Source: TPA_inf: Saccharomyces (lineage: Eukaryota). From it: DNA of 64,000 nucleotides. Positions 1 through 64,000 of the stretch are shown one piece after another; the stretch's first letter is position 1; each line of letters opens with the position of its first letter. The position numbers and the translations under genes were made by a program. Under the pieces are notes generated by a model. The model did no database searches. It worked only from the letters and a program-made list of their open reading frames with translations, and was not told the DNA's origin. The stretch lies in assembly GCA_000146045.2 (NCBI GenBank), contig BK006948.2:928001-992000 (forward strand), in the 5' to 3' direction.

Positions 1-2445
1 ATTGGTAATACAAAAATTTTCTTCAAAGCAGGTATGCTTGCATATCTGGAAAAACTTAGAAGCAATAAGATGCATAATTCAATTGTTATGATCCAGAAGA
101 AAATTAGAGCTAAATATTACCGTAAGCAGTATTTGCAAATATCTCAGGCCATCAAGTATTTGCAGAACAACATCAAAGGTTTCATCATTCGTCAACGCGT
201 TAATGATGAAATGAAAGTTAACTGTGCAACTTTATTACAGGCCGCTTACAGGGGTCATTCCATCCGTGCCAATGTGTTCAGCGTATTGAGAACAATTACA
301 AATTTGCAAAAGAAAATTAGAAAGGAACTAAAACAAAGACAACTGAAACAAGAACATGAATATAATGCTGCGGTAACTATTCAAAGTAAAGTTAGGACCT
401 TTGAGCCGAGATCGAGATTTTTACGCACTAAAAAAGACACTGTTGTTGTCCAATCTTTGATCAGAAGAAGAGCTGCTCAAAGGAAATTGAAACAATTGAA
501 GGCAGACGCTAAATCAGTTAATCATCTGAAAGAAGTGAGCTATAAATTAGAGAATAAAGTGATTGAACTGACGCAGAATCTAGCATCCAAGGTCAAAGAA
601 AATAAAGAAATGACAGAAAGAATTAAAGAACTACAGGTTCAAGTGGAAGAAAGTGCCAAGTTACAAGAGACATTAGAAAATATGAAAAAAGAGCACTTAA
701 TAGATATTGATAATCAGAAATCTAAGGATATGGAATTACAAAAAACTATTGAGAACAATTTGCAATCCACTGAACAAACTCTAAAGGACGCTCAATTAGA
801 GTTGGAGGACATGGTTAAACAACATGATGAATTGAAAGAAGAATCTAAAAAGCAACTTGAAGAATTAGAGCAAACAAAGAAAACATTGGTTGAATACCAG
901 ACATTAAACGGAGACTTGCAAAACGAAGTTAAATCTTTAAAGGAAGAAATTGCTAGGTTACAAACTGCCATGTCGCTGGGCACCGTTACTACTAGTGTAC
1001 TACCTCAAACACCATTAAAGGATGTAATGGGAGGCGGTGCTTCAAATTTCAACAATATGATGCTTGAGAATTCCGACTTATCTCCTAATGATTTGAATCT
1101 AAAGTCTAGATCTACTCCATCGTCCGGAAACAACCACATTGATTCATTGAGTGTCGATCGCGAAAATGGTGTCAATGCTACACAAATCAATGAAGAGTTA
1201 TACAGGTTATTGGAGGACACTGAAATTTTGAATCAAGAAATCACGGAAGGCCTGTTAAAGGGATTCGAAGTACCGGATGCTGGTGTAGCTATTCAACTAA
1301 GTAAAAGAGACGTTGTTTATCCGGCTAGAATACTGATTATAGTTTTAAGTGAAATGTGGAGATTTGGGCTGACCAAGCAAAGTGAAAGCTTTCTTGCCCA
1401 AGTATTGACTACAATTCAAAAAGTTGTCACTCAATTGAAGGGTAACGATTTAATTCCAAGCGGTGTATTCTGGTTAGCAAACGTTAGAGAGTTATACTCA
1501 TTTGTGGTGTTTGCTCTAAACTCTATTTTAACCGAAGAAACGTTCAAAAACGGCATGACCGATGAGGAGTATAAGGAGTATGTTTCATTGGTCACAGAAC
1601 TAAAGGATGATTTCGAAGCTCTAAGTTATAATATATATAACATTTGGCTGAAGAAATTGCAGAAGCAATTGCAAAAAAAGGCCATCAATGCTGTGGTCAT
1701 CTCCGAATCATTACCAGGTTTCAGCGCGGGAGAAACCAGCGGGTTTTTGAACAAAATTTTTGCTAACACTGAAGAATATACAATGGACGACATTTTGACC
1801 TTTTTCAACAGCATATACTGGTGCATGAAATCTTTTCATATTGAGAATGAAGTGTTCCATGCTGTAGTCACAACCTTATTGAATTATGTGGATGCAATTT
1901 GTTTTAACGAATTAATCATGAAACGTAATTTCTTGTCGTGGAAAAGGGGTCTTCAATTGAACTACAACGTTACTAGATTAGAGGAATGGTGCAAGACGCA
2001 TGGCTTGACAGATGGTACTGAGTGCTTACAACATTTGATTCAGACCGCTAAGCTACTGCAAGTCCGTAAGTATACTATCGAAGACATTGATATCTTAAGA
2101 GGAATTTGTTATTCGCTAACACCTGCACAATTGCAAAAATTGATTTCACAATACCAGGTGGCAGACTATGAGTCTCCAATTCCACAGGAAATCTTAAGAT
2201 ACGTTGCTGATATAGTTAAGAAAGAAGCTGCGTTATCTTCATCAGGTAATGATTCTAAGGGTCACGAGCATAGCAGCAGTATATTTATCACTCCAGAAAC
2301 AGGTCCATTTACTGACCCATTCAGTTTGATAAAGACAAGAAAATTTGACCAAGTAGAAGCCTATATACCAGCGTGGTTATCCTTGCCCTCAACTAAGAGA
2401 ATAGTTGACCTTGTTGCCCAACAAGTCGTTCAAGACGGCCACTAA
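1..2445 (+). CDS. MYO2: Class V myosin heavy chain Myo2, C-terminal part. The ORF is open from base 1 (5'-truncated by the window edge). It covers the end of the motor domain (GNTKIFFKAGMLAYLEKLR), six IQ motifs, the coiled coil and the globular cargo-binding tail.
   Basis: The frame is open from position 1 with no upstream stop, and the stop codon is TAA at 2443-2445. The six IQ repeats (IQKKIRAKYYRKQYL and five more), the long heptad-rich coiled coil and the DIL-type tail are all recognisable. Gene order with SNC2 and PDR10 matches chromosome XV. Confidence 0.93.
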   Translation: MGNTKIFFKAGMLAYLEKLRSNKMHNSIVMIQKKIRAKYYRKQYLQISQAIKYLQNNIKGFIIRQRVNDEMKVNCATLLQAAYRGHSIRANVFSVLRTITNLQKKIRKELKQRQLKQEHEYNAAVTIQSKVRTFEPRSRFLRTKKDTVVVQSLIRRRAAQRKLKQLKADAKSVNHLKEVSYKLENKVIELTQNLASKVKENKEMTERIKELQVQVEESAKLQETLENMKKEHLIDIDNQKSKDMELQKTIENNLQSTEQTLKDAQLELEDMVKQHDELKEESKKQLEELEQTKKTLVEYQTLNGDLQNEVKSLKEEIARLQTAMSLGTVTTSVLPQTPLKDVMGGGASNFNNMMLENSDLSPNDLNLKSRSTPSSGNNHIDSLSVDRENGVNATQINEELYRLLEDTEILNQEITEGLLKGFEVPDAGVAIQLSKRDVVYPARILIIVLSEMWRFGLTKQSESFLAQVLTTIQKVVTQLKGNDLIPSGVFWLANVRELYSFVVFALNSILTEETFKNGMTDEEYKEYVSLVTELKDDFEALSYNIYNIWLKKLQKQLQKKAINAVVISESLPGFSAGETSGFLNKIFANTEEYTMDDILTFFNSIYWCMKSFHIENEVFHAVVTTLLNYVDAICFNELIMKRNFLSWKRGLQLNYNVTRLEEWCKTHGLTDGTECLQHLIQTAKLLQVRKYTIEDIDILRGICYSLTPAQLQKLISQYQVADYESPIPQEILRYVADIVKKEAALSSSGNDSKGHEHSSSIFITPETGPFTDPFSLIKTRKFDQVEAYIPAWLSLPSTKRIVDLVAQQVVQDGH

Positions 2446-2733
2446 AACTGATGGCGCGAGAAACAAAATTGTACATGAATGCTAAAAAAAGAAATGACAA
2501 AAAAAGAGAAAAAAAAAAATGAAACTACATAGTTAATTAATAATAGAAGTATTTGTCAATAGTATGATAATGAAATCGATATTATGGAAGATATTAACCG
2601 CGCGCCGTATTAGTGTACACTATATTAAACTACATTTTGCTTCTTACTGAATTTATAAATTATGATTATATTATTATTACTATTATGACTACTGTATATA
2701 TTTTTTAGAATTAGCATCGGGAACCGATGAGCG

Positions 2734-3081
2734 TTAGCTGAAATGGACGACGATAGGAACGATAATTACCACTAGTAAAATAATAACAACTAAGAATAAA
2801 CACATTCTCATTTTTAGATCTTTCCACCACATTTGCTTTCTGACCCTGTTGGCGCCTCTCTTGAATCCTTGTGCGGAGATAGCCAAGTTATCAGCTTTGT
2901 CCTCAATGGATGTTAGCCTTTCACCACGTTCAGCAACCTTGTTGATATTATCTCTCATTATTCCCACCGTGTCATCAATCTCTTGTCTCAAAGCAGCAGT
3001 CTTGTTTTGGGAATTTGGGTTTGCGCCTGAGTTACTCTCCTCTGGAGGCACATATGGATCGTATGGCACTGATGACGACAT
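2734..3081 (-). CDS. SNC2: Synaptobrevin-like v-SNARE, 115 aa, with a C-terminal transmembrane anchor.
   Basis: It has an ATG start and encodes 115 aa. The SNARE motif ([24 protein letters not shown]) and the C-terminal hydrophobic anchor ([18 protein letters not shown]) are present. It lies adjacent and divergent to PDR10, as in the YOR327C/YOR328W arrangement. Confidence 0.93.
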
Positions 3082-3395
3082 CGTTGCGCGTTCTTATTTT
3101 GTATTTGGAAGTGTTTCGAATGTATGCCTGACTTACAGATACTATTCACTGAGCAGATAGTTTACCTTTCTATAAAATATTAAAGGCTGTTTCAACCAAA
3201 ACTTGAAGGAAAACTAACTGGCTCCCCGCTTTTGCATCTTTTGGGTGCGACAACTGGTGTTTGTTTGGTTGCGCTGCACCATTCGCGCTATAATGCCAAA
3301 ATCCGAAGAATTTTGAGCCACTTTTGCGGAAGACAGGGAGAAAAAATAAAAAAAAAGTCACGCGTATATCATGTGACCAAGATCACTATAAACGC

Positions 3396-3403
3396 TCCGT
3401 GGA
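3396..3403. promoter_or_regulatory. PDRE (Pdr1/Pdr3 response element) variant TCCGTGGA in the PDR10 upstream region.
   Basis: An exact match to the PDRE variant TCCGTGGA lies about 400 bp upstream of the PDR10 ATG. Confidence 0.55.
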
Positions 3404-3464
3404 ATGCGCTTTTAGGGCGACTGAATGATTCCATGGTCATTGTTACAGCCGCCCGTGGCTTTGT

Positions 3465-3472
3465 TCCACGGA
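3465..3472. promoter_or_regulatory. Second PDRE-like site, TCCACGGA, which is the reverse complement of TCCGTGGA; the two sites form an inverted pair about 70 bp apart.
   Basis: The sequence ttgtTCCACGGActg is present. The site is in the opposite orientation to the site at 3396. Confidence 0.5.
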
Positions 3473-3642
3473 CTGATAAAGGGATACGCTAAGACCAGAA
3501 AAACCCTTAATATTCAATATAGTACAGTACTACTACAGAATTGGTCGGCATATTTTTATTTTGTTCGTATTAATAATACACCTGCTGTCATCAGTACCAA
3601 TAATTTGATAGGTTTTCCCCACATAGTGCGCCTTATGTAAGT

Positions 3643-3650
3643 ATATAAGG
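3643..3650 (+). promoter_or_regulatory. TATA box (TATATAAG) about 150 bp upstream of the PDR10 ATG.
   Basis: A consensus TATATAAG lies at an appropriate distance from the start codon at 3803. Confidence 0.4.
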
Positions 3651-3802
3651 AAGGACGGTTGGGCAAGCATCTTACTTTCTTATCTCTCCCCGTGACAGAA
3701 CCATAGAAGATATCTAGCGTTATTATATTTCTATACTTAGTAAACGTTTCCGGTATAGTAGAAAAATCAAACAATAATTTCTGGTCTTACATAGTTGTTA
3801 GG

Positions 3803-6800
3803 ATGTTGCAAGCGCCCTCAAGTTCAAACTCGGGTTTGAATCAAGGAAATGCTGCGCCGGACGGCCCACCTAACGAAACACAGCCGTACGAAGGCCTCGA
3901 CGCGGCAGCTCAAGAAGAAATAAAAGAATTGGCAAGAACGCTGACGAGCCAATCTTCCCTTTTATCGCAAGAAAAGCGTATTACCGGCACTGGCGACCCG
4001 AATACACTAACTGCTGCTTCTTCATCGTCATTGAGCCGGTCAATTTTCGCTAGTGATATCAAGGGAGTTAACCCAATCCTTTTGGACGTCAATGATCCAG
4101 ACTACGATGAGACATTGGATCCTCGATCAGAAAATTTCTCGAGTGTCAGATGGGTACGAAATATGGCACAAATATGCGAGAATGATTCGGATTTCTATAA
4201 ACCGTTTTCATTAGGTTGCGCCTGGAAAGATTTGAGTGCCTCCGGTGATTCTGCCGATATAACATATCAGGGAACATTTGGTAATATGCCCATCAAATAC
4301 TTGAAAATGAGTTGGAGGTGCATATCCCGACGTCTTTTCCACCGGACACATGGCAAGAGTGAAGATAATGACTCCGGTTTCCAAATTTTGAAGCCGATGG
4401 ACGGATGCATCAATCCGGGGGAACTACTTGTTGTGCTTGGACGACCCGGTGCAGGATGTACTACGCTGCTGAAATCTATATCTGTAAATACACACGGATT
4501 CAAGATTTCTCCGGACACAATCATCACGTACAATGGATTCTCCAACAAAGAGATCAAAAACCATTACCGTGGTGAAGTGGTCTACAATGCAGAATCAGAC
4601 ATTCACATCCCGCACTTGACAGTATTCCAAACTTTATACACAGTGGCAAGACTGAAGACACCAAGGAACCGAATCAAGGGTGTCGATAGGGACACATTTG
4701 CCAAACACATGACTGAAGTGGCAATGGCAACTTACGGACTGAGCCACACTGCAGATACAAAAGTGGGTAATGATTTTGTTCGTGGTGTATCCGGGGGAGA
4801 AAGGAAAAGAGTTTCCATTGCTGAAGTGTCTATATGTGGCTCGAAGTTTCAGTGCTGGGATAATGCCACGAGGGGCTTAGATTCTGCTACCGCGCTGGAG
4901 TTCATCAAGGCCTTGAAAACGCAAGCCACTATCACAAAGTCTGCAGCCACTGTGGCCATTTACCAATGTTCTAAAGATGCCTATGATTTGTTCGATAAAG
5001 TCTGTGTTCTTTACGATGGTTACCAAATCTTCTTTGGCCCAAGTAAGCAGGCCAAAAAGTACTTTCAAAGAATGGGATATGTGTGTCCCGAAAGGCAGAC
5101 CACAGCAGATTATTTGACCTCTATTACTAGTCCTTCTGAAAGAATTAAGGACAAAGACATGGTCAAACATGGAATTATGATCCCACAAACGGCCTATGAA
5201 ATGAACCAGTACTGGATTCAATCAGAGGAATACAAACAATTACAGGTGCAGGTGAACAAACATTTAGATACAGACTCTTCCCAGCAAAGAGAACAAATAA
5301 AAAATGCACATATTGCCAAACAATCTAAGAGAGCACGGCCCTCCTCTCCTTATACAGTAAGTTTCTTTTTGCAAGTTAAGTATATTCTAATCAGGGATAT
5401 ATGGAGGATTAAGAATGACCCAAGTATTCAACTTTTCACGGTTTTGAGTCATGCAGCAATGGCTCTTATCTTGGGATCAATGTTTTATGAAGTCATGCTT
5501 TCCACTACCACAACAACCTTTTATTACCGAGGCGCGGCTATTTTTTTTGCTATTCTGTTCAATGCGTTCTCATCACTTTTAGAGATCTTTTCACTCTATG
5601 AGACGAGGCCCATTACCGAAAAGCACAAGACTTACTCGTTATATCGCCCAAGTGCTGATGCCTTCGCCTCTACATTTTCTGATGTTCCAACAAAATTAGC
5701 CACGGCAGTAACTTTCAACATACCATATTATTTTTTAATCAATCTAAAAAGAGATGCCGGTGCTTTTTTCTTTTACTTTTTAATAAACATTATAACAGTT
5801 TTTGCTATGTCGCATTTGTTCAGATGCATTGGCTCAGTGTCGAAAACTTTACCTCAGGCAATGGTTCCCGCATCTGTTCTTCTGTTAGCTTTTGCAATGT
5901 ACACTGGGTTTGCCATCCCAAGAGTCCAAATGCTTGGCTGGTCAAAATGGATTTCTTATATCAACCCATTGTCTTACCTTTTTGAATCGCTAATGATTAA
6001 CGAATTTCATGGTAGAAATTTCCCATGTGCTCAGTATATACCTAGTGGGCCAAATTATGTCAACGCAACAGGTGACGAAGTCACCTGCTCCGCCCTCGGT
6101 TCTATCCCAGGAAATAATTATGTAAGTGGTGATGATTTCATTCAAACGAACTACGGCTATCGACATAAGAACAAATGGCGGTCTGTTGGTATTGGTTTAG
6201 CATACATTATTTTTTTCTTATTTCTGTATTTATTCTTTTGTGAATACAATGAAGGAGCAAAGCAAAATGGTGAGATGTTAGTATTTCCCCATAGTGTGGT
6301 TAAAAAGATGAAGAAGAAGGGTATTGTCTCTGAGAAGAAAAAGAAAAACCAACCAACGTTGTCAACATCTGATGCTGAGAAAGATGTAGAGATGAACAAC
6401 AATTCAAGTGCGACTGATTCAAGATTTTTACGCGATTCTGATGCAGCTATAATGGGTAACGATAAAACTGTCGCCAAGGAGCATTATTCATCTCCTTCAT
6501 CTTCTGCGTCTCAAAGCAATAGTTTTAGTAAAAGTGATGACATTGAATTGTCCAAATCACAAGCGATTTTTCATTGGAAAAACTTATGCTACGATATCCC
6601 GATTAAGAATGGGAAGAGGAGAATTTTGGATAATGTTGATGGTTGGGTCAAGCCTGGTACACTAACTGCCTTGATTGGCGCATCTGGTGCAGGAAAAACA
6701 ACGTTATTAGATTGTCTTGCCGAGAGAACCACGATGGGTTTAATCACTGGTGATGTATTCGTAGATGGTAGACCGCGGGACCAGTCTTTCCCCAGATCAA

Positions 6801-8497
6801 TTGGTTATTGTCAGCAGCAGGATTTGCATTTGAAAACCGCAACTGTGAGAGAGTCATTAAGGTTTTCCGCGTACCTGCGTCAAGCCGATGATGTATCCAT
6901 CGAGGAGAAAGATAAATACGTTGAAGAAGTCATTGAGGTATTGGAGATGAAACTTTATGCTGATGCCATAGTAGGCGTTCCTGGTGAAGGTTTAAATGTG
7001 GAACAAAGAAAAAGGTTAACCATAGGTGTGGAGTTAGCTGCCAAACCAAAACTGTTGGTATTTTTAGATGAGCCCACGTCTGGGCTTGATTCCCAAACTG
7101 CATGGTCAACTTGTCAATTAATGAAGAAATTGGCTAGTCGCGGACAAGCAATTTTATGTACCATTCATCAACCTTCTGCTCTCTTAATGCAAGAGTTTGA
7201 TAGGTTACTATTTTTGCAAGAGGGCGGACAAACTGTATATTTTGGAGAGCTAGGGAAAGGTTGCAAAACAATGATTAACTATTTCGAAGCTCATGGTGCC
7301 CATAAATGCCCACCAGATGCCAATCCAGCCGAATGGATGTTAGAAATAGTAGGTGCTGCACCAGGAACTCACGCTAGTCAAGATTATTTTGCCATTTGGA
7401 GAGATTCTGAAGAATATAGGGAAATGCAGAAAGAGTTGGACTGGATGGAACGAGAATTGCCTAAACGGACGGAAGGTTCGTCAAATGAGGAGCAGAAGGA
7501 GTTCGCTACGTCAACTTTGTACCAGATCAAATTGGTGAGTTATCGATTATTCCATCAATATTGGAGAACACCATTTTACTTATGGTCAAAATTTTTTTCA
7601 ACAATTGTGTCTGAACTCTTCATAGGCTTCACTTTTTTCAAGGCGAATACATCATTACAGGGCCTACAGAATCAAATGCTGGCCATTTTTATGTTTACAG
7701 TGGTATTCAACCCAATATTGCAACAATATTTACCACTTTTCGTTCAGCAGAGGGAACTTTATGAAGCTAGAGAAAGGCCATCAAGAACCTTTTCGTGGAA
7801 AGCATTTATTGTATCGCAGATTCTCGTGGAAATCCCTTGGAATTTACTGGCCGGTACTATAGCTTTTTTCGTCTATTATTATCCTGTTGGATTTTACAGA
7901 AATGCTTCTTATGCAAATCAACTTCATGAACGAGGAGCTTTATTTTGGTTATTTGCGTGCGCGTTTTACGTCTACATCAGTTCAATGGGGGTATTAGTGA
8001 TTTCATGCATTGAAATTGCAGAAAATGCTGCGAATCTCGCTTCACTTTTCTTTATAATGTCATTATCTTTCTGCGGTGTTCTGGCTACGCCAAATATTCT
8101 ACCAAGATTCTGGATTTTTATGTATAGAGTATCGCCACTGACATACCTCATTGATGCTCTGCTATCGGTAGGACTGGCCAATGCTAGTGTCGTTTGTTCC
8201 AGCAACGAACTTTTAAAAATTGTTCCTCCAAGCGGTATGACATGCTCGGAATATATGGAACCTTATATGCAATCCACCGGGACGGGTTATCTGCTCGATG
8301 GGAGTTCCGAAACTGAATGTCACTTTTGTCAATTCAGTTCTACCAATGATTATCTGGCGACTGTGAGTTCTTCGTATTCACGTAGATGGATGAACTATGG
8401 CATTTTTAGTGCATATATTGTCTTTGACTATTGTGCAGCAATATTTTTATACTGGCTGGTGCGGGTTCCAAAGAAAAGCAAAAAATTAAAGAAATAA
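3803..8497 (+). CDS. PDR10: Full-size PDR-family ABC transporter, 1564 aa, with the (NBD-TMD)2 domain order.
   Basis: The ORF has an ATG start and encodes 1564 aa. The N-terminal nucleotide-binding domain carries the degenerate Walker A GRPGAGCTT, and the C-terminal one carries the canonical GASGAGKTT. Two blocks of six transmembrane segments and the ABC signature VSGGERKRVSIAE are present. The length and the flanking genes SNC2 and SCD5 identify PDR10 rather than PDR5 or PDR15. Confidence 0.9.
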   Translation: MLQAPSSSNSGLNQGNAAPDGPPNETQPYEGLDAAAQEEIKELARTLTSQSSLLSQEKRITGTGDPNTLTAASSSSLSRSIFASDIKGVNPILLDVNDPDYDETLDPRSENFSSVRWVRNMAQICENDSDFYKPFSLGCAWKDLSASGDSADITYQGTFGNMPIKYLKMSWRCISRRLFHRTHGKSEDNDSGFQILKPMDGCINPGELLVVLGRPGAGCTTLLKSISVNTHGFKISPDTIITYNGFSNKEIKNHYRGEVVYNAESDIHIPHLTVFQTLYTVARLKTPRNRIKGVDRDTFAKHMTEVAMATYGLSHTADTKVGNDFVRGVSGGERKRVSIAEVSICGSKFQCWDNATRGLDSATALEFIKALKTQATITKSAATVAIYQCSKDAYDLFDKVCVLYDGYQIFFGPSKQAKKYFQRMGYVCPERQTTADYLTSITSPSERIKDKDMVKHGIMIPQTAYEMNQYWIQSEEYKQLQVQVNKHLDTDSSQQREQIKNAHIAKQSKRARPSSPYTVSFFLQVKYILIRDIWRIKNDPSIQLFTVLSHAAMALILGSMFYEVMLSTTTTTFYYRGAAIFFAILFNAFSSLLEIFSLYETRPITEKHKTYSLYRPSADAFASTFSDVPTKLATAVTFNIPYYFLINLKRDAGAFFFYFLINIITVFAMSHLFRCIGSVSKTLPQAMVPASVLLLAFAMYTGFAIPRVQMLGWSKWISYINPLSYLFESLMINEFHGRNFPCAQYIPSGPNYVNATGDEVTCSALGSIPGNNYVSGDDFIQTNYGYRHKNKWRSVGIGLAYIIFFLFLYLFFCEYNEGAKQNGEMLVFPHSVVKKMKKKGIVSEKKKKNQPTLSTSDAEKDVEMNNNSSATDSRFLRDSDAAIMGNDKTVAKEHYSSPSSSASQSNSFSKSDDIELSKSQAIFHWKNLCYDIPIKNGKRRILDNVDGWVKPGTLTALIGASGAGKTTLLDCLAERTTMGLITGDVFVDGRPRDQSFPRSIGYCQQQDLHLKTATVRESLRFSAYLRQADDVSIEEKDKYVEEVIEVLEMKLYADAIVGVPGEGLNVEQRKRLTIGVELAAKPKLLVFLDEPTSGLDSQTAWSTCQLMKKLASRGQAILCTIHQPSALLMQEFDRLLFLQEGGQTVYFGELGKGCKTMINYFEAHGAHKCPPDANPAEWMLEIVGAAPGTHASQDYFAIWRDSEEYREMQKELDWMERELPKRTEGSSNEEQKEFATSTLYQIKLVSYRLFHQYWRTPFYLWSKFFSTIVSELFIGFTFFKANTSLQGLQNQMLAIFMFTVVFNPILQQYLPLFVQQRELYEARERPSRTFSWKAFIVSQILVEIPWNLLAGTIAFFVYYYPVGFYRNASYANQLHERGALFWLFACAFYVYISSMGVLVISCIEIAENAANLASLFFIMSLSFCGVLATPNILPRFWIFMYRVSPLTYLIDALLSVGLANASVVCSSNELLKIVPPSGMTCSEYMEPYMQSTGTGYLLDGSSETECHFCQFSSTNDYLATVSSSYSRRWMNYGIFSAYIVFDYCAAIFLYWLVRVPKKSKKLKK

Positions 8498-8730
8498 TTA
8501 AATATTACTGGCTACATTCATTGTATATGCAAAATTAGTTAACTATTGTTCAGAGGTTTACGCCATGTTGCTAAATGTTTGGTGAAACTAAAAGACTAGC
8601 TCAATAATCAAGACAATAAATAATGCTAGTAAACAGGTGTTCATAAATTACATCACTTTTGTGACTTTATGTACACATATACCTACATATATTATCTTTC
8701 AAAACTATACACCTCGTTTAGCTTACGATA

Positions 8731-11349
8731 CTATGGTCTCCTATTATATTGGATTTGTAAAGCATCGACTTGCTGCTGCAATGACTGCAAGTTACCCAAA
8801 ATATCGCTTGAATTGGATCTATTAACATCTGCAGTGAATGGAAATTGCTGCTGCTGTTGCTGTTGCTGTTGATGAACTTGCTGCCCTAGCATTCCGTAAT
8901 TAGGCTTGTTAGGTTGGCTATGTATATCACTGTTGTTTAAGTGAAGTTGCCCCGGATGTTGTTGCATTTGAGAAAGTTGGCCACCATATATTCGTTGTTG
9001 AGTTTGTTGTTGTTGTTGCTGCTGAATATACGTCTGATGAGATTGAGTATTGTTCATTGCCGCACTAGTATTTTGGAATGAACTTATGCCATTACTGGCG
9101 TTATTGCCATTAACAGTAGACGCATTTGATGGCGTAGGATTTGGAGATGGTGAAGAAGAAAGTAAAGATTGAAAGTAACTATTAGCAGCATTCTGAGGTG
9201 ACAAAAAATTTGGAGATTGTATGCTTGGTGAATTTGTATAGGAGGGTTGGGTCGGCACCAAATTATTCTGCTTTTGCACGTTAGAGTACATATGTTGAGG
9301 TGGCACAATGGCCCCTTGTTGCTGCTGCTGAGCGCGTGGAGGTGGAGGAGGTGGAAGATGTTGGGGCTGCTGTTGATTATTAGTATACGTATTCTGGGGG
9401 GATATCATTGTTGCTTGATTATTGGAATAAGTATGTTGCGGAGAAAGAATGGGCTGATTTTGAGTGAAGGTATTTTGTGGAGATATCAATTGCGACCGTT
9501 GGTGCTGCGGGATCGTATTTTGAGGAGAAAGCAAATGCGATTGCTGATGTTGAGGAAGAGTGTTTTGAGGGGGGAATGCACCAGTTATTTCTACTTTCGG
9601 CATGGATACGATGTTACCATTATTAATCCGAACATTGTTAGAGTAGGTGTGTTGAGGCGATATGTTAGATGGTTCAATTTTCGCTTGAGTCGGATTAACC
9701 TCTTGGTAAGGTTGCTGTTGATTGCTTTGAGGAAGAGTAATGTTCGGAGAATTCAGAAATGCTGGTCCTGTACTTTGTGGAGATGAAGATTGGTTCGTAA
9801 ATTGCGCCTGAAACATCGAAGATACTGGGTTATTAACTGAAGGTGAGATATGCTGTTTCATCAAGTAATTTGCAGAACCTGTGGCGGTAGGTTTCAAAGG
9901 TTGAAGTCCCCCAGAGTTTGTAACTGTTTCTGGTGTACTCGAAGGTTTGATAGACTGAGGTTGTTCCATATGACTTCGCATCAAATAATTTGCAGAGCCC
10001 GTTGCTGTTGGTTTTAAAGGTTGTAAACCTGTTTGGATGGCACCGTTGCTTGGATGCAACCCCTGATTATATTCTTCTCGCACCAGGTGATTAGCTGAAC
10101 CTGTGGCGGTTGGCTTCAAAGGTTCTAACGGAAGTTGCTGTGGAACAGTGGTGTTATTCACATTGCTAGTTGGTAGAGTATTGCCATTCTGTAAAAATAC
10201 CGATGAAATTGGCAATGAGGCAGAATCAACAGTCTGTATTTGTTTGAAATGGGACAAGGAATCCTTCATATCCTCCAAAACTTTCTTCTCCTCCTCAGTT
10301 TCTTGTTGTTCGCTGGGCAAACTCGAAACTAATCCGCTGTTTTTTCTCCGCTTATATAGCCTCTTTAATAATTGATCCATGGGCAATGTGAAATCCAAAG
10401 GACTGTCATTATTAGAATCCTGATCTTCATCTTCTGCATCAGGATCTTGCTTTCTTGCTTCACTATTATTAGATGATTCTTGATTGAGGTTTGGAGGGTC
10501 TTGAAATGTTATATGCTCTGAAAACCTAACCTTCTTACTCTTAAAATTCAAATTTTTGATTCTTCTCCTGACTCTTTTTCTCGTTGTCTTACCAGTCAAC
10601 AGCAATGAAGCAAATGAGTCAAAATCGACCTTTTGATCACCAGTTTTGGCAGAACTATCATCGTCTTCCACCTCCTCGTACACCTCTTCGTGATTCTCAC
10701 TACTTAGGATAGGACGTGGTTTGGGAACAGGTGCCTTTTCCAAGATCATGCGTCTTAGAGGTAAGATGCCATATATAATAGCTCTAGAAACTAATCTTAA
10801 AACAGCGAAAAATTGACCAATATTTAACGCATTTTTACAGCTACGGAAAATTTCCACAATTCTATCTTTTACTTTTTGTGATAAATTAAAATTGGTCAAG
10901 AACCTAAACACGTCGTTCAATCTTACTAGTTTTCCATGGGTTCTCAAACATATATAGTGGTACCATCTTAGATATGTCCTTATTTCTTCATGGGTAAGTT
11001 GGTTTTGTGATAAAGACAATGGGACTTGCATGTCTTCTGGTGACTCCGCGTACACATCGCCTCCAGAAAGTGTTCGTACCTCCCCATTAGGTGGATTATC
11101 CTTTTGAGGAGAGCTCACGTTAGTGGCATTATCAGCTGCTGTATTTGAGTGATTATTTCTGTAAGACAAAGTTGTATCACTGTGACTTCTTGATCCCTGA
11201 TCCCAAAAGCTGGAATCATGTGGAGCAGCAGTATTTATACCAAAATCAAAAGACACACTGGGTGGTCCTAATCCATTCGATGGCCTCTTTTCTGCTTGGT
11301 CCCCGCTGCTTAAGTCCAATCCCGGAACATTAAGCCAATCAAACGACAT
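8731..11349 (-). CDS. SCD5: Scd5, a PP1 (Glc7) targeting subunit involved in cortical actin and endocytosis, 872 aa.
   Basis: It has an ATG start and encodes 872 aa. The KKVRF PP1-binding motif is at nt 10522-10536. There are three copies of a roughly 20-aa repeat ([17 protein letters not shown]) spaced 40 aa apart, then a Q/N/P-rich C-terminal region with polyQ and polyP runs. Confidence 0.9.
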
Positions 11350-11620
11350 GTTTCGTTACCATGTAAAATTTATCGAGCCTGCAATGATCTATAAAATCTT
11401 AGCTAACGAGAAGATGCAGATAATTTGGGTTTTGAATTCCTATTTTGAATTCTACCTTTTGTTTTGTCCCCGTTTCCTAATGTTAACTCTTTTTCTAATA
11501 GGGGCAACTTACTTTTGTTTTCTCATTTGGCGAAAAAAAGTAAGTAGAAATAAATAAAAAAATAATATTATAATGTGCTGTATATATAAATACAAATGCG
11601 AAAGCTAATGCAGATTTTGC

Positions 11621-14600
11621 CTAGTACTCTCTAGAAATAGTAATGTCCCTTTCCAGCTCAACCAAATTTCTATTTGTAGTGCTTGACTTCCTTGCCGGCA
11701 ATTTTTTGGAATGTACTGCTTTCGCAGTCTTTCTTATTGGCGATGATGATGCCGTTCTTGCTTGTGATGGTTTCTTTTTATAATTAGATTTGTCGTTCAG
11801 AACGTCGTCAATCACTCCATCTATAGGAATATTAAAGAATTGTTTTTCTGTCTCCAAAGTATAGTCTAACGGTTTATTTGCACATTCATAGAACGCTTCA
11901 AATGCCTTCCTGCCACCATACACTCTTTTGTACTTCCTTTCCATAGGCGTGGTATTCTTTTTTCTGGTTAATTTTTTCTTATTTTCGTCATCTATCCTGT
12001 TTTCCTTCTTTCTCCTGTTCTCCAGCAATTGCTTTTCTGGGATTGCTGAATCGTTAGCAATTTTATGAAGTGTGGGATAATCTGGCATATTGACAGGTAA
12101 TCTGATTCGTTGATCAGCTTTGGCATTTTTGGTACCATCTAAAAAATTGGATCCCATAATACGTACTTTAGTCCTTTTGCCCTTCTCGACATCCTTTATA
12201 TAGTCTAGGAGGCTGTACTCTGCAGTGTTCCCATCTCTAGCGTATTCTTTGGATGTACACTCCCGCAGATACTCATCTTCTAGCCGATTCACATCGCGCT
12301 TATCTGACTGGACTTGCATCGCAAGAAAATATTTTAAGAACTCTGGAGTATAAGATTTATTATATTCTTCAAATACAGGTTCTCTGTAGTTATAGGCATA
12401 TTGTGATACTTTGCTGTCGATATCGAGATTTGGTTTACCCAATTTACTATTGGATTTGTCTAGCAGTTGATTGATATCAAGCGCCTCCCCATGAGGAATG
12501 GCGGTTTTGTTCGAGGGGGTTATGCAGTCCATATTGACTTCTTTACGTATGACAGAATCAATATCTACTTGCGAGAAAAAGGCACAGTTTTGCGGTAATT
12601 CATTTATCCCCATTTGCTGGCAAAACATTGCTCTCGTCCATATGTTGCTGATTTGCAAAGCCATAGCAGCTCTGTATTTGTCCTTTTCGCTCACCAAAAA
12701 TCTAATCTCATCATGGATGGAAATGCAAAGCCTTGCCTCAAGGTTATATTTCTTAATAATATATTCCATGGAGCAACAAAGAAGATGTAGATAATCCACT
12801 CCAGATGACTGGATGGCCCAATTGATTCTTGAAGGTAGAAAGGAATTCGCCCTCAGATTTTTCTTCATAAGTGAATAGGTAATACCACATCCCAGTACCG
12901 GTGTCTTTGGAGTTTCTTGTTCCGCGATGCTTTCTAATTTATTGAATAGAATTGACTCAGATCCACCATACCAAAATTTTTTGAATAATTTTGATCTTTT
13001 CGTTTTACCTTTCGTATTTTCATATAACTTATTCGCAATTTTTTTTGTCTCTTCATCAGTTAGAGATGGGTTAAACCTTTTAAGTAACTGACTCGCAAAT
13101 TTAGCACCAGCGCCGTAAATTCTACCATAATTAAAAATTTTCGCCTCATTACGAGAACACCCCAAAATTTGAGCAGTCTTCGTGTGCAAATCTGTACCTT
13201 CGTTTTTAGTGCCTTCTAAACACATCCAACCAATGGCGGTACCACCATGAACATTGAAAATGGAGTCACCGACTAAAGATGCTATCCACAATTCCTCACT
13301 ATCCACGTCCGCCCCAACAAAACAATAACCTGGAGGAGCTTTGACTTGAGTTTTCAATTCGGAACCTATCCTATTTGCTTTTGCATTGGATGCGGTTAAC
13401 CACGCATTTTCCACAGCTCTTCTAGTGATTGTGCCCATGGGGACGATTTTCGGTATAATTATGGCAAGATCATTTGTCTTCTCATTATTTAACGACGATT
13501 TTGCGGACAAAGACTGGAACTCATTAGGGAATTTACAACTGGGGACTACAAATTGGGATTGGATTCTTTCCCTTGCTGACATCCAATAAGACCCTGAAGA
13601 GTTAATTTGTAAAGCCTGATGAGCCAATTCTGACTCAGATTTTAGTACGCCCTTTTCAAAAAAATGGTTATACGATTTGGTTAAAAGATTAGTGCAATTA
13701 AAAGTCGGCCCATTGGGATGAGGTACTTTGAAAAGAACACCTGTGCATTGCAATCCTAGGTTATGCGTTCTTATTTCCTCTTCCTCTTGAGATACGCTAT
13801 CTGCCAAAACATAATTTTTAGCCTTGTATGTTTCTACTTGTTCATGGGGCACGTTGAAGCACCATCCAGACTCCTTCGACCATATTACGGGGGAATTCTC
13901 CCACGATAACTTGAACAAAATCGGAATTATTCTTGATTTAATAGTGATCTTAGGTTCTACAGTGTCCTTTGAGGGAAAAAGTTGTCTATACCATTCTGGA
14001 AAGCCGGGCAGCTTTTGACACTTTGCAGGAACACCTTTCTTTGTCAATCTTAAAGGTTTGGTGGTCCAATCCAATTGTGATAACCAGGGATCCTTGAGAT
14101 AAAAATCTGGTTTGTCCTTCAACAGGACGATATCTTTTATGATTTGAACAATTTTGGATTCTATCTGGACTTTGGACTGTTGGTACAAAGACTCAGAGCT
14201 GTTCAAGTAATCATTCCAGTCGTTTAGCTTCGTCGGCAGAATGCATTTGCTTAAGGACTTTAAACCTGCAAACGAAACTGGATGAGGACACTTTTTCAGG
14301 AAAACAGGGAAAATCTCATCAAACACTTGGCTTGTGGCCGTTACGTCAGTGGCGCAGTAGTTGACCAGTTTTTGGAAATTTTCTATTATCGTTGATTTAT
14401 CTGTGGAAGCAAAGAAATCTCTATCAGTCTTATCAAGATCTATCTTGCAGTGAAATTTCGCTACATCCTTTAGCGAGTTTAAAGCAGACACATTTAACCA
14501 AGGGTCGTCATAATCTTCTATGGAAATTTCTGGATGTACTTCCGATTCCACTTCTGCCTCTTTTTTCTTGTTATTCTTCATGAACATCGGACGTTGTCTT

Positions 14601-15385
14601 GAACACAGCCCGAAAGATGCAATATGCAGAGATTGAGTGTCGAGGAAAAACGCCTTCGAGTCCCTGAAGTTGTATTCTTCGAGAACCCGTGCCCTATCAT
14701 ACGCAACATTGTGACCAATTATTACTTGCTCTTTATTCAATGTGTTTAGGGGTATCAGTGCAGCAGGATCATCACCACCACATATGAACGGCGAACACCA
14801 AAGGTACCACGCCGTCGATGACAAGGCCGTGGCCAAAGTCGGATAGTCAGAGACGTTATAGAGTGTTTCTACATCAAACACCACCAGCTCTTCGTCTGGG
14901 TATGCCACTTCGACGGGTGCCATTCCAGGTACGTATTTAACCCAGCCTGGCTTCCGCAGCCATTCCGCCGGTCGTGCCACCATCTCCGTGAACTTGTCCT
15001 CGCAAAAACTCTTGTACGGTTCAGAATTGAAACGCCCAATCTTCTGGAAATGCTCATCTAGCGACCTGCCTTGTAGTGGCGGCAGAGGAAACGATATTGG
15101 ATCCGTGATGAGCGTCTTCTTCCCCCACAACCCATGGTCCTTTAGCGACTTTTTCGATAACTCCATAAGTTTGTCGCTTTGCTCCACCTCATCTTTACCA
15201 CCGCAACTACCAAATACCTGTCTTTGCAAAGACTCACCTAAATACTGTATCCCCACAGGATTAATCCTGGGTGCTTCTGCGGTATTCTTCTTTGTGGAGA
15301 ACCATCGAGCACAAAACTGCACACGCAGCGGCCGCCGCCGCACCATTCGCAGCATGCATTCAGATCTAACCATCAATTTCGTCAT
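11621..15385 (-). CDS. MIP1: Mitochondrial DNA polymerase gamma catalytic subunit. I call it as 1254 aa starting at MTKLMVRSECMLRMVRRR. An in-frame ATG 26 codons upstream at 15463 would give the 1280 aa shown in the ORF track.
   Basis: The 3'-5' exonuclease motif Exo I (FDVETLY) and the family-A polymerase motifs, including HDEIRFLV, are present. The arginine-rich N-terminal presequence begins at the second Met. The gene is divergent from VMA4. Confidence 0.88.
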   Translation of the reverse strand: MTKLMVRSECMLRMVRRRPLRVQFCARWFSTKKNTAEAPRINPVGIQYLGESLQRQVFGSCGGKDEVEQSDKLMELSKKSLKDHGLWGKKTLITDPISFPLPPLQGRSLDEHFQKIGRFNSEPYKSFCEDKFTEMVARPAEWLRKPGWVKYVPGMAPVEVAYPDEELVVFDVETLYNVSDYPTLATALSSTAWYLWCSPFICGGDDPAALIPLNTLNKEQVIIGHNVAYDRARVLEEYNFRDSKAFFLDTQSLHIASFGLCSRQRPMFMKNNKKKEAEVESEVHPEISIEDYDDPWLNVSALNSLKDVAKFHCKIDLDKTDRDFFASTDKSTIIENFQKLVNYCATDVTATSQVFDEIFPVFLKKCPHPVSFAGLKSLSKCILPTKLNDWNDYLNSSESLYQQSKVQIESKIVQIIKDIVLLKDKPDFYLKDPWLSQLDWTTKPLRLTKKGVPAKCQKLPGFPEWYRQLFPSKDTVEPKITIKSRIIPILFKLSWENSPVIWSKESGWCFNVPHEQVETYKAKNYVLADSVSQEEEEIRTHNLGLQCTGVLFKVPHPNGPTFNCTNLLTKSYNHFFEKGVLKSESELAHQALQINSSGSYWMSARERIQSQFVVPSCKFPNEFQSLSAKSSLNNEKTNDLAIIIPKIVPMGTITRRAVENAWLTASNAKANRIGSELKTQVKAPPGYCFVGADVDSEELWIASLVGDSIFNVHGGTAIGWMCLEGTKNEGTDLHTKTAQILGCSRNEAKIFNYGRIYGAGAKFASQLLKRFNPSLTDEETKKIANKLYENTKGKTKRSKLFKKFWYGGSESILFNKLESIAEQETPKTPVLGCGITYSLMKKNLRANSFLPSRINWAIQSSGVDYLHLLCCSMEYIIKKYNLEARLCISIHDEIRFLVSEKDKYRAAMALQISNIWTRAMFCQQMGINELPQNCAFFSQVDIDSVIRKEVNMDCITPSNKTAIPHGEALDINQLLDKSNSKLGKPNLDIDSKVSQYAYNYREPVFEEYNKSYTPEFLKYFLAMQVQSDKRDVNRLEDEYLRECTSKEYARDGNTAEYSLLDYIKDVEKGKRTKVRIMGSNFLDGTKNAKADQRIRLPVNMPDYPTLHKIANDSAIPEKQLLENRRKKENRIDDENKKKLTRKKNTTPMERKYKRVYGGRKAFEAFYECANKPLDYTLETEKQFFNIPIDGVIDDVLNDKSNYKKKPSQARTASSSPIRKTAKAVHSKKLPARKSSTTNRNLVELERDITISREY

Positions 15386-15655
15386 ACTTGTCCCTCGTTG
15401 CTCAACAACTACATATAATCCCCATCTCGACCTCTTCTTTAGAACCGTTCTTTCGTAGTCCATACCTATTGTTGTTTACTGAGTATCGGCTAAAAGTGCG
15501 CCCGAGGTCACCCGCCACGGAGAGGGGCGAAAGCGGCCATTTCGATAAGAACTCACGCTATATATCAGCAAAGAACAATAGCAGTTGCAAGAAAAGTTGT
15601 TTGTAACTGTTTTACAAAAGAGGCACAGAACAGGCCACGCACCATCCGATACAGC

Positions 15656-16357
15656 ATGTCCTCCGCTATTACTGCTTTGACACCAAACCAAGTGAACGAT
15701 GAATTGAACAAGATGCAAGCTTTCATCAGAAAGGAAGCTGAAGAAAAAGCGAAGGAAATCCAATTGAAGGCTGACCAAGAGTACGAAATCGAGAAGACCA
15801 ACATCGTAAGAAATGAAACCAACAACATTGACGGCAACTTCAAGAGCAAGTTGAAGAAGGCCATGCTTTCGCAACAGATTACTAAGTCAACGATAGCAAA
15901 CAAAATGAGGTTGAAGGTTCTTTCTGCTCGTGAACAGTCGCTAGACGGGATATTCGAGGAAACCAAGGAAAAGTTGTCAGGAATTGCCAACAACCGGGAC
16001 GAGTACAAGCCCATTTTGCAATCATTGATCGTGGAGGCACTTTTGAAGTTGTTGGAACCTAAGGCGATTGTCAAGGCTCTTGAAAGAGACGTCGATTTAA
16101 TCGAGTCGATGAAGGACGACATTATGCGTGAGTATGGGGAAAAGGCCCAGCGCGCACCATTGGAAGAGATTGTTATCTCCAATGATTACTTGAACAAAGA
16201 CCTTGTTTCCGGCGGTGTTGTGGTCTCCAATGCATCAGACAAGATTGAAATTAACAACACTTTGGAGGAAAGATTGAAATTGTTAAGTGAAGAGGCATTG
16301 CCCGCCATCAGATTGGAATTGTATGGTCCTTCCAAGACAAGAAAGTTCTTTGATTGA
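15656..16357 (+). CDS. VMA4: V-ATPase V1 subunit E, 233 aa.
   Basis: It has an ATG start and encodes 233 aa. The N-terminal sequence [47 protein letters not shown] is characteristic of subunit E. Confidence 0.93.
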
Positions 16358-16458
16358 TCGACCAGCAGCTTGTATACCTACATACTTACATATACACTCC
16401 TAACAGATTTTTTTTTGTATGTTGTTCTTTCCTCTGTGGTGGTCCAGTCTTTTGTCTC

Positions 16459-16463
16459 TTTTT

Positions 16464-16496
<33 letters not shown>

Positions 16497-16497
16497 T
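16459..16497 (+). repeat. Poly(dT) tract of about 39 nt, with a single C interruption, between VMA4 and MRS2.
   Basis: This is a homopolymeric T run. Such tracts are typical nucleosome-excluding elements in promoters and 3' UTRs. Confidence 0.8.
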
Positions 16498-16595
16498 GCA
16501 GCATTATGATAGAACAATAGGGCTCAAGATCGCACCAAGGCTAACAGTAACGGTATACGCAATCGTAGTGAAAGTGATTTTCAATCAAGCATCTC

Positions 16596-18008
16596 ATGAA
16601 TCGGCGTCTCCTGGTACGTTCTATATCTTGTTTCCAACCTTTGTCGAGAATAACTTTTGGAAGACCAAACACGCCATTTCTTAGAAAGTATGCTGACACA
16701 TCCACTGCTGCAAACACCAACAGCACCATATTGCGGAAACAGTTACTATCGTTGAAGCCCATTTCTGCCTCTGATTCACTGTTCATTTCGTGTACGGTAT
16801 TCAATTCTAAGGGAAATATTATCTCAATGTCCGAGAAGTTTCCTAAATGGTCCTTTTTAACTGAACATTCCCTTTTCCCCAGAGACCTGAGGAAAATAGA
16901 TAACTCCTCTATTGATATTATTCCAACCATCATGTGTAAGCCAAACTGTATTGTCATCAACTTATTGCATATCAAAGCTCTTATCGAACGAGATAAGGTC
17001 TACGTCTTCGATACAACAAACCCTTCCGCCGCTGCCAAACTGAGTGTACTTATGTATGACTTGGAGTCTAAGTTGTCCTCCACCAAGAATAACTCTCAAT
17101 TTTACGAGCATAGAGCCCTCGAGAGTATTTTCATCAACGTAATGAGCGCACTGGAAACAGATTTCAAGCTTCACTCACAAATCTGTATTCAAATCTTAAA
17201 TGATCTGGAAAACGAGGTCAATAGACTTAAACTGCGGCATCTTTTAATTAAGTCCAAAGATCTTACGCTTTTTTACCAAAAAACTTTATTGATTAGAGAT
17301 CTATTAGATGAACTATTAGAAAACGACGATGATTTAGCAAACATGTACTTGACAGTTAAGAAGTCTCCTAAGGACAATTTTTCGGACTTGGAAATGCTTA
17401 TAGAGACGTACTACACCCAATGTGATGAATACGTTCAGCAATCAGAATCTTTGATTCAGGATATCAAATCTACTGAAGAAATTGTCAACATCATATTGGA
17501 CGCAAATAGAAATTCCTTAATGTTGTTGGAGTTGAAAGTTACCATCTACACGTTGGGATTCACAGTAGCATCTGTTCTGCCGGCATTCTATGGTATGAAT
17601 TTAAAGAATTTCATCGAGGAGAGTGAATGGGGGTTTACTTCAGTGGCGGTATTTTCTATTGTTTCTGCCCTTTATATCACCAAGAAAAATTTTAATTCTT
17701 TAAGATCCGTGACAAAGATGACCATGTATCCAAACTCACCCGCAAACTCCAGTGTGTATCCTAAAACATCAGCGTCTATTGCCCTGACAAATAAACTAAA
17801 GCGAAGGCGGAAGTGGTGGAAATCAACCAAGCAGCGGTTGGGAGTGCTACTTTATGGCAGCAGCTACACTAATAAGGCTAACCTGTCGAATAATAAGATT
17901 AATAAAGGTTTTTCAAAGGTGAAGAAATTTAACATGGAGAATGATATTAAGAACAAGCAGAACAGAGATATGATTTGGAAATGGTTGATAGAAGACAAGA
18001 AAAATTGA
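16596..18008 (+). CDS. MRS2: Mitochondrial inner-membrane Mg2+ channel of the CorA/Mrs2 family, 470 aa.
   Basis: It has an ATG start and encodes 470 aa. The signature GMN motif (FYGMNLKNF) lies between two C-terminal transmembrane helices. It has a mitochondrial presequence-like N-terminus. Confidence 0.9.
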   Translation: MNRRLLVRSISCFQPLSRITFGRPNTPFLRKYADTSTAANTNSTILRKQLLSLKPISASDSLFISCTVFNSKGNIISMSEKFPKWSFLTEHSLFPRDLRKIDNSSIDIIPTIMCKPNCIVINLLHIKALIERDKVYVFDTTNPSAAAKLSVLMYDLESKLSSTKNNSQFYEHRALESIFINVMSALETDFKLHSQICIQILNDLENEVNRLKLRHLLIKSKDLTLFYQKTLLIRDLLDELLENDDDLANMYLTVKKSPKDNFSDLEMLIETYYTQCDEYVQQSESLIQDIKSTEEIVNIILDANRNSLMLLELKVTIYTLGFTVASVLPAFYGMNLKNFIEESEWGFTSVAVFSIVSALYITKKNFNSLRSVTKMTMYPNSPANSSVYPKTSASIALTNKLKRRRKWWKSTKQRLGVLLYGSSYTNKANLSNNKINKGFSKVKKFNMENDIKNKQNRDMIWKWLIEDKKN

Positions 18009-18232
18009 AAGGCGATTATCATGATAAACTATACAATATTATTAGCATAAACCTGTATATATACATATGTAAGAAAAAAGGGTATTTAAAACTCTTTTTA
18101 ACAGCAAATCTTTTGTCCTTGTAAAAACATAAATAATTAAACTAAGACTAATTATACAATGACACTTTTTTATTAAGAGCAAAATAAACAAAAAGAACTC
18201 CTATGCATTATTTTTCGTTTTATTTTAACTTC

Positions 18233-21109
18233 TTAAATGGAAAGCTTCTCCTTGAACAAACTTTCCAAATCATCAACTGCATCCTTTATAGCGGCTGGTT
18301 TATCACCCATACCTTGGAAAACATTACCTTTACCACCAGCCTTACCGCCGATGATACTGGACACCTTTTTGGCAAGCGCAGAACCATCAATACCCTTGGC
18401 TAAAGCAGCATTGGAGATGTAACAACCGTGAGCAACACGACCTTCAGGGTCATTACCTGCCAATAAATAGATTGACTTGTCTTTGACAGAATCATTGGAT
18501 TTCATGTAGTTGATCGCTTCAGTGATAGCTTTAGCATTTGGAGAAATATCAATGAATTTAACTAGGTATGGAGCATTCTCATTGGTTTCGAAAAATGTCT
18601 TCACTTCATCAAGAGTTTGTTTGTTTTCTTTTTTGGCCCTTGACTTAACTTCATCCTTCACTGCTTTTTCAATTTTGTTAAATTTCTGCTTCAGTTCATT
18701 TTTTGTGATAACAGAAATTGAAAGTTGACCAAGTTTGACACCAAGTTCCTTCAACTTCTTTTCTTTGATTGGAGAGAACGGCAGCTTGTCTGCAGCATCC
18801 AAATCAGCAGCAAACTGTTCAGCCAATCTTTGAGCTTCAAAGGCTTCAGTTCCAGTAACAGCAACAATTCTTCTGATACCCTTTGCAATACCGCTCTCTT
18901 CTAAAATGACGAAGTATTTAATATCGCCTGTCTTGTTGACATGGGTACCACCGCAAAATTCAATAGAATACTTGGTCCACTCTTCGTTAGCTGGGTTGGC
19001 CAACAATTCTTCGATTGGCTTACCAACAGAAACTACACGAACTGGATCTGGGTAAGTCTCACCAAAGACAGCACGAACACCATCAATGGATTTGGCCAAG
19101 TCCAATGGAATTTCCTTGTAAAACACTTGTAAGTTTTCTTTAATTTGCTCATTACAGATATCTTCAACTTTTTTCAATTCTTCATTTGACACAGCCTTTT
19201 TATGAGAGAAATCGAATCTCAATTTTTCTGGGGCAACCAAAGAACCCTTTTGATCGACATCATTACCCAAAGTTTCCTTCAGAGCAAAGTTTAAGATATG
19301 TGTACCAGTATGATTGTTCTTAATAGGGAAACGACGTAGTTCATCGAATGAAGCGATAATCTTGTCACCGACAGACAACTTACCTTCTTCTAAAGACCCG
19401 GTGTGGAAAACAAAACCGTTATACAATTGAACATTTTCAACATTAAACTCAGCAGCGTCATCAATAACAATTTTACCAGTGTCATATTCTTGACCACCTT
19501 GTTCGGCGTAGAAACATGTTTTATCCAAAATAATACCGTACTTCTTACCTGGTTCAGTGATCTCATCAACAAAGTTGGTACCGTCATGCAGTTTCAAAAT
19601 GGTACCTTCGACGTTGGCGCTGCCGTATTTGAATTCATCATTAGTCTTGGGCACCTTAGCATCGTTCAACTCGGATAATTCATGGACGTTTAACTTAATC
19701 AAATCACTTTGGTCCTTCTTACCACCTCTTTTGGATGCTTCGTATGACTCTTGTTTGGCCTTTTCGAAACCGGGTCCATCAATCTTCAAGCCTTGTTCTT
19801 CAGCCATCAATTCAGTCAAGTCGACTGGGAAACCATAAGTGTCGTAAAGTCTCCAAACTTGTTTACCGTCTAAAGTCTTAGATTCAGTCTTAGAAGCAGC
19901 AGAAGCATATTTTTCAAATAGTCTTTCACCACGATCCAAGGTCTTAGCGAAAGAAGCTTCTTCTTCATCCAAGATTTCAAAGAGGAATGCAGGATCCTTG
20001 GCTAATTCGGGAAAGATATCTTGAACCTGAGAAATTAAAGTTGGAGCCAAAGTGGAGAAAAAGTTACCGATTGGGTAATTCATGTATTTACGGGCGTAAC
20101 GGGCACCTCTTCTTAGAATGCGTCTCAAAACATATCCTCTACCTTCATTGTTTGGAACGCCACCGTCAGCTAAGGCAAAAGTCAATGTACGGACATGATC
20201 AGCTAAAACTCTGTAGGCAGTATCGATACCGTCCTTGTCATTCTCACCAAAATTGCCAGAATATGGTCTAACTGAAGTGATTTCTTGGATACGCTCGAAC
20301 AAAGGTGTGAAAACATCGGTATCATAGTTAGATCTAACATCTTGCAGAACAGAAACCAATCTTTCGAACCCCATACCTGTGTCGATATGCTTGGCAGGTA
20401 AAGGCTTCAAAGACCCGTCTTGTTCTCTGTTGAATTGAATGAAAACCAAATTCCAAACTTCCAAGACATCAGGGTCGTCCATATTAACCAAGGAAGCAGC
20501 ATTTCTACCACCTATTCTATCGTAGTGAATTTCAGAACAAGGACCACATGGGCCTTGGTCACCCATTTCCCAAAAGTTGTCCTTTGCATTACCAGGTAAT
20601 ATATGGTCATCGGGAACACCAACATTTTTCCATAGTTCACGGGCTTCAGTATCAGGTTCCAAGCCTAACTTTTCATCACCTTCAAAATAGGTAACGTATA
20701 ATCTATCCTTTGGAATGCCGTATACTTCAGTCAACAAAGTCCATGAGTAAGTAATAGCTTCCTTCTTGAAATAGTCGCCAAACGACCAGTTACCCAGCAT
20801 TTCAAAAAAGGTATGATGATAAGAATCCTTACCGACATCTTCTAAATCGTTGTGTTTACCACCAGCTCTGATACACTTTTGAGAGTTGTAAGCCCTTTTC
20901 AAGGTGTAGAAATCGGAAGCTGGATCGACAGTACCTAAAAAGATAGGCTTGTATTGGTTCATACCGGCATTAGCGAAAAGTAAAGTTGGATCATCAAATG
21001 GAACTACTGGAGAGGATTTGACAAACTTGTGTTCTTTAGATTTGAAATAGTCTAGAAAGGTATTACGGACATTAGTAGCGGTCCATTTTTGCTTATCACC
21101 GATCGTCAT
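18233..21109 (-). CDS. ALA1: Alanyl-tRNA synthetase, cytoplasmic form of 958 aa, from the ATG at 21107-21109. The ORF-track start at 21157 is a TTG codon.
   Basis: It has the class II AlaRS core, the editing domain, and the C-terminal DHHA1-like region ([13 protein letters not shown]). The sequence from MTIGDKQKW onward is the known AUG-initiated form. An in-frame upstream extension back to ACG-ACG at 21179-21184 is present. Confidence 0.9.
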
Positions 21110-21772
21110 TATGGTTCTAGTTGATGTAGTTAATTGCTTCTTGAAAGAAAGAGTCAAGTTCCTTAATCCGGTAGTTGACGTCGTCTTGTCTTAAATAAGA
21201 AGATGTTGGAAGCACGCCTTTTTTGTAATTCTATTTAAAAAAAACCGACTTTGTTCAATCAAACTGCTTTCATATCTGATAGCAGTCGCCAACTGCGTTT
21301 TTCTTGTTTTACTCATCATCCATCGAGCGGATGAAAAAAAAGAGAAAAAAGAAACGGCCAATCCGTTGATCATGATTAAATAAAATATAGGGTTCTGAAT
21401 TGTTAGGTTTAATCTGCAAATTATTCAGGTCATCGTTGACTTTTTTGCAGGGCACTAAAAACCGCTAACATAGGACGGTATATTGCTGATTTTAGACTTA
21501 ACTTCTTGGTGTAGTCGTCTCTGAACATGGCATGATACAGCTTTGGTGGGTCACTAGAACAATTTGAATCTTGCTCAGCACGCTCTGTCTTACGTATATA
21601 TCCAATTTCAGTTGATTCGAAAGACATGAAAGATTATTAATGTGTGCATTACCCGGATTGTCAATAACTCATATAGTTAGTATACTAATTAACTAACTAT
21701 ATAACGTGGCATATTAAAGATTAATTGTCCTGGTAGAATATAGACGTATCAGTGTGAGTGCCTCTGTTGATT

Positions 21773-24700
21773 ATGAGACTACTTGCGTTGGTATTGTTAT
21801 TGTTGTGTGCGCCGCTTCGTGCATGGACTTATAGCTTACGATATGGCATACCCGAATCTGCTCAGGTCTGGTCTATTTTAGTTCATTTACTGGGCGATGT
21901 TGATAATCAGCTGTTAACTAATTTATATCCTTTGGTTACCGGTTTGGATGACGAGATTGATATTCAAGAAAATCTTGTGGCGCTAACTTCCAATGTATTA
22001 AGGGAGCGATACGATAAAGAGGATGTGGCTGATTTATTGGAACTGTATGCTAGTCTTTACCCTATGGGTATGATACAGCACGATATCAGTTCCAATGCAG
22101 AACAAGACGATGCAAATAGTAGCTATTTCGTTTTGAATGGTAATAGGTACGAAAAGCCCGACGACGTGTTCTACTTGAAATCTAAGGATTTAACAATTCA
22201 ACAGAAAGTCCCAGATGTTGATGTTATACAACCTTACGATGTTGTCATTGGTACTAACTCAGAAGCGCCGATATTGATCTTGTACGGTTGTCCTACCGTT
22301 ATTGACTCCGACTTCGAAGAATTCAATAGGAATTTATTTATGGAAGCAATGAATGGAGAGGGAAAATTTAGATTTATTTGGAGATCCACATGTTCCCTTG
22401 ATGGGAAAAGCGTGGAGTATCCCTTAACTCATCCGCTTGAAATTACTTTACAAAATGGTTCTAGAATGAGCTCCATACCTCAATTAAAAAAAATACTATA
22501 TACTGTACCCAAAGAAATATTGGTTGGAGCAGACAACGATGATCAGCTCCATGATCTAGAACCAGAAGAATTACGTGAACTTGATTTGAGAGTAACATCG
22601 TTAATCTCAGAATTTTACCAATATAAAAAGGATATCACAGCCACTCTAAATTTCACCAAAAGTATTGTTAACAACTTTCCACTAATCTCTAAACAACTGA
22701 TTAAGGTTTCATCTGTTAACAAGGATATAATAACAAGTAATGAAGAACTCAATAGTAAAGGCTTCGATTACAACATGCTAGGTCTCTATATTAATGGACA
22801 GAATTGGAAAATTACCTCACTGACTCCGTACAATTTGCTTACTGCTTTAAAAACTGAATACCAAAGTTTACTGAAAATTACGAACCTTTTGCAAGAACTC
22901 GAGCCATCGAAATGCATACTAGATTCCAAGTTTTTACTCAATAAGTTTTCTCAATTTTCATTGGGGAAGTTGCAAAACTTACAACCAATCAAAATGGATC
23001 TCCACACAATTCCAGGGTTCTCAGAATCAGTAATATACTTCAATGATATCGAAAGCGACCCGCAATATGACGAATTAGTAAATAGTGTTCAAGCATTTTT
23101 TGATAAATCGAAATTCGGAGAGTTGCCTGAAATAAAGCAAAACTGGTCAGAGATCATATTCGTTATAGATTTCGCCCGTTTAGAAGATAGTGAGGTGAAG
23201 GAGGCATTGGGTGGGTTGGTTCGTGCCGTTAATGTTGTCTCCCAGGGATATCCGCAAAGAGTCGGACTATTGCCATTTAGTTCAGATAGTGACAAGTCCG
23301 TTGTTAATAAAATTTACGAGCTGAAGAACTCAACTGACAATTTAACAGAATTAAAAAGTTTTTTGGAGACAATGCTGCTTGCAGATGGCCTTTCCGCGAA
23401 TGCAAAACATTCAAAACACATACCAGTTCCAGATGTTTTCCATCTACTTGATGAACTTCAAATTGACGAAACATCAATTATAATCAATGGAGAGATTTAC
23501 CCATTTAGAAAAAATGCTTGGAATTATTTAATTGCAAAAGTTATCAAAAAGGACACTGAATTTATTCGTAAAGAATTGAGCAATTCTTCTCCGAAAAACA
23601 AACAAATTAGCGTAAGGGACTTATTGCATTACAAATCTGCAAATCTGAGACATAATAAATATACACCAAATTATTTTGCTGATTCGGTATATTCTTCGGT
23701 CAACAATACTGCATTGGAAAGCGTATGCTCAGAAAGAATAGGCTACTATACTAAAAATGAAGAATACAATTTATTACACACAATCACATTAGTGGATGAT
23801 TTTGGCTCTATTCATGCTTTGAAAAGATTGAGAAACTTGTTGCATACTTCCTTTGTTGGTGTTAGGATCAGAATCATTCACGTAGGTGATATTTCTGATA
23901 TTTGGTATCAATTGCGTGGAAGTCTTTCCCAAAAAGATCCAATAGGCTCAATAAATACATTTATTGATGCTTTGAAACTTAAAAAGGTAAAAAGTCACAC
24001 GTACAAAAAAAGCGGCTTAAACCAGTTAGGCCTTCATAAATGGCTTCCTGACATTCCATTATTTGAATTGCAAAAGGGTTCATTTATTGCTTTGAACGGT
24101 AGATTTATTCATCTTGATCAAAATGAAGTGCCAGAAACAGAACATTTCGAAGCAATCATAAAGAGAGAAGCTCTAAGAACGATCGATTCAGTTTTCGCCC
24201 TAGATTTACTTTTTCCAGGTTTCTCACAGGAAATAATCAATCCTGATTTGATAGAAATGATCTCCTCCATTTTAACTAGGTTGTTTTACCAAGGTACACA
24301 TATATACAATAATGGTATTGATTATACCACTGAAAGTAGCTTACCAAGAATGGATTTGAGCGAGTTTTTTAGACCTAATAATTTAACGATGTTTGAAGAT
24401 GGAAAATCAGCTTCTATTGATTTACTACTAATTTTAGATCCACTTGAAGAGAGAACGCAAATGATTCTTTCTCTTGTTGAGCAATTCAGGCCTTTGAAAT
24501 TTGTTAATATTCAGGTAATTTTAATGCCGACACTGGAATTAAACATTGTCCCTATTAGAAGAATATACGTTGATGACGCAGATATTGTCAAATCAATAAC
24601 TTCTGAGGATAGCAGATCAGATCCAGAAGTAGATATTGAAATGGATGTTCCTAATTCTTTCATTGTAGATAATAATTATCGGATAAAAAAATTGCTCATA

Positions 24701-25870
24701 GAATTACATTCCTTCTCTAGCAAAACAGTCCTTTCAACTGGCAATATTGATGGTATGGGGGGTGTATGCCTAGCACTTGTCGATTCTGCAGGGAACATTA
24801 TTGACAAAACTACAACAATGAAAACCTTTGGCTATGGACAATTTCATACCGACAAATTTTTAAAGGGTTGCTATATAAAAAGTTGTGATTCAAGATATAC
24901 CGTTCAGTCATTTTCTACTGACGGGCATCCCGACTTTATACCATCAGATTCCTTGGATATACTGTCGTACAATCCACAAAAAATCGCTGTAAAAATTTCA
25001 GAAGAGCCTACACACGAGGAAGAATACGAGGAAGGTCGCAACAATGATACAATAATCAATATTTTTACTATTTTAGAGTCCGGGCCAGATGAGGAAGAGA
25101 GGTACATGCAAATGATTTTATCCATTTTGTCAAAGTGTCCCGAAACGCAAAAGGTGAATTTTTTCATTTTAGATCAGCCGTTTATCTCCGACACTTTAAG
25201 GAAATCATGTGAGTATATAAATTCCTCTGATGAAATGAGAGGCAATGTCATTTTTTTGAATTATGAATGGCCTCAATGGTTAAGACCGCAAAGATTTTCT
25301 TCAAGGAGAAGGGATGTCTCTAGATTTCTGTTCTTGGATGTCCTTTTACCTCAAAACATCTCCAAAGTGTTATATATGAGTCCAACTGAAGTACCGCTGG
25401 ATCCTTTTGACATTTTTCAATTTCAAGGCCTCAAACGTGCACCTCTAGGACTATTCCGAATGAGTGGTGATGGTTATTGGAAAGAAGGATACTGGGAAAA
25501 AATGTTAAGGGAGAATAATTTAGAATTTTATTCTACCGAACCGGCCTTTTTAGTAAACTTAGAGAGGTTTCGGGAGTTAGATGCTGGTGATAAATACAGG
25601 ATTCACTATCAACGTATTTCTACAGACGCCATGTCTCTTGTCAATATCGGCCAAGATCTAGTTAACAACCTACAACTCGAGGTTCCGATTAGGTTTCTCA
25701 AGGGATCGTATAAGAAGAAATTAGTTATTAATGATGAATGTGTTTCTGAATGGAAGAAAAAAATAAATAAGTTCGCATCCTCTCCTGGCGATGAAGACGT
25801 ACCTGGAGAAAGTGTTAGCAGCAAATACCAAGATTCCGACAATGCCGCTCCTCTGCATGACGAATTATAA
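21773..25870 (+). CDS. KRE5: UDP-glucose:glycoprotein glucosyltransferase-like ER protein required for beta-1,6-glucan synthesis, 1365 aa. The ORF-track start at 21758 is a GTG; the real ATG is at 21773.
   Basis: It has an N-terminal signal peptide (MRLLALVLLLLCAPLRAW) and a C-terminal HDEL ER-retention signal. A C-terminal GT8-like glucosyltransferase domain is present. Confidence 0.9.
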   Translation: MRLLALVLLLLCAPLRAWTYSLRYGIPESAQVWSILVHLLGDVDNQLLTNLYPLVTGLDDEIDIQENLVALTSNVLRERYDKEDVADLLELYASLYPMGMIQHDISSNAEQDDANSSYFVLNGNRYEKPDDVFYLKSKDLTIQQKVPDVDVIQPYDVVIGTNSEAPILILYGCPTVIDSDFEEFNRNLFMEAMNGEGKFRFIWRSTCSLDGKSVEYPLTHPLEITLQNGSRMSSIPQLKKILYTVPKEILVGADNDDQLHDLEPEELRELDLRVTSLISEFYQYKKDITATLNFTKSIVNNFPLISKQLIKVSSVNKDIITSNEELNSKGFDYNMLGLYINGQNWKITSLTPYNLLTALKTEYQSLLKITNLLQELEPSKCILDSKFLLNKFSQFSLGKLQNLQPIKMDLHTIPGFSESVIYFNDIESDPQYDELVNSVQAFFDKSKFGELPEIKQNWSEIIFVIDFARLEDSEVKEALGGLVRAVNVVSQGYPQRVGLLPFSSDSDKSVVNKIYELKNSTDNLTELKSFLETMLLADGLSANAKHSKHIPVPDVFHLLDELQIDETSIIINGEIYPFRKNAWNYLIAKVIKKDTEFIRKELSNSSPKNKQISVRDLLHYKSANLRHNKYTPNYFADSVYSSVNNTALESVCSERIGYYTKNEEYNLLHTITLVDDFGSIHALKRLRNLLHTSFVGVRIRIIHVGDISDIWYQLRGSLSQKDPIGSINTFIDALKLKKVKSHTYKKSGLNQLGLHKWLPDIPLFELQKGSFIALNGRFIHLDQNEVPETEHFEAIIKREALRTIDSVFALDLLFPGFSQEIINPDLIEMISSILTRLFYQGTHIYNNGIDYTTESSLPRMDLSEFFRPNNLTMFEDGKSASIDLLLILDPLEERTQMILSLVEQFRPLKFVNIQVILMPTLELNIVPIRRIYVDDADIVKSITSEDSRSDPEVDIEMDVPNSFIVDNNYRIKKLLIELHSFSSKTVLSTGNIDGMGGVCLALVDSAGNIIDKTTTMKTFGYGQFHTDKFLKGCYIKSCDSRYTVQSFSTDGHPDFIPSDSLDILSYNPQKIAVKISEEPTHEEEYEEGRNNDTIINIFTILESGPDEEERYMQMILSILSKCPETQKVNFFILDQPFISDTLRKSCEYINSSDEMRGNVIFLNYEWPQWLRPQRFSSRRRDVSRFLFLDVLLPQNISKVLYMSPTEVPLDPFDIFQFQGLKRAPLGLFRMSGDGYWKEGYWEKMLRENNLEFYSTEPAFLVNLERFRELDAGDKYRIHYQRISTDAMSLVNIGQDLVNNLQLEVPIRFLKGSYKKKLVINDECVSEWKKKINKFASSPGDEDVPGESVSSKYQDSDNAAPLHDEL

Positions 25871-26133
25871 CTACTCGCAGGAAGAGTTCATTACGCGACG
25901 GTTCCAAGAGCGTGAAAGAATTGCTTCTGCGCATAAGTCTTCTTCCATAATAGATTTTTATATCATTTTTAGAACATAAAATTTCTCGCCAAGAGTTTTT
26001 TAAGTAAAAGCAGATTATCCAGTAACATGGGTTCCGCTTTTTGAGCGAATACTATGAACGAGTTTTGCCCGTGCTCCCCATGACTCATTAGATTCTTTGA
26101 TGACAAAAGATCACTGGCAGAAGTCTGTTTCGC

Positions 26134-26167
26134 TTCTTTTCTTTTTTTTTTTTTTTTTTTTTTTTTT
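26134..26167 (+). repeat. Poly-pyrimidine / poly(dT) tract of about 30 T in the KRE5-TEA1 intergenic region.
   Basis: A homopolymer run is seen directly in the sequence. Confidence 0.8.
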
Positions 26168-26343
26168 CGAGCAGATTGCAATCAGCGATGAGACAAAAAT
26201 GGAAAGTAGGTATGGGCTGACGATTGCCTAAACGGTTATCAATTGGTTACTATAAACGCCTCTATTATATGAATATACCTATTTATTGAATCCCTTCATT
26301 AATATTTAAGAAGACAGAGGCTATATATCATCTGGATCAAAAA

Positions 26344-28623
26344 ATGACAGCGCCATTGTGGCCAAACAAGAATGAAAAAAACCACACAGTTAAAAGAGCG
26401 TTATCAACGGATATGACCAGCAATATTTTGAGTAGCACAAACGCGAGCTCAAACGAAGAAAATTCTAGGAGTTCTTCTGCAGCCAATGTACGCTCCGGAA
26501 CAGGTGCAAATACACTTACTAATGGCGGCAGTACTAGAAAGAGACTTGCGTGCACTAATTGTAGAAATAGAAGGAAAAAATGTGATTTAGGATTTCCCTG
26601 TGGTAACTGTTCCAGGTTGGAATTGGTTTGTAATGTTAATGACGAGGACTTAAGAAAGAAGCGGTACACTAATAAATATGTCAAGTCTTTGGAGAGCCAT
26701 ATTGCTCAACTGGAGACCAACTTAAAAAACCTAGTTCAGAAGATCTACCCTGACGATGAGCAAATACTGAACCGAATGATGGTAGGTGATGTATTATCAG
26801 CTCTACCAGACAGTTCACAAGTCTCAATCAATTATACTGACCAAACTCCCTCTCTTCCAATTCCCGCAACCAGAGGTACATTCATTATTGAAAACGATAA
26901 GGTCAGTCAACCTCTATCGTCCTTTAACCAACAAACAGAGCCATCTACTCTAAACTCGGGTATCTTCAACACCCAAAAACAAAATTTCGAAGAATCCCTT
27001 GATGATCAGTTACTTTTACGAAGATCGTTAACACCGCAAGGTGAAAAAAAGAAGAAACCGTTGGTAAAAGGTAGTCTTTATCCTGAAGGACCTGTCAGTT
27101 ACAAACGGAAGCACCCCGTAAAATCGGACAGTTTATTGCCTGTGTCTTCGTTAACAGCTGCTACAGACCCATCTACTTTTTCTGACGGTATAACTGCTGG
27201 TAATTCCGTCCTAGTTAATGGTGAACTGAAAAAACGTATATCCGACTTGAAGACCACCGTAATAGTAAGAGGACTAAACGATGATAATCCCAACTCTATC
27301 AATAACGATCCCAGGATTTTAAAATCTCTTTCCAATTTCTATAAGTGGCTGTATCCAGGTTATTTTATTTTTGTTCACAGAGAAAGTTTTCTTTATGGAT
27401 TCTTCAATCACTCCAAGAATAACTATGAAGACTCAAGTTACTGTTCTGTCGAATTGATATATGCCATGTGCGCTGTCGGTTCGAGGCTTACACCGGATCT
27501 ACAAGAATATTCAGAAGTGTATTATCAACGAAGTAAGAAGACTTTATTACAGCTCGTCTTTGATGAGCAAAGTACAGCCCGTATCACCACCGTCCAAGCG
27601 CTATTTTGCTTAGCCTTTTACGAACTGGGGAAGGGTAATAATCAATTAGGGTGGTACTTCTCGGGCCTGGCTATCAGGGTCGGCTACGACATGGGATTTC
27701 AACTGGACCCTAAAGTCTGGTACGTTGATGATAACAATCTGCAGCTGACCCAAAGTGAGTTGGAAATAAGATCAAGGATTTACTGGGGTTGCTATATAGC
27801 GGATCATTTTATTTGCCTGATGTTGGGTAGAACGTCCACATTAAGCGTTAGTAACTCAACCATGCCAGAGTCGGATGAGCTGCCAGAAGTCAACGGCACC
27901 GAAGAGTTCAGATTTATTGGAAGACATGTTTTACAGATATCCTTGCCTCTGAAAAACTTGATAATTCTATCAAGGCTTGTACAAATCTTCACCTCTAAAA
28001 TTTTCATCGAGTCGGAAGATATAGCACGAAAACTAAAGTACTTGAACACTTTCAATTCTCAGGTTTACAACTGGAGACAATCTCTACCGGAATTTTTGCA
28101 ATGGTCGAAAACACTCATCGAGAACGATGACGTATCCACAGACCCCACTATATCTTACTTCTGGTATTGCTACTACATAGTGCGGCTCACCTTTAACAAG
28201 CCATTTATAGAAGACTCTCAAGAATCCGAAACGGTAGTCATAGAGATCATCGATGATTTGAAGACTTTGCTGGACAATTTCGGGAAAAAATTCGGAAACT
28301 ACACGAAGGGAAACCTTTACCAACTTTACTCATGCCTGTTGGCCATCAACTGTTTGAAGAAGTTGAAAGAGATACGTTCCAGTGAGCAAGACTCATGGAA
28401 TGCACAATTGGATTTTTTCAATCACATCTTCTACACACAACTATATCCCGCATATGATCTGCCGAAAAAGCTGCAGGAGGATACGGAGCTGGAAACAGAA
28501 CAAGAAAACCAGATGTTGAACCAAGTTGGAAATATAAACTACACGCACGATTTTTCACTCTCCCACGAAATTGACGATCTTATCAGAGAACTGTTTGGGG
28601 TGGGCACACCTCAAAAACTCTGA
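26344..28623 (+). CDS. TEA1: Zn2Cys6 binuclear-cluster transcription factor (Ty1 enhancer activator), 759 aa.
   Basis: It has an ATG start. The Zn(II)2Cys6 motif CTNCRNRRKKCDLGFPCGNCSRLELVC is near the N-terminus, and the fungal-specific transcription factor middle homology region lies downstream. Confidence 0.88.
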   Translation: MTAPLWPNKNEKNHTVKRALSTDMTSNILSSTNASSNEENSRSSSAANVRSGTGANTLTNGGSTRKRLACTNCRNRRKKCDLGFPCGNCSRLELVCNVNDEDLRKKRYTNKYVKSLESHIAQLETNLKNLVQKIYPDDEQILNRMMVGDVLSALPDSSQVSINYTDQTPSLPIPATRGTFIIENDKVSQPLSSFNQQTEPSTLNSGIFNTQKQNFEESLDDQLLLRRSLTPQGEKKKKPLVKGSLYPEGPVSYKRKHPVKSDSLLPVSSLTAATDPSTFSDGITAGNSVLVNGELKKRISDLKTTVIVRGLNDDNPNSINNDPRILKSLSNFYKWLYPGYFIFVHRESFLYGFFNHSKNNYEDSSYCSVELIYAMCAVGSRLTPDLQEYSEVYYQRSKKTLLQLVFDEQSTARITTVQALFCLAFYELGKGNNQLGWYFSGLAIRVGYDMGFQLDPKVWYVDDNNLQLTQSELEIRSRIYWGCYIADHFICLMLGRTSTLSVSNSTMPESDELPEVNGTEEFRFIGRHVLQISLPLKNLIILSRLVQIFTSKIFIESEDIARKLKYLNTFNSQVYNWRQSLPEFLQWSKTLIENDDVSTDPTISYFWYCYYIVRLTFNKPFIEDSQESETVVIEIIDDLKTLLDNFGKKFGNYTKGNLYQLYSCLLAINCLKKLKEIRSSEQDSWNAQLDFFNHIFYTQLYPAYDLPKKLQEDTELETEQENQMLNQVGNINYTHDFSLSHEIDDLIRELFGVGTPQKL

Positions 28624-28897
28624 CGATCTTTATATTTGTCACCTTTTCCGTATCGGCGGCTAAAAGGCGATGCGGTGCACAGGCGCGGGGTCCCTGGGAA
28701 AAAGAAATGTTCAAATTAACATTTCTTTTTCTTGTTTTGTGGCTCTTCTAGAAGGATTTTTAATCAGCATAGCCTGCGTTAAAATTTTTTACCGGATCTT
28801 ATATATCTAAGACATCTACTCTGTTTAAATACTTAACGAACATCATAGAGAATCAACTAATAATATAGATTAGAAAAGAGAATTTTTTTCGACTGCG

Positions 28898-29989
28898 ATG
28901 CTAGATAACATGCAATTTCATTCTCCAGCACCGGAACATCCTCAATTGAATGGGGGTATTAACAAAATTCCCGCTTCCCACAAAATAGGTTACAAATTAA
29001 ACCAGCAAGTGCAGAGATTGGCTGTGGTCAGGAATAATATTGAAGAGAGATTGAACTCGATGGAATCCTCACACGGACAGATATCCGATAGTAGCGTTGT
29101 CCGTGCTATCGATGCAAGTATCGATGACTTCCTAATACCTTCACCTCCATTATCGCCAAAGCTGAGGCAATGCCCCATAATAAGCCAGCCTCAGCTGGTT
29201 AATGTGGAAAGCGACCATAGGGAGCTGATCATGTTGACCCCCGTTTGGGAAGCGGGCTTGAACTCTCAGAAGTACAACCATAATACAAGGAATTTCTTAT
29301 CGCAATATAGCTTCTTCCGAGATATGAAAACAACGAAAAGGATTCCTAACAAAGAAAATAGGAAATTGAAAGTGGTAAAATCTGTTGTGAACTCAGAAGC
29401 TCTGCCCAAGAGAAGAAGATACGATAGGAAAATTAAGAGAAGATCAAGGGAGTTGTACGAAGATGATGGAAACAGGTCAGAAAACTATGATGAAGAAAGT
29501 GCTCAAGAAGTTCCAGTTAGATCAGTGACTCCGATACGTCAAGTTAAAAGGTCTCTTCATACTATTTCTTCGCCATTGGCCTCACAGGGCGTAGTGAATA
29601 ATGTCCCCAAGTATATTCCAAGCATGTCGTGGGAAAAGTTGCCGGATTACTCACCTCCTCTTCACACTTTGCCGAATAGTAATAATAAAGTTTTAAAAGT
29701 GGAATGGAAAGGCTCTCCAATGGACTTGAATCATGATCCTCTCAAACAGCGTCTGCATCCTGCAGAACTAGTTCTCGCACAGATTCTGAGACTTCCATGT
29801 GATCTTTATTTGGACTCTAAAAGAAGATTTTTCTTGGAAAAAGTTCATAGATTCAAAAAGGGGTTGCCGTTCAGGAGAACGGATGCTCAAAAGGCTTGTA
29901 GAATAGACGTTAATAAAGCATCAAGGCTATTTGCAGCATTTGAAAAGGTAGGTTGGTTACAAGATAAACATTTTGAAAAGTATTTGTAA
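28898..29989 (+). CDS. YOR338W: Uncharacterised protein of 363 aa, the FUN19 paralog, with a SWIRM-like C-terminal region.
   Basis: It has an ATG start and encodes 363 aa. Its position between TEA1 and UBC11 matches YOR338W. I recognise no strong catalytic motifs. Confidence 0.75.
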   Translation: MLDNMQFHSPAPEHPQLNGGINKIPASHKIGYKLNQQVQRLAVVRNNIEERLNSMESSHGQISDSSVVRAIDASIDDFLIPSPPLSPKLRQCPIISQPQLVNVESDHRELIMLTPVWEAGLNSQKYNHNTRNFLSQYSFFRDMKTTKRIPNKENRKLKVVKSVVNSEALPKRRRYDRKIKRRSRELYEDDGNRSENYDEESAQEVPVRSVTPIRQVKRSLHTISSPLASQGVVNNVPKYIPSMSWEKLPDYSPPLHTLPNSNNKVLKVEWKGSPMDLNHDPLKQRLHPAELVLAQILRLPCDLYLDSKRRFFLEKVHRFKKGLPFRRTDAQKACRIDVNKASRLFAAFEKVGWLQDKHFEKYL

Positions 29990-30361
29990 GAAAGAGGCGG
30001 TACGCCTTTGGGATAGCGTATCGTTTCATCGTTTAAACGAGCAAATTTGATAAGTACGGAATATGACAGTCTCATTGAGTAATACAGAATTGAGGCGTTT
30101 AAATGGTTATGGTTAAGGGTTACGGTTACGGTTTTTTATTCTTAGAACACATTTGATATATTTTTATTTATGGTTTTTTACATATAGATTTCGTTCATAT
30201 ATGAGGTTTTCTTTTTATATTAATTATATTTCTTCGGTTGTTACGTTATCAATTTTGTTATTGAATTATTACGGGTTATGAACGCCGTAGAAAAATAGCA
30301 TTGGAGTTTGAGAGTCTGTGGCTTTTCTGTCACATCATTTTTTCGTCTAACTTAGGTTAAC

Positions 30362-30832
30362 TCAGTAATCGTCGATTTCTTCATAACAGGCCAGGACCTT
30401 TTTTCTGTATTCCTCCATATCTGCATCCCAAAGTTCTGCTGCCACAGCGTTCAGCGGAGATCTGTTATTTGGTTCGCCAAGTAATGACTGCAATGACAAT
30501 AGAATTGTTTCTACATTATACACTGCAGACCATTTCTCTTTCAGAATGTCCAAACAAATGTTGCCACTCTTATCCACGTTTGGATGCCACATTGGACTCA
30601 AAAATTTAATCATTGGCGGATGGAAAGGATAGTTTTGAGGAAACTTCAATGAAACCTTGAATTTAAGTCCACTATACGGTGTGTCTTTAGGGCCTGTAAT
30701 ATACCCTACCCAGTATGTTAAATCATTATCGTCTACGGGAAACGCACTAATACTTTCTGTTGTAGAACTAAGTAGCTGTAGCAGCTCATTTTGTAAACGT
30801 TTCGTCACGCAACCACCCTCTTCTACTGCCAT
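30362..30832 (-). CDS. UBC11: E2 ubiquitin-conjugating enzyme, 156 aa.
   Basis: It has a UBC fold with the active-site motif [15 protein letters not shown]. Coordinates are taken from the ORF track, because my hand count of the text near 30780 disagrees by 2 nt. Confidence 0.88.
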
Positions 30833-31201
30833 TCTATACTAGCAAGCCTCGAATCATACAGGTTTTGTAGCACCTATAAGATGTAAAATATGAAAAATTT
30901 TTTCTGATATCTCATTTATCCAGTGTCAGAAGCATGTTTTGTGTCGCTATTAGTCAACGCTTTTTCCTTGAAAATCTCTTTCTAATAATGACATCATTAA
31001 AAAGAGTCCATTAACGTTATAAAGGAAAAATATTTCAAATTAAGCTTCATTACTGTTGATATATTGTCGAATTTGCCACGGTTTAGCTACGTATGCAGGA
31101 CTATTGATTATCAGCACTGTAATAATGTACAATTATTTATATTATCCTATATCAATAACGTATATCTTTATTTGTTTTGATTTTTTCTCATTTTTCCCGT
31201 C

Positions 31202-32182
31202 CTAATCACTATCACTCGATTCACCATCATTGCTTTCACTGGTGTTTTCCTCGTATACGATCTCTGAACCATTATCTTCTTTTACTTCAGGTAAGTCTAG
31301 TTCCTTGTGGCTCTCTTTGTTTTCGATTGAAACTTCGTCATCAAATACAATTTTTTTGTTTGAAACTATAGGTAAACTTTCAGCTTGGGAACGAGAGCTG
31401 TTATAGCCATTGCCTTCTTCGTCGGCGTCACTTATTAATGTACCGTCCACAGAAACAACTCTTCCTGTAGTATGAACATTTCTCACTGTGAACCTCAATT
31501 TACCGTCAATGGGTTCACCATTAGAATCTACCCAGTGGCCCAAAGATCTGTTTCCAAAGGAAAATTTGCCCAAACTATTGCTTCCACCATTGCTATCCTT
31601 GTTATCTTCGTTATTATTGTTTCCATTATTTTCATCTGTGTTTATCACGTCAGCATCTTCTTCCACGTCGTTATGGACAAAGGTCCAATCCACAGGGATA
31701 TTATTCTTTTTGATACTAGCATTAAACGCATCATGAATCAAAAGACCAATGTGTGAGGCGGATTGAATGAAAATGTAACCTTCCAAAACATCTCCAACTT
31801 GTGGCTGCCAAACGTATAGGTTTACATGGCACCAAGTAAATCCAAAAGGGGTATCGGGTGTGATTTTTATTAGTTTTTCTGATGTATCTTCTTTGCTTAA
31901 AGGATCAGCATCAAGAATTTTCAACCCTTCATAACCTAGCACAACACCTCCAACTTTGTTGTTATATTTCATTACTAATGGGTTCAAGTGCTGCTTCATG
32001 ACACCTTGCAAGGGATTTTCTAAATACATTGGTGCCAAAGAAACATAGAGAGCAATGGGAACACGCACTATACAGTTGGAAGTTCCATTTTTCTCATCAA
32101 TTGGGTTTGTAACCTGTTTTTTGTGTTTCTTGATGAACCTTGCGGTTTCGCGGTTCTCATTGGCTCTTTTTACTTGTGACAT
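31202..32182 (-). CDS. RPA43: RNA polymerase I subunit A43, 326 aa, with an acidic Ser/Asp-rich C-terminal tail.
   Basis: It has an ATG start and encodes 326 aa. It is divergently paired with RPA190. The C-terminus ends in ...[14 protein letters not shown]. Confidence 0.9.
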
Positions 32183-32763
32183 AATCCACGTTTGTCTCTT
32201 ATCTTTCTGATATTATTATATATAAGCAAAAAAACGAGGGAGTGTATAACGATAGTCCCTTCGGCTCTATTTTATTGTAAACCTCCACTACATTGTCATA
32301 TTTGCGATGCCATTAGTATTTTATTGCAGAAAAATTTTTTTCAAACCACCCATACACCCTCATCGGAATCTTTTCATTTCAAAGCGACAGTAATATTTTC
32401 TGTCAAGAATACACAAAGGATACACTTGCAGCTGGAATAAGCAAGATTCCACCAAGTTTCTTCTACCTGAAATACATCTATTACGGGGCCTTGATTAAAA
32501 GTAACTTAACTTCGCAGTTAAATTTAACTTTACAAGAACGGCATATGATCAGATCGTATCCTTGCCCGCTATCGGAGGGTCTCAGAATTACATCTTATAC
32601 TGTTTCGAGTTTCTTATGTCTCCTCTTATAGCTAAAATGATTTGAACTTAGAAATTATCGAGGATAGAAGTAAGGCGTTGCATTTCCTTATAACTATCGT
32701 GTTTATTTTCTTAGTGGTGGTTCTTTTATTATTACCCGTTTTCTTCGGTAATATTTTATAGTG

Positions 32764-32801
32764 AAAAATTTTGGTAAAAAAAAAAAAAAAGAAAAAATTT
32801 T
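32764..32801. promoter_or_regulatory. Two RRPE motifs (AAAAATTTT) at 32764-32772 and 32793-32801, flanking an A-tract, in the divergent RPA43/RPA190 promoter. A one-mismatch PAC-like CTCATCGG is at 32359-32366.
   Basis: Exact AAAAATTTT occurs twice within 40 bp. RRPE and PAC are hallmark ribosome-biogenesis regulon elements. Confidence 0.5.
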
Positions 32802-32986
32802 TTTTATTTCAAATCTCATCTCATCTCTTAAAAAGGTTTATTCTGTTTACTCAAACTCTTCATCAAAAACAAAAGTACTGCGCTAATAATTCTGGTCTTA
32901 GGTATCCATTAACTATACAGTGAACTTTATCCTTTTTCTGCTTTTTTTTTGCCGTACTTCGATTATAATCAAAGCCAGAAAGAAAA

Positions 32987-35900
32987 ATGGATATTTCTAA
33001 ACCGGTTGGTTCTGAAATCACATCCGTTGATTTCGGGATCCTAACAGCTAAAGAGATTAGAAATCTATCAGCAAAGCAAATTACCAATCCTACGGTTTTA
33101 GATAACTTAGGTCATCCAGTATCAGGCGGTTTATATGACTTAGCCTTAGGTGCATTCTTAAGGAATCTGTGTTCTACTTGTGGTTTGGATGAAAAATTCT
33201 GTCCAGGTCACCAAGGTCACATTGAATTACCTGTCCCTTGTTATAATCCATTGTTCTTTAACCAGCTATATATTTATTTGAGGGCATCATGTTTATTCTG
33301 TCATCATTTCCGTTTAAAGTCAGTAGAGGTTCATCGTTACGCATGTAAATTGAGATTGTTACAATACGGTTTGATAGACGAATCTTACAAACTAGATGAA
33401 ATAACTTTGGGCTCTCTTAATAGCAGTATGTACACTGACGACGAAGCTATTGAAGATAATGAGGATGAAATGGATGGTGAAGGAAGCAAGCAATCAAAGG
33501 ATATTTCCTCCACTCTCTTAAATGAACTGAAAAGTAAGCGTTCAGAATATGTTGACATGGCCATCGCTAAAGCTTTGTCAGACGGCAGAACTACTGAGAG
33601 AGGCTCTTTCACAGCTACTGTAAATGATGAACGAAAGAAATTGGTCCATGAGTTTCACAAAAAACTATTATCTAGAGGTAAGTGTGATAACTGTGGTATG
33701 TTTTCGCCAAAATTTAGAAAGGATGGTTTTACAAAAATCTTCGAAACTGCGTTGAATGAAAAACAAATTACAAATAACAGAGTAAAAGGTTTCATTCGTC
33801 AAGATATGATTAAGAAGCAAAAACAGGCTAAGAAATTGGACGGTTCTAACGAAGCATCTGCAAATGACGAAGAAAGTTTTGACGTTGGTAGAAATCCTAC
33901 CACCAGACCAAAAACCGGCTCAACATATATTTTATCTACTGAAGTGAAGAATATTCTGGACACTGTTTTCAGGAAGGAGCAATGTGTTTTACAATATGTT
34001 TTTCATTCGAGACCCAATTTATCAAGAAAATTGGTCAAGGCTGACTCTTTTTTTATGGATGTTCTTGTTGTGCCACCAACTAGATTCCGTTTGCCTTCCA
34101 AGCTTGGTGAAGAAGTTCATGAAAACTCTCAAAACCAATTGTTGTCCAAGGTTCTTACTACGTCATTATTAATTAGGGACTTAAATGATGATTTATCTAA
34201 GCTACAAAAGGACAAAGTTTCTTTGGAAGATAGAAGGGTGATCTTCAGTAGGTTAATGAATGCCTTTGTTACTATTCAAAATGACGTCAATGCTTTTATC
34301 GACTCTACCAAAGCACAAGGTAGAACCAGTGGTAAGGTTCCAATTCCTGGTGTTAAACAAGCACTGGAAAAGAAAGAAGGTTTATTCAGAAAACATATGA
34401 TGGGTAAGCGTGTTAACTATGCCGCTCGTTCTGTTATTTCTCCAGACCCAAATATCGAAACTAATGAAATTGGTGTCCCACCTGTTTTTGCTGTTAAATT
34501 GACTTATCCAGAACCAGTAACGGCTTATAACATAGCAGAGTTGCGTCAAGCTGTTATTAATGGCCCTGATAAATGGCCAGGTGCCACTCAAATACAGAAC
34601 GAAGATGGTTCTTTGGTCTCTTTGATCGGTATGTCTGTAGAGCAACGTAAGGCATTAGCTAACCAACTATTGACACCATCTTCAAACGTTTCTACTCATA
34701 CTTTGAATAAAAAGGTTTACCGTCACATCAAGAACAGAGATGTTGTTTTAATGAACCGTCAACCGACCTTACATAAAGCCTCCATGATGGGTCACAAAGT
34801 TAGGGTGTTACCAAACGAAAAGACTTTGAGATTACATTATGCTAATACAGGTGCTTATAATGCAGATTTCGATGGTGATGAAATGAACATGCATTTTCCA
34901 CAAAACGAAAATGCTAGAGCAGAAGCACTAAACTTAGCTAATACTGATTCTCAATACTTGACACCAACTTCTGGTTCTCCAGTTAGAGGTTTGATTCAAG
35001 ATCATATTTCTGCGGGTGTTTGGCTAACAAGTAAGGACAGTTTTTTCACCAGAGAACAATACCAGCAATATATTTACGGTTGCATCCGTCCTGAGGATGG
35101 TCATACCACAAGATCGAAGATCGTTACCTTACCTCCAACTATCTTCAAGCCATATCCATTATGGACAGGTAAACAAATCATCACAACAGTTTTGTTGAAT
35201 GTCACCCCTCCAGATATGCCTGGTATCAATTTAATTTCTAAAAATAAGATTAAAAACGAATATTGGGGCAAGGGATCTCTGGAAAACGAAGTTCTCTTCA
35301 AAGACGGCGCATTGCTATGTGGTATTTTAGATAAGTCACAATACGGTGCCTCTAAGTATGGTATTGTTCATTCATTGCATGAAGTTTATGGCCCAGAAGT
35401 CGCTGCTAAAGTCTTATCCGTCTTAGGTAGACTATTTACCAACTATATCACTGCCACGGCATTCACTTGTGGTATGGACGATTTACGTCTAACAGCAGAA
35501 GGTAATAAATGGAGGACTGACATCTTGAAGACGTCTGTTGATACAGGTCGTGAAGCCGCTGCAGAAGTTACTAATTTAGATAAAGACACGCCAGCAGATG
35601 ACCCAGAGTTATTAAAGAGGCTACAAGAAATACTGCGTGATAATAATAAGTCAGGTATTCTTGACGCTGTTACATCCTCCAAGGTCAATGCTATTACTTC
35701 TCAAGTCGTCTCCAAATGTGTTCCAGATGGTACTATGAAAAAGTTTCCATGCAATTCTATGCAAGCTATGGCACTTTCTGGTGCTAAAGGTTCTAACGTT
35801 AATGTTTCTCAAATTATGTGTTTGTTGGGTCAACAAGCTTTAGAAGGTAGAAGAGTGCCGGTAATGGTTAGTGGTAAAACTCTGCCTTCTTTCAAACCTT

Positions 35901-37981
35901 ATGAAACAGATGCCATGGCTGGTGGTTATGTTAAGGGTCGTTTCTACTCTGGTATAAAGCCACAGGAGTATTACTTCCATTGTATGGCTGGTCGTGAAGG
36001 TTTAATTGATACGGCCGTTAAAACATCTAGATCCGGTTATTTGCAACGTTGTCTAACAAAACAATTAGAAGGTGTTCACGTATCATACGATAACAGTATA
36101 AGAGATGCAGATGGTACGTTAGTGCAATTCATGTATGGTGGTGATGCCATCGATATAACCAAAGAATCACACATGACTCAATTCGAGTTCTGTTTAGACA
36201 ATTACTACGCATTATTGAAGAAATACAACCCATCAGCACTGATTGAACATTTGGATGTTGAATCAGCTTTGAAGTACTCTAAAAAGACTTTGAAATACAG
36301 AAAGAAGCATAGCAAGGAGCCTCATTACAAACAGTCTGTAAAATATGATCCTGTTTTAGCTAAGTATAATCCTGCCAAATACCTGGGTTCCGTTTCTGAG
36401 AACTTCCAAGATAAACTAGAATCTTTCTTAGACAAGAACTCTAAATTGTTCAAATCATCGGATGGTGTTAACGAAAAGAAGTTCAGGGCCTTGATGCAAT
36501 TGAAGTATATGCGTTCTCTAATTAATCCAGGTGAAGCTGTTGGTATTATTGCTTCACAATCTGTCGGTGAACCCTCAACACAGATGACATTGAATACCTT
36601 CCACTTTGCTGGTCACGGTGCCGCTAATGTGACACTAGGTATTCCTCGTTTAAGAGAAATTGTTATGACTGCCTCTGCTGCCATTAAAACTCCGCAAATG
36701 ACTTTGCCTATCTGGAATGATGTTTCTGATGAGCAAGCTGACACTTTCTGTAAGTCTATCTCAAAAGTCCTATTATCCGAAGTGATAGATAAAGTGATAG
36801 TCACTGAAACTACCGGTACTTCAAATACCGCTGGTGGAAATGCAGCTCGTTCGTATGTTATCCATATGAGATTCTTCGACAATAATGAATACAGTGAAGA
36901 ATACGATGTTTCTAAAGAAGAATTACAAAACGTCATATCTAATCAATTCATACACTTGCTAGAAGCTGCTATTGTAAAAGAAATCAAAAAACAAAAGAGA
37001 ACTACAGGACCAGACATTGGTGTTGCAGTACCAAGGCTACAGACAGATGTTGCAAATAGTTCTTCGAACTCTAAAAGGTTGGAAGAGGATAATGATGAAG
37101 AACAAAGTCATAAGAAAACTAAACAAGCGGTTTCGTATGACGAGCCAGATGAAGATGAAATTGAAACTATGAGAGAAGCTGAAAAGTCTTCTGACGAAGA
37201 AGGTATCGATTCCGATAAAGAAAGTGATTCTGACTCTGAGGACGAAGACGTTGACATGAATGAACAAATTAATAAGAGTATTGTGGAAGCTAACAATAAT
37301 ATGAACAAAGTGCAGCGTGATCGTCAATCAGCGATTATTTCTCATCATAGATTCATCACCAAATACAATTTCGATGATGAATCTGGTAAATGGTGTGAAT
37401 TTAAGCTAGAATTAGCAGCAGACACAGAAAAGTTGTTGATGGTTAATATTGTTGAAGAAATCTGTAGGAAGTCTATCATTAGACAGATTCCTCATATTGA
37501 CCGTTGTGTTCATCCAGAACCTGAAAACGGAAAACGTGTCCTTGTCACAGAAGGTGTTAATTTCCAAGCTATGTGGGATCAAGAGGCATTTATCGACGTT
37601 GATGGTATTACATCTAATGATGTTGCTGCTGTGTTGAAAACGTACGGTGTAGAAGCTGCTAGAAATACTATTGTGAATGAAATTAATAACGTCTTCTCTC
37701 GTTATGCTATTTCTGTTTCTTTCCGTCATTTAGACCTTATTGCTGACATGATGACCAGGCAAGGTACTTACTTAGCCTTTAACAGACAGGGTATGGAAAC
37801 ATCCACTTCATCTTTCATGAAGATGTCCTATGAAACTACATGTCAATTCTTGACCAAGGCTGTTCTAGATAATGAGCGTGAACAATTGGACAGTCCTTCC
37901 GCTAGAATTGTGGTGGGTAAATTGAACAATGTTGGTACGGGTTCATTTGATGTGTTAGCAAAGGTTCCAAATGCGGCTTAG
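32987..37981 (+). CDS. RPA190: RNA polymerase I largest subunit, 1664 aa.
   Basis: It has the zinc-binding N-terminus (CSTCGLDEKFCPGHQGHIELP) and the catalytic aspartate triad motif NADFDGDEMN. A long acidic Ser/Asp/Glu insertion is present near aa 1350-1420. Confidence 0.94.
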   Translation: MDISKPVGSEITSVDFGILTAKEIRNLSAKQITNPTVLDNLGHPVSGGLYDLALGAFLRNLCSTCGLDEKFCPGHQGHIELPVPCYNPLFFNQLYIYLRASCLFCHHFRLKSVEVHRYACKLRLLQYGLIDESYKLDEITLGSLNSSMYTDDEAIEDNEDEMDGEGSKQSKDISSTLLNELKSKRSEYVDMAIAKALSDGRTTERGSFTATVNDERKKLVHEFHKKLLSRGKCDNCGMFSPKFRKDGFTKIFETALNEKQITNNRVKGFIRQDMIKKQKQAKKLDGSNEASANDEESFDVGRNPTTRPKTGSTYILSTEVKNILDTVFRKEQCVLQYVFHSRPNLSRKLVKADSFFMDVLVVPPTRFRLPSKLGEEVHENSQNQLLSKVLTTSLLIRDLNDDLSKLQKDKVSLEDRRVIFSRLMNAFVTIQNDVNAFIDSTKAQGRTSGKVPIPGVKQALEKKEGLFRKHMMGKRVNYAARSVISPDPNIETNEIGVPPVFAVKLTYPEPVTAYNIAELRQAVINGPDKWPGATQIQNEDGSLVSLIGMSVEQRKALANQLLTPSSNVSTHTLNKKVYRHIKNRDVVLMNRQPTLHKASMMGHKVRVLPNEKTLRLHYANTGAYNADFDGDEMNMHFPQNENARAEALNLANTDSQYLTPTSGSPVRGLIQDHISAGVWLTSKDSFFTREQYQQYIYGCIRPEDGHTTRSKIVTLPPTIFKPYPLWTGKQIITTVLLNVTPPDMPGINLISKNKIKNEYWGKGSLENEVLFKDGALLCGILDKSQYGASKYGIVHSLHEVYGPEVAAKVLSVLGRLFTNYITATAFTCGMDDLRLTAEGNKWRTDILKTSVDTGREAAAEVTNLDKDTPADDPELLKRLQEILRDNNKSGILDAVTSSKVNAITSQVVSKCVPDGTMKKFPCNSMQAMALSGAKGSNVNVSQIMCLLGQQALEGRRVPVMVSGKTLPSFKPYETDAMAGGYVKGRFYSGIKPQEYYFHCMAGREGLIDTAVKTSRSGYLQRCLTKQLEGVHVSYDNSIRDADGTLVQFMYGGDAIDITKESHMTQFEFCLDNYYALLKKYNPSALIEHLDVESALKYSKKTLKYRKKHSKEPHYKQSVKYDPVLAKYNPAKYLGSVSENFQDKLESFLDKNSKLFKSSDGVNEKKFRALMQLKYMRSLINPGEAVGIIASQSVGEPSTQMTLNTFHFAGHGAANVTLGIPRLREIVMTASAAIKTPQMTLPIWNDVSDEQADTFCKSISKVLLSEVIDKVIVTETTGTSNTAGGNAARSYVIHMRFFDNNEYSEEYDVSKEELQNVISNQFIHLLEAAIVKEIKKQKRTTGPDIGVAVPRLQTDVANSSSNSKRLEEDNDEEQSHKKTKQAVSYDEPDEDEIETMREAEKSSDEEGIDSDKESDSDSEDEDVDMNEQINKSIVEANNNMNKVQRDRQSAIISHHRFITKYNFDDESGKWCEFKLELAADTEKLLMVNIVEEICRKSIIRQIPHIDRCVHPEPENGKRVLVTEGVNFQAMWDQEAFIDVDGITSNDVAAVLKTYGVEAARNTIVNEINNVFSRYAISVSFRHLDLIADMMTRQGTYLAFNRQGMETSTSSFMKMSYETTCQFLTKAVLDNEREQLDSPSARIVVGKLNNVGTGSFDVLAKVPNAA

Positions 37982-38665
37982 AAGCAGGCAAAAGGTCCCA
38001 TAATTATTACGATTTAATATTAGTTTATTTGAAGGAGAAGGTCAGAAGAAAAGAGAGAAAAATGCACAATGGGTAGCGCCATTAAAAAATACCTCTTTTG
38101 GTATTTGTCTGGTTTCCTATTTCTTCTTGCGCGTGTGTTATGTAAATTAAGAGAGCTAGGGTATTATAAAGTGCATCATCATCAAGCGGATATGTAACGC
38201 ATATACATTATATATGTGTAGTGAGTTCTTTATACCCTACAAATTTGATATTGTGTTTATTTATATATTGGCATTTTTTCTCGATTACGTGCTGGTATAT
38301 GTATACCTCATCTGTACATCCTAGACTAGACGCATTTTTTTTTCCAGGTACAAAGGCTATATTTGAAGGAACGGCCAATCACTGCAAGAGATAGCTGAAA
38401 TGTTATTTCAAAAAAGGCATGTATTTACCATGCAAATTTGGTATTGATAGAGCAGGAAATGTGCTTACAATGTAATAAGGTAGTTTGTCATTATTATGGT
38501 ACATAATTATGGAGCCTGTCAATGCTTATGCATTTATTTATGTATACAAATATATACATTTATAAATTTTCTTTTTTCTTTTTTTCGAAATTGTTCTTAG
38601 TGTCATTTGAATAGTGTTGTAGTTCGTTAGGTATGGACATTGATTTGGCCTTCTTCTTCGTGAAA

Positions 38666-39625
38666 CTAATCGCAGCGAGCCCTTTTAGGTCTCTCTGTTG
38701 AGCAGAAGGGGTTTTGTCTCTGTTGTGGTAGCTTTGATCGCATGATATTCTGGTCGTCACGTCTTCTTTGTTTTCTTTCCACTTTCGATATTGGGGACGC
38801 AAAGGACGTAAGTTTGCGACCCTTTTGCGAACCTAGGCCCCAATACATTTCATTTTTCTTGATTAATTCTTGATAGTTGATAAATCCTGTGACCCATAAG
38901 ATTTTTTCATCTCTTACCGTATCAGGAATTACTGCAATAGACTTAACGAATTGGAGGGCCTGGTAAACGTTGAAAGTTGGGTTTTCTTTCAATACGGTAG
39001 ACATCAGTAAACTTATCAAATTTTCATCGGTGCTGCCGTTTTCTGAGAGAACAAGTATGTTACTATTGGTATTCCCGCCTTGAGCGATAGAGTATTTGAA
39101 AATTGTAATTAGGTCGTTGAAGACTTGAAACTTCGCTTCGTTGGTAACTTGGAAAATATTTGTACGCGAGTATTCTGACTTATTACCATATAAAAGTTTA
39201 TCTAATATCGATACTGAGTCACTTGGATGGTCGAATTGAACATACGCATTTCTGTAATGAGATTCTGGTGGTGGAGTTAATGGTTCGCCGTGATTATTAA
39301 TACCGCTGAGAAAATCGAGATGATGGATCAATTGTTGCAAAAGGGAAGTGTTGTGCCAATGGAAGGAACGCACCAAATCGCTTTCTATTGGTATTTGAGA
39401 GTCATTGTCGATGTTGACAATTACTATTTCATGGGCAAACTTTGAGCGGACCTCATGATAGATATGTGATATTAGTTCAGTCGATAAATCAACGTTTATG
39501 AAAAACCTAATGTTATTTTCTACTAGGAAATCTGTATGCGTCAGTGAATGTACGGAGCCGAAAAATATGTGATTATCTAGCCTCTGAGGAATGCTTGAAT
39601 CATTAAGCTCCTCTAGAATAGTCAT
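38666..39625 (-). CDS. YOR342C: Uncharacterised protein of 319 aa, from the ATG at 39623-39625. The ORF-track start at 39658 is a TTG.
   Basis: The ORF length and its position between RPA190 and the Ty2 match YOR342C. Confidence 0.7.
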   Translation of the reverse strand: MTILEELNDSSIPQRLDNHIFFGSVHSLTHTDFLVENNIRFFINVDLSTELISHIYHEVRSKFAHEIVIVNIDNDSQIPIESDLVRSFHWHNTSLLQQLIHHLDFLSGINNHGEPLTPPPESHYRNAYVQFDHPSDSVSILDKLLYGNKSEYSRTNIFQVTNEAKFQVFNDLITIFKYSIAQGGNTNSNILVLSENGSTDENLISLLMSTVLKENPTFNVYQALQFVKSIAVIPDTVRDEKILWVTGFINYQELIKKNEMYWGLGSQKGRKLTSFASPISKVERKQRRRDDQNIMRSKLPQQRQNPFCSTERPKRARCD

Positions 39626-40991
39626 TTTTTCTTTTCTATCGAAAAATGCAGGAAACAAGCTTGTATTTAGCGATGCTGTATTAATGTAAATTGGCTAATA
39701 GGGACGCCACTACCATAGATGAGCAATAGATTCGTAATATCAACCTCAAGAAAACTCATTAGGAGCAAGAAATGAAAAGTAAAAAAATGGTTGAAAGTAA
39801 AATCCATGCAATGAGATAAGGAAGAGAAAACTAATGAAAAAAATTTTTCAATTAAGGCATGGAAGGATCTTGAAATGAAGTGAAAGGAAAAATGGAAAAA
39901 CATGAAAAACTACACAAGCAAAGACCAGCATTATGGATGAAATTTTTTTTTTTTTTTCACGTCAGAAGTTAAGGCCATCTTTGAGTTCCAGGGTATCGCA
40001 TCTCAGGTCTTCCCACTTATGCTACGCATTCATGAAAATTTTTCAACTTTTTCTTTTGACCGTGGTGAAAGAAGATGCGCGTTTATGGGGAGAAAACCCG
40101 TAGAAAACGCGAAAAGCCGCTGAAAATACAAAGGGAAAAAGCCGCTCTCATTTCTTATTTAGGAAAAGAAATGAGCGGGGTAAACGGAGATCGCTGCGGA
40201 CGGAAGGCGCGAAATACCCACTGCCCTGAAGTCCAGCAGGTACTGAGGCTTGGATCTCAAAAGCGTGGGGTGCGTGGGCGTGCGCTGCTCGAGGCATTTT
40301 AGCCGCTGATAGTGCTGGCTCCAGGGGCCACTGCGCTTGCCATACCCGCACACGGGGTTCTTTGAGGCACTTAATTGACCGGAGATTTAAACGATATTGT
40401 CGTCGGGGATTAGAAGACATTACTGGTGGGGAACCCTTGATGATAATAGGAAATATATGCGCAGTATGCTCCATCGCTACGAGATGTTAGCAGCCTCAGA
40501 GCATCCTAATGGGAATATCAATGCATACACACCGGAGCTTGGATATGATAAACGAAATATTCTTGAATCGTGAGATCGCCTGTTTTCAAAACCGTTGGAG
40601 GCAGAAACAATTTTGTCACAAGATGGGCATTCTACCCCATCCTTGCTGTATTATTGTAGTCTCGCTTTCTTTTATGCTGGACAAATGAGACTACTGCACA
40701 TTTTTATACGTTCTTGGTTTTTTTTAAAGGTGTGGTTTCGGCATTATCCTGCCGCACGTTTCTTGGATAATTCATCCTGATTCTCTATTTTAAACGCTTC
40801 AGCCTATCAGGATTTGGTTTTGATACATACTGCAAGAGTGTATCTCGGGAACAGTCATTTATTCCGCAACAAACTTAATTGCGGAACGCGTTAGGCGATT
40901 TCTAGCATATATCAAATACCGTTCGCGATTTCTTCTGGGTTCGTCTCTTTTCTTTTAAATACTTATTAACGTACTCAAACAACTACACTTC

Positions 40992-41302
40992 GTTGTATCT
41001 CAGAATGAGATCCCTCAGTATGACAATACATCATTCTAAACGTTCGTAAAACACATATGAAACAACTTTATAACAAAGCGAACAAAATGGGCAACATGAG
41101 ATGAAACTCCGCGTCCCTTAGCTGAACTACCCAAACGTACGAATGCCTGAACAATTAGTTTAGATCCGAGATTCCGCGCTTCCATCATTTAGTATAATCC
41201 ATATTTTATATAATATATAGGATAAGTAACAGCCCGCGAATCAAGCTGGTAATCCGTTTTGACAGCTGGTTGCTTCCCCAAGACTGCTTATATTAGGATT
41301 GT
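40992..41302 (+). repeat. Sigma (Ty3 LTR) fragment, 5' about 310 bp. It begins GTTGTATCTCAGAATGAGAT and is truncated before the canonical ...TACAACA end.
   Basis: It shows strong similarity to the sigma consensus (TGTTGTATCTCAAAATGAGAT...CTGAACAATTAGTTTAGATCCGAGATTCCGCGCTTCC...). Confidence 0.7.
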
Positions 41303-41334
41303 TGAAAATATTGATTAACTTTTGTTAATTCCTA

Positions 41335-41510
41335 CATACTCGGGGAAAGGTTCTAGTATATTCTGTATACCTAATCTTACAGTCTTTACTAATGGAATCC
41401 CAGGAATTATCAAAAAATTCACCTATCTTTCAAAATATTACTATTCACTCTGCTAAGATTATCGGAATAGGGACCAACTATCATCCGCTAATTACTGACA
41501 TTACCAAATG
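41335..41510 (+). repeat. Ty1/Ty2 delta LTR fragments. A delta 3'-end piece (...TTCTAGTATATTCTGTATACCTAAT...AATGGAATCCCA...) is followed by a diverged delta 5'-start-like piece.
   Basis: This is my alignment by eye to the delta consensus. It is fragmentary and diverged. Confidence 0.5.
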
Positions 41511-42286
41511 AGATCTGTGAATGGGCAAGATAAAAAACAAAAATTGAAATGTTTGACGTTATGTAAAACTATTAATTCCTTCGCTTTCGGCGGTCACAGA
41601 ATTTGCGTGTAGCTGACTCTTGTTCAATCAATATCATTTGTTACTTTATTTGAAAGTCTGTATTACTGCGCCTATTGTCATCCGTACCAAAGAACGTCAA
41701 AAAGAAACAAGATAATTTTTGTGCTTACACCATTTATAGATCACTGAGCCCAGAATATCGCTGGAGCTCAGTGTAAGTGGCATGAACACAACTCTGACTG
41801 ATCGCACATATTGCCGTTATCATAAATACTAGTTGTACTTGTCAATGCGACGAATGGCATCATGCCTATTATTACGTTCCTCTTTTTCCGTTTCATGTTT
41901 CCAGAATGCTATTGAATCTAACACTTCAATTATAAAAAAGAATAAATCCGCAATAATTTTAGGCTAATTGTTGTACTGTCAAGCGAACCTAATGGTTAAA
42001 ATTCAGAGGAACCTTCGACGTAGTCTGATCGCTACTTCTATATCTTATGTTCCCAGTCAATCAAAAGTTGATACTATAATAGCTGCCATTTATACCTGTT
42101 AGTTATGGCGATCGTTTATCACGACAAGCCCAATTTTGGTCGAGATGCAGCCAGTTGCCATCTATTGTTTCCAAAGCATTCGTTTGATTCGTATATGATA
42201 GGAAAACAAATTAAACGATGTATCAATTTGCTCATTCATCATAAATTGTGTTTGAGGCATTACTAAAAGAGCAGCAGATATCAGTC

Positions 42287-42618
42287 TGTTGGAATAAAAA
42301 TCAACTATCATCTACTAACTAGTATTTACGTTACTAGTATATTATCATATACGGTGTTAGAAGATGACGCAAATGATGAGAAATAGTCATCTAAATTAGT
42401 GGAAGCTGAAACGCAAGGATTGATAATGTAATAGGATCAATGAATATTAACATATAAAACGATGATAATAATATTTATAGAATTGTGTAGAATTGCAGAT
42501 TCCCTTTTATGGATTCCTAAATCCTCGAGGAGAACTTCTAGTATATCTACATACCTAATATTATAGCCTTAATCACAATGGAATCCCAACAATTACATCA
42601 AAATCCACATTGTCCACA
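42287..42618 (+). repeat. Ty2 5' LTR (delta), 332 bp, with TG...CA termini. The TYA ATG at 42578 lies inside it.
   Basis: It starts TGTTGGAATAAAAATC and ends CCACA, immediately followed by the primer-binding site. Confidence 0.9.
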
Positions 42619-43894
42619 TGGTAGCGCCTATGCTTCGGTTACTTCTAAGGAAGTCCCATCAAATCAAGATCCGTTAGCCGTTTCAGCTTCCAATTTACCG
42701 GAATTTGATAGAGATTCCACTAAGGTTAATTCTCAAGAAGAGACAACACCTGGGACATCAGCTGTTCCAGAGAACCATCATCATGTCTCTCCTCAACCTG
42801 CTTCAGTACCACCTCCACAGAATGGACAGTACCAACAGCACGGCATGATGACCCCAAACAAAGCTATGGCTTCTAACTGGGCACATTACCAACAACCATC
42901 TATGATGACGTGTTCACATTATCAAACGTCACCTGCGTATTATCAACCGGACCCACACTATCCGCTGCCACAGTATATCCCACCGCTGAGTACTTCCTCA
43001 CCTGATCCAATCGATTCACAGGATCAACACTCTGAAGTACCTCAAGCTAAGACAAAGGTGAGAAATAATGTCTTACCACCACACCCACACACATCAGAAG
43101 AAAACTTTTCTACATGGGTTAAATTTTACATCAGATTTTTGAAGAACTCTAATCTCGGTGACATTATTCCAAATGACCAGGGTGAAATCAAAAGACAAAT
43201 GACTTATGAAGAACATGCGTATATATACAATACCTTCCAAGCATTTGCCCCATTTCATTTATTGCCAACATGGGTAAAACAAATTTTAGAAATTAATTAT
43301 TCTGACATCCTTACAGTCCTTTGTAAAAGTGTGTCCAAAATGCAAACTAACAATCAAGAATTAAAAGATTGGATAGCTCTTGCCAACCTTGAGTACAACG
43401 GAAGTACATCTGCTGATACATTTGAAATTACAGTCAGCACGATCATTCAAAGGCTAAAAGAAAACAATATCAATGTTAGCGACAGATTGGCCTGTCAACT
43501 AATACTTAAAGGTCTATCCGGTGATTTCAAATACCTACGTAATCAATATCGTACCAAAACGAACATGAAACTTTCCCAATTATTCGCTGAAATTCAATTA
43601 ATATATGACGAAAATAAAATCATGAATCTAAATAAACCGTCCCAATACAAACAACACAGCGAATACAAAAATGTTTCTCGCACATCTCCAAACACGACTA
43701 ACACGAAGGTTACAACTCGTAATTATCATAGAACAAATAGTTCAAAACCAAGAGCAGCAAAAGCTCACAATATTGCTACATCCAGTAAATTCTCAAGGGT
43801 GAACAATGATCACATTAATGAATCAACCGTTTCATCACAATACTTAAGCGATGACAACGAACTTAGTCTTAGGCCAGCAACAGAAAGAATCTAA
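42578..43894 (+). CDS. TY2A: Ty2 TYA (Gag), 438 aa.
   Basis: It has an ATG within the 5' LTR. The sequence [23 protein letters not shown]... is the characteristic Ty Gag N-terminus. Confidence 0.9.
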
Positions 43895-46800
43895 GCCAAC
43901 ACGCACAATAGACTCGAATGACGAACTACCTGATCACCTTCTTATTGATTCAGGAGCTTCGCAAACGCTTGTCAGATCAGCCCATTATTTACACCATGCA
44001 ACACCCAATTCTGAAATAAACATAGTCGATGCTCAAAAACAAGACATTCCTATAAATGCCATTGGTAATCTTCACTTCAACTTTCAGAACGGCACCAAAA
44101 CATCAATAAAAGCACTACACACACCAAACATAGCCTATGATCTATTAAGTTTGAGTGAGCTGACTAACCAAAATATTACTGCCTGCTTTACCAGAAACAC
44201 TTTAGAAAGATCGGATGGTACAGTACTAGCTCCCATAGTCAAACATGGAGACTTTTACTGGTTATCTAAAAAATACCTAATTCCTTCGCACATTTCAAAG
44301 CTAACAATAAACAACGTCAACAAAAGCAAAAGCGTAAATAAATATCCATATCCGTTAATACATCGAATGCTTGGACATGCTAACTTCCGAAGTATTCAGA
44401 AGTCTCTTAAGAAGAATGCAGTTACATATTTGAAAGAATCGGATATTGAATGGTCTAACGCTAGCACATATCAATGTCCTGACTGTCTAATCGGCAAAAG
44501 CACGAAACATAGGCATGTCAAAGGATCACGACTAAAGTACCAAGAATCATATGAGCCTTTTCAGTACTTGCATACCGATATATTTGGTCCTGTACATCAC
44601 TTACCGAAAAGTGCACCTTCTTACTTTATATCGTTTACAGATGAGAAAACCAGATTCCAATGGGTGTACCCATTACACGACCGTCGTGAAGAATCTATCC
44701 TCAATGTTTTTACATCGATATTAGCATTTATTAAGAACCAATTCAATGCTCGCGTTCTAGTTATCCAGATGGATCGTGGCTCCGAGTACACTAACAAAAC
44801 TCTTCATAAGTTCTTTACGAACAGAGGTATTACTGCATGCTATACAACCACGGCAGATTCTAGAGCACACGGTGTCGCTGAACGATTAAATCGTACTTTA
44901 TTAAACGATTGTCGCACACTGCTTCATTGCAGTGGTCTACCAAATCATCTATGGTTCTCAGCAGTCGAATTTTCTACTATAATCAGAAATTCATTAGTCT
45001 CACCAAAAAACGATAAATCTGCAAGACAACATGCAGGTTTAGCTGGACTGGACATTACTACTATACTACCTTTCGGTCAACCGGTTATAGTTAACAACCA
45101 TAATCCTGACTCGAAAATACATCCTCGTGGCATTCCAGGTTACGCCTTACATCCATCACGAAACTCTTATGGCTATATTATCTATCTTCCATCCTTAAAA
45201 AAGACAGTAGATACTACCAATTACGTTATATTACAAAACAATCAAACGAAATTGGACCAGTTCGACTACGATACACTCACTTTTGATGATGATCTCAATC
45301 GTTTAACAGCCCATAACCAATCTTTTATTGAACAAAATGAAACGGAGCAGTCATATGATCAAAATACAGAATCTGATCATGACTATCAATCGGAGATTGA
45401 AATAAACTCTGATCCTCTAGTGAACGATTTCTCGTCCCAATCATTGAACCCTTTACAATTAGACAAGGAACCAGTCCAAAAGGTACGTGCACCAAAAGAA
45501 GTTGATGCCGACATATCTGAATACAATATTCTTCCATCTACTATACGATCTCGTACACCCCATATCATTAATAAAGAGAGTACCGAAATGGGTGGTACCA
45601 TTGAATCAGATACTACTTCACCTAGACACTCGTCTACCTTCACTGCACGAAACCAAAAGCGACCTGGTAGTCCCAACGATATGATTGATTTGACCTCACA
45701 GGATAGAGTTAATTATGGACTTGAAAACATCAAAACTACACGTTTGGGTGGTACGGAGGAACCATATATTCAACGAAATAGTGATACAAATATCAAATAC
45801 AGGACTACAAACAGTACGCCCTCAATAGATGACCGTTCGTCCAACAGTGACTCCACTACTCCCATCATCTCCATAGAAACAAAGGCTGCATGTGATAATA
45901 CACCCTCCATTGATACGGATCCGCCAGAATATCGCTCTTCTGACCATGCGACTCCTAATATAATGCCTGACAAATCCTCAAAAAATGTTACGGCTGATTC
46001 TATTCTTGACGACCTCCCACTTCCTGACTTAACCCATAAATCTCCTACGGACACTTCTGATGTTTCAAAAGATATCCCACACATACACTCTCGTCAGACT
46101 AATTCCAGTTTGGGTGGTATGGATGATTCTAATGTTCTGACTACTACCAAAAGTAAGAAAAGATCATTAGAAGATAATGAAACTGAAATTGAGGTATCCC
46201 GAGACACATGGAATAATAAGAATATGAGAAGTCTGGAACCACCAAGATCGAAGAAACGCATAAATTTAATTGCAGCAATAAAAGGAGTGAAATCGATCAA
46301 ACCAGTTCGAACGACCTTAAGATATGATGAAGCAATTACATATAATAAAGACAACAAAGAAAAAGACAGATATGTTGAAGCTTATCATAAAGAAATTAGC
46401 CAACTATTGAAAATGAACACTTGGGATACAAACAAATATTATGATAGAAATGACATAGATCCTAAAAAAGTAATAAACTCAATGTTTATATTTAACAAGA
46501 AACGTGATGGTACACACAAAGCTAGATTTGTTGCAAGAGGCGACATTCAACACCCCGATACATATGATTCTGATATGCAATCCAATACCGTACATCACTA
46601 TGCACTGATGACGTCATTGTCAATCGCATTAGACAATGACTATTATATCACACAGCTGGACATATCCTCTGCTTACTTATATGCTGATATCAAAGAAGAA
46701 TTATACATAAGACCTCCACCACATTTAGGTTTGAATGATAAGTTACTACGTTTGAGAAAATCACTCTATGGTTTGAAACAAAGTGGTGCAAACTGGTATG

Positions 46801-47891
46801 AAACCATTAAATCATATTTAATAAATTGTTGCGACATGCAAGAAGTTCGCGGATGGTCATGCGTATTTAAGAATAGTCAAGTAACAATTTGCTTATTCGT
46901 TGATGATATGATATTATTCAGCAAAGACTTAAATGCAAATAAGAAAATCATAACAACACTCAAGAAACAATACGATACAAAGATAATAAATCTGGGTGAA
47001 GGTGATAACGAAATTCAGTACGACATACTTGGATTAGAGATCAAATATCAAAGAAGCAAGTACATGAAATTAGGTATGGAAAAATCCTTGACAGAAAAAT
47101 TACCCAAACTAAACGTACCTTTGAACCCAAAAGGAAAGAAACTTAGAGCTCCAGGTCAACCAGGTCATTATATAGACCAGGATGAACTAGAAATAGATGA
47201 AGATGAATACAAAGAGAAAGTGCATGAAATGCAAAAGTTGATTGGTCTAGCTTCATATGTTGGATATAAATTTAGATTTGACTTACTATACTACATCAAC
47301 ACACTTGCTCAACATATACTATTCCCCTCTAGGCAAGTTTTAGACATGACATATGAGTTAATACAATTCATGTGGGACACTAGAGATAAACAATTAATAT
47401 GGCACAAAAACAAACCTACCAAGCCAGATAATAAACTAGTCGCAATAAGCGATGCTTCATATGGTAACCAACCATATTACAAGTCACAAATTGGTAACAT
47501 TTTCCTACTCAACGGAAAAGTGATTGGAGGAAAGTCGACAAAGGCTTCGTTAACATGCACTTCAACTACAGAAGCAGAAATACACGCAGTCAGTGAAGCT
47601 ATACCGCTATTGAATAACCTCAGTCACCTTGTGCAAGAACTTAACAAGAAACCAATTATTAAAGGCTTACTTACTGATAGTAGATCAACGATCAGTATAA
47701 TTAAGTCTACAAATGAAGAGAAATTTAGAAACAGATTTTTTGGCACAAAGGCAATGAGACTTAGAGATGAAGTATCAGGTAATAATTTATACGTATACTA
47801 CATCGAGACCAAGAAGAACATTGCTGATGTGATGACAAAACCTCTTCCGATAAAAACATTTAAACTATTAACAAACAAATGGATTCATTAG
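42578..47891 (+). CDS. TY2B: Ty2 TYA-TYB (Gag-Pol) fusion of 1770 aa, made by +1 ribosomal frameshifting: join(42578..43870, 43872..47891). It encodes protease, integrase and reverse transcriptase/RNase H.
   Basis: The frameshift heptamer CTTAGGC is at the TYA/TYB overlap. Integrase motifs (HHCC ...H...H...CPDC, and DD35E) and the RT YVDD motif (LFVDDM) are seen. Confidence 0.88.
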
Positions 47892-47913
47892 ATCTATTAC
47901 ATTATGGGTGGTA

Positions 47914-48245
47914 TGTTGGAATAAAAATCAACTATCATCTACTAACTAGTATTTACGTTACTAGTATATTATCATATACGGTGTTAGAAGATGACGCAAA
48001 TGATGAGAAATAGTCATCTAAATTAGTGGAAGCTGAAACGCAAGGATTGATAATGTAATAGGATCAATGAATATTAACATATAAAACGATGATAATAATA
48101 TTTATAGAATTGTGTAGAATTGCAGATTCCCTTTTATGGATTCCTAAATCCTCGAGGAGAACTTCTAGTATATCTACATACCTAATATTATAGCCTTAAT
48201 CACAATGGAATCCCAACAATTACATCAAAATCCACATTCTCCACA
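47914..48245 (+). repeat. Ty2 3' LTR, 332 bp.
   Basis: It is identical to the 5' LTR except for one base (G versus C near the 3' end). It is preceded by the polypurine tract. Confidence 0.9.
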
Positions 48246-48255
48246 CAGTCATACT

Positions 48256-48345
48256 CGTAAGAATTGGTTGAATTTGAGATAATTGTTGGGATTCCATTGC
48301 TGATAGCTTTAATATTATGTATAAGGAATATACTAGAAATTCCGA
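48256..48345 (-). repeat. Delta LTR 3'-end fragment in inverse orientation.
   Basis: The sequence tgagataattgttgggattccattgctgatagctttaatattatgtataaggaatatactagaa is the reverse complement of a delta end (...CAATGGAATCCCAACAATTATCTCA). Confidence 0.6.
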
Positions 48346-48405
48346 AAACTGCTTATATCAAGACTTCAAGGAATCTGGTATTACTCGAGCCCGTAATACA
48401 ACACG
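48346..48405 (+). repeat. Sigma (Ty3 LTR) 3'-end fragment ending ...GGTATTACTCGAGCCCGTAATACAACA, 15 bp upstream of the tRNA-Met 5' end.
   Basis: It is an exact match to the sigma 3' terminus. The spacing to the tRNA matches the position-specific Ty3 integration site (16-19 bp). Confidence 0.7.
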
Positions 48406-48420
48406 TTTGATATTTTGTGC

Positions 48421-48493
48421 GCTTCAGTAGCTCAGTAGGAAGAGCGTCAGTCTCATAATCTGAAGGTCGAGAGTTCGAACCTCCCCTGGAGCA
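48421..48493 (+). tRNA. tM(CAU): Elongator tRNA-Met (anticodon CAU), 73 nt, no intron.
   Basis: It has a cloverleaf with anticodon loop CTCATAA and the T-arm/B-box GGTCGAGAGTTCGAACCTCC. A poly-T Pol III terminator follows immediately. It differs from the initiator tRNA sequence. Confidence 0.9.
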
Positions 48494-49193
48494 ATATTTT
48501 TTTGCTAATATGACAGCCCAATATCTCGCTTCGAACAAATTGTCGTCAATCAGAGGGGGGAATACAAAAAGCCCAAAAAACTTCTTTAAGAATATAATGC
48601 TGTAAATATATGTTTCGTACTTAGTTTAGTTATGGCGTGACATAATAACGGGTTGTGAATGTAATGAATAGAAAAGGCCGTAATAAGATAATAAAATAAA
48701 ATAAATGAGAAAAGTTTGAGAAGAGTTCGTTCGTATAAATCATTAAGGTGTATGTGTTTGTTGAAATAAAAAAAATTGATTTTTTTTTATTTTTTCGGTT
48801 TTGGCATACATATCCGTCCGTAGCTGAAACGGAATTTCGTCATGTCTTGTGCTTTCTTGGCTATGAACCACGCGTCATTAATGTGTATAAAGGAGGAATA
48901 AAATTAGAATTTTTTTTGAATAATACGAAATAGAAAAGAAAAAGGTATGAAAAGTGCGCATCACGATTTATCATCCTTCTTTAGTGGGGATTTTTTTTTT
49001 TTATCTTTTTGTATGTTTTTTCCAACTTCTTTTTTTTTTTTGTATTCTTGTCTGCTATGTTATGGCCTTGTTATTTTTTGGGCTTGTTTTTTAAAGTACT
49101 TCGCTAAGAAAGAAAAAAATGTCGCATAAACAAAAGAGGAGAAAGGAATTTCTATCGTAATTTTATAATATTGGTGTTTAAGCAAGCGTGCTT

Positions 49194-50069
49194 TTATTTT
49201 TGGTCTTGTTTCAAAGTGTCGATTTCACTTTTCAACCTTTGAACTTCCATTTCGTATAGTCGTTCGTTATTTTGTAGATATAGAATATAGTCAACAGCTT
49301 TTTCTAGGATCATGCTTTTATTTAGCTTCGTGCTTGTAGCAGCGGCAGATGGAAGAGGAGTAGTAGCGGCAGTTTCTGCGCCGTCTTCGTCCTGTTTTTT
49401 TACAGAATCACCTACTTCGAAAGCTGTTTGTTCACTTGCTACCCATGGGATAATCTGCTGCAGTCTTGCAATCTTTGTGTTGATGTTTATTCTGTAGCGT
49501 TTTTCAATCTTGTTGTGAGCTTGCTTTTGGAAGGGGGTCAGTCTTTTTCTTGGAGCCCTCTTTTTCGTTTCCTTAGCATCTAGATTTGTTTTTATAAACG
49601 AGTCGTTTAGCTCGATTTCATTCTTAAGTGGGGTACTATCGTCATTATTATCAGTATTTATCATGTTAGGCATTAATTGCAAAGAAGCCGGTTCAAAATC
49701 TGCCAACGAAAGGGCATTGTCATCCTCTTCTCTTTTTATCGAGCTGCTAACCTCGGGAGAATGCGAGTATGAGGAAGGATTACTGAAAAACTGATCTGTT
49801 GGAAAAAGAGCAGATTCCTCGTTGTTGGAAGATATAAACTGGTCTTCGATTGGAGAGCCTATCGAGGAGCTGGATGCAGAGGAGATAATGTTTTCCAATG
49901 GTTCGAACCATGTGGAAGAAGATGCAGAAAGAACTGACGAGGAGTCCTTGTTGACGTTGATATGACTAGCTCCGTCATTTTCATCCGACAACCAATTATC
50001 AAATTCAGATTCAGGTTTAATTAAAGTAGTTTCGCTAGATCTAACATTTCTGTCTAAAATAGAGTTCAT
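49194..50069 (-). CDS. TYE7: bHLH transcription factor Tye7 (glycolytic gene activator), 291 aa.
   Basis: It has an ATG start and encodes 291 aa. It has a Ser-rich N-terminal half. The C-terminal basic helix-loop-helix is RAPRKRLTPFQKQAHNKIEKRYRININTKIARLQQIIP. Confidence 0.9.
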   Translation of the reverse strand: MNSILDRNVRSSETTLIKPESEFDNWLSDENDGASHINVNKDSSSVLSASSSTWFEPLENIISSASSSSIGSPIEDQFISSNNEESALFPTDQFFSNPSSYSHSPEVSSSIKREEDDNALSLADFEPASLQLMPNMINTDNNDDSTPLKNEIELNDSFIKTNLDAKETKKRAPRKRLTPFQKQAHNKIEKRYRININTKIARLQQIIPWVASEQTAFEVGDSVKKQDEDGAETAATTPLPSAAATSTKLNKSMILEKAVDYILYLQNNERLYEMEVQRLKSEIDTLKQDQK

Positions 50070-51817
50070 AATTGTTAAACTTGAAGAGATTTGATAGTGT
50101 GTTATTTGTCTTTATTTTTATTTTTGCACTAAAAGTTTATGAAGTGAACAAAAAAAAAAAATAATAGTAAAGTAGAGAGACTTTAGATCGGTACTGCTTG
50201 TGGTGCTTTACGCTTAATAAGAAAGAAAATGAGAAAAGAGAGAAATATGTAAAGAATAAAGGTTGATGGTTGGGAAATATAAAATAAGGATGTAATTAAG
50301 ATAGCTTTACTTTCCCATGAATTGATATATGAAGTGAAAAAGGATGTAAATAAGTTTAAATTTTGGAGATAACAAAAGAAGTTTATATAAGTACATTTGA
50401 TTGTTGAGGTGAGAAAAAAAAAGGAAACAGAGGTGAAAAAAATTAATAGCAAACGTTGCGTTTTGCATTTCTACTAAGAATGGAAATGTCGCAGACACGG
50501 TATCATCTACACTGTGAAAAAGAAATGAAAATGAGAATTGTTATTTGGCGAACTGTGAACGTGCGCAGGGCAGAATCCCATTGTACGGTTCGTACGTGGG
50601 CACAATGAATTACTACTAGGGTAAGAAATGACCGCAGCAGCATGAACATTCTAGAACAAAATTTGATTCCTTACCGAATGGAGAGAGGCCACGTTGTTAG
50701 GGGAGTAACAGCGCAATGAAGTGAGCTCAATCCCACTCCAGAAGGGCTTGTGTACGGCCGGAACTGGGCTAAGCAGTATCCGCGGGTGAAAGTCAAGGTC
50801 AGCTTGTTCCGGTTTCAAAAGGAAGATTTTCCGGGATACCTCTGGGTGTAACATTCAGATGCGTGCGTCATTTATTCTCTACCCATGTGGTGCCTGCCAG
50901 ATCCGGTAAGTACCGCCCAGCATAGCGTATACACAAGGATGAATGGGTTCTACGACACCGCGGTTTAAGGAAGTTGCCGCATTTGGCATGGTGTGGTGAT
51001 GTCTCTTTTCCTAAACCAGACTGAGACAGGTTTATTTCACCGATTTTTTTTTGCTTTGGCATAATAGAATGTCCAAGAAGGGTATTTTACTATCTTACAC
51101 GTGTTTGTAACATAAACGACAATTTTGTAGCACAACTAGGGCATGTCAGTCTGAGTCGTATTAGCGCCCTCCCCCTTACTTCAACAGTATCGTAGGATTG
51201 GCATTGCATATACGCCGATTTTAGCGTTGTTAATTGATCATTGCTGGCTTGCCACGTGATGGCAATAGGCTTTCTCTCGTGCTCGACCCCTAATGTCAGT
51301 TCAAGCAGGGAACGTGCCAAACATGGCTAGTGCATTTTTTACGTAAGCCGCAAAGAGGTTCCTCTTTTCTTAGTGTTTCGCCCTACTGATAAGAATGTGA
51401 AAAAGTAAACGATAAGATTAATATAATTAAAAAATGTTTCAATTCTAGACATCGTACCCACAAAGGCTGCCCATATCATATCGTAATACAGATCCGCTTT
51501 TCAGATTACATCCGATTTTCAGACTGAAAAGCAGCATAGCGGCAGTATGATGAATACAAGCGCGCTTATCTGTCGCTCTTCTTACTTGGAAAGGGAATCA
51601 TATTACCCGGCAGGGCGCTGACGGGAGCCGCATTAAATAAGCATACGAAAATCATCAAGGTTATCGGCATTTAATTTTTTAGAGGCTTCTTTATATCCCA
51701 TAGTTAGATTATTCAATCAAAAGGTTGTAAATGCCTATTAAGTTGCCTCTTGTCATGGTCCCATATTCCCTGAGGCATTCCTGCCAAGAATAATGGATTT
51801 CTTTCATGCATAATTAT

Positions 51818-52170
51818 TGAGTATTTGAATCATCTACATCGCACCCAAAGAAATTTGATATCGTATAATTCAGCATATTATTATATACTGTGTAAAAAGA
51901 TGACATGGGAATTAAGAAACAATCATCAGATTTAGTGGATGCCGCAATACAAGGACTGATAATGTAAAGAAATAAAAGAGAACGCGACACAAAATGCAAG
52001 GAAAAATAATAAATGTTACGTAGAAATATCGGTTTCCTTTCCTTGATTTCTATATCTTAGTAATGAACTTCAAGAATATGCTTATTTTACCCAATTATAG
52101 CTTTAATCATCAATAGGATCTTAAAAATTATTCTAATATCCACCGAATTTTCGAAAAGTATACTAATTTA
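51818..52170 (+). repeat. Old, highly diverged delta-like LTR remnant.
   Basis: The segments ...agatgacatgggaattaagaaacaatcatcagatttagtggatgccgcaatacaaggactgataatgtaa... and ...cgtagaaatatcggtttcc...cttcaagaatatgc...caattatagctttaatcatcaatagg... align by eye to the delta consensus at roughly 70% identity. Confidence 0.45.
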
Positions 52171-52259
52171 AACATTTGGTGTAAGCGTTTAGGTTGCTAA
52201 CGTAGCAGCAAACGTTGGTATCAATCACCACTTATTGCGCTACATTTCAACAATGTTCT

Positions 52260-52591
52260 TGAGAAATGGGTGAATGTTGAGATAATTGTTGGGATTCCAT
52301 TGTTGATAAAGGCTATAATATTAGGTATACAGAATATACTAGAAGTTCTCCTCGAGGGTCTAGGAATCCCCATAATGGAATCTATATTTCTATATACCAA
52401 TATTACGATTATTCCTCATTCCGTTTTATATGTTTCATTATCCTATTACATTATCAATCCTTGCACTTCAGCTTCCTCTAACTTCGATGACAGCTTCTCA
52501 TAACTTGTGTCATCATCTTAACACCGTATATGATAATATATTGATAGTATAACTATTAGTTGATAGACGATAGTGGATTTTTATTCCAACA
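52260..52591 (-). repeat. Intact solo delta LTR (Ty1-type), 332 bp, flanked by the 5-bp target-site duplication GTTCT at 52255-52259 and 52592-52596.
   Basis: Its reverse complement runs TGTTGGAATAAAAATCCACTATCGTCTATCAACTAATAG...CAATGGAATCCCAACAATTATCTCAACATTCACCCATTTCTCA. Perfect direct repeats flank it. Confidence 0.88.
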
Positions 52592-52682
52592 GTTCTCTTC
52601 AACCATTCGTTTTTGGGACTGAGGAAAATGAATATAAAATTATAATACTTCATCTTGAACTTTGAGAAATCACAAATTGTAT

Positions 52683-52787
52683 GGGCGTGTGGTCTAGTGG
52701 AATGATTCTCGCTTTGGGCGATCCCCCTGATCAAACAGGAGGAACAAAGCATGCGAGAGGCCCTGGGTTCAATTCCCAGCTCGCCCC
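52683..52787 (+). tRNA. tP(UGG): tRNA-Pro (anticodon UGG) with a 33-nt intron at about 52719-52751; the mature tRNA is 72 nt.
   Basis: Exon 1 is GGGCGTGTGGTCTAGTGGAATGATTCTCGCTTTGGG, with anticodon TGG. Exon 2 is TGCGAGAGGCCCTGGGTTCAATTCCCAGCTCGCCCC. A T7 terminator follows. Confidence 0.88.
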
Positions 52788-53827
52788 TTTTTTTGCAACT
52801 TCGTTTTAGACAGTTACTTAATTTTGTTTCTTAGGCACAACAATATTTATAAAAGAAGAATGTAAGTATGACGACGAAAACGAAAAGACTAATAGTTTCA
52901 TATAATACTAAACGATTTCAATTTTCGTTTTATATCCTTCCTATTCATAAATTTTATTTCGCTATGCCAATAATGAGTGGATGTATAGTTGATATCTGTT
53001 TCGATAATTTTAAAGTAGATAGTAAAATCTTACTGACATGAATAATCCGTCCAAAACTAGATTACTGTATACAAGCATATTTAAAAAAATAATGAAACTA
53101 TGATCAAAAAACTGTGCTACTACAGCGGTGTTGTTATCCGATACAACCGGATATTTTTCTTTTAATGAGTCTAAACCGTGATAGCTTCAGGTTAATACAA
53201 TCAAAAAAAGCTCAAATATTCTTTTAATGCCGCGTTCACAGATTCCAATTGAATACAACTAGGTAGTTCATTATATGAAGCCTTTGCTACTATTTTTCAC
53301 TATAGTCTGCCTTCACCTTAATGCAGACATCCACATATTTTAATCACTTTAAAATAAAAAGGAAGATATATTAGAAGCTATGATCCAATCTGTAAGCCAG
53401 ATTAAAATTCACGAACTCTTCTTTCATTTGAATTGAATGCTTTGAGTTGGGGTAGATTATCGCAAATTACTCATCACATTTATTGACTACGAACTTGCTG
53501 ATGTCCTTTTTTTATTTATATTTTTCTTCAGTGAAGCGATTTTTTTTTTACACAGACCAAGACGGAAAAAAGTAGCTAAGGAAGAAAACAAAATCATGAA
53601 AAAAATGTGAAGTGATCATGCACATCGCATCAACTTAAACATTGGCTTAGAGATATATAGAGTTAGAGTTTACGGCAACCTTTAAGCACCAATACCTTTT
53701 GGCATAGTCTAAAGACCTGGTTCTTAATTTTAAACAAATTTAACTAAAGATTTCCCTATCAAAGAAGTAACGAGTTGACAGATTTTCTCAAAATAAATCG
53801 ATACTGCATTTCTAGGCATATCCAGCG

Positions 53828-56785
53828 ATGGGTGAACATGGTGGTCTTGTAGATTTATTGGACAGCGATTTGGAATACTCTATAAATAGGGAAACACCTG
53901 ATAAAAACAATTGCCTTAGCCAGCAAAGTGTCAATGATTCACATTTAACAGCAAAGACCGGCGGCTTGAATGCAAGGTCTTTTCTATCTACGTTAAGCGA
54001 TGATTCCTTAATTGAATATGTCAACCAACTCTCCCAAACTAATAAGAATAATTCTAATCCAACTGCAGGTACTTTAAGATTTACTACTAAAAATATTAGC
54101 TGTGATGAATTACATGCTGATCTTGGCGGTGGCGAAGATTCACCTATAGCTCGTAGCGTCATCGAGATCCAGGAAAGTGATAGCAATGGTGATGATGTTA
54201 AAAAAAATACTGTGTATACTAGGGAGGCTTATTTCCACGAGAAGGCGCACGGACAAACCCTGCAAGATCAAATATTAAAAGATCAATATAAAGATCAAAT
54301 TTCTAGTCAAAGCAGTAAAATATTCAAAAATTGCGTCATCTATATAAATGGCTACACCAAACCTGGAAGACTGCAATTACACGAGATGATAGTTTTACAT
54401 GGCGGAAAATTTTTACACTATTTGTCTTCAAAGAAAACGGTTACTCACATAGTGGCTTCCAATTTACCATTAAAGAAAAGGATTGAATTTGCAAATTACA
54501 AAGTAGTCAGTCCGGATTGGATAGTTGATAGCGTCAAAGAAGCAAGATTATTGCCCTGGCAAAATTACTCGTTAACATCTAAACTTGATGAACAGCAAAA
54601 AAAACTAGATAATTGTAAAACCGTAAATTCAATTCCATTGCCCTCAGAGACTAGCCTGCACAAAGGATCTAAATGTGTAGGGTCGGCATTGTTGCCAGTA
54701 GAACAGCAGTCACCAGTAAATCTCAATAATTTGGAGGCGAAAAGGATAGTCGCTTGTGATGATCCTGATTTCCTTACTTCCTATTTTGCTCATTCGAGAT
54801 TACATCATCTCTCCGCATGGAAGGCCAATCTGAAAGATAAATTTCTGAATGAAAACATCCACAAGTACACCAAAATTACGGATAAGGATACCTACATTAT
54901 CTTTCATATCGATTTTGACTGTTTTTTTGCAACTGTTGCGTATCTATGTAGAAGTTCTAGTTTCTCAGCATGTGATTTTAAACGGGATCCTATAGTGGTA
55001 TGCCATGGTACTAAAAACTCCGATATAGCTAGTTGCAATTATGTAGCAAGGTCATATGGGATTAAAAATGGAATGTGGGTGTCTCAAGCTGAAAAGATGT
55101 TGCCAAATGGGATCAAACTAATATCATTACCATATACCTTTGAGCAATTTCAATTAAAATCGGAAGCCTTTTACAGTACTCTCAAAAGATTGAACATATT
55201 CAATTTGATTTTACCTATATCTATTGATGAAGCTGTTTGTGTGAGGATAATCCCTGATAATATTCATAACACTAATACCTTAAATGCAAGACTGTGCGAA
55301 GAAATACGCCAAGAAATTTTTCAAGGAACGAATGGTTGCACAGTGAGCATTGGATGTTCCGATTCTCTTGTGTTAGCAAGACTAGCTCTCAAAATGGCGA
55401 AACCAAATGGTTACAATATCACGTTTAAGAGTAACCTATCTGAAGAATTCTGGTCTAGTTTCAAACTAGATGATCTGCCTGGAGTTGGGCATTCTACTCT
55501 GTCAAGGTTAGAATCAACGTTTGATAGCCCACATTCTTTAAATGACTTGAGAAAAAGATATACTTTAGATGCTTTGAAGGCGAGCGTCGGCTCTAAGTTA
55601 GGTATGAAGATTCATCTCGCGTTACAAGGCCAAGATGATGAAGAAAGCTTGAAAATACTGTACGATCCCAAAGAAGTCTTACAAAGAAAATCATTATCAA
55701 TTGATATCAATTGGGGAATCAGATTTAAAAATATCACTCAGGTAGACTTGTTCATAGAAAGAGGTTGTCAGTATCTTTTAGAAAAATTGAATGAAATAAA
55801 CAAAACAACGTCACAAATCACATTAAAACTGATGAGAAGATGTAAAGACGCTCCAATTGAACCCCCAAAATATATGGGGATGGGAAGGTGCGACTCATTC
55901 AGTCGGAGCAGCAGATTAGGTATTCCAACAAACGAATTTGGAATTATTGCTACCGAAATGAAAAGTTTGTATCGAACTTTGGGCTGCCCTCCAATGGAAT
56001 TAAGAGGTCTTGCTCTACAATTCAACAAATTGGTTGATGTGGGTCCGGATAACAATCAGCTGAAACTGAGGTTACCGTTTAAAACAATAGTGACGAACAG
56101 AGCTTTCGAAGCCTTACCGGAAGATGTAAAAAATGACATTAACAACGAGTTCGAGAAAAGAAATTATAAGAGAAAAGAATCCGGGTTGACTTCAAACTCA
56201 TTGAGCTCTAAAAAAAAAGGATTTGCCATTTCCAGATTAGAAGTAAATGATTTGCCCAGTACTATGGAAGAACAGTTTATGAATGAACTACCAACCCAAA
56301 TTCGAGCAGAAGTAAGGCACGACTTGAGAATTCAGAAAAAAATCCAACAGACAAAGTTAGGAAACCTACAAGAAAAGATAAAAAGGAGAGAAGAGAGCCT
56401 ACAGAACGAGAAAAATCATTTCATGGGCCAAAATAGTATATTCCAGCCGATCAAATTCCAAAATCTGACACGGTTCAAAAAAATTTGTCAATTAGTGAAA
56501 CAATGGGTTGCCGAAACTTTAGGTGATGGAGGGCCGCATGAAAAAGATGTTAAATTATTCGTGAAATATTTGATTAAACTTTGCGATTCTAATAGAGTCC
56601 ATTTAGTTCTTCATTTATCAAACCTAATATCAAGGGAATTAAATCTCTGCGCCTTTTTAAATCAGGATCATTCAGGCTTCCAAACGTGGGAAAGAATTTT
56701 ACTCAATGATATAATTCCACTTTTAAACAGAAATAAACATACTTACCAGACTGTGCGTAAACTTGACATGGACTTTGAAGTTTGA
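53828..56785 (+). CDS. REV1: Rev1 deoxycytidyl transferase (Y-family translesion polymerase), 985 aa.
   Basis: It has an N-terminal BRCT domain (CVIYINGYTKPGRLQLHEMIVLHGGKF). The Y-family catalytic core includes the SIDEAV motif (LILPISIDEAVCV). Confidence 0.9.
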   Translation: MGEHGGLVDLLDSDLEYSINRETPDKNNCLSQQSVNDSHLTAKTGGLNARSFLSTLSDDSLIEYVNQLSQTNKNNSNPTAGTLRFTTKNISCDELHADLGGGEDSPIARSVIEIQESDSNGDDVKKNTVYTREAYFHEKAHGQTLQDQILKDQYKDQISSQSSKIFKNCVIYINGYTKPGRLQLHEMIVLHGGKFLHYLSSKKTVTHIVASNLPLKKRIEFANYKVVSPDWIVDSVKEARLLPWQNYSLTSKLDEQQKKLDNCKTVNSIPLPSETSLHKGSKCVGSALLPVEQQSPVNLNNLEAKRIVACDDPDFLTSYFAHSRLHHLSAWKANLKDKFLNENIHKYTKITDKDTYIIFHIDFDCFFATVAYLCRSSSFSACDFKRDPIVVCHGTKNSDIASCNYVARSYGIKNGMWVSQAEKMLPNGIKLISLPYTFEQFQLKSEAFYSTLKRLNIFNLILPISIDEAVCVRIIPDNIHNTNTLNARLCEEIRQEIFQGTNGCTVSIGCSDSLVLARLALKMAKPNGYNITFKSNLSEEFWSSFKLDDLPGVGHSTLSRLESTFDSPHSLNDLRKRYTLDALKASVGSKLGMKIHLALQGQDDEESLKILYDPKEVLQRKSLSIDINWGIRFKNITQVDLFIERGCQYLLEKLNEINKTTSQITLKLMRRCKDAPIEPPKYMGMGRCDSFSRSSRLGIPTNEFGIIATEMKSLYRTLGCPPMELRGLALQFNKLVDVGPDNNQLKLRLPFKTIVTNRAFEALPEDVKNDINNEFEKRNYKRKESGLTSNSLSSKKKGFAISRLEVNDLPSTMEEQFMNELPTQIRAEVRHDLRIQKKIQQTKLGNLQEKIKRREESLQNEKNHFMGQNSIFQPIKFQNLTRFKKICQLVKQWVAETLGDGGPHEKDVKLFVKYLIKLCDSNRVHLVLHLSNLISRELNLCAFLNQDHSGFQTWERILLNDIIPLLNRNKHTYQTVRKLDMDFEV

Positions 56786-56941
56786 ATTAAAAAAAAAAAA
56801 ACATTTCAGCATACAGTAAACACGCAGTTTGCGAACATTACCTGTAATATCTGCATGATTATTACCAAAGAAAAAAAAAATAACTGACACAATGGACAAT
56901 TAAATAAAATTAAGTAAAAAAAATAAGGACTTTAATTTTTA

Positions 56942-58462
56942 CTAGAATTCTTGACCAACAGTAGAAATGCGTAAGGTATTGGAATGGCCGACTCCTCCTT
57001 TGAATCCTTGAATGGAAACAACAGTATCACCGTTGTCCACCATTCCGAAAGACCTCGCCATTTCAACACCAAACTTTAGGCGCCTATGAACATCCTCACC
57101 CCAGTCGTCTAGGCGTTTCGGTTCATACAGAAATGGGAAAACACCTCTATACAAATGCGCAATTCTTGCCGTTCTTGCGTGTCTTGTTACTAATATGATA
57201 GGGCAGCTTGGTCTATACTTCGACAGTAGCCTTGCCGTGTTCCCTGTAGTAGATAATACAACGATGGCCTTACCATCTTGCTCCAAGATTGCTGCGGTAG
57301 CTGCAGCTGCTACAGTTTCCGTAGTGGAAGTAGGTTTGGGAGTGGCGTCTCTGAGATCGTCATAAAGAGCCAAATGAGCGATAGTACTTTCAGCAATCAG
57401 AGCGGTCGCCGCCATAATATTAACTGCATTCACCGGATAATCACCCTTCGCCGTTTCTCCAGAAAGCATAACACAATCAGCACCATCCAACACAGCGTTA
57501 CCCACATCCGATACTTCAGCCCTTGTCGGTCTCGGATTGTGTGTCATTGAATCCAGCATCTGAGTCGCGCAAATGACAGGTTTGCCCGCCAAATTACATT
57601 TTGCAATCAGCTTTTTTTGAATGGCTAATACTTCAGGTGCCAGGATTTCAATTCCTAAATCGCCTCTCGCTATCATAACACCATCCGTGACTTCCAGGAT
57701 TTCGTCAAAATTATCCAACCCTTGCTGGTTTTCTATCTTGGATATAATCTTGATATCTTGCCCTTCAGAACCCAACGCTTTTCTGATAGACAACACATCT
57801 TCTGAAGTTCTTATGAAAGAGGCAAATACGATGTGAATGCCATTGCGGACTCCGAATTGCAAGTCCTTCATGTCTTTGGCGGACAAGGGGGGCAAATCAA
57901 CGTCGGTATTAGGCAGATTAACACCTTTATGAGATGCGATATAACCCGAGTTTACCGCTTGCACCCTTAAATTAGATTCGTCAATGATTTGGAGCACTTT
58001 AAAAGAGAGAATCCCGTCGTCCACGTATATAAATCTCCCCGGAACGATAACTTTTGTCAGGTTAGCATAGTCTATATACATGATTTTATCATTGGAGGTG
58101 TTTGCAAAACTTGCGTCAGTGGTAAAGATCATTTGGTGGTCTACGGGGATATAAAGATCTTGGTCATTTAACGTGCGACCTGTTCTGATCTCGGGACCCT
58201 TGGTATCCAGGGCAATGGCGAGCGGCCTGCCAGGGAATTGCTGTTCCGATTTCACAGCATTTTCGATTACTGATTGATGGAATTCGTAGGAGCCATGGGA
58301 AAAGTTCAATCGAATGATGTTCAAACCAGCTTTTCTCAGAGCAGTAATGGCCTCGCAGCTATTTGTCTTGGGCCCAATGGTACCTATTATGGAGGTGCGT
58401 CTGAGCTGCTGCGGAGTTCCTATTTTCAAATTAGCTAGTCTCTGCAATCTGGACTCTGGCAT
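56942..58462 (-). CDS. PYK2: Pyruvate kinase 2, 506 aa, from the ATG at 58460-58462. The ORF-track start at 58543 is a TTG.
   Basis: It is a pyruvate kinase barrel. The N-terminal sequence [34 protein letters not shown] is followed by [13 protein letters not shown]. It is 27 aa shorter than the track ORF. Confidence 0.88.
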
Positions 58463-58898
58463 CGATAGTGCTTTTGTTGTAATCTTACAATGGACGTAGA
58501 GGATGAAAGTAAAATATAGTTGCGTTTCACCGCTCTGCTTCAAAATGTTTTATGTTCTTTGTTTTCTTTCTCCATTTATATAAACGTGTGCATATTAATG
58601 ATATATCATTTTCTCTAAAAAGTTATGACACTTTACCCCTGTTTCCTATGCTGCGTCGCTAAATAAAAGCGACGAGAAAGAAAAAAGGAAACCAAAAGGA
58701 AGAAAAAAAAAGTAAAAGAGAAAAACACGTGTGGAGAACTTTTCATTGACTTTTTACAAATCTCTTGTATGTAAGAATACGCCAGCATTCATTTTATACT
58801 TTTATATATGTGTTTTTACTTCCATCCATCGCGGCGAAGGAGAAAGATTTTTCGAATATTAGTATCGTGAGAGATATCGGAATATGTTCATAAAAGCG

Positions 58899-60782
58899 TT
58901 ACAACAAGGCGTCCAAGAACTTGTCTTTGAAACCGGTGGGGGGTAATCTCATCTCCTCAATTTCTCTTGATTTCTCCTCGATCTCGACTAACCCTGTAGT
59001 AACATCGATCTCGGACACAGGGAGCCACCATTGTCTCCACGTCCGAGTATACAGCTTATGGCCGAACCACAAAACCAGGAAGATGGGTAGGGTGATGTAG
59101 GCAGCAATGAAATCTGCTACTCTCCAGTACTTAGGGATGAAAATGGCATACCCGTTGGTAATGGTGATGATGCCTATAACAATGAGAGAGAACCACACGG
59201 TGTAAGGCTGTCCCCACGTCTTGAAAGGCAATCTGTCGTAGAGGCCATTGTAGAAAATAGCCTTGCGGAATCTCAGGTACGCGATGCAGCCGCACATCCA
59301 GCCCAGAAACCCGGAAATGGTGCTGATATTGGAAAACCAATTAAACACGTCTGCCGTGGATGAAGACACGTTCAGATATGCCAAACAAGAACACAAGAAG
59401 GAAACACCCACAGCCACGTATGGAACACCCCATTTGTTGATTCTGCCCAAACATTTGGGTGCCTGTCCCGTTTGCGCCATGGTCAACAGTGATCTCGTGC
59501 TCGCAAACATAAACGCATTGGCGGCAGACCACGCGCTGGTCAAGATACACCCATTGATAATGTGGGGAAGAACCTTAATCCCGGCGTTTTGAATTCCGAT
59601 CACAAAGGGTGACGAGCCGGCTCCCGGTTTGCCCTGCGCCAGCGCATTTACCAATGTTGGGTCATTGTATGGAACAATAACGGAGATGGCCAGCGTCCCC
59701 AGAACGTAGAAGAAGATCAGTCTCCATACAAAGCGGCGCGAAGCCTTAGCGATATTTCTACGCTGGTCCGCGCATTCCGCGGAAGTCATGCACACCAGTT
59801 CCGGACCAAGAATGAAGGCGAAGGCGCCCTTGATAATCCCAGTGTAGATATCTGTGAAGTTACCCAGCGATCCGCCCGTGAGGTGATGCGCAAAAGCGCC
59901 CGGATGTTGCCAGTATCTGAAGCCAAGACGGTCATGGTTGGGGCCACCACCCCAAAACAAAATAAAGGACAGAATGATCAGTCCCACAATGCATAATATC
60001 TTGATAGACGCGAACCAAAACTCGGATTCGCCGTACACTTTGACCGCGGAAAAGTTTAGTATAACAACCACGCATAGAAAGATCGTGATCCAAACGCCCT
60101 TGGGAACCGCGGTGGTCCAGTATTCGACCACACCGGATGCCGCCGTACACTCGGCGGCCACTAAAATGACGTAGCAGTAGAAGTAATTCCACCCAGTGGC
60201 GAAGCCCAACGAAGGGTCAACGTACCTAGTGACCAGATTGGCCGTCGACCCGGCACTGTCAGAACCATCACCGGGCAAAAAGCACACCATTTCGCCCAGC
60301 GCGCACATGATCGGGTAGATCACCGCGGAAATAATAATGTACGATATGAACAGCCCCGCGGGACCGCACGTATGAAGCGTGGATGAAGTCCCCACCAGCA
60401 AACCGGTACCGATGGCGCCGCCCAGCGCGATCAGTTGCACATGGCGCGACTGCAAACCTTGTTTTAGTTTGTGCGGCTCGCTATCGCCATCGACGGAGGG
60501 CGATTTCTCCAAGTCCACGTCCATAATCAAATCCTCGCGGATGGTGCCGTTGGACGACGCGGACTGGTTCTTAGATATTTTCTCCATACGGATGGCGTCA
60601 TCTTTTTCATTGTCGCTGCGATGATTATTGCGCGACCCGGACGATGGTGATTCCGTTACCTGGACAACATCCTCCTCCTTCTTGGTGTCGCCGCCGCTAC
60701 CGTCGCCGCTAACATCGTCCGCGCAGGTGACGACTCCCGCGCTGTGTCTATTGTTCTTGTGGAAGGGCAGTATATTTACCAT
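58899..60782 (-). CDS. PUT4: High-affinity proline permease (APC/YAT family amino-acid transporter), 627 aa.
   Basis: It has an ATG start and 12 predicted transmembrane segments. It has a hydrophilic N-terminal tail of about 110 aa. The amino-acid permease signature is present. Confidence 0.9.
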   Translation of the reverse strand: MVNILPFHKNNRHSAGVVTCADDVSGDGSGGDTKKEEDVVQVTESPSSGSRNNHRSDNEKDDAIRMEKISKNQSASSNGTIREDLIMDVDLEKSPSVDGDSEPHKLKQGLQSRHVQLIALGGAIGTGLLVGTSSTLHTCGPAGLFISYIIISAVIYPIMCALGEMVCFLPGDGSDSAGSTANLVTRYVDPSLGFATGWNYFYCYVILVAAECTAASGVVEYWTTAVPKGVWITIFLCVVVILNFSAVKVYGESEFWFASIKILCIVGLIILSFILFWGGGPNHDRLGFRYWQHPGAFAHHLTGGSLGNFTDIYTGIIKGAFAFILGPELVCMTSAECADQRRNIAKASRRFVWRLIFFYVLGTLAISVIVPYNDPTLVNALAQGKPGAGSSPFVIGIQNAGIKVLPHIINGCILTSAWSAANAFMFASTRSLLTMAQTGQAPKCLGRINKWGVPYVAVGVSFLCSCLAYLNVSSSTADVFNWFSNISTISGFLGWMCGCIAYLRFRKAIFYNGLYDRLPFKTWGQPYTVWFSLIVIGIITITNGYAIFIPKYWRVADFIAAYITLPIFLVLWFGHKLYTRTWRQWWLPVSEIDVTTGLVEIEEKSREIEEMRLPPTGFKDKFLDALL

Positions 60783-61707
60783 GATTTATTCATTGATGGT
60801 GTGATTCTTCGAAACAGCAAAGAATAAAAGAAACTGGAAGGGAAGAGAGAAAAAAAAAGGAAAGGAAGAGGAACACAAACCCCCTATATATATATAGAAG
60901 TACATCAGTCTACAAATATTCGAGTGTATAAGTATGTATATACATATATGTTTATGCGTCTGTATCAGTACATGGATGGAGATATGCTGTGCCTACATTC
61001 ATGGAATATTCAGATTGGGGCATGTACATAAACAGACATAATTAGTATTTTGGCCGTAGGTCCTGCCCTACCCTGCAAGGTTCTTCTTGTTATCAGCACT
61101 GGATGGAGGGGTGAAGCAGATAAAACCCCGGTGTAGTTGGCGATAGGCAGAGTGCAGGCACGATGATAGCGAGGGGTTGAAAACGTCCCATTTTCCTTTG
61201 ATAGGAAATATCGGGCAGAAGTTGAAAAGCGACAAAAGCGACAGGCACACGCGAACCGGCTAGGCCACCCAAACGTCATAGCTAGCGCAATGAAAAAAAC
61301 TAACGTCGCTTCCCTTTTGGTTTGATGATGTTTCAACTCGCAGCGCGGGTACCCGGGCTGCCGGAACAAAGCCGTGCAAGTAGCGGCTGTCGTCACGCAC
61401 CATGGGTACCATCTTGTGCCGTGCCGTGCTACCTCAGATTTAGGACCCTGGAGATTTGGCAGACATGACAAGCAATTTTGACAAACTTGTGACAAGATTT
61501 GAACCGCGCGGGAATTCACATTGCAGTATGGACGGACATCCGGCCATCGCGCGCGGGCCCGGTATTTGATCTCCGTTTTAGAAGCACAGAAAAAAATAAT
61601 ATGATGTTATGATGTTTAATAGATGGATTCATATCGTCCGGGTAAAAACGCTTTTGGAGAAATCAAGGAAAATCGCCGAGATCACTAGGAAATACTATTA
61701 CTATTGA

Positions 61708-64000
<2,293 letters not shown>

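Follow-up and report, generated by a model that had tools for sequence, protein, structure and literature searches.

Published work on ALA1 initiation

The closest described system is the dual-isoform alanyl-tRNA synthetase (AlaRS) gene of Saccharomyces cerevisiae, ALA1 (Tang et al. 2004; Chang et al. 2010, PMC2909995), and the locus analyzed here is that same locus, with no difference between the two. According to the papers that quote it, the ACG mechanism at ALA1 was published in 2004 (Tang et al. 2004, PMID 15358761). ACG codons at positions -25 and -24 are the start sites, and a GGT(-25)/ACC(-24) mutation abolishes their initiating activity (PMC2909995). In the same study, the AlaRS-LexA bands from ACG(-25) vanished from Western blots on mutation of that codon, mitochondrial AlaRS function was complemented, the form initiated at ACG(-25) gave rise to a processed band, and the 25-residue extension was presented as a mitochondrial targeting signal (PMC2909995, Fig. 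1A). That study also described UUG(-16) as a cryptic, remedial initiation site, which was seen in a CGC(-25) mutant, and the silent TTG(-16)-to-TTA change was made only in this CGC mutant background. The context AAR is the most favourable one for non-AUG starts in yeast (PMC2909995, PMC3245939). Ribosome profiling shows translation of the extension, at about 0.1 of the level of the main open reading frame at 30 C (PMC6898956), and this ratio rises 1.7-fold in the eIF1-L96P mutant (PMC7075259). In addition, Ala1 was recovered by a screen with an MTS predictor (PMC6582344), and presequences with non-AUG candidates have been described in other yeasts (PMC3245939).

Gene identity and anatomy of the upstream frame

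The window is a stretch of 64,000 nucleotides (contig BK006948.2, positions 928,001 to 992,000 of the forward strand), and all coordinates below are numbered within it. The locus is S. cerevisiae ALA1 (YOR335C), whose coding sequence from the first ATG (ATG1) to the stop codon occupies 18233..21109 on the minus strand and was identified as a class II alanyl-tRNA synthetase by Pfam and by protein identity. Translation from ATG1 (21107..21109, minus strand), the start of the cytoplasmic enzyme, gives 958 amino acids that match S. cerevisiae S288C Ala1 (NP_014980.3) exactly, and the extended form of 983 amino acids is an exact match to UniProt P40825.3, “Alanine--tRNA ligase, mitochondrial.” The Pfam search identified tRNA-synt_2c (E = 2.3e-229, residues 38-615), tRNA_SAD and DHHA1; the AlaRS catalytic core, the second additional (editing-related) domain and the C-terminal DHHA1 domain are all present. 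The neighbours, an MRS2-like gene and a Glyco_transf_24/thioredoxin-like (KRE5/UGGT-type) gene by Pfam, are the same in the orthologous loci.

Exact re-translation of the minus strand reads, in order, a TAA stop at codon -28 (21191..21193), the two sense codons GAC AAG (21185..21190), ACG, ACG, 23 more sense codons and ATG1. The tandem ACG codons occupy 21179..21184, with ACG(-25) at 21184-21182 and ACG(-24) at 21181-21179; their assignment as the non-AUG initiators of mitochondrial AlaRS draws on the sequence, on their invariance in Saccharomyces and on the published start sites (PMC2909995). There are 27 open codons in total between the TAA and ATG1, and 25 from the first ACG. These 25 codons (21110..21184, minus strand) encode the N-terminal extension, which re-translation, composition, conservation and the published figure (PMC2909995, Fig. 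1A) identify as a mitochondrial targeting presequence. Most of what the original prediction had proposed agrees with this anatomy: the frame of 25 codons from ACG-ACG to ATG is open, the extension peptide it gave is identical on re-translation, and an in-frame stop between the ACG pair and the ATG, which it had named as a finding that would refute it, is absent. The prediction had also placed the TAA immediately before the ACG pair, which is wrong, as the TAA (21193-21191) lies two codons upstream. Because GAC AAG intervenes after the TAA, the first ACG lies in the favourable AAG context, with A at -3, A at -2 and G at -1. The first residue of the extension is read as methionine when translation initiates at ACG. 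The nearest upstream ATG in any frame is 164 nt before ATG1, and scanning ribosomes could thus reach both the ACG pair and ATG1; ATGs lie further upstream at 21273 and 21316-21319.

The list of open reading frames, which was made with a bacterial-code ORF lister, starts ALA1 at a TTG (21155..21157, minus strand; codon -16) and thus gives 974 amino acids, compared with 958 from ATG1. This codon lies in an AAC context, with A at -3. The 16-residue extension that the original prediction had taken from this list is therefore present, but the choice of TTG reflects the bacterial code of the lister; the ORF list and conservation mark the codon, and the literature treats it as a cryptic remedial site and not the native start (PMC2909995).

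Composition and conservation of the extension

The length of the open frame alone is unremarkable and does not set ALA1 apart from the other genes of the window. At least 27 codons were open upstream in 3 of the 17 long ATG-initiated open reading frames of the window, and the probability calculated from the frequency of stop triplets in upstream regions was about 0.22. The composition of the extension, however, is remarkable against background and fits a mitochondrial presequence. The extension contains four Lys/Arg residues, no Asp/Glu and 48% Ser/Thr, with a maximum hydrophobic moment of 0.58, and so has a net positive charge and the potential to form an amphipathic helix, in agreement with the hydroxylated, basic and presequence-like character claimed for it. 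Among 10,789 windows of 25 residues, free of stops and taken from non-genic DNA of the window, none combined a lack of acidic residues with four or more basic residues and 12 or more Ser/Thr; this test used the basic, acidic and Ser/Thr criteria and left out the hydrophobic moment. The orthologous extensions contain three to five basic residues and zero or one acidic residue.

In each of the 13 Saccharomycetaceae loci, 19-125 codons upstream of ATG1 were open in frame, whereas in the two other frames, computed for 11 loci, the minima were 0 and 3 codons. S. cerevisiae, S. mikatae, S. uvarum and S. eubayanus all carry, without any change, the ACG-ACG pair in its AAG context and TTG(-16) in its AAC context. 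Across these four species the 75-nt extension contains no indels and 87% of its columns are invariant, which equals the value for the first 15 codons of the coding sequence. In contrast, between -221 and -126 the share of invariant columns is 44%, there are 34 gap columns, and some of the indels are not multiples of three. Five further genera, represented by N. dairenensis, M. barnettii, Z. rouxii, the N. glabratus cluster and the T. delbrueckii cluster, carry AAR-ACG in frame between codons -21 and -29; by chance, about 0.009 per species would be expected. No ATG in any frame lies less than 141 nt upstream of ATG1 in 11 species, and in two further loci the nearest ATG is at 337 and 191 nt. 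The TAA at codon -28 is not conserved: S. mikatae has TGA instead, and S. uvarum and S. eubayanus have a sense codon, AAA. Taken from the alignments, the conservation of the extension is far beyond chance and is a coding signature, in which the frame is kept and frameshifting indels are absent.

Substitutions in the extension at codon positions 1, 2 and 3 numbered 3, 2 and 5, with no excess at the third position, and all replacements preserve basic, hydrophobic or hydroxylated character. Since the substitutions are not clustered at third codon positions, selection on the exact peptide is weak. Such weak selection on the exact sequence is usual for presequences. Some homologues in relatives had been called as longer proteins (989 and 986 amino acids, among others), as though the presequences began at AUG. 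This was rejected, as the calls in the N. glabratus and T. delbrueckii clusters begin at GTG, which a prokaryote-style gene caller had rendered as M. Thus, the longer homologue calls were used for the open frame and the peptide composition only.

The leader was also searched for RNA structure. A stretch of 136 nt that takes in the ACG pair and ATG1 gave no sign of a downstream hairpin that would aid non-AUG initiation; it folds at -16.9 kcal/mol compared with a mean of -18.7 kcal/mol for shuffled sequences (z = +0.62). A scan of 20600-22000 with Rfam gave nothing near threshold; Phe_leader at 24 bits (gathering threshold 55) and SNORD107 at 20.5 bits (gathering threshold 50), the only two matches, are taken as chance.

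Alternative starts and comparison with known systems

The evidence leaves little doubt that a single ALA1 mRNA yields two AlaRS isoforms by leaky scanning, and that the ACG-started form is the mitochondrial one. The anatomy, the identity of ALA1, the conserved frame, codons and context, the composition and the AUG-free leader come from this analysis, while the function of the ACG codons as starts, the mitochondrial AlaRS activity of the isoform and the ribosome occupancy of the extension are taken from the literature. Published footprints upstream of the ACG codons (PMC7075259) imply that the mRNA includes the pair. On a leader without AUG, a minority of scanning 40S subunits would start with Met-tRNAi at ACG(-25) in its favourable AAG context, with the adjacent ACG(-24) serving as a back-up start. 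Initiation at ACG would produce a precursor of 983 residues, whose first 25 residues, with their basic character, many hydroxylated side chains and no acidic ones, would act as a matrix-targeting presequence and be cleaved after import. Most subunits would pass the ACG pair and reach AUG1, giving the cytoplasmic enzyme of 958 residues. The processed band is smaller than the product that starts at UUG(-16) (PMC2909995), and cleavage therefore occurs downstream of codon -16, probably near Arg(-3). An R-10 motif for MPP plus Oct1 (R8-N-L-T-L-S) was considered and rejected, because the published size of the processed band relative to the UUG(-16) product puts cleavage nearer ATG1; S. mikatae, in addition, has Phe at the Ser position. 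None of the evidence contradicts the dual-isoform explanation.

Two alternatives would deprive the ACG pair of its role in making the mitochondrial enzyme. The upstream frame could be a chance feature of an untranslated leader, with the mitochondrial enzyme supplied by another gene or by an internal signal, and the ordinary length of the open frame is what such a feature would show. However, this reading is scarcely credible when only the ALA1 frame stays open in every locus and the other frames close early, when frame-breaking indels occur further upstream but none occur in the extension, which is conserved at the level of the coding sequence, and when no background window has its presequence-like composition. 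Published mutagenesis and ribosome footprints also speak against it (PMC2909995, PMC6898956, PMC7075259), so that conservation and published genetics together in effect refute it. TTG(-16), rather than the ACG pair, could be the physiological mitochondrial start, since it has A at -3, an invariant codon and context in four Saccharomyces species, and the ability to initiate in the CGC(-25) mutant (PMC2909995). As this TTG also specifies a Leu of the presequence, however, its conservation may reflect the peptide and not a start. With initiation at -16, Arg(-18) would be lost and a presequence of 16 residues would remain, and the element common to several genera is the in-frame AAR-ACG and not the TTG. 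With the GGT(-25)/ACC(-24) mutation said to abolish initiation from the pair and UUG(-16) called remedial only (PMC2909995), TTG as the native start is very improbable.

In a further alternative, translation of the extension would begin at an in-frame AUG further upstream. This AUG could lie on a longer transcript, in the manner of HTS1 and VAS1, where alternative transcription starts expose two AUGs, or it could be that of a 60-codon open reading frame (21373-21191) whose TAA is read through. This ATG-initiated frame of 60 amino acids (21191-21373, minus strand) is indeed in phase with ALA1, and its stop codon is the same TAA found upstream of the ACG pair; in S. uvarum, where that stop is absent, the frame reaches in-frame ATGs at -62, -63 and -83. 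The stop at -28 is nevertheless present in both S. cerevisiae and S. mikatae and, because the TAA closes the frame, an upstream in-frame AUG start is ruled out in S. cerevisiae. Even the sister species S. uvarum and S. eubayanus differ in the upstream segment by indels whose lengths are not divisible by three, and thus the segment is not conserved as coding sequence; it also has acidic residues and no Pfam match. Published data assign initiation to the ACG codons (PMC2909995), and the whole proposal can hardly be entertained. A conserved block in this segment contains a GATGAG-type motif that resembles a PAC promoter element. A broader reading keeps the ACG starts and makes start usage more plural than two ACG codons, with TTG(-16) as a possible third physiological start and longer isoforms possible in S. 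uvarum and S. eubayanus, where the upstream stop is lost. This is unlikely, though less so than the preceding alternatives. If it is true, the AAR-ACG at -21 to -29 in six genera would be an ancient ACG initiator that predates the whole-genome duplication, and the tandem ACG would be a later duplication in Saccharomyces, perhaps with an independent counterpart in K. africana.

The dual-isoform explanation with ACG starts matches the published ACG(-25)/ACG(-24) mechanism in locus, codons, positions, context and presequence, as the original prediction had claimed. The ACG-started isoform of ALA1 is already known, and the observation is correct but not new, because the mechanism has been in print since 2004. 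Earlier papers also cover the codons, the rule on context, UUG(-16) as a cryptic site and the profiling, and the 983-residue form is in UniProt (PMC2909995, PMC6898956, PMC7075259). ALA1 is a textbook case in which non-AUG codons yield a second, differently localised isoform in eukaryotes, and it shows that repeating a weak initiator gives higher output. The locus also matters for annotation, as the RefSeq/SGD-style model of 958 amino acids omits the mitochondrial isoform and ORF finders that use the bacterial code choose a misleading TTG.

Among related genes, ALA1 resembles the S. cerevisiae glycyl-tRNA synthetase gene GRS1, in which the AUG form is cytoplasmic and an upstream in-frame near-cognate form in an A-rich context is mitochondrial. 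The extensions of both genes are visible in ribosome profiling (PMC7075259, PMC6898956). However, GRS1 uses a single UUG(-23) in place of a tandem ACG, eIF1-L96P has a larger effect on its extension (6-fold compared with 1.7-fold in ALA1; PMC7075259), and temperature also affects this extension more (PMC6898956). HTS1 and VAS1 resemble ALA1 in that one nuclear gene encodes both synthetases and the presequence is present in one isoform only. These two genes use two AUGs on transcripts with different 5' ends, whereas ALA1 has no in-frame AUG between the stop and ATG1 and relies on non-AUG initiation with leaky scanning. In Vanderwaltozyma polyspora the gene is duplicated (ALA2) and the two functions are split between the copies (PMC3245939), whereas in S. 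cerevisiae both functions are retained by one gene.

Gene identity and anatomy of the upstream extension

The product of the minus-strand gene ALA1 has the architecture of alanyl-tRNA synthetase (AlaRS), with the Pfam domains tRNA-synt_2c (E = 2.3e-229), tRNA_SAD and DHHA1. Translation from the cytoplasmic start, ATG1 (21109-21107, minus strand), gives a protein identical at every letter to NP_014980.3 (alanine--tRNA ligase, S. cerevisiae S288C). UniProt P40825.3, "Alanine--tRNA ligase, mitochondrial," equals this product plus the 25-residue extension, with the first Thr changed to Met. Domain searches identified MRS2-like domains at 16596-18008 and KRE5/UGGT-like domains at 21773-25870, both on the plus strand, and these neighbours also flank ALA1 orthologues in other yeasts.

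The original prediction described 25 open codons from ATG1 back through a tandem ACG pair lying directly 3' of a TAA stop. Exact re-translation identified no in-frame stop in this extension and returned the same peptide. On the minus strand, ACG(-25) (21184-21182) and ACG(-24) (21181-21179), numbered upstream from ATG1, are followed by TCA ACT ACC GGA TTA AGG AAC TTG ACT CTT TCT TTC and then by AAG AAG CAA TTA ACT ACA TCA ACT AGA ACC ATA up to ATG1. The distance from ACG(-25) to ATG1 is 25 codons, as predicted. However, the TAA (21193-21191) is separated from the pair by two sense codons, GAC AAG (21190-21185), and 27 codons are therefore open. With this correction, ACG(-25) has A at -3, A at -2 and G at -1, supplied by AAG; this is the "AAR" context, reported to favour non-AUG initiation in yeast the most (PMC2909995, PMC3245939). 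The mechanical ORF list begins the ALA1 ORF at TTG 21157 (codon -16), as had been remarked, which gives 974 aa versus 958 aa from ATG1.

Elsewhere in the window, a Ty-type LTR retrotransposon occupies 42578-47891 (plus strand). Its TYA capsid ORF (438 aa; Pfam TYA, E = 5.5e-202) is overlapped in another frame by a second ORF (43851-47891) with integrase, RVT_2 and Pol_BBD domains, which is the classic gag/pol layout with a programmed +1 frameshift. A tRNA-Met gene (anticodon CAT; 48421-48493, plus strand) follows the element after about 500 nt, a position that agrees with the expected pattern of Ty insertion beside Pol III genes.

Conservation and composition of the extension

Orthologous loci (n = 13) were fetched from S. 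mikatae, S. uvarum, S. eubayanus, a second S. eubayanus-type copy, Naumovozyma dairenensis, Kazachstania africana, Maudiozyma barnettii, Huiozyma naganishii, Zygosaccharomyces rouxii, Lachancea thermotolerans, Eremothecium gossypii, and the Nakaseomyces glabratus and Torulaspora delbrueckii clusters. All 13 loci keep the ALA1 frame open 5' of the conserved MTIGDK start, over 19-125 codons, and the minimum open lengths in the two other frames, computed in 11 loci, are 0 and 3 codons. Four Saccharomyces species align over the 75 nt between ACG(-25) and ATG1 with no gap columns and 87% invariance, the same value as over the first 15 mature codons, versus 44% invariance and 34 gap columns, with some indels not multiples of three, between -221 and -126. 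The ACG pair, the AAG before it, and TTG(-16) with its AAC context are invariant in these species.

An in-frame AAR-ACG is also present in N. dairenensis (AAA ACG at -24), M. barnettii (AAG ACG at -29), Z. rouxii (AAA ACG at -23), the N. glabratus cluster (AAG ACG at -21) and the T. delbrueckii cluster (AAA ACG at -24). For codons -21 to -29, the hexamer frequency predicts about 0.009 such elements per species by chance. K. africana (L006, ATG1 at 1501) has a tandem in-frame ACG(-15)/ACG(-14) in a poor TTT context, 15 codons from ATG1, which could share its origin with the Saccharomyces pair or have arisen separately.

The extension peptide was originally called hydroxylated, basic and presequence-like, and this holds: four residues are Lys or Arg, none is Asp or Glu, and Ser/Thr make up 48%. 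When non-genic DNA of the window was translated into 10,789 stop-free 25-residue segments, none matched it on all three criteria (basic, acidic and Ser/Thr content). Orthologous extensions carry 3-5 basic and 0-1 acidic residues. Leaky scanning to ATG1 requires an AUG-free leader. In S. cerevisiae no ATG in any frame was found within 164 nt 5' of ATG1, and in the 11 species analysed none was found for at least 141 nt; two further loci have their nearest upstream ATG at 337 and 191 nt. Frame conservation, sequence conservation, AAR-ACG, composition and the AUG-free leader are beyond chance.

Upstream DNA and alternative starts

On the minus strand, a 60-codon ATG ORF (21191-21373) in the ALA1 frame ends at the TAA two codons 5' of ACG(-25). 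S. uvarum lacks this stop, and its frame stays open for 125 codons upstream, past in-frame ATGs at -62, -63 and -83; the S. eubayanus frame is open for 62 codons. Upstream of ALA1, the block CGCTCGATGGATGATGAGTAAAACAAGAAAA (approximately 21300-21325, minus strand) is nearly invariant in four Saccharomyces species and includes GATGAG, a candidate PAC-like element of the type known from promoters of ribosome-biogenesis and translation genes. An Rfam scan of 20600-22000 gave only sub-threshold matches, taken as chance.

The open frame upstream of ATG1, taken alone, is no more than chance. At least 27 open codons precede the first ATG in 3 of the 17 long ATG ORFs of the window, and at the stop-triplet frequency found in upstream regions (0.0545) a run of 27 open codons has P ~0.22. 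A frame open by chance is nevertheless excluded because of the conservation and composition of the extension. In both S. cerevisiae and S. mikatae, the -28 stop blocks production of the extension from an upstream AUG. The 60-codon ORF, which could supply such a start, shows no coding conservation, since frame-breaking indels occur even between S. uvarum and S. eubayanus. These interspecies indels and the lack of any Pfam match to the ORF argue that this region is promoter or leader DNA rather than coding. Homologues of 989 and 986 aa in the protein collection were also considered as a sign of AUG-initiated presequences and rejected, since in the DNA of the N. glabratus- and T. delbrueckii-cluster loci (L012, L013) both begin at GTG, as called by a prokaryote-style gene caller; they are evidence of an open frame and not of an AUG start. 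Logan/ENA-derived protein calls may start at GTG yet be written with M, and apparent "AUG-initiated" eukaryotic N-terminal extensions in that collection need comparison with DNA.

The remaining alternative is TTG(-16) as the native start of the mitochondrial form. The codon is strictly conserved and has A at -3, so a minor physiological role is conceivable. However, it is unlikely as the native start because, according to PMC2909995 (citing Tang et al. 2004, PMID 15358761), the GGT(-25)/ACC(-24) mutation abolishes the initiating activity of the ACG pair; PMC2909995 describes UUG(-16) as a cryptic site, only remedial, in a CGC(-25) mutant.

Initiation at the ACG pair and known systems

The original observation is confirmed, apart from the small correction to the stop position, and its reading as the published ACG-initiated mitochondrial AlaRS isoform is supported: the locus is the very one for which the ACG(-25)/ACG(-24) mechanism was described. 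Its anatomy agrees with leaky scanning of one mRNA, in which a few 40S subunits start at ACG(-25), with ACG(-24) as back-up, and produce a precursor carrying a matrix-targeting presequence. The remaining subunits reach AUG1 and produce the cytoplasmic enzyme. The fold of the start region is no more stable than shuffled controls (z = +0.62), so a start-site-enhancing hairpin is not indicated.

Published work has already demonstrated the functional steps. As summarized in PMC2909995, citing Tang et al. 2004 (PMID 15358761), ACG(-25) is the more robust initiator, the pair outdoes a single ACG, and the ACG(-25)-initiated form gives rise to a processed band. This band migrates below that of the UUG(-16)-initiated form, and cleavage is therefore downstream of codon -16; we infer a processing site near Arg(-3). 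Ribosome profiling gave an extension/main-ORF occupancy of ~0.1 at 30 C (PMC6898956), this ratio rises 1.7-fold in the hypo-accuracy mutant eIF1-L96P (PMC7075259), and the extension was recovered in a genome-wide MTS screen (PMC6582344). The initiation footprints proposed as a check in the original prediction are in substance already supplied by published elongating-ribosome profiling and mutagenesis.

The ALA1 mechanism is already known and published, and UniProt already reflects the isoform. Only the comparative part is mildly new, namely an in-frame AAR-ACG common to six Saccharomycetaceae genera and the loss of the upstream stop from S. uvarum and S. eubayanus. Similar presequences and non-AUG candidates are on record for A. 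gossypii, C. glabrata and K. lactis, and those of V. polyspora ALA2 were put to experimental test (PMC3245939).

Follow-up and report, generated by a model that had tools for sequence, protein, structure and literature searches.

Results

The Ty cluster upstream of tRNA-Met

The window analyzed here is a 64-kb stretch of chromosome XV of Saccharomyces cerevisiae S288C that holds RPA190, YOR343C and REV1, with exact matches obtained for these three genes as well as for the Gag protein of Ty2-OR2. The tRNA-Met (CAU) gene lies at 48421-48493 on the forward strand, following the sigma sequence as the initial annotation had it, and was recovered both by ARAGORN and by the Rfam tRNA model (62.5 bits); it is of the elongator type and, as a Pol III gene, is what draws the insertions here. 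An intron-containing tRNA-Pro(UGG)-type gene is located at 52683-52787 on the same strand, where only the intron mode of ARAGORN finds it, with matches to its exons in the outgroups; in S. mikatae its orientation is opposite. The comparison of the locus covered 26 further S. cerevisiae assemblies that could be interpreted, together with four other Saccharomyces species, namely S. paradoxus (CBS432), S. mikatae, S. kudriavzevii, and S. uvarum.

The locus is a Ty pile-up 5' of tRNA-Met that has been annotated before, and overall it is mostly known already. Carr, Bensasson & Bergman 2012 (PMC3511429, Files S2/S3), in fact, described one split Ty3 LTR around YORWdelta22, YORWTy2-2 and an inverted delta. 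In their coordinates, which equal window positions plus 927,997, the sigma pieces at 968989-969299 and 976337-976400 are joined as chrXV_s397+_TY3, that is YORWsigma4, of the TY3 inactive clade, with Ty2 at 970284-976238, YORWdelta22 (st201 TY1) at 969300-969429 and the inverted delta (chrXV_st202-_TY1) at 976257-976336. Carr et al. classed the sigma and both deltas, the inverted one included, as fixed and Ty2 as polymorphic, the latter being found in 5/17 SGRP strains. What is new here is that the 0.87 kb left "unassigned" is ordinary DNA that is inverted and comes from the tRNA-Pro side, and that the sigma end adjoining the tRNA is chimeric, combining sequence from two separate Ty3 insertions. 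The picture of a Pol III-gene hotspot with nested Ty insertions, drawn in the initial annotation, agrees with the elements found and with the published record; every element listed there exists, far beyond chance, and several of the boundaries are corrected below.

The Ty2 element, YORWTy2-2, occupies precisely the positions first given to it (42287-48245, forward strand). It is full-length (5959 bp), its 332-nt LTRs (42287-42618 and 47914-48245) are identical at 331/332 positions, and the target-site duplication CAGTC is present on both sides (42282-42286 and 48246-48250). The TYA reading frame (42578-43894) and the TYB frame (43851-47891), with Pfam TYA, RVT_2, and rve domains, overlap at 43851-43894, and the +1 frameshift heptamer CTTAGGC lies inside this overlap at 43868-43874; we take these reading frames to be YOR343W-A/B. 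The Gag sequence agrees exactly with that of UniProt Q12293, Transposon Ty2-OR2 Gag. The element is absent from 26/26 other assemblies, and one of them (L002) carries the exact, uninterrupted empty site with one CAGTC. This Ty2 is intact and young, and it was inserted within the block of DNA hereafter called X.

Delta fragments and the relocated block X

X is bracketed by two delta (Ty1-type LTR) fragments whose natural 3' ends face it and whose truncated ends join the sigma at LTR positions ~302 and ~277. The first, YORWdelta22, is a 3' fragment of ~130 nt at 41304-41433 on the forward strand; over 41306-41439 the identity to the solo delta at 52252-52389 is 76%, and YORWdelta22 is 74% identical to the Ty2 LTR. 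The second is an inverted 3' fragment of ~81 nt on the reverse strand, at about 48262-48342 rather than at 48256-48345 as proposed earlier, which matches the same solo delta at 86% over 48262-48305 (to 52265-52308) and at 80% over 48297-48342, and is 72% complementary to 41351-41442. In S288C the loss of 26 nt between AAGAATT and GAGAATT has shortened its terminus, compared to another strain (L003) that shows the natural terminus TGAGA. The delta sequence initially reported over 41335-41510 is genuine within 41304-41433, but its last part, 41434-41510, belongs to X. A second delta at these positions was considered and rejected, as only 31 nt at 77% resemble a delta 5' end, and the segment was assigned to X because it is collinear with the spacer of S. 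paradoxus as well as with the in-place copy of S. cerevisiae described below.

The earlier annotation had left about 780 bp unassigned. The stretch is not Ty-derived, and its extent needs correcting: X is unique DNA amounting to 864 nt between the sigma pieces, 853 of them at 41434-42286 and the last 11 beyond Ty2 at 48251-48261, as the S. paradoxus alignment continues past the Ty2 site to 48261. X lies on the reverse strand, inverted relative to its ancestral site 3' of tRNA-Pro, and had no matches to the Ty2 internal region. It aligns, inverted and collinear, with positions +337..+1158 after tRNA-Pro in S. paradoxus CBS432 (76.8% over 869 columns, E=0), and its segment 41785-42267 aligns, also inverted, with +386..+863 after tRNA-Pro in S. 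kudriavzevii (65.6% over 497 columns, E 1e-41). The 77% identity to S. paradoxus compares with 80-81% for the flanking orthologous spacers. The ancestral site is the tRNA-Pro-to-REV1 spacer, ~4 kb from the present place. Upstream of tRNA-Met, X is absent in all four of the other species, and therefore it is not ancestral intergenic DNA in situ; TYE7 and YOR342C are separated by 2005 nt in S. kudriavzevii and by 2180 nt in S. uvarum, compared to ~2156 nt in S. cerevisiae when 40991-48403 is left out of the count. The refuting outcome named in the initial annotation, that the stretch might prove to be conserved intergenic DNA, was accordingly not obtained in that form; X is ordinary DNA with an orthologue 3' of tRNA-Pro. 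By its alignments X is relocated chromosomal DNA, not Ty, and nearly all of the S. cerevisiae sampled carry it.

Across the 64-kb window and the 20-kb loci, the only other copy of any X sequence is an in-place one of ~170 nt at 52861-53031 on the forward strand (41432-41592 is 73% identical to the inverted 52872-53031). The ~0.9 kb that precedes this copy in S. paradoxus is missing from the S. cerevisiae spacer; ~0.65 kb of it survives in X, and ~255 nt (S. paradoxus +82..+336) are missing at both S. cerevisiae sites. For the ~170 nt, the p-distance is 0.28 between the in-place and relocated copies, 0.26 between the in-place copy and S. paradoxus, and 0.16 between the relocated copy and S. paradoxus, with 32 private differences in the in-place copy compared to 14 and 11 in the other two. 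The branch of the in-place copy is, in this respect, unexpectedly long. The source boundaries carry no delta remnant, whether in S. paradoxus or in the spacer that S. cerevisiae keeps in place. Inspection of the delta/sigma joins by eye suggested 1-4 nt of possible microhomology (TTC/TTCC at ~48340, and 1-2 nt at 41303) between sequences that are old and diverged.

The old sigma

The left piece of YORWsigma4, here called sigma A, spans 40991-41303 on the forward strand, one nucleotide more on either side than the 40992-41302 given initially, and is 88% identical to positions 2-302 of the YILWTy3-1 LTR, with 12 gap positions; the reference sequence was taken from File S4 of Carr et al. Membership of sigma A in the Ty3p family of S. 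paradoxus (TY3_1p) was considered and rejected, the identity to the Ty3p LTR being 78% with 38 gap positions. The piece is found in 24/26 interpretable S. cerevisiae assemblies. Its first base in S288C is C, not T, so that it starts with CGTTGTAT where other strains have TGTTGTAT.

The A-type 3' part covers 48340-48384 on the forward strand, running from Ty3 LTR position 277 to the motif GGTATTAC (48377-48384), and it is the same as the A-type 3' remnant of other strains except for 2 to 3 substitutions. The longer segment 48338-48403 aligns to positions 277-340 of the YILWTy3-1 LTR with 85.5% identity. Both pieces cover LTR reference positions 277-302, an overlap of 26 nt, whereas the simple split of one sigma would give a duplication of only 5 nt. 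Both sigma/delta joins fall between internal LTR positions and are non-homologous, not integrase joins. The variant ACTGCTTATAT noted from the outset is indeed present in both pieces in place of the consensus ACTGTTTATAT; in the Ty3/Ty3p superfamily alignment of Carr et al. ACTGCTTATAT occurs 3 times and ACTGTTTATAT 26 times, and 2 of the 3 occurrences are the two pieces of YORWsigma4 themselves. Judging from these comparisons, both pieces are of one old Ty3 lineage, not of Ty3p. The flanks of sigma A, CACTT and CGTTT, are identical at 3/5 positions in this old element, and no orthology was detectable between 40897-40990 and the outgroup DNA upstream of tRNA-Met.

The chimeric sigma end and the young sigma B

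The terminal 19 nt of the sigma, TCGAGCCCGTAATACAACA (48385-48403, forward strand), are the same as in canonical Ty3 and in sigma B, a sigma of 341 nt that is ~98% identical to the YILWTy3-1 LTR, has CGTTT on both sides, and is found in 10 assemblies, in all of them 17 nt from tRNA-Met. The authentic end of sigma A is ACGAAGCCGTAAAAAGACA, which differs from 48385-48403 at 5/19 positions and is kept in 13 assemblies, again 17 nt from tRNA-Met. The inverted termini of the Ty3 LTR, TGTTGTAT and ATACAACA, are matched, and the S288C 3' end ATACAACA (48396-48403) is derived from sigma B, whereas the authentic terminus of sigma A reads AAAAAGACA and is degenerate. Among the compared assemblies the chimeric end is seen only in the S288C window and in L002, the strain with the empty Ty2 site. 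Because the sigma ends at 48403 and not at 48405, the gap to tRNA-Met is 17 nt, not 15, and what had been described as a sigma terminus at 48346-48405 is rather ~48340-48403; the accompanying claim of a canonical Ty3 distance stands, since ~16-19 nt are expected for Ty3. The spacer, CGTTTGATATTTTGTGC (48404-48420), includes the CGTTT that is the target duplication of sigma B elsewhere. One further assembly (L008) has a single mosaic A/B sigma, with the whole 1.1-kb block gone and X missing at both sites, so that its arrangement is a secondary deletion. The comparison across strains and with S. paradoxus advocated in the initial annotation has yielded the relocation of X, sigma B, the chimeric end, and the empty Ty2 site.

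Discussion

Our results suggest that the locus was built up in layers, by an old Ty3, the relocation of X, a young Ty3, the loss of sigma B and finally Ty2, and we give this history as a whole a probability of roughly 80%. The first step, for which the evidence is direct, was the integration of an old Ty3 17 nt upstream of tRNA-Met, leaving sigma A. About the time of the S. cerevisiae/S. paradoxus split, X (~0.87 kb) then arrived in sigma A in inverted orientation. The outcome of this second step can be read from the alignments, and its mechanism is the least certain part of the history: we infer that X most likely moved by a duplicative replication or break-repair template switch between the LTR clusters of the two tRNA genes, after which the source site underwent a deletion. 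The natural delta ends found at X, however, would be explained equally well by ordinary Ty1 integrations into a relocated segment that was once larger, followed by deletions. In the third step, documented in other strains, a young Ty3 re-used the -17 position and survived as the solo sigma B with its CGTTT. The chimeric end suggests, as a fourth step, that the lineage of S288C lost sigma B through recombination with the sigma A remnant within GGTATTAC, a motif common to both; alternatively, the end of the sigma A remnant might have been converted by a Ty3 LTR, which would produce the same chimeric terminus. Last, and very recently, Ty2 integrated inside X, as directly evidenced by its empty site in L002.

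Much of this layered history has parallels in known systems. Ty3 integrates position-specifically at Pol III transcription start sites (reviewed in PMC5911963), and the locus conforms to this in the 17 nt that separate sigma from the 5' end of the mature tRNA, in a site that was used twice, and in the 5-bp CGTTT of sigma B, with the difference that the tandem re-use is visible only in other strains, whereas the window keeps just a 19-nt trace of it. The published annotation of Carr et al., in turn, includes neither the second sigma of other strains nor the chimeric 3' end; it leaves blank the stretch 969430-970283 that we assign to X, and its alignment shows the sigma overlap as an internal insertion, the two pieces being treated as one LTR. 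The hybrid A/B sigma end of S288C, as well as the mosaic sigma and the 1.1-kb loss in L008, resemble the products of LTR-LTR recombination. It is well known that such recombination makes solo or hybrid LTRs and deletes the DNA between them. The exchange in S288C, however, differs from the classical process in having occurred in ~8 nt of identity (GGTATTAC) within 60-nt stretches that are ~80% similar, and is closer to a microhomology-mediated deletion or a short gene-conversion tract.

As for the move of X, Payen et al. 2008 (PMC2518615) reported YORWsigma4 as a recurrent endpoint of break-induced replication, with microhomology/microsatellite-induced replication near tRNA genes that stall forks, and tied tRNA-induced stalling to template switching. 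X shares with those events its non-homologous joins, a duplication of 26 nt in the recipient, here sigma, and a portion of the donor that is now present twice. The events of Payen et al., however, were direct duplications of 41-655 kb obtained in the laboratory, whereas X is an inverted insertion of 0.87 kb that became fixed in nature and is about as old as the species, for which the mechanism is inferred.

The strongest competitor of the layered history, which we consider less likely although it deserves attention, holds that the sigma pieces stem from the two LTRs, 5' and 3', of a single ancient Ty3, once full-length, whose internal region was replaced or deleted. Two LTRs truncated independently would be expected to show an overlap such as that at 277-302, both joins to delta are illegitimate, and a rare variant would be shared because an element starts out with two identical LTRs. 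Neither piece, on the other hand, has Ty3 internal sequence, a primer-binding site or a polypurine tract beside it; within the overlap the two copies are quite different beyond a shared 14-mer, and a template switch that re-enters the sigma upstream of its exit would give the same overlap.

We find it improbable that X moved without duplication, through two overlapping inversions between opposite LTRs of the tRNA-Met and tRNA-Pro clusters, the first flipping tRNA-Met through X and the second flipping back everything except X. Such inversions would have an inverted transposition between LTR/tRNA clusters as their net result, with LTR fragments at both new junctions and a source site without most of the moved DNA, and the opposite orientation of tRNA-Pro in S. 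mikatae indicates that inversions do happen at this locus. Reciprocal inversions, however, give no duplication, and ~170 nt of X are present at both sites; the source breakpoints carry no LTR remnant, in place or in S. paradoxus; ~255 nt are gone from both sites; and the delta ends do not point the way that a simple exchange between LTRs would leave them.

More improbable still is that a solo sigma was split by nested Ty1/Ty2 insertions alone, with all that lies between the pieces Ty-derived or of unknown origin, as in the REannotate model. The joining of the two pieces by Carr et al., with the TY1/TY2 features nested in them, supports this reading, as do their common Ty3 family and the rare ACTGCTTATAT. 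As a complete account, however, it is already contradicted by the 864 nt of unique non-Ty DNA between the pieces, with an orthologue 3' of tRNA-Pro in two species, by an overlap of 26 nt instead of 5, by sigma/delta joins at internal LTR positions, and by terminal 19 nt that come from a different sigma. The idea of one element broken up by Ty1/Ty2, put forward in the initial annotation, retains the common old Ty3 lineage of the pieces, but has to give way to the relocation of X, the overlap, and a foreign terminus. Finally, that the 0.85 kb always lay upstream of tRNA-Met, with a 5' sigma that is unrelated, non-canonical or transported, might be suggested by the lack of recognizable Ty internal sequence in the block and by its near fixation in the sampled S. 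cerevisiae, but is already contradicted by outgroup synteny and is virtually untenable, as four species lack a homologue there, two have the block 3' of tRNA-Pro in the opposite orientation, and the intergenic lengths of S. kudriavzevii and S. uvarum match that of S. cerevisiae without it.

X itself received further DNA. Some strains, the sake strain K7 among them, have an extra insert of ~1.4 kb within X, which is flanked by a duplicated part of X and encodes an ORF of 193-323 aa, whose only relatives found outside S. cerevisiae were a Torulaspora globosa protein (45% identity) and a protein from assemblies of sequencing reads (39% identity). It is tempting, though doubtful, to see in tRNA/LTR clusters of this kind landing pads on which non-Ty DNA arrives repeatedly. 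If both arrivals took the same route of replication or template switching at a Pol III gene that stalls forks, the locus would illustrate, in nature, a way for foreign or ectopic DNA to get into the chromosomes of yeast.

Locus and published annotation

Exact matches to RPA190 (32987-37981; a 1664-aa ORF identical to the yeast protein), REV1 (53828-56785; a 985-aa ORF, likewise identical), YOR343C (40151-40474; 108 aa) and UniProt Q12293, "Transposon Ty2-OR2 Gag" (42578-43891; 438 aa), were found, and the window is therefore the S288C reference, right arm of chromosome XV. Adding 927,997 to a window position gives the coordinate in the sacCer2-based re-annotation of Carr, Bensasson & Bergman 2012 (PMC3511429, Files S2 and S3), where the nest upstream of tRNA-Met is already annotated. 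It lists YORWsigma4 (chrXV_s397+_TY3), a solo Ty3 LTR in two fragments (968989-969299 and 976337-976400) fixed in 36/36 strains, with three nested elements, namely the TY1 element YORWdelta22 (st201; 969300-969429; fixed, 23/23), the TY2 element YORWTy2-2 (i13; 970284-976238; polymorphic, 5/17) and a further TY1 fragment (st202-; 976257-976336; fixed, 16/16), and it leaves 969430-970283 blank (PMC3511429).

All the elements of the initial annotation (sigma pieces, delta, Ty2, inverted delta, tRNA-Met) were recovered, with some boundaries moved. The delta fragment placed at 41335-41510 exists but extends from 41304 to 41433, and 41434-41510 belongs to a non-Ty block; the sigma 3' end, put 15 bp from the tRNA, stops at 48403, leaving a gap of 17 nt that is still the canonical Ty3 distance. 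The tRNA-Met(CAU) gene (48421-48493) was called by both ARAGORN and Rfam, and is the sole Rfam match over the window.

An intron-containing Pro(UGG)-type tRNA gene lies at 52683-52787. It was missed by default ARAGORN and at the Rfam gathering threshold, and recovered only in ARAGORN intron mode, labelled Ala(tgc) or Pro(tgg) according to intron placement. Just upstream is a second LTR cluster, with delta fragments at 51872-52177 and an inverted solo delta at 52259-52592. The tRNA-Pro gene has the opposite orientation in S. mikatae (L011), and in S. kudriavzevii (L013) an inverted sigma-like LTR ends 18 nt upstream of it; this gene is therefore a rearrangement and Ty3-type target in relatives as well.

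Origin of the unassigned stretch

The non-Ty block, here called X, comprises 41434-42286 and, beyond the Ty2, 48251-48261. Loci from other genomes were retrieved via the neighbouring TYE7 protein, and yielded 27 full-length S. cerevisiae loci in addition to S. paradoxus CBS432 (L017), S. mikatae, S. kudriavzevii and S. uvarum. One S. cerevisiae locus (L023), a candidate for a full-length Ty3 replacing the block, is not interpretable, as its assembly has 201 Ns there, which left 26; the introgressed L016 was also set aside for the haplotype tally, which left 25.

Nothing similar to X was found upstream of tRNA-Met in any of the four other species. TYE7 lies 2005 nt from YOR342C in S. kudriavzevii and 2180 nt from it in S. 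uvarum; in S. cerevisiae the distance would be about 2156 nt once 40991-48403 is subtracted. The sequence of 41432-42286, continuing past the Ty2 site to 48261, corresponds in inverted orientation to +337 to +1158 after the tRNA-Pro gene of S. paradoxus, in the spacer between this intron-containing gene and REV1 (76.8% identity over 869 columns), and the match covers every base of X. Similarly, 41785-42267 inverted matches +386 to +863 after tRNA-Pro in S. kudriavzevii (65.6% over 497 columns, E 1e-41). These inverted matches are collinear in order. X is thus, judging by sequence comparison, ordinary unique spacer DNA, inverted and lying about 4 kb left of its ancestral place. It is not ancestral intergenic DNA of the tRNA-Met upstream region, the form in which such a finding would have told against a single split sigma. 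The proposed comparison across strains and relatives largely ordered the layers of the nest, and traced X to the spacer 3' of tRNA-Pro.

The in-place spacer of S. cerevisiae (52788-53827) is without the equivalent of about +76 to +985 of S. paradoxus, and resumes with a stretch of about 170 nt (approximately 52861-53031) that is hence present in two copies in S. cerevisiae; about 255 nt (S. paradoxus +82 to +336) have been lost from both sites. A Ty origin for the roughly 780 bp was rejected, as they show no similarity to the internal region of the window's Ty2 and their only LTR match is the delta fragment at the left edge. No ORF of at least 100 aa was found within X.

Within X, a tract of about 100 nt (41868-41968) sets apart two haplotype classes of S. 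cerevisiae (L010, L027, L034 and related loci), which disagree there at 29 of 97 sites but by just 1-6% in the flanks; the divergent version stands at about the same distance from S. paradoxus. A small inversion was rejected by eye; gene conversion from a paralogous copy since lost could account for the tract.

Sigma pieces and delta fragments

Aligned to the YILWTy3-1 LTR, as given in Carr et al. 2012, the 5' portion of the old Ty3 LTR YORWsigma4 (here sigma A; 40991-41303) corresponds to positions 2-302 with 88% identity, and its 3' piece to positions 277-340. X is flanked by two mutually inverted delta fragments (72% complementary over 92 nt), each with its natural 3' terminus facing X and its truncated end adjoining an internal sigma position. 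The left delta joins sigma at LTR position ~302 and the right delta at ~277, and the sigma pieces therefore overlap by 26 nt of LTR. An LTR split by integrase would leave just a 5-nt duplication. It may be that one solo LTR was left and re-entered 26 nt upstream by template-switching repair, or the pieces may be both LTRs of one full-length Ty3, each trimmed on its own; no Ty3 internal sequence survives at the locus to separate these readings. In the alignment of Carr et al. (PMC3511429) the overlap is drawn as an internal insertion with a second ACTGCTTATAT, and their annotation embodies the same interpretation as the initial one, a single split sigma, which needs amending for the overlap and for the chimeric terminal 19 nt.

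Membership of the old sigma in Ty3p was rejected, as was an 8-nt microhomology (AGGATTGT/AGAATTGT) at the left sigma/delta join, which hinged on a Ty2-type LTR and failed against the better-matching Ty1-type delta. Against the sequence immediately 5' of tRNA-Met in S. paradoxus and S. kudriavzevii, 40897-40990 aligned with scores no higher than those of shuffled sequence.

At the junction of X and the inverted delta there is an indel polymorphism of 26 nt (48251-48275 against the reverse complement of L003, 8683-8730), between the direct repeats AAGAATT and GAGAATT; in the S288C allele the natural TGAGA terminus of the delta is gone. Because this indel is common to haplotype groups that differ in the status of a second, younger sigma (sigma B), its distribution suggests recombination between haplotypes.

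Sigma 3' ends among strains

Four types of 3' end were seen in the window and the 25 interpretable, non-introgressed loci. An authentic sigma A end (...CTGGTATTACACGAAGCCGTAAAAAGACA, then CGTTTGATATTTTGTGC, then the tRNA) is present in 13 assemblies. Another 10 carry the old end, with minor variants, followed by CGTTT, a complete 341-nt sigma B about 98% identical to the YILWTy3-1 LTR, and CGTTT again. The window and L002 have an A/B chimera, A-type through GGTATTAC (48377-48384) and then TCGAGCCCGTAATACAACA (48385-48403); these last 19 nt are exactly those of sigma B, with mismatches to the authentic A end at 5 of the 19. Read most simply, the S288C ancestor carried sigma B until recombination between it and the remnant of sigma A, over some 8 nt of shared sequence, removed it; alternatively, another Ty3 LTR would have converted the end ectopically over a short tract.

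The fourth type (L008) has lost the block and retains one mosaic sigma, A-type for about the first 85 nt, B-type in the centre, with an A-type patch (ACTGCTTATATTAGGATTGTT) and a B-type end. It was rejected as the ancestral pre-insertion state given this mosaic; X is missing at both sites, including the part otherwise kept near tRNA-Pro, and L008 is therefore a secondary deletion.

In L016 (GCA_000976965.3), also S. cerevisiae, the DNA from RPA190 (1665 aa) as far as roughly the LTR cluster at tRNA-Pro resembles that of S. paradoxus (81-85% identity with the window), and sigma A and X are both absent; from tRNA-Pro on, identity with the window is 98.4%. This is an introgression, with its boundary inside the Ty cluster (51889-52651).

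Ty2 and other insertions in the zone

The Ty2 was correctly placed at 42287-48245. It measures 5959 bp, is flanked by CAGTC on both sides, encodes TYA, RVT_2 and rve domains with a CTTAGGC frameshift heptamer within the TYA/TYB overlap, and has 332-nt LTRs identical at 331/332 positions, so that it is the youngest layer of the nest. None of the 26 other assemblies carries YORWTy2-2, and L002 has an exact empty site with a single CAGTC.

In L028, an extra full-length Ty1-like element (only 71-84% identical to the internal region of the window's Ty2) adds one more independent insertion to this 1-kb zone, and extra LTR fragments lie between X and the inverted delta. In five loci (L024, L029, L026, L030 and L031, the last being K7, GCA_000260735.2), part of X is duplicated in tandem on either side of about 1.4 kb that the window lacks (in L024 and L029, about 1697-3080 nt beyond 40600, where the mapping flank begins), and three of these strains also have an extra inverted solo delta. 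The insert encodes an ORF of 193-323 aa (in L029 at 12236-13204) with no Pfam match. Apart from a cluster of accessory S. cerevisiae proteins, the relatives found are limited to one protein of Torulaspora globosa (45% identity) and one unnamed protein of sequencing-read assemblies (39% identity).

Discussion

X is 77% identical to S. paradoxus and its flanking orthologous spacers are 80-81% identical, so that X has been evolving within the S. cerevisiae lineage about as long as its flanks. Over the 167 ungapped columns of the duplicated part, p-distances are 0.28 between the in-place and relocated copies, 0.26 between the in-place copy and S. paradoxus, and 0.16 between the relocated copy and S. 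paradoxus; private changes are most numerous in the in-place copy (32, against 14 and 11 in the other two). Allowing for the error of an alignment this short, the duplication is about the age of the species split. Since the same four junctions are common to all S. cerevisiae haplotypes carrying X, a single origin of the arrangement is indicated.

Ty3 targeted the -17 position twice, the Ty2 integrated with a 5-bp duplication, and the sigmas recombined, removing DNA. As for X itself, its move would have been a duplicative template switch from one LTR/tRNA cluster to the other, driven by replication or break repair, after which DNA was lost at the source site. We favor this mechanism because part of X is duplicated, the recipient sigma is shortly duplicated, and both outer joins are non-homologous. 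Experimental precedent exists at the same LTR: in Payen et al. 2008 (PMC2518615), 115-kb duplications formed by break-induced replication ended recurrently at YORWsigma4, and microhomology-induced replication took place near tRNA genes that stall forks. Two points speak against a single clean event. Natural delta ends adjoin X, which fits ordinary Ty1 integrations into a once-larger relocated piece, trimmed later by deletions, and the junctions are too old for microhomology to be established. Two successive LTR-mediated inversions would yield the same gene order, but would account neither for the 170 nt in two copies nor for a source site free of LTR scars.

Accumulation of Ty elements at a Pol III gene is textbook yeast biology, and this nest, already known and annotated, in itself changes nothing. 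The new details (a relocated spacer, a sigma whose pieces overlap and whose end is chimeric, and the haplotypes seen across strains) are incremental, since rearrangement at Ty/tRNA sites and recombination between LTRs are both familiar; their value is practical and, for evolution, modest. The blank 969430-970283 of the reference annotation can be filled as the relocated, inverted and partly duplicated REV1 upstream spacer. The age of YORWsigma4 may be misjudged, as phylogenies and age estimates take it for one LTR; an overlap of 26 nt inside it, and 19 terminal nt derived from a far younger element, can distort such estimates. Finally, the locus is highly polymorphic: strains vary in whether they have sigma B or the Ty2, the block can be missing, and an accessory ORF can be flanked by partial duplications. 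Many papers in metabolic engineering and synthetic biology use YORWdelta22 (41304-41433) for chromosomal integration, and this structural polymorphism could affect homology-arm design there in non-S288C strains; it matters also because YORWsigma4 serves as a model endpoint for segmental duplication (Payen et al. 2008, PMC2518615).
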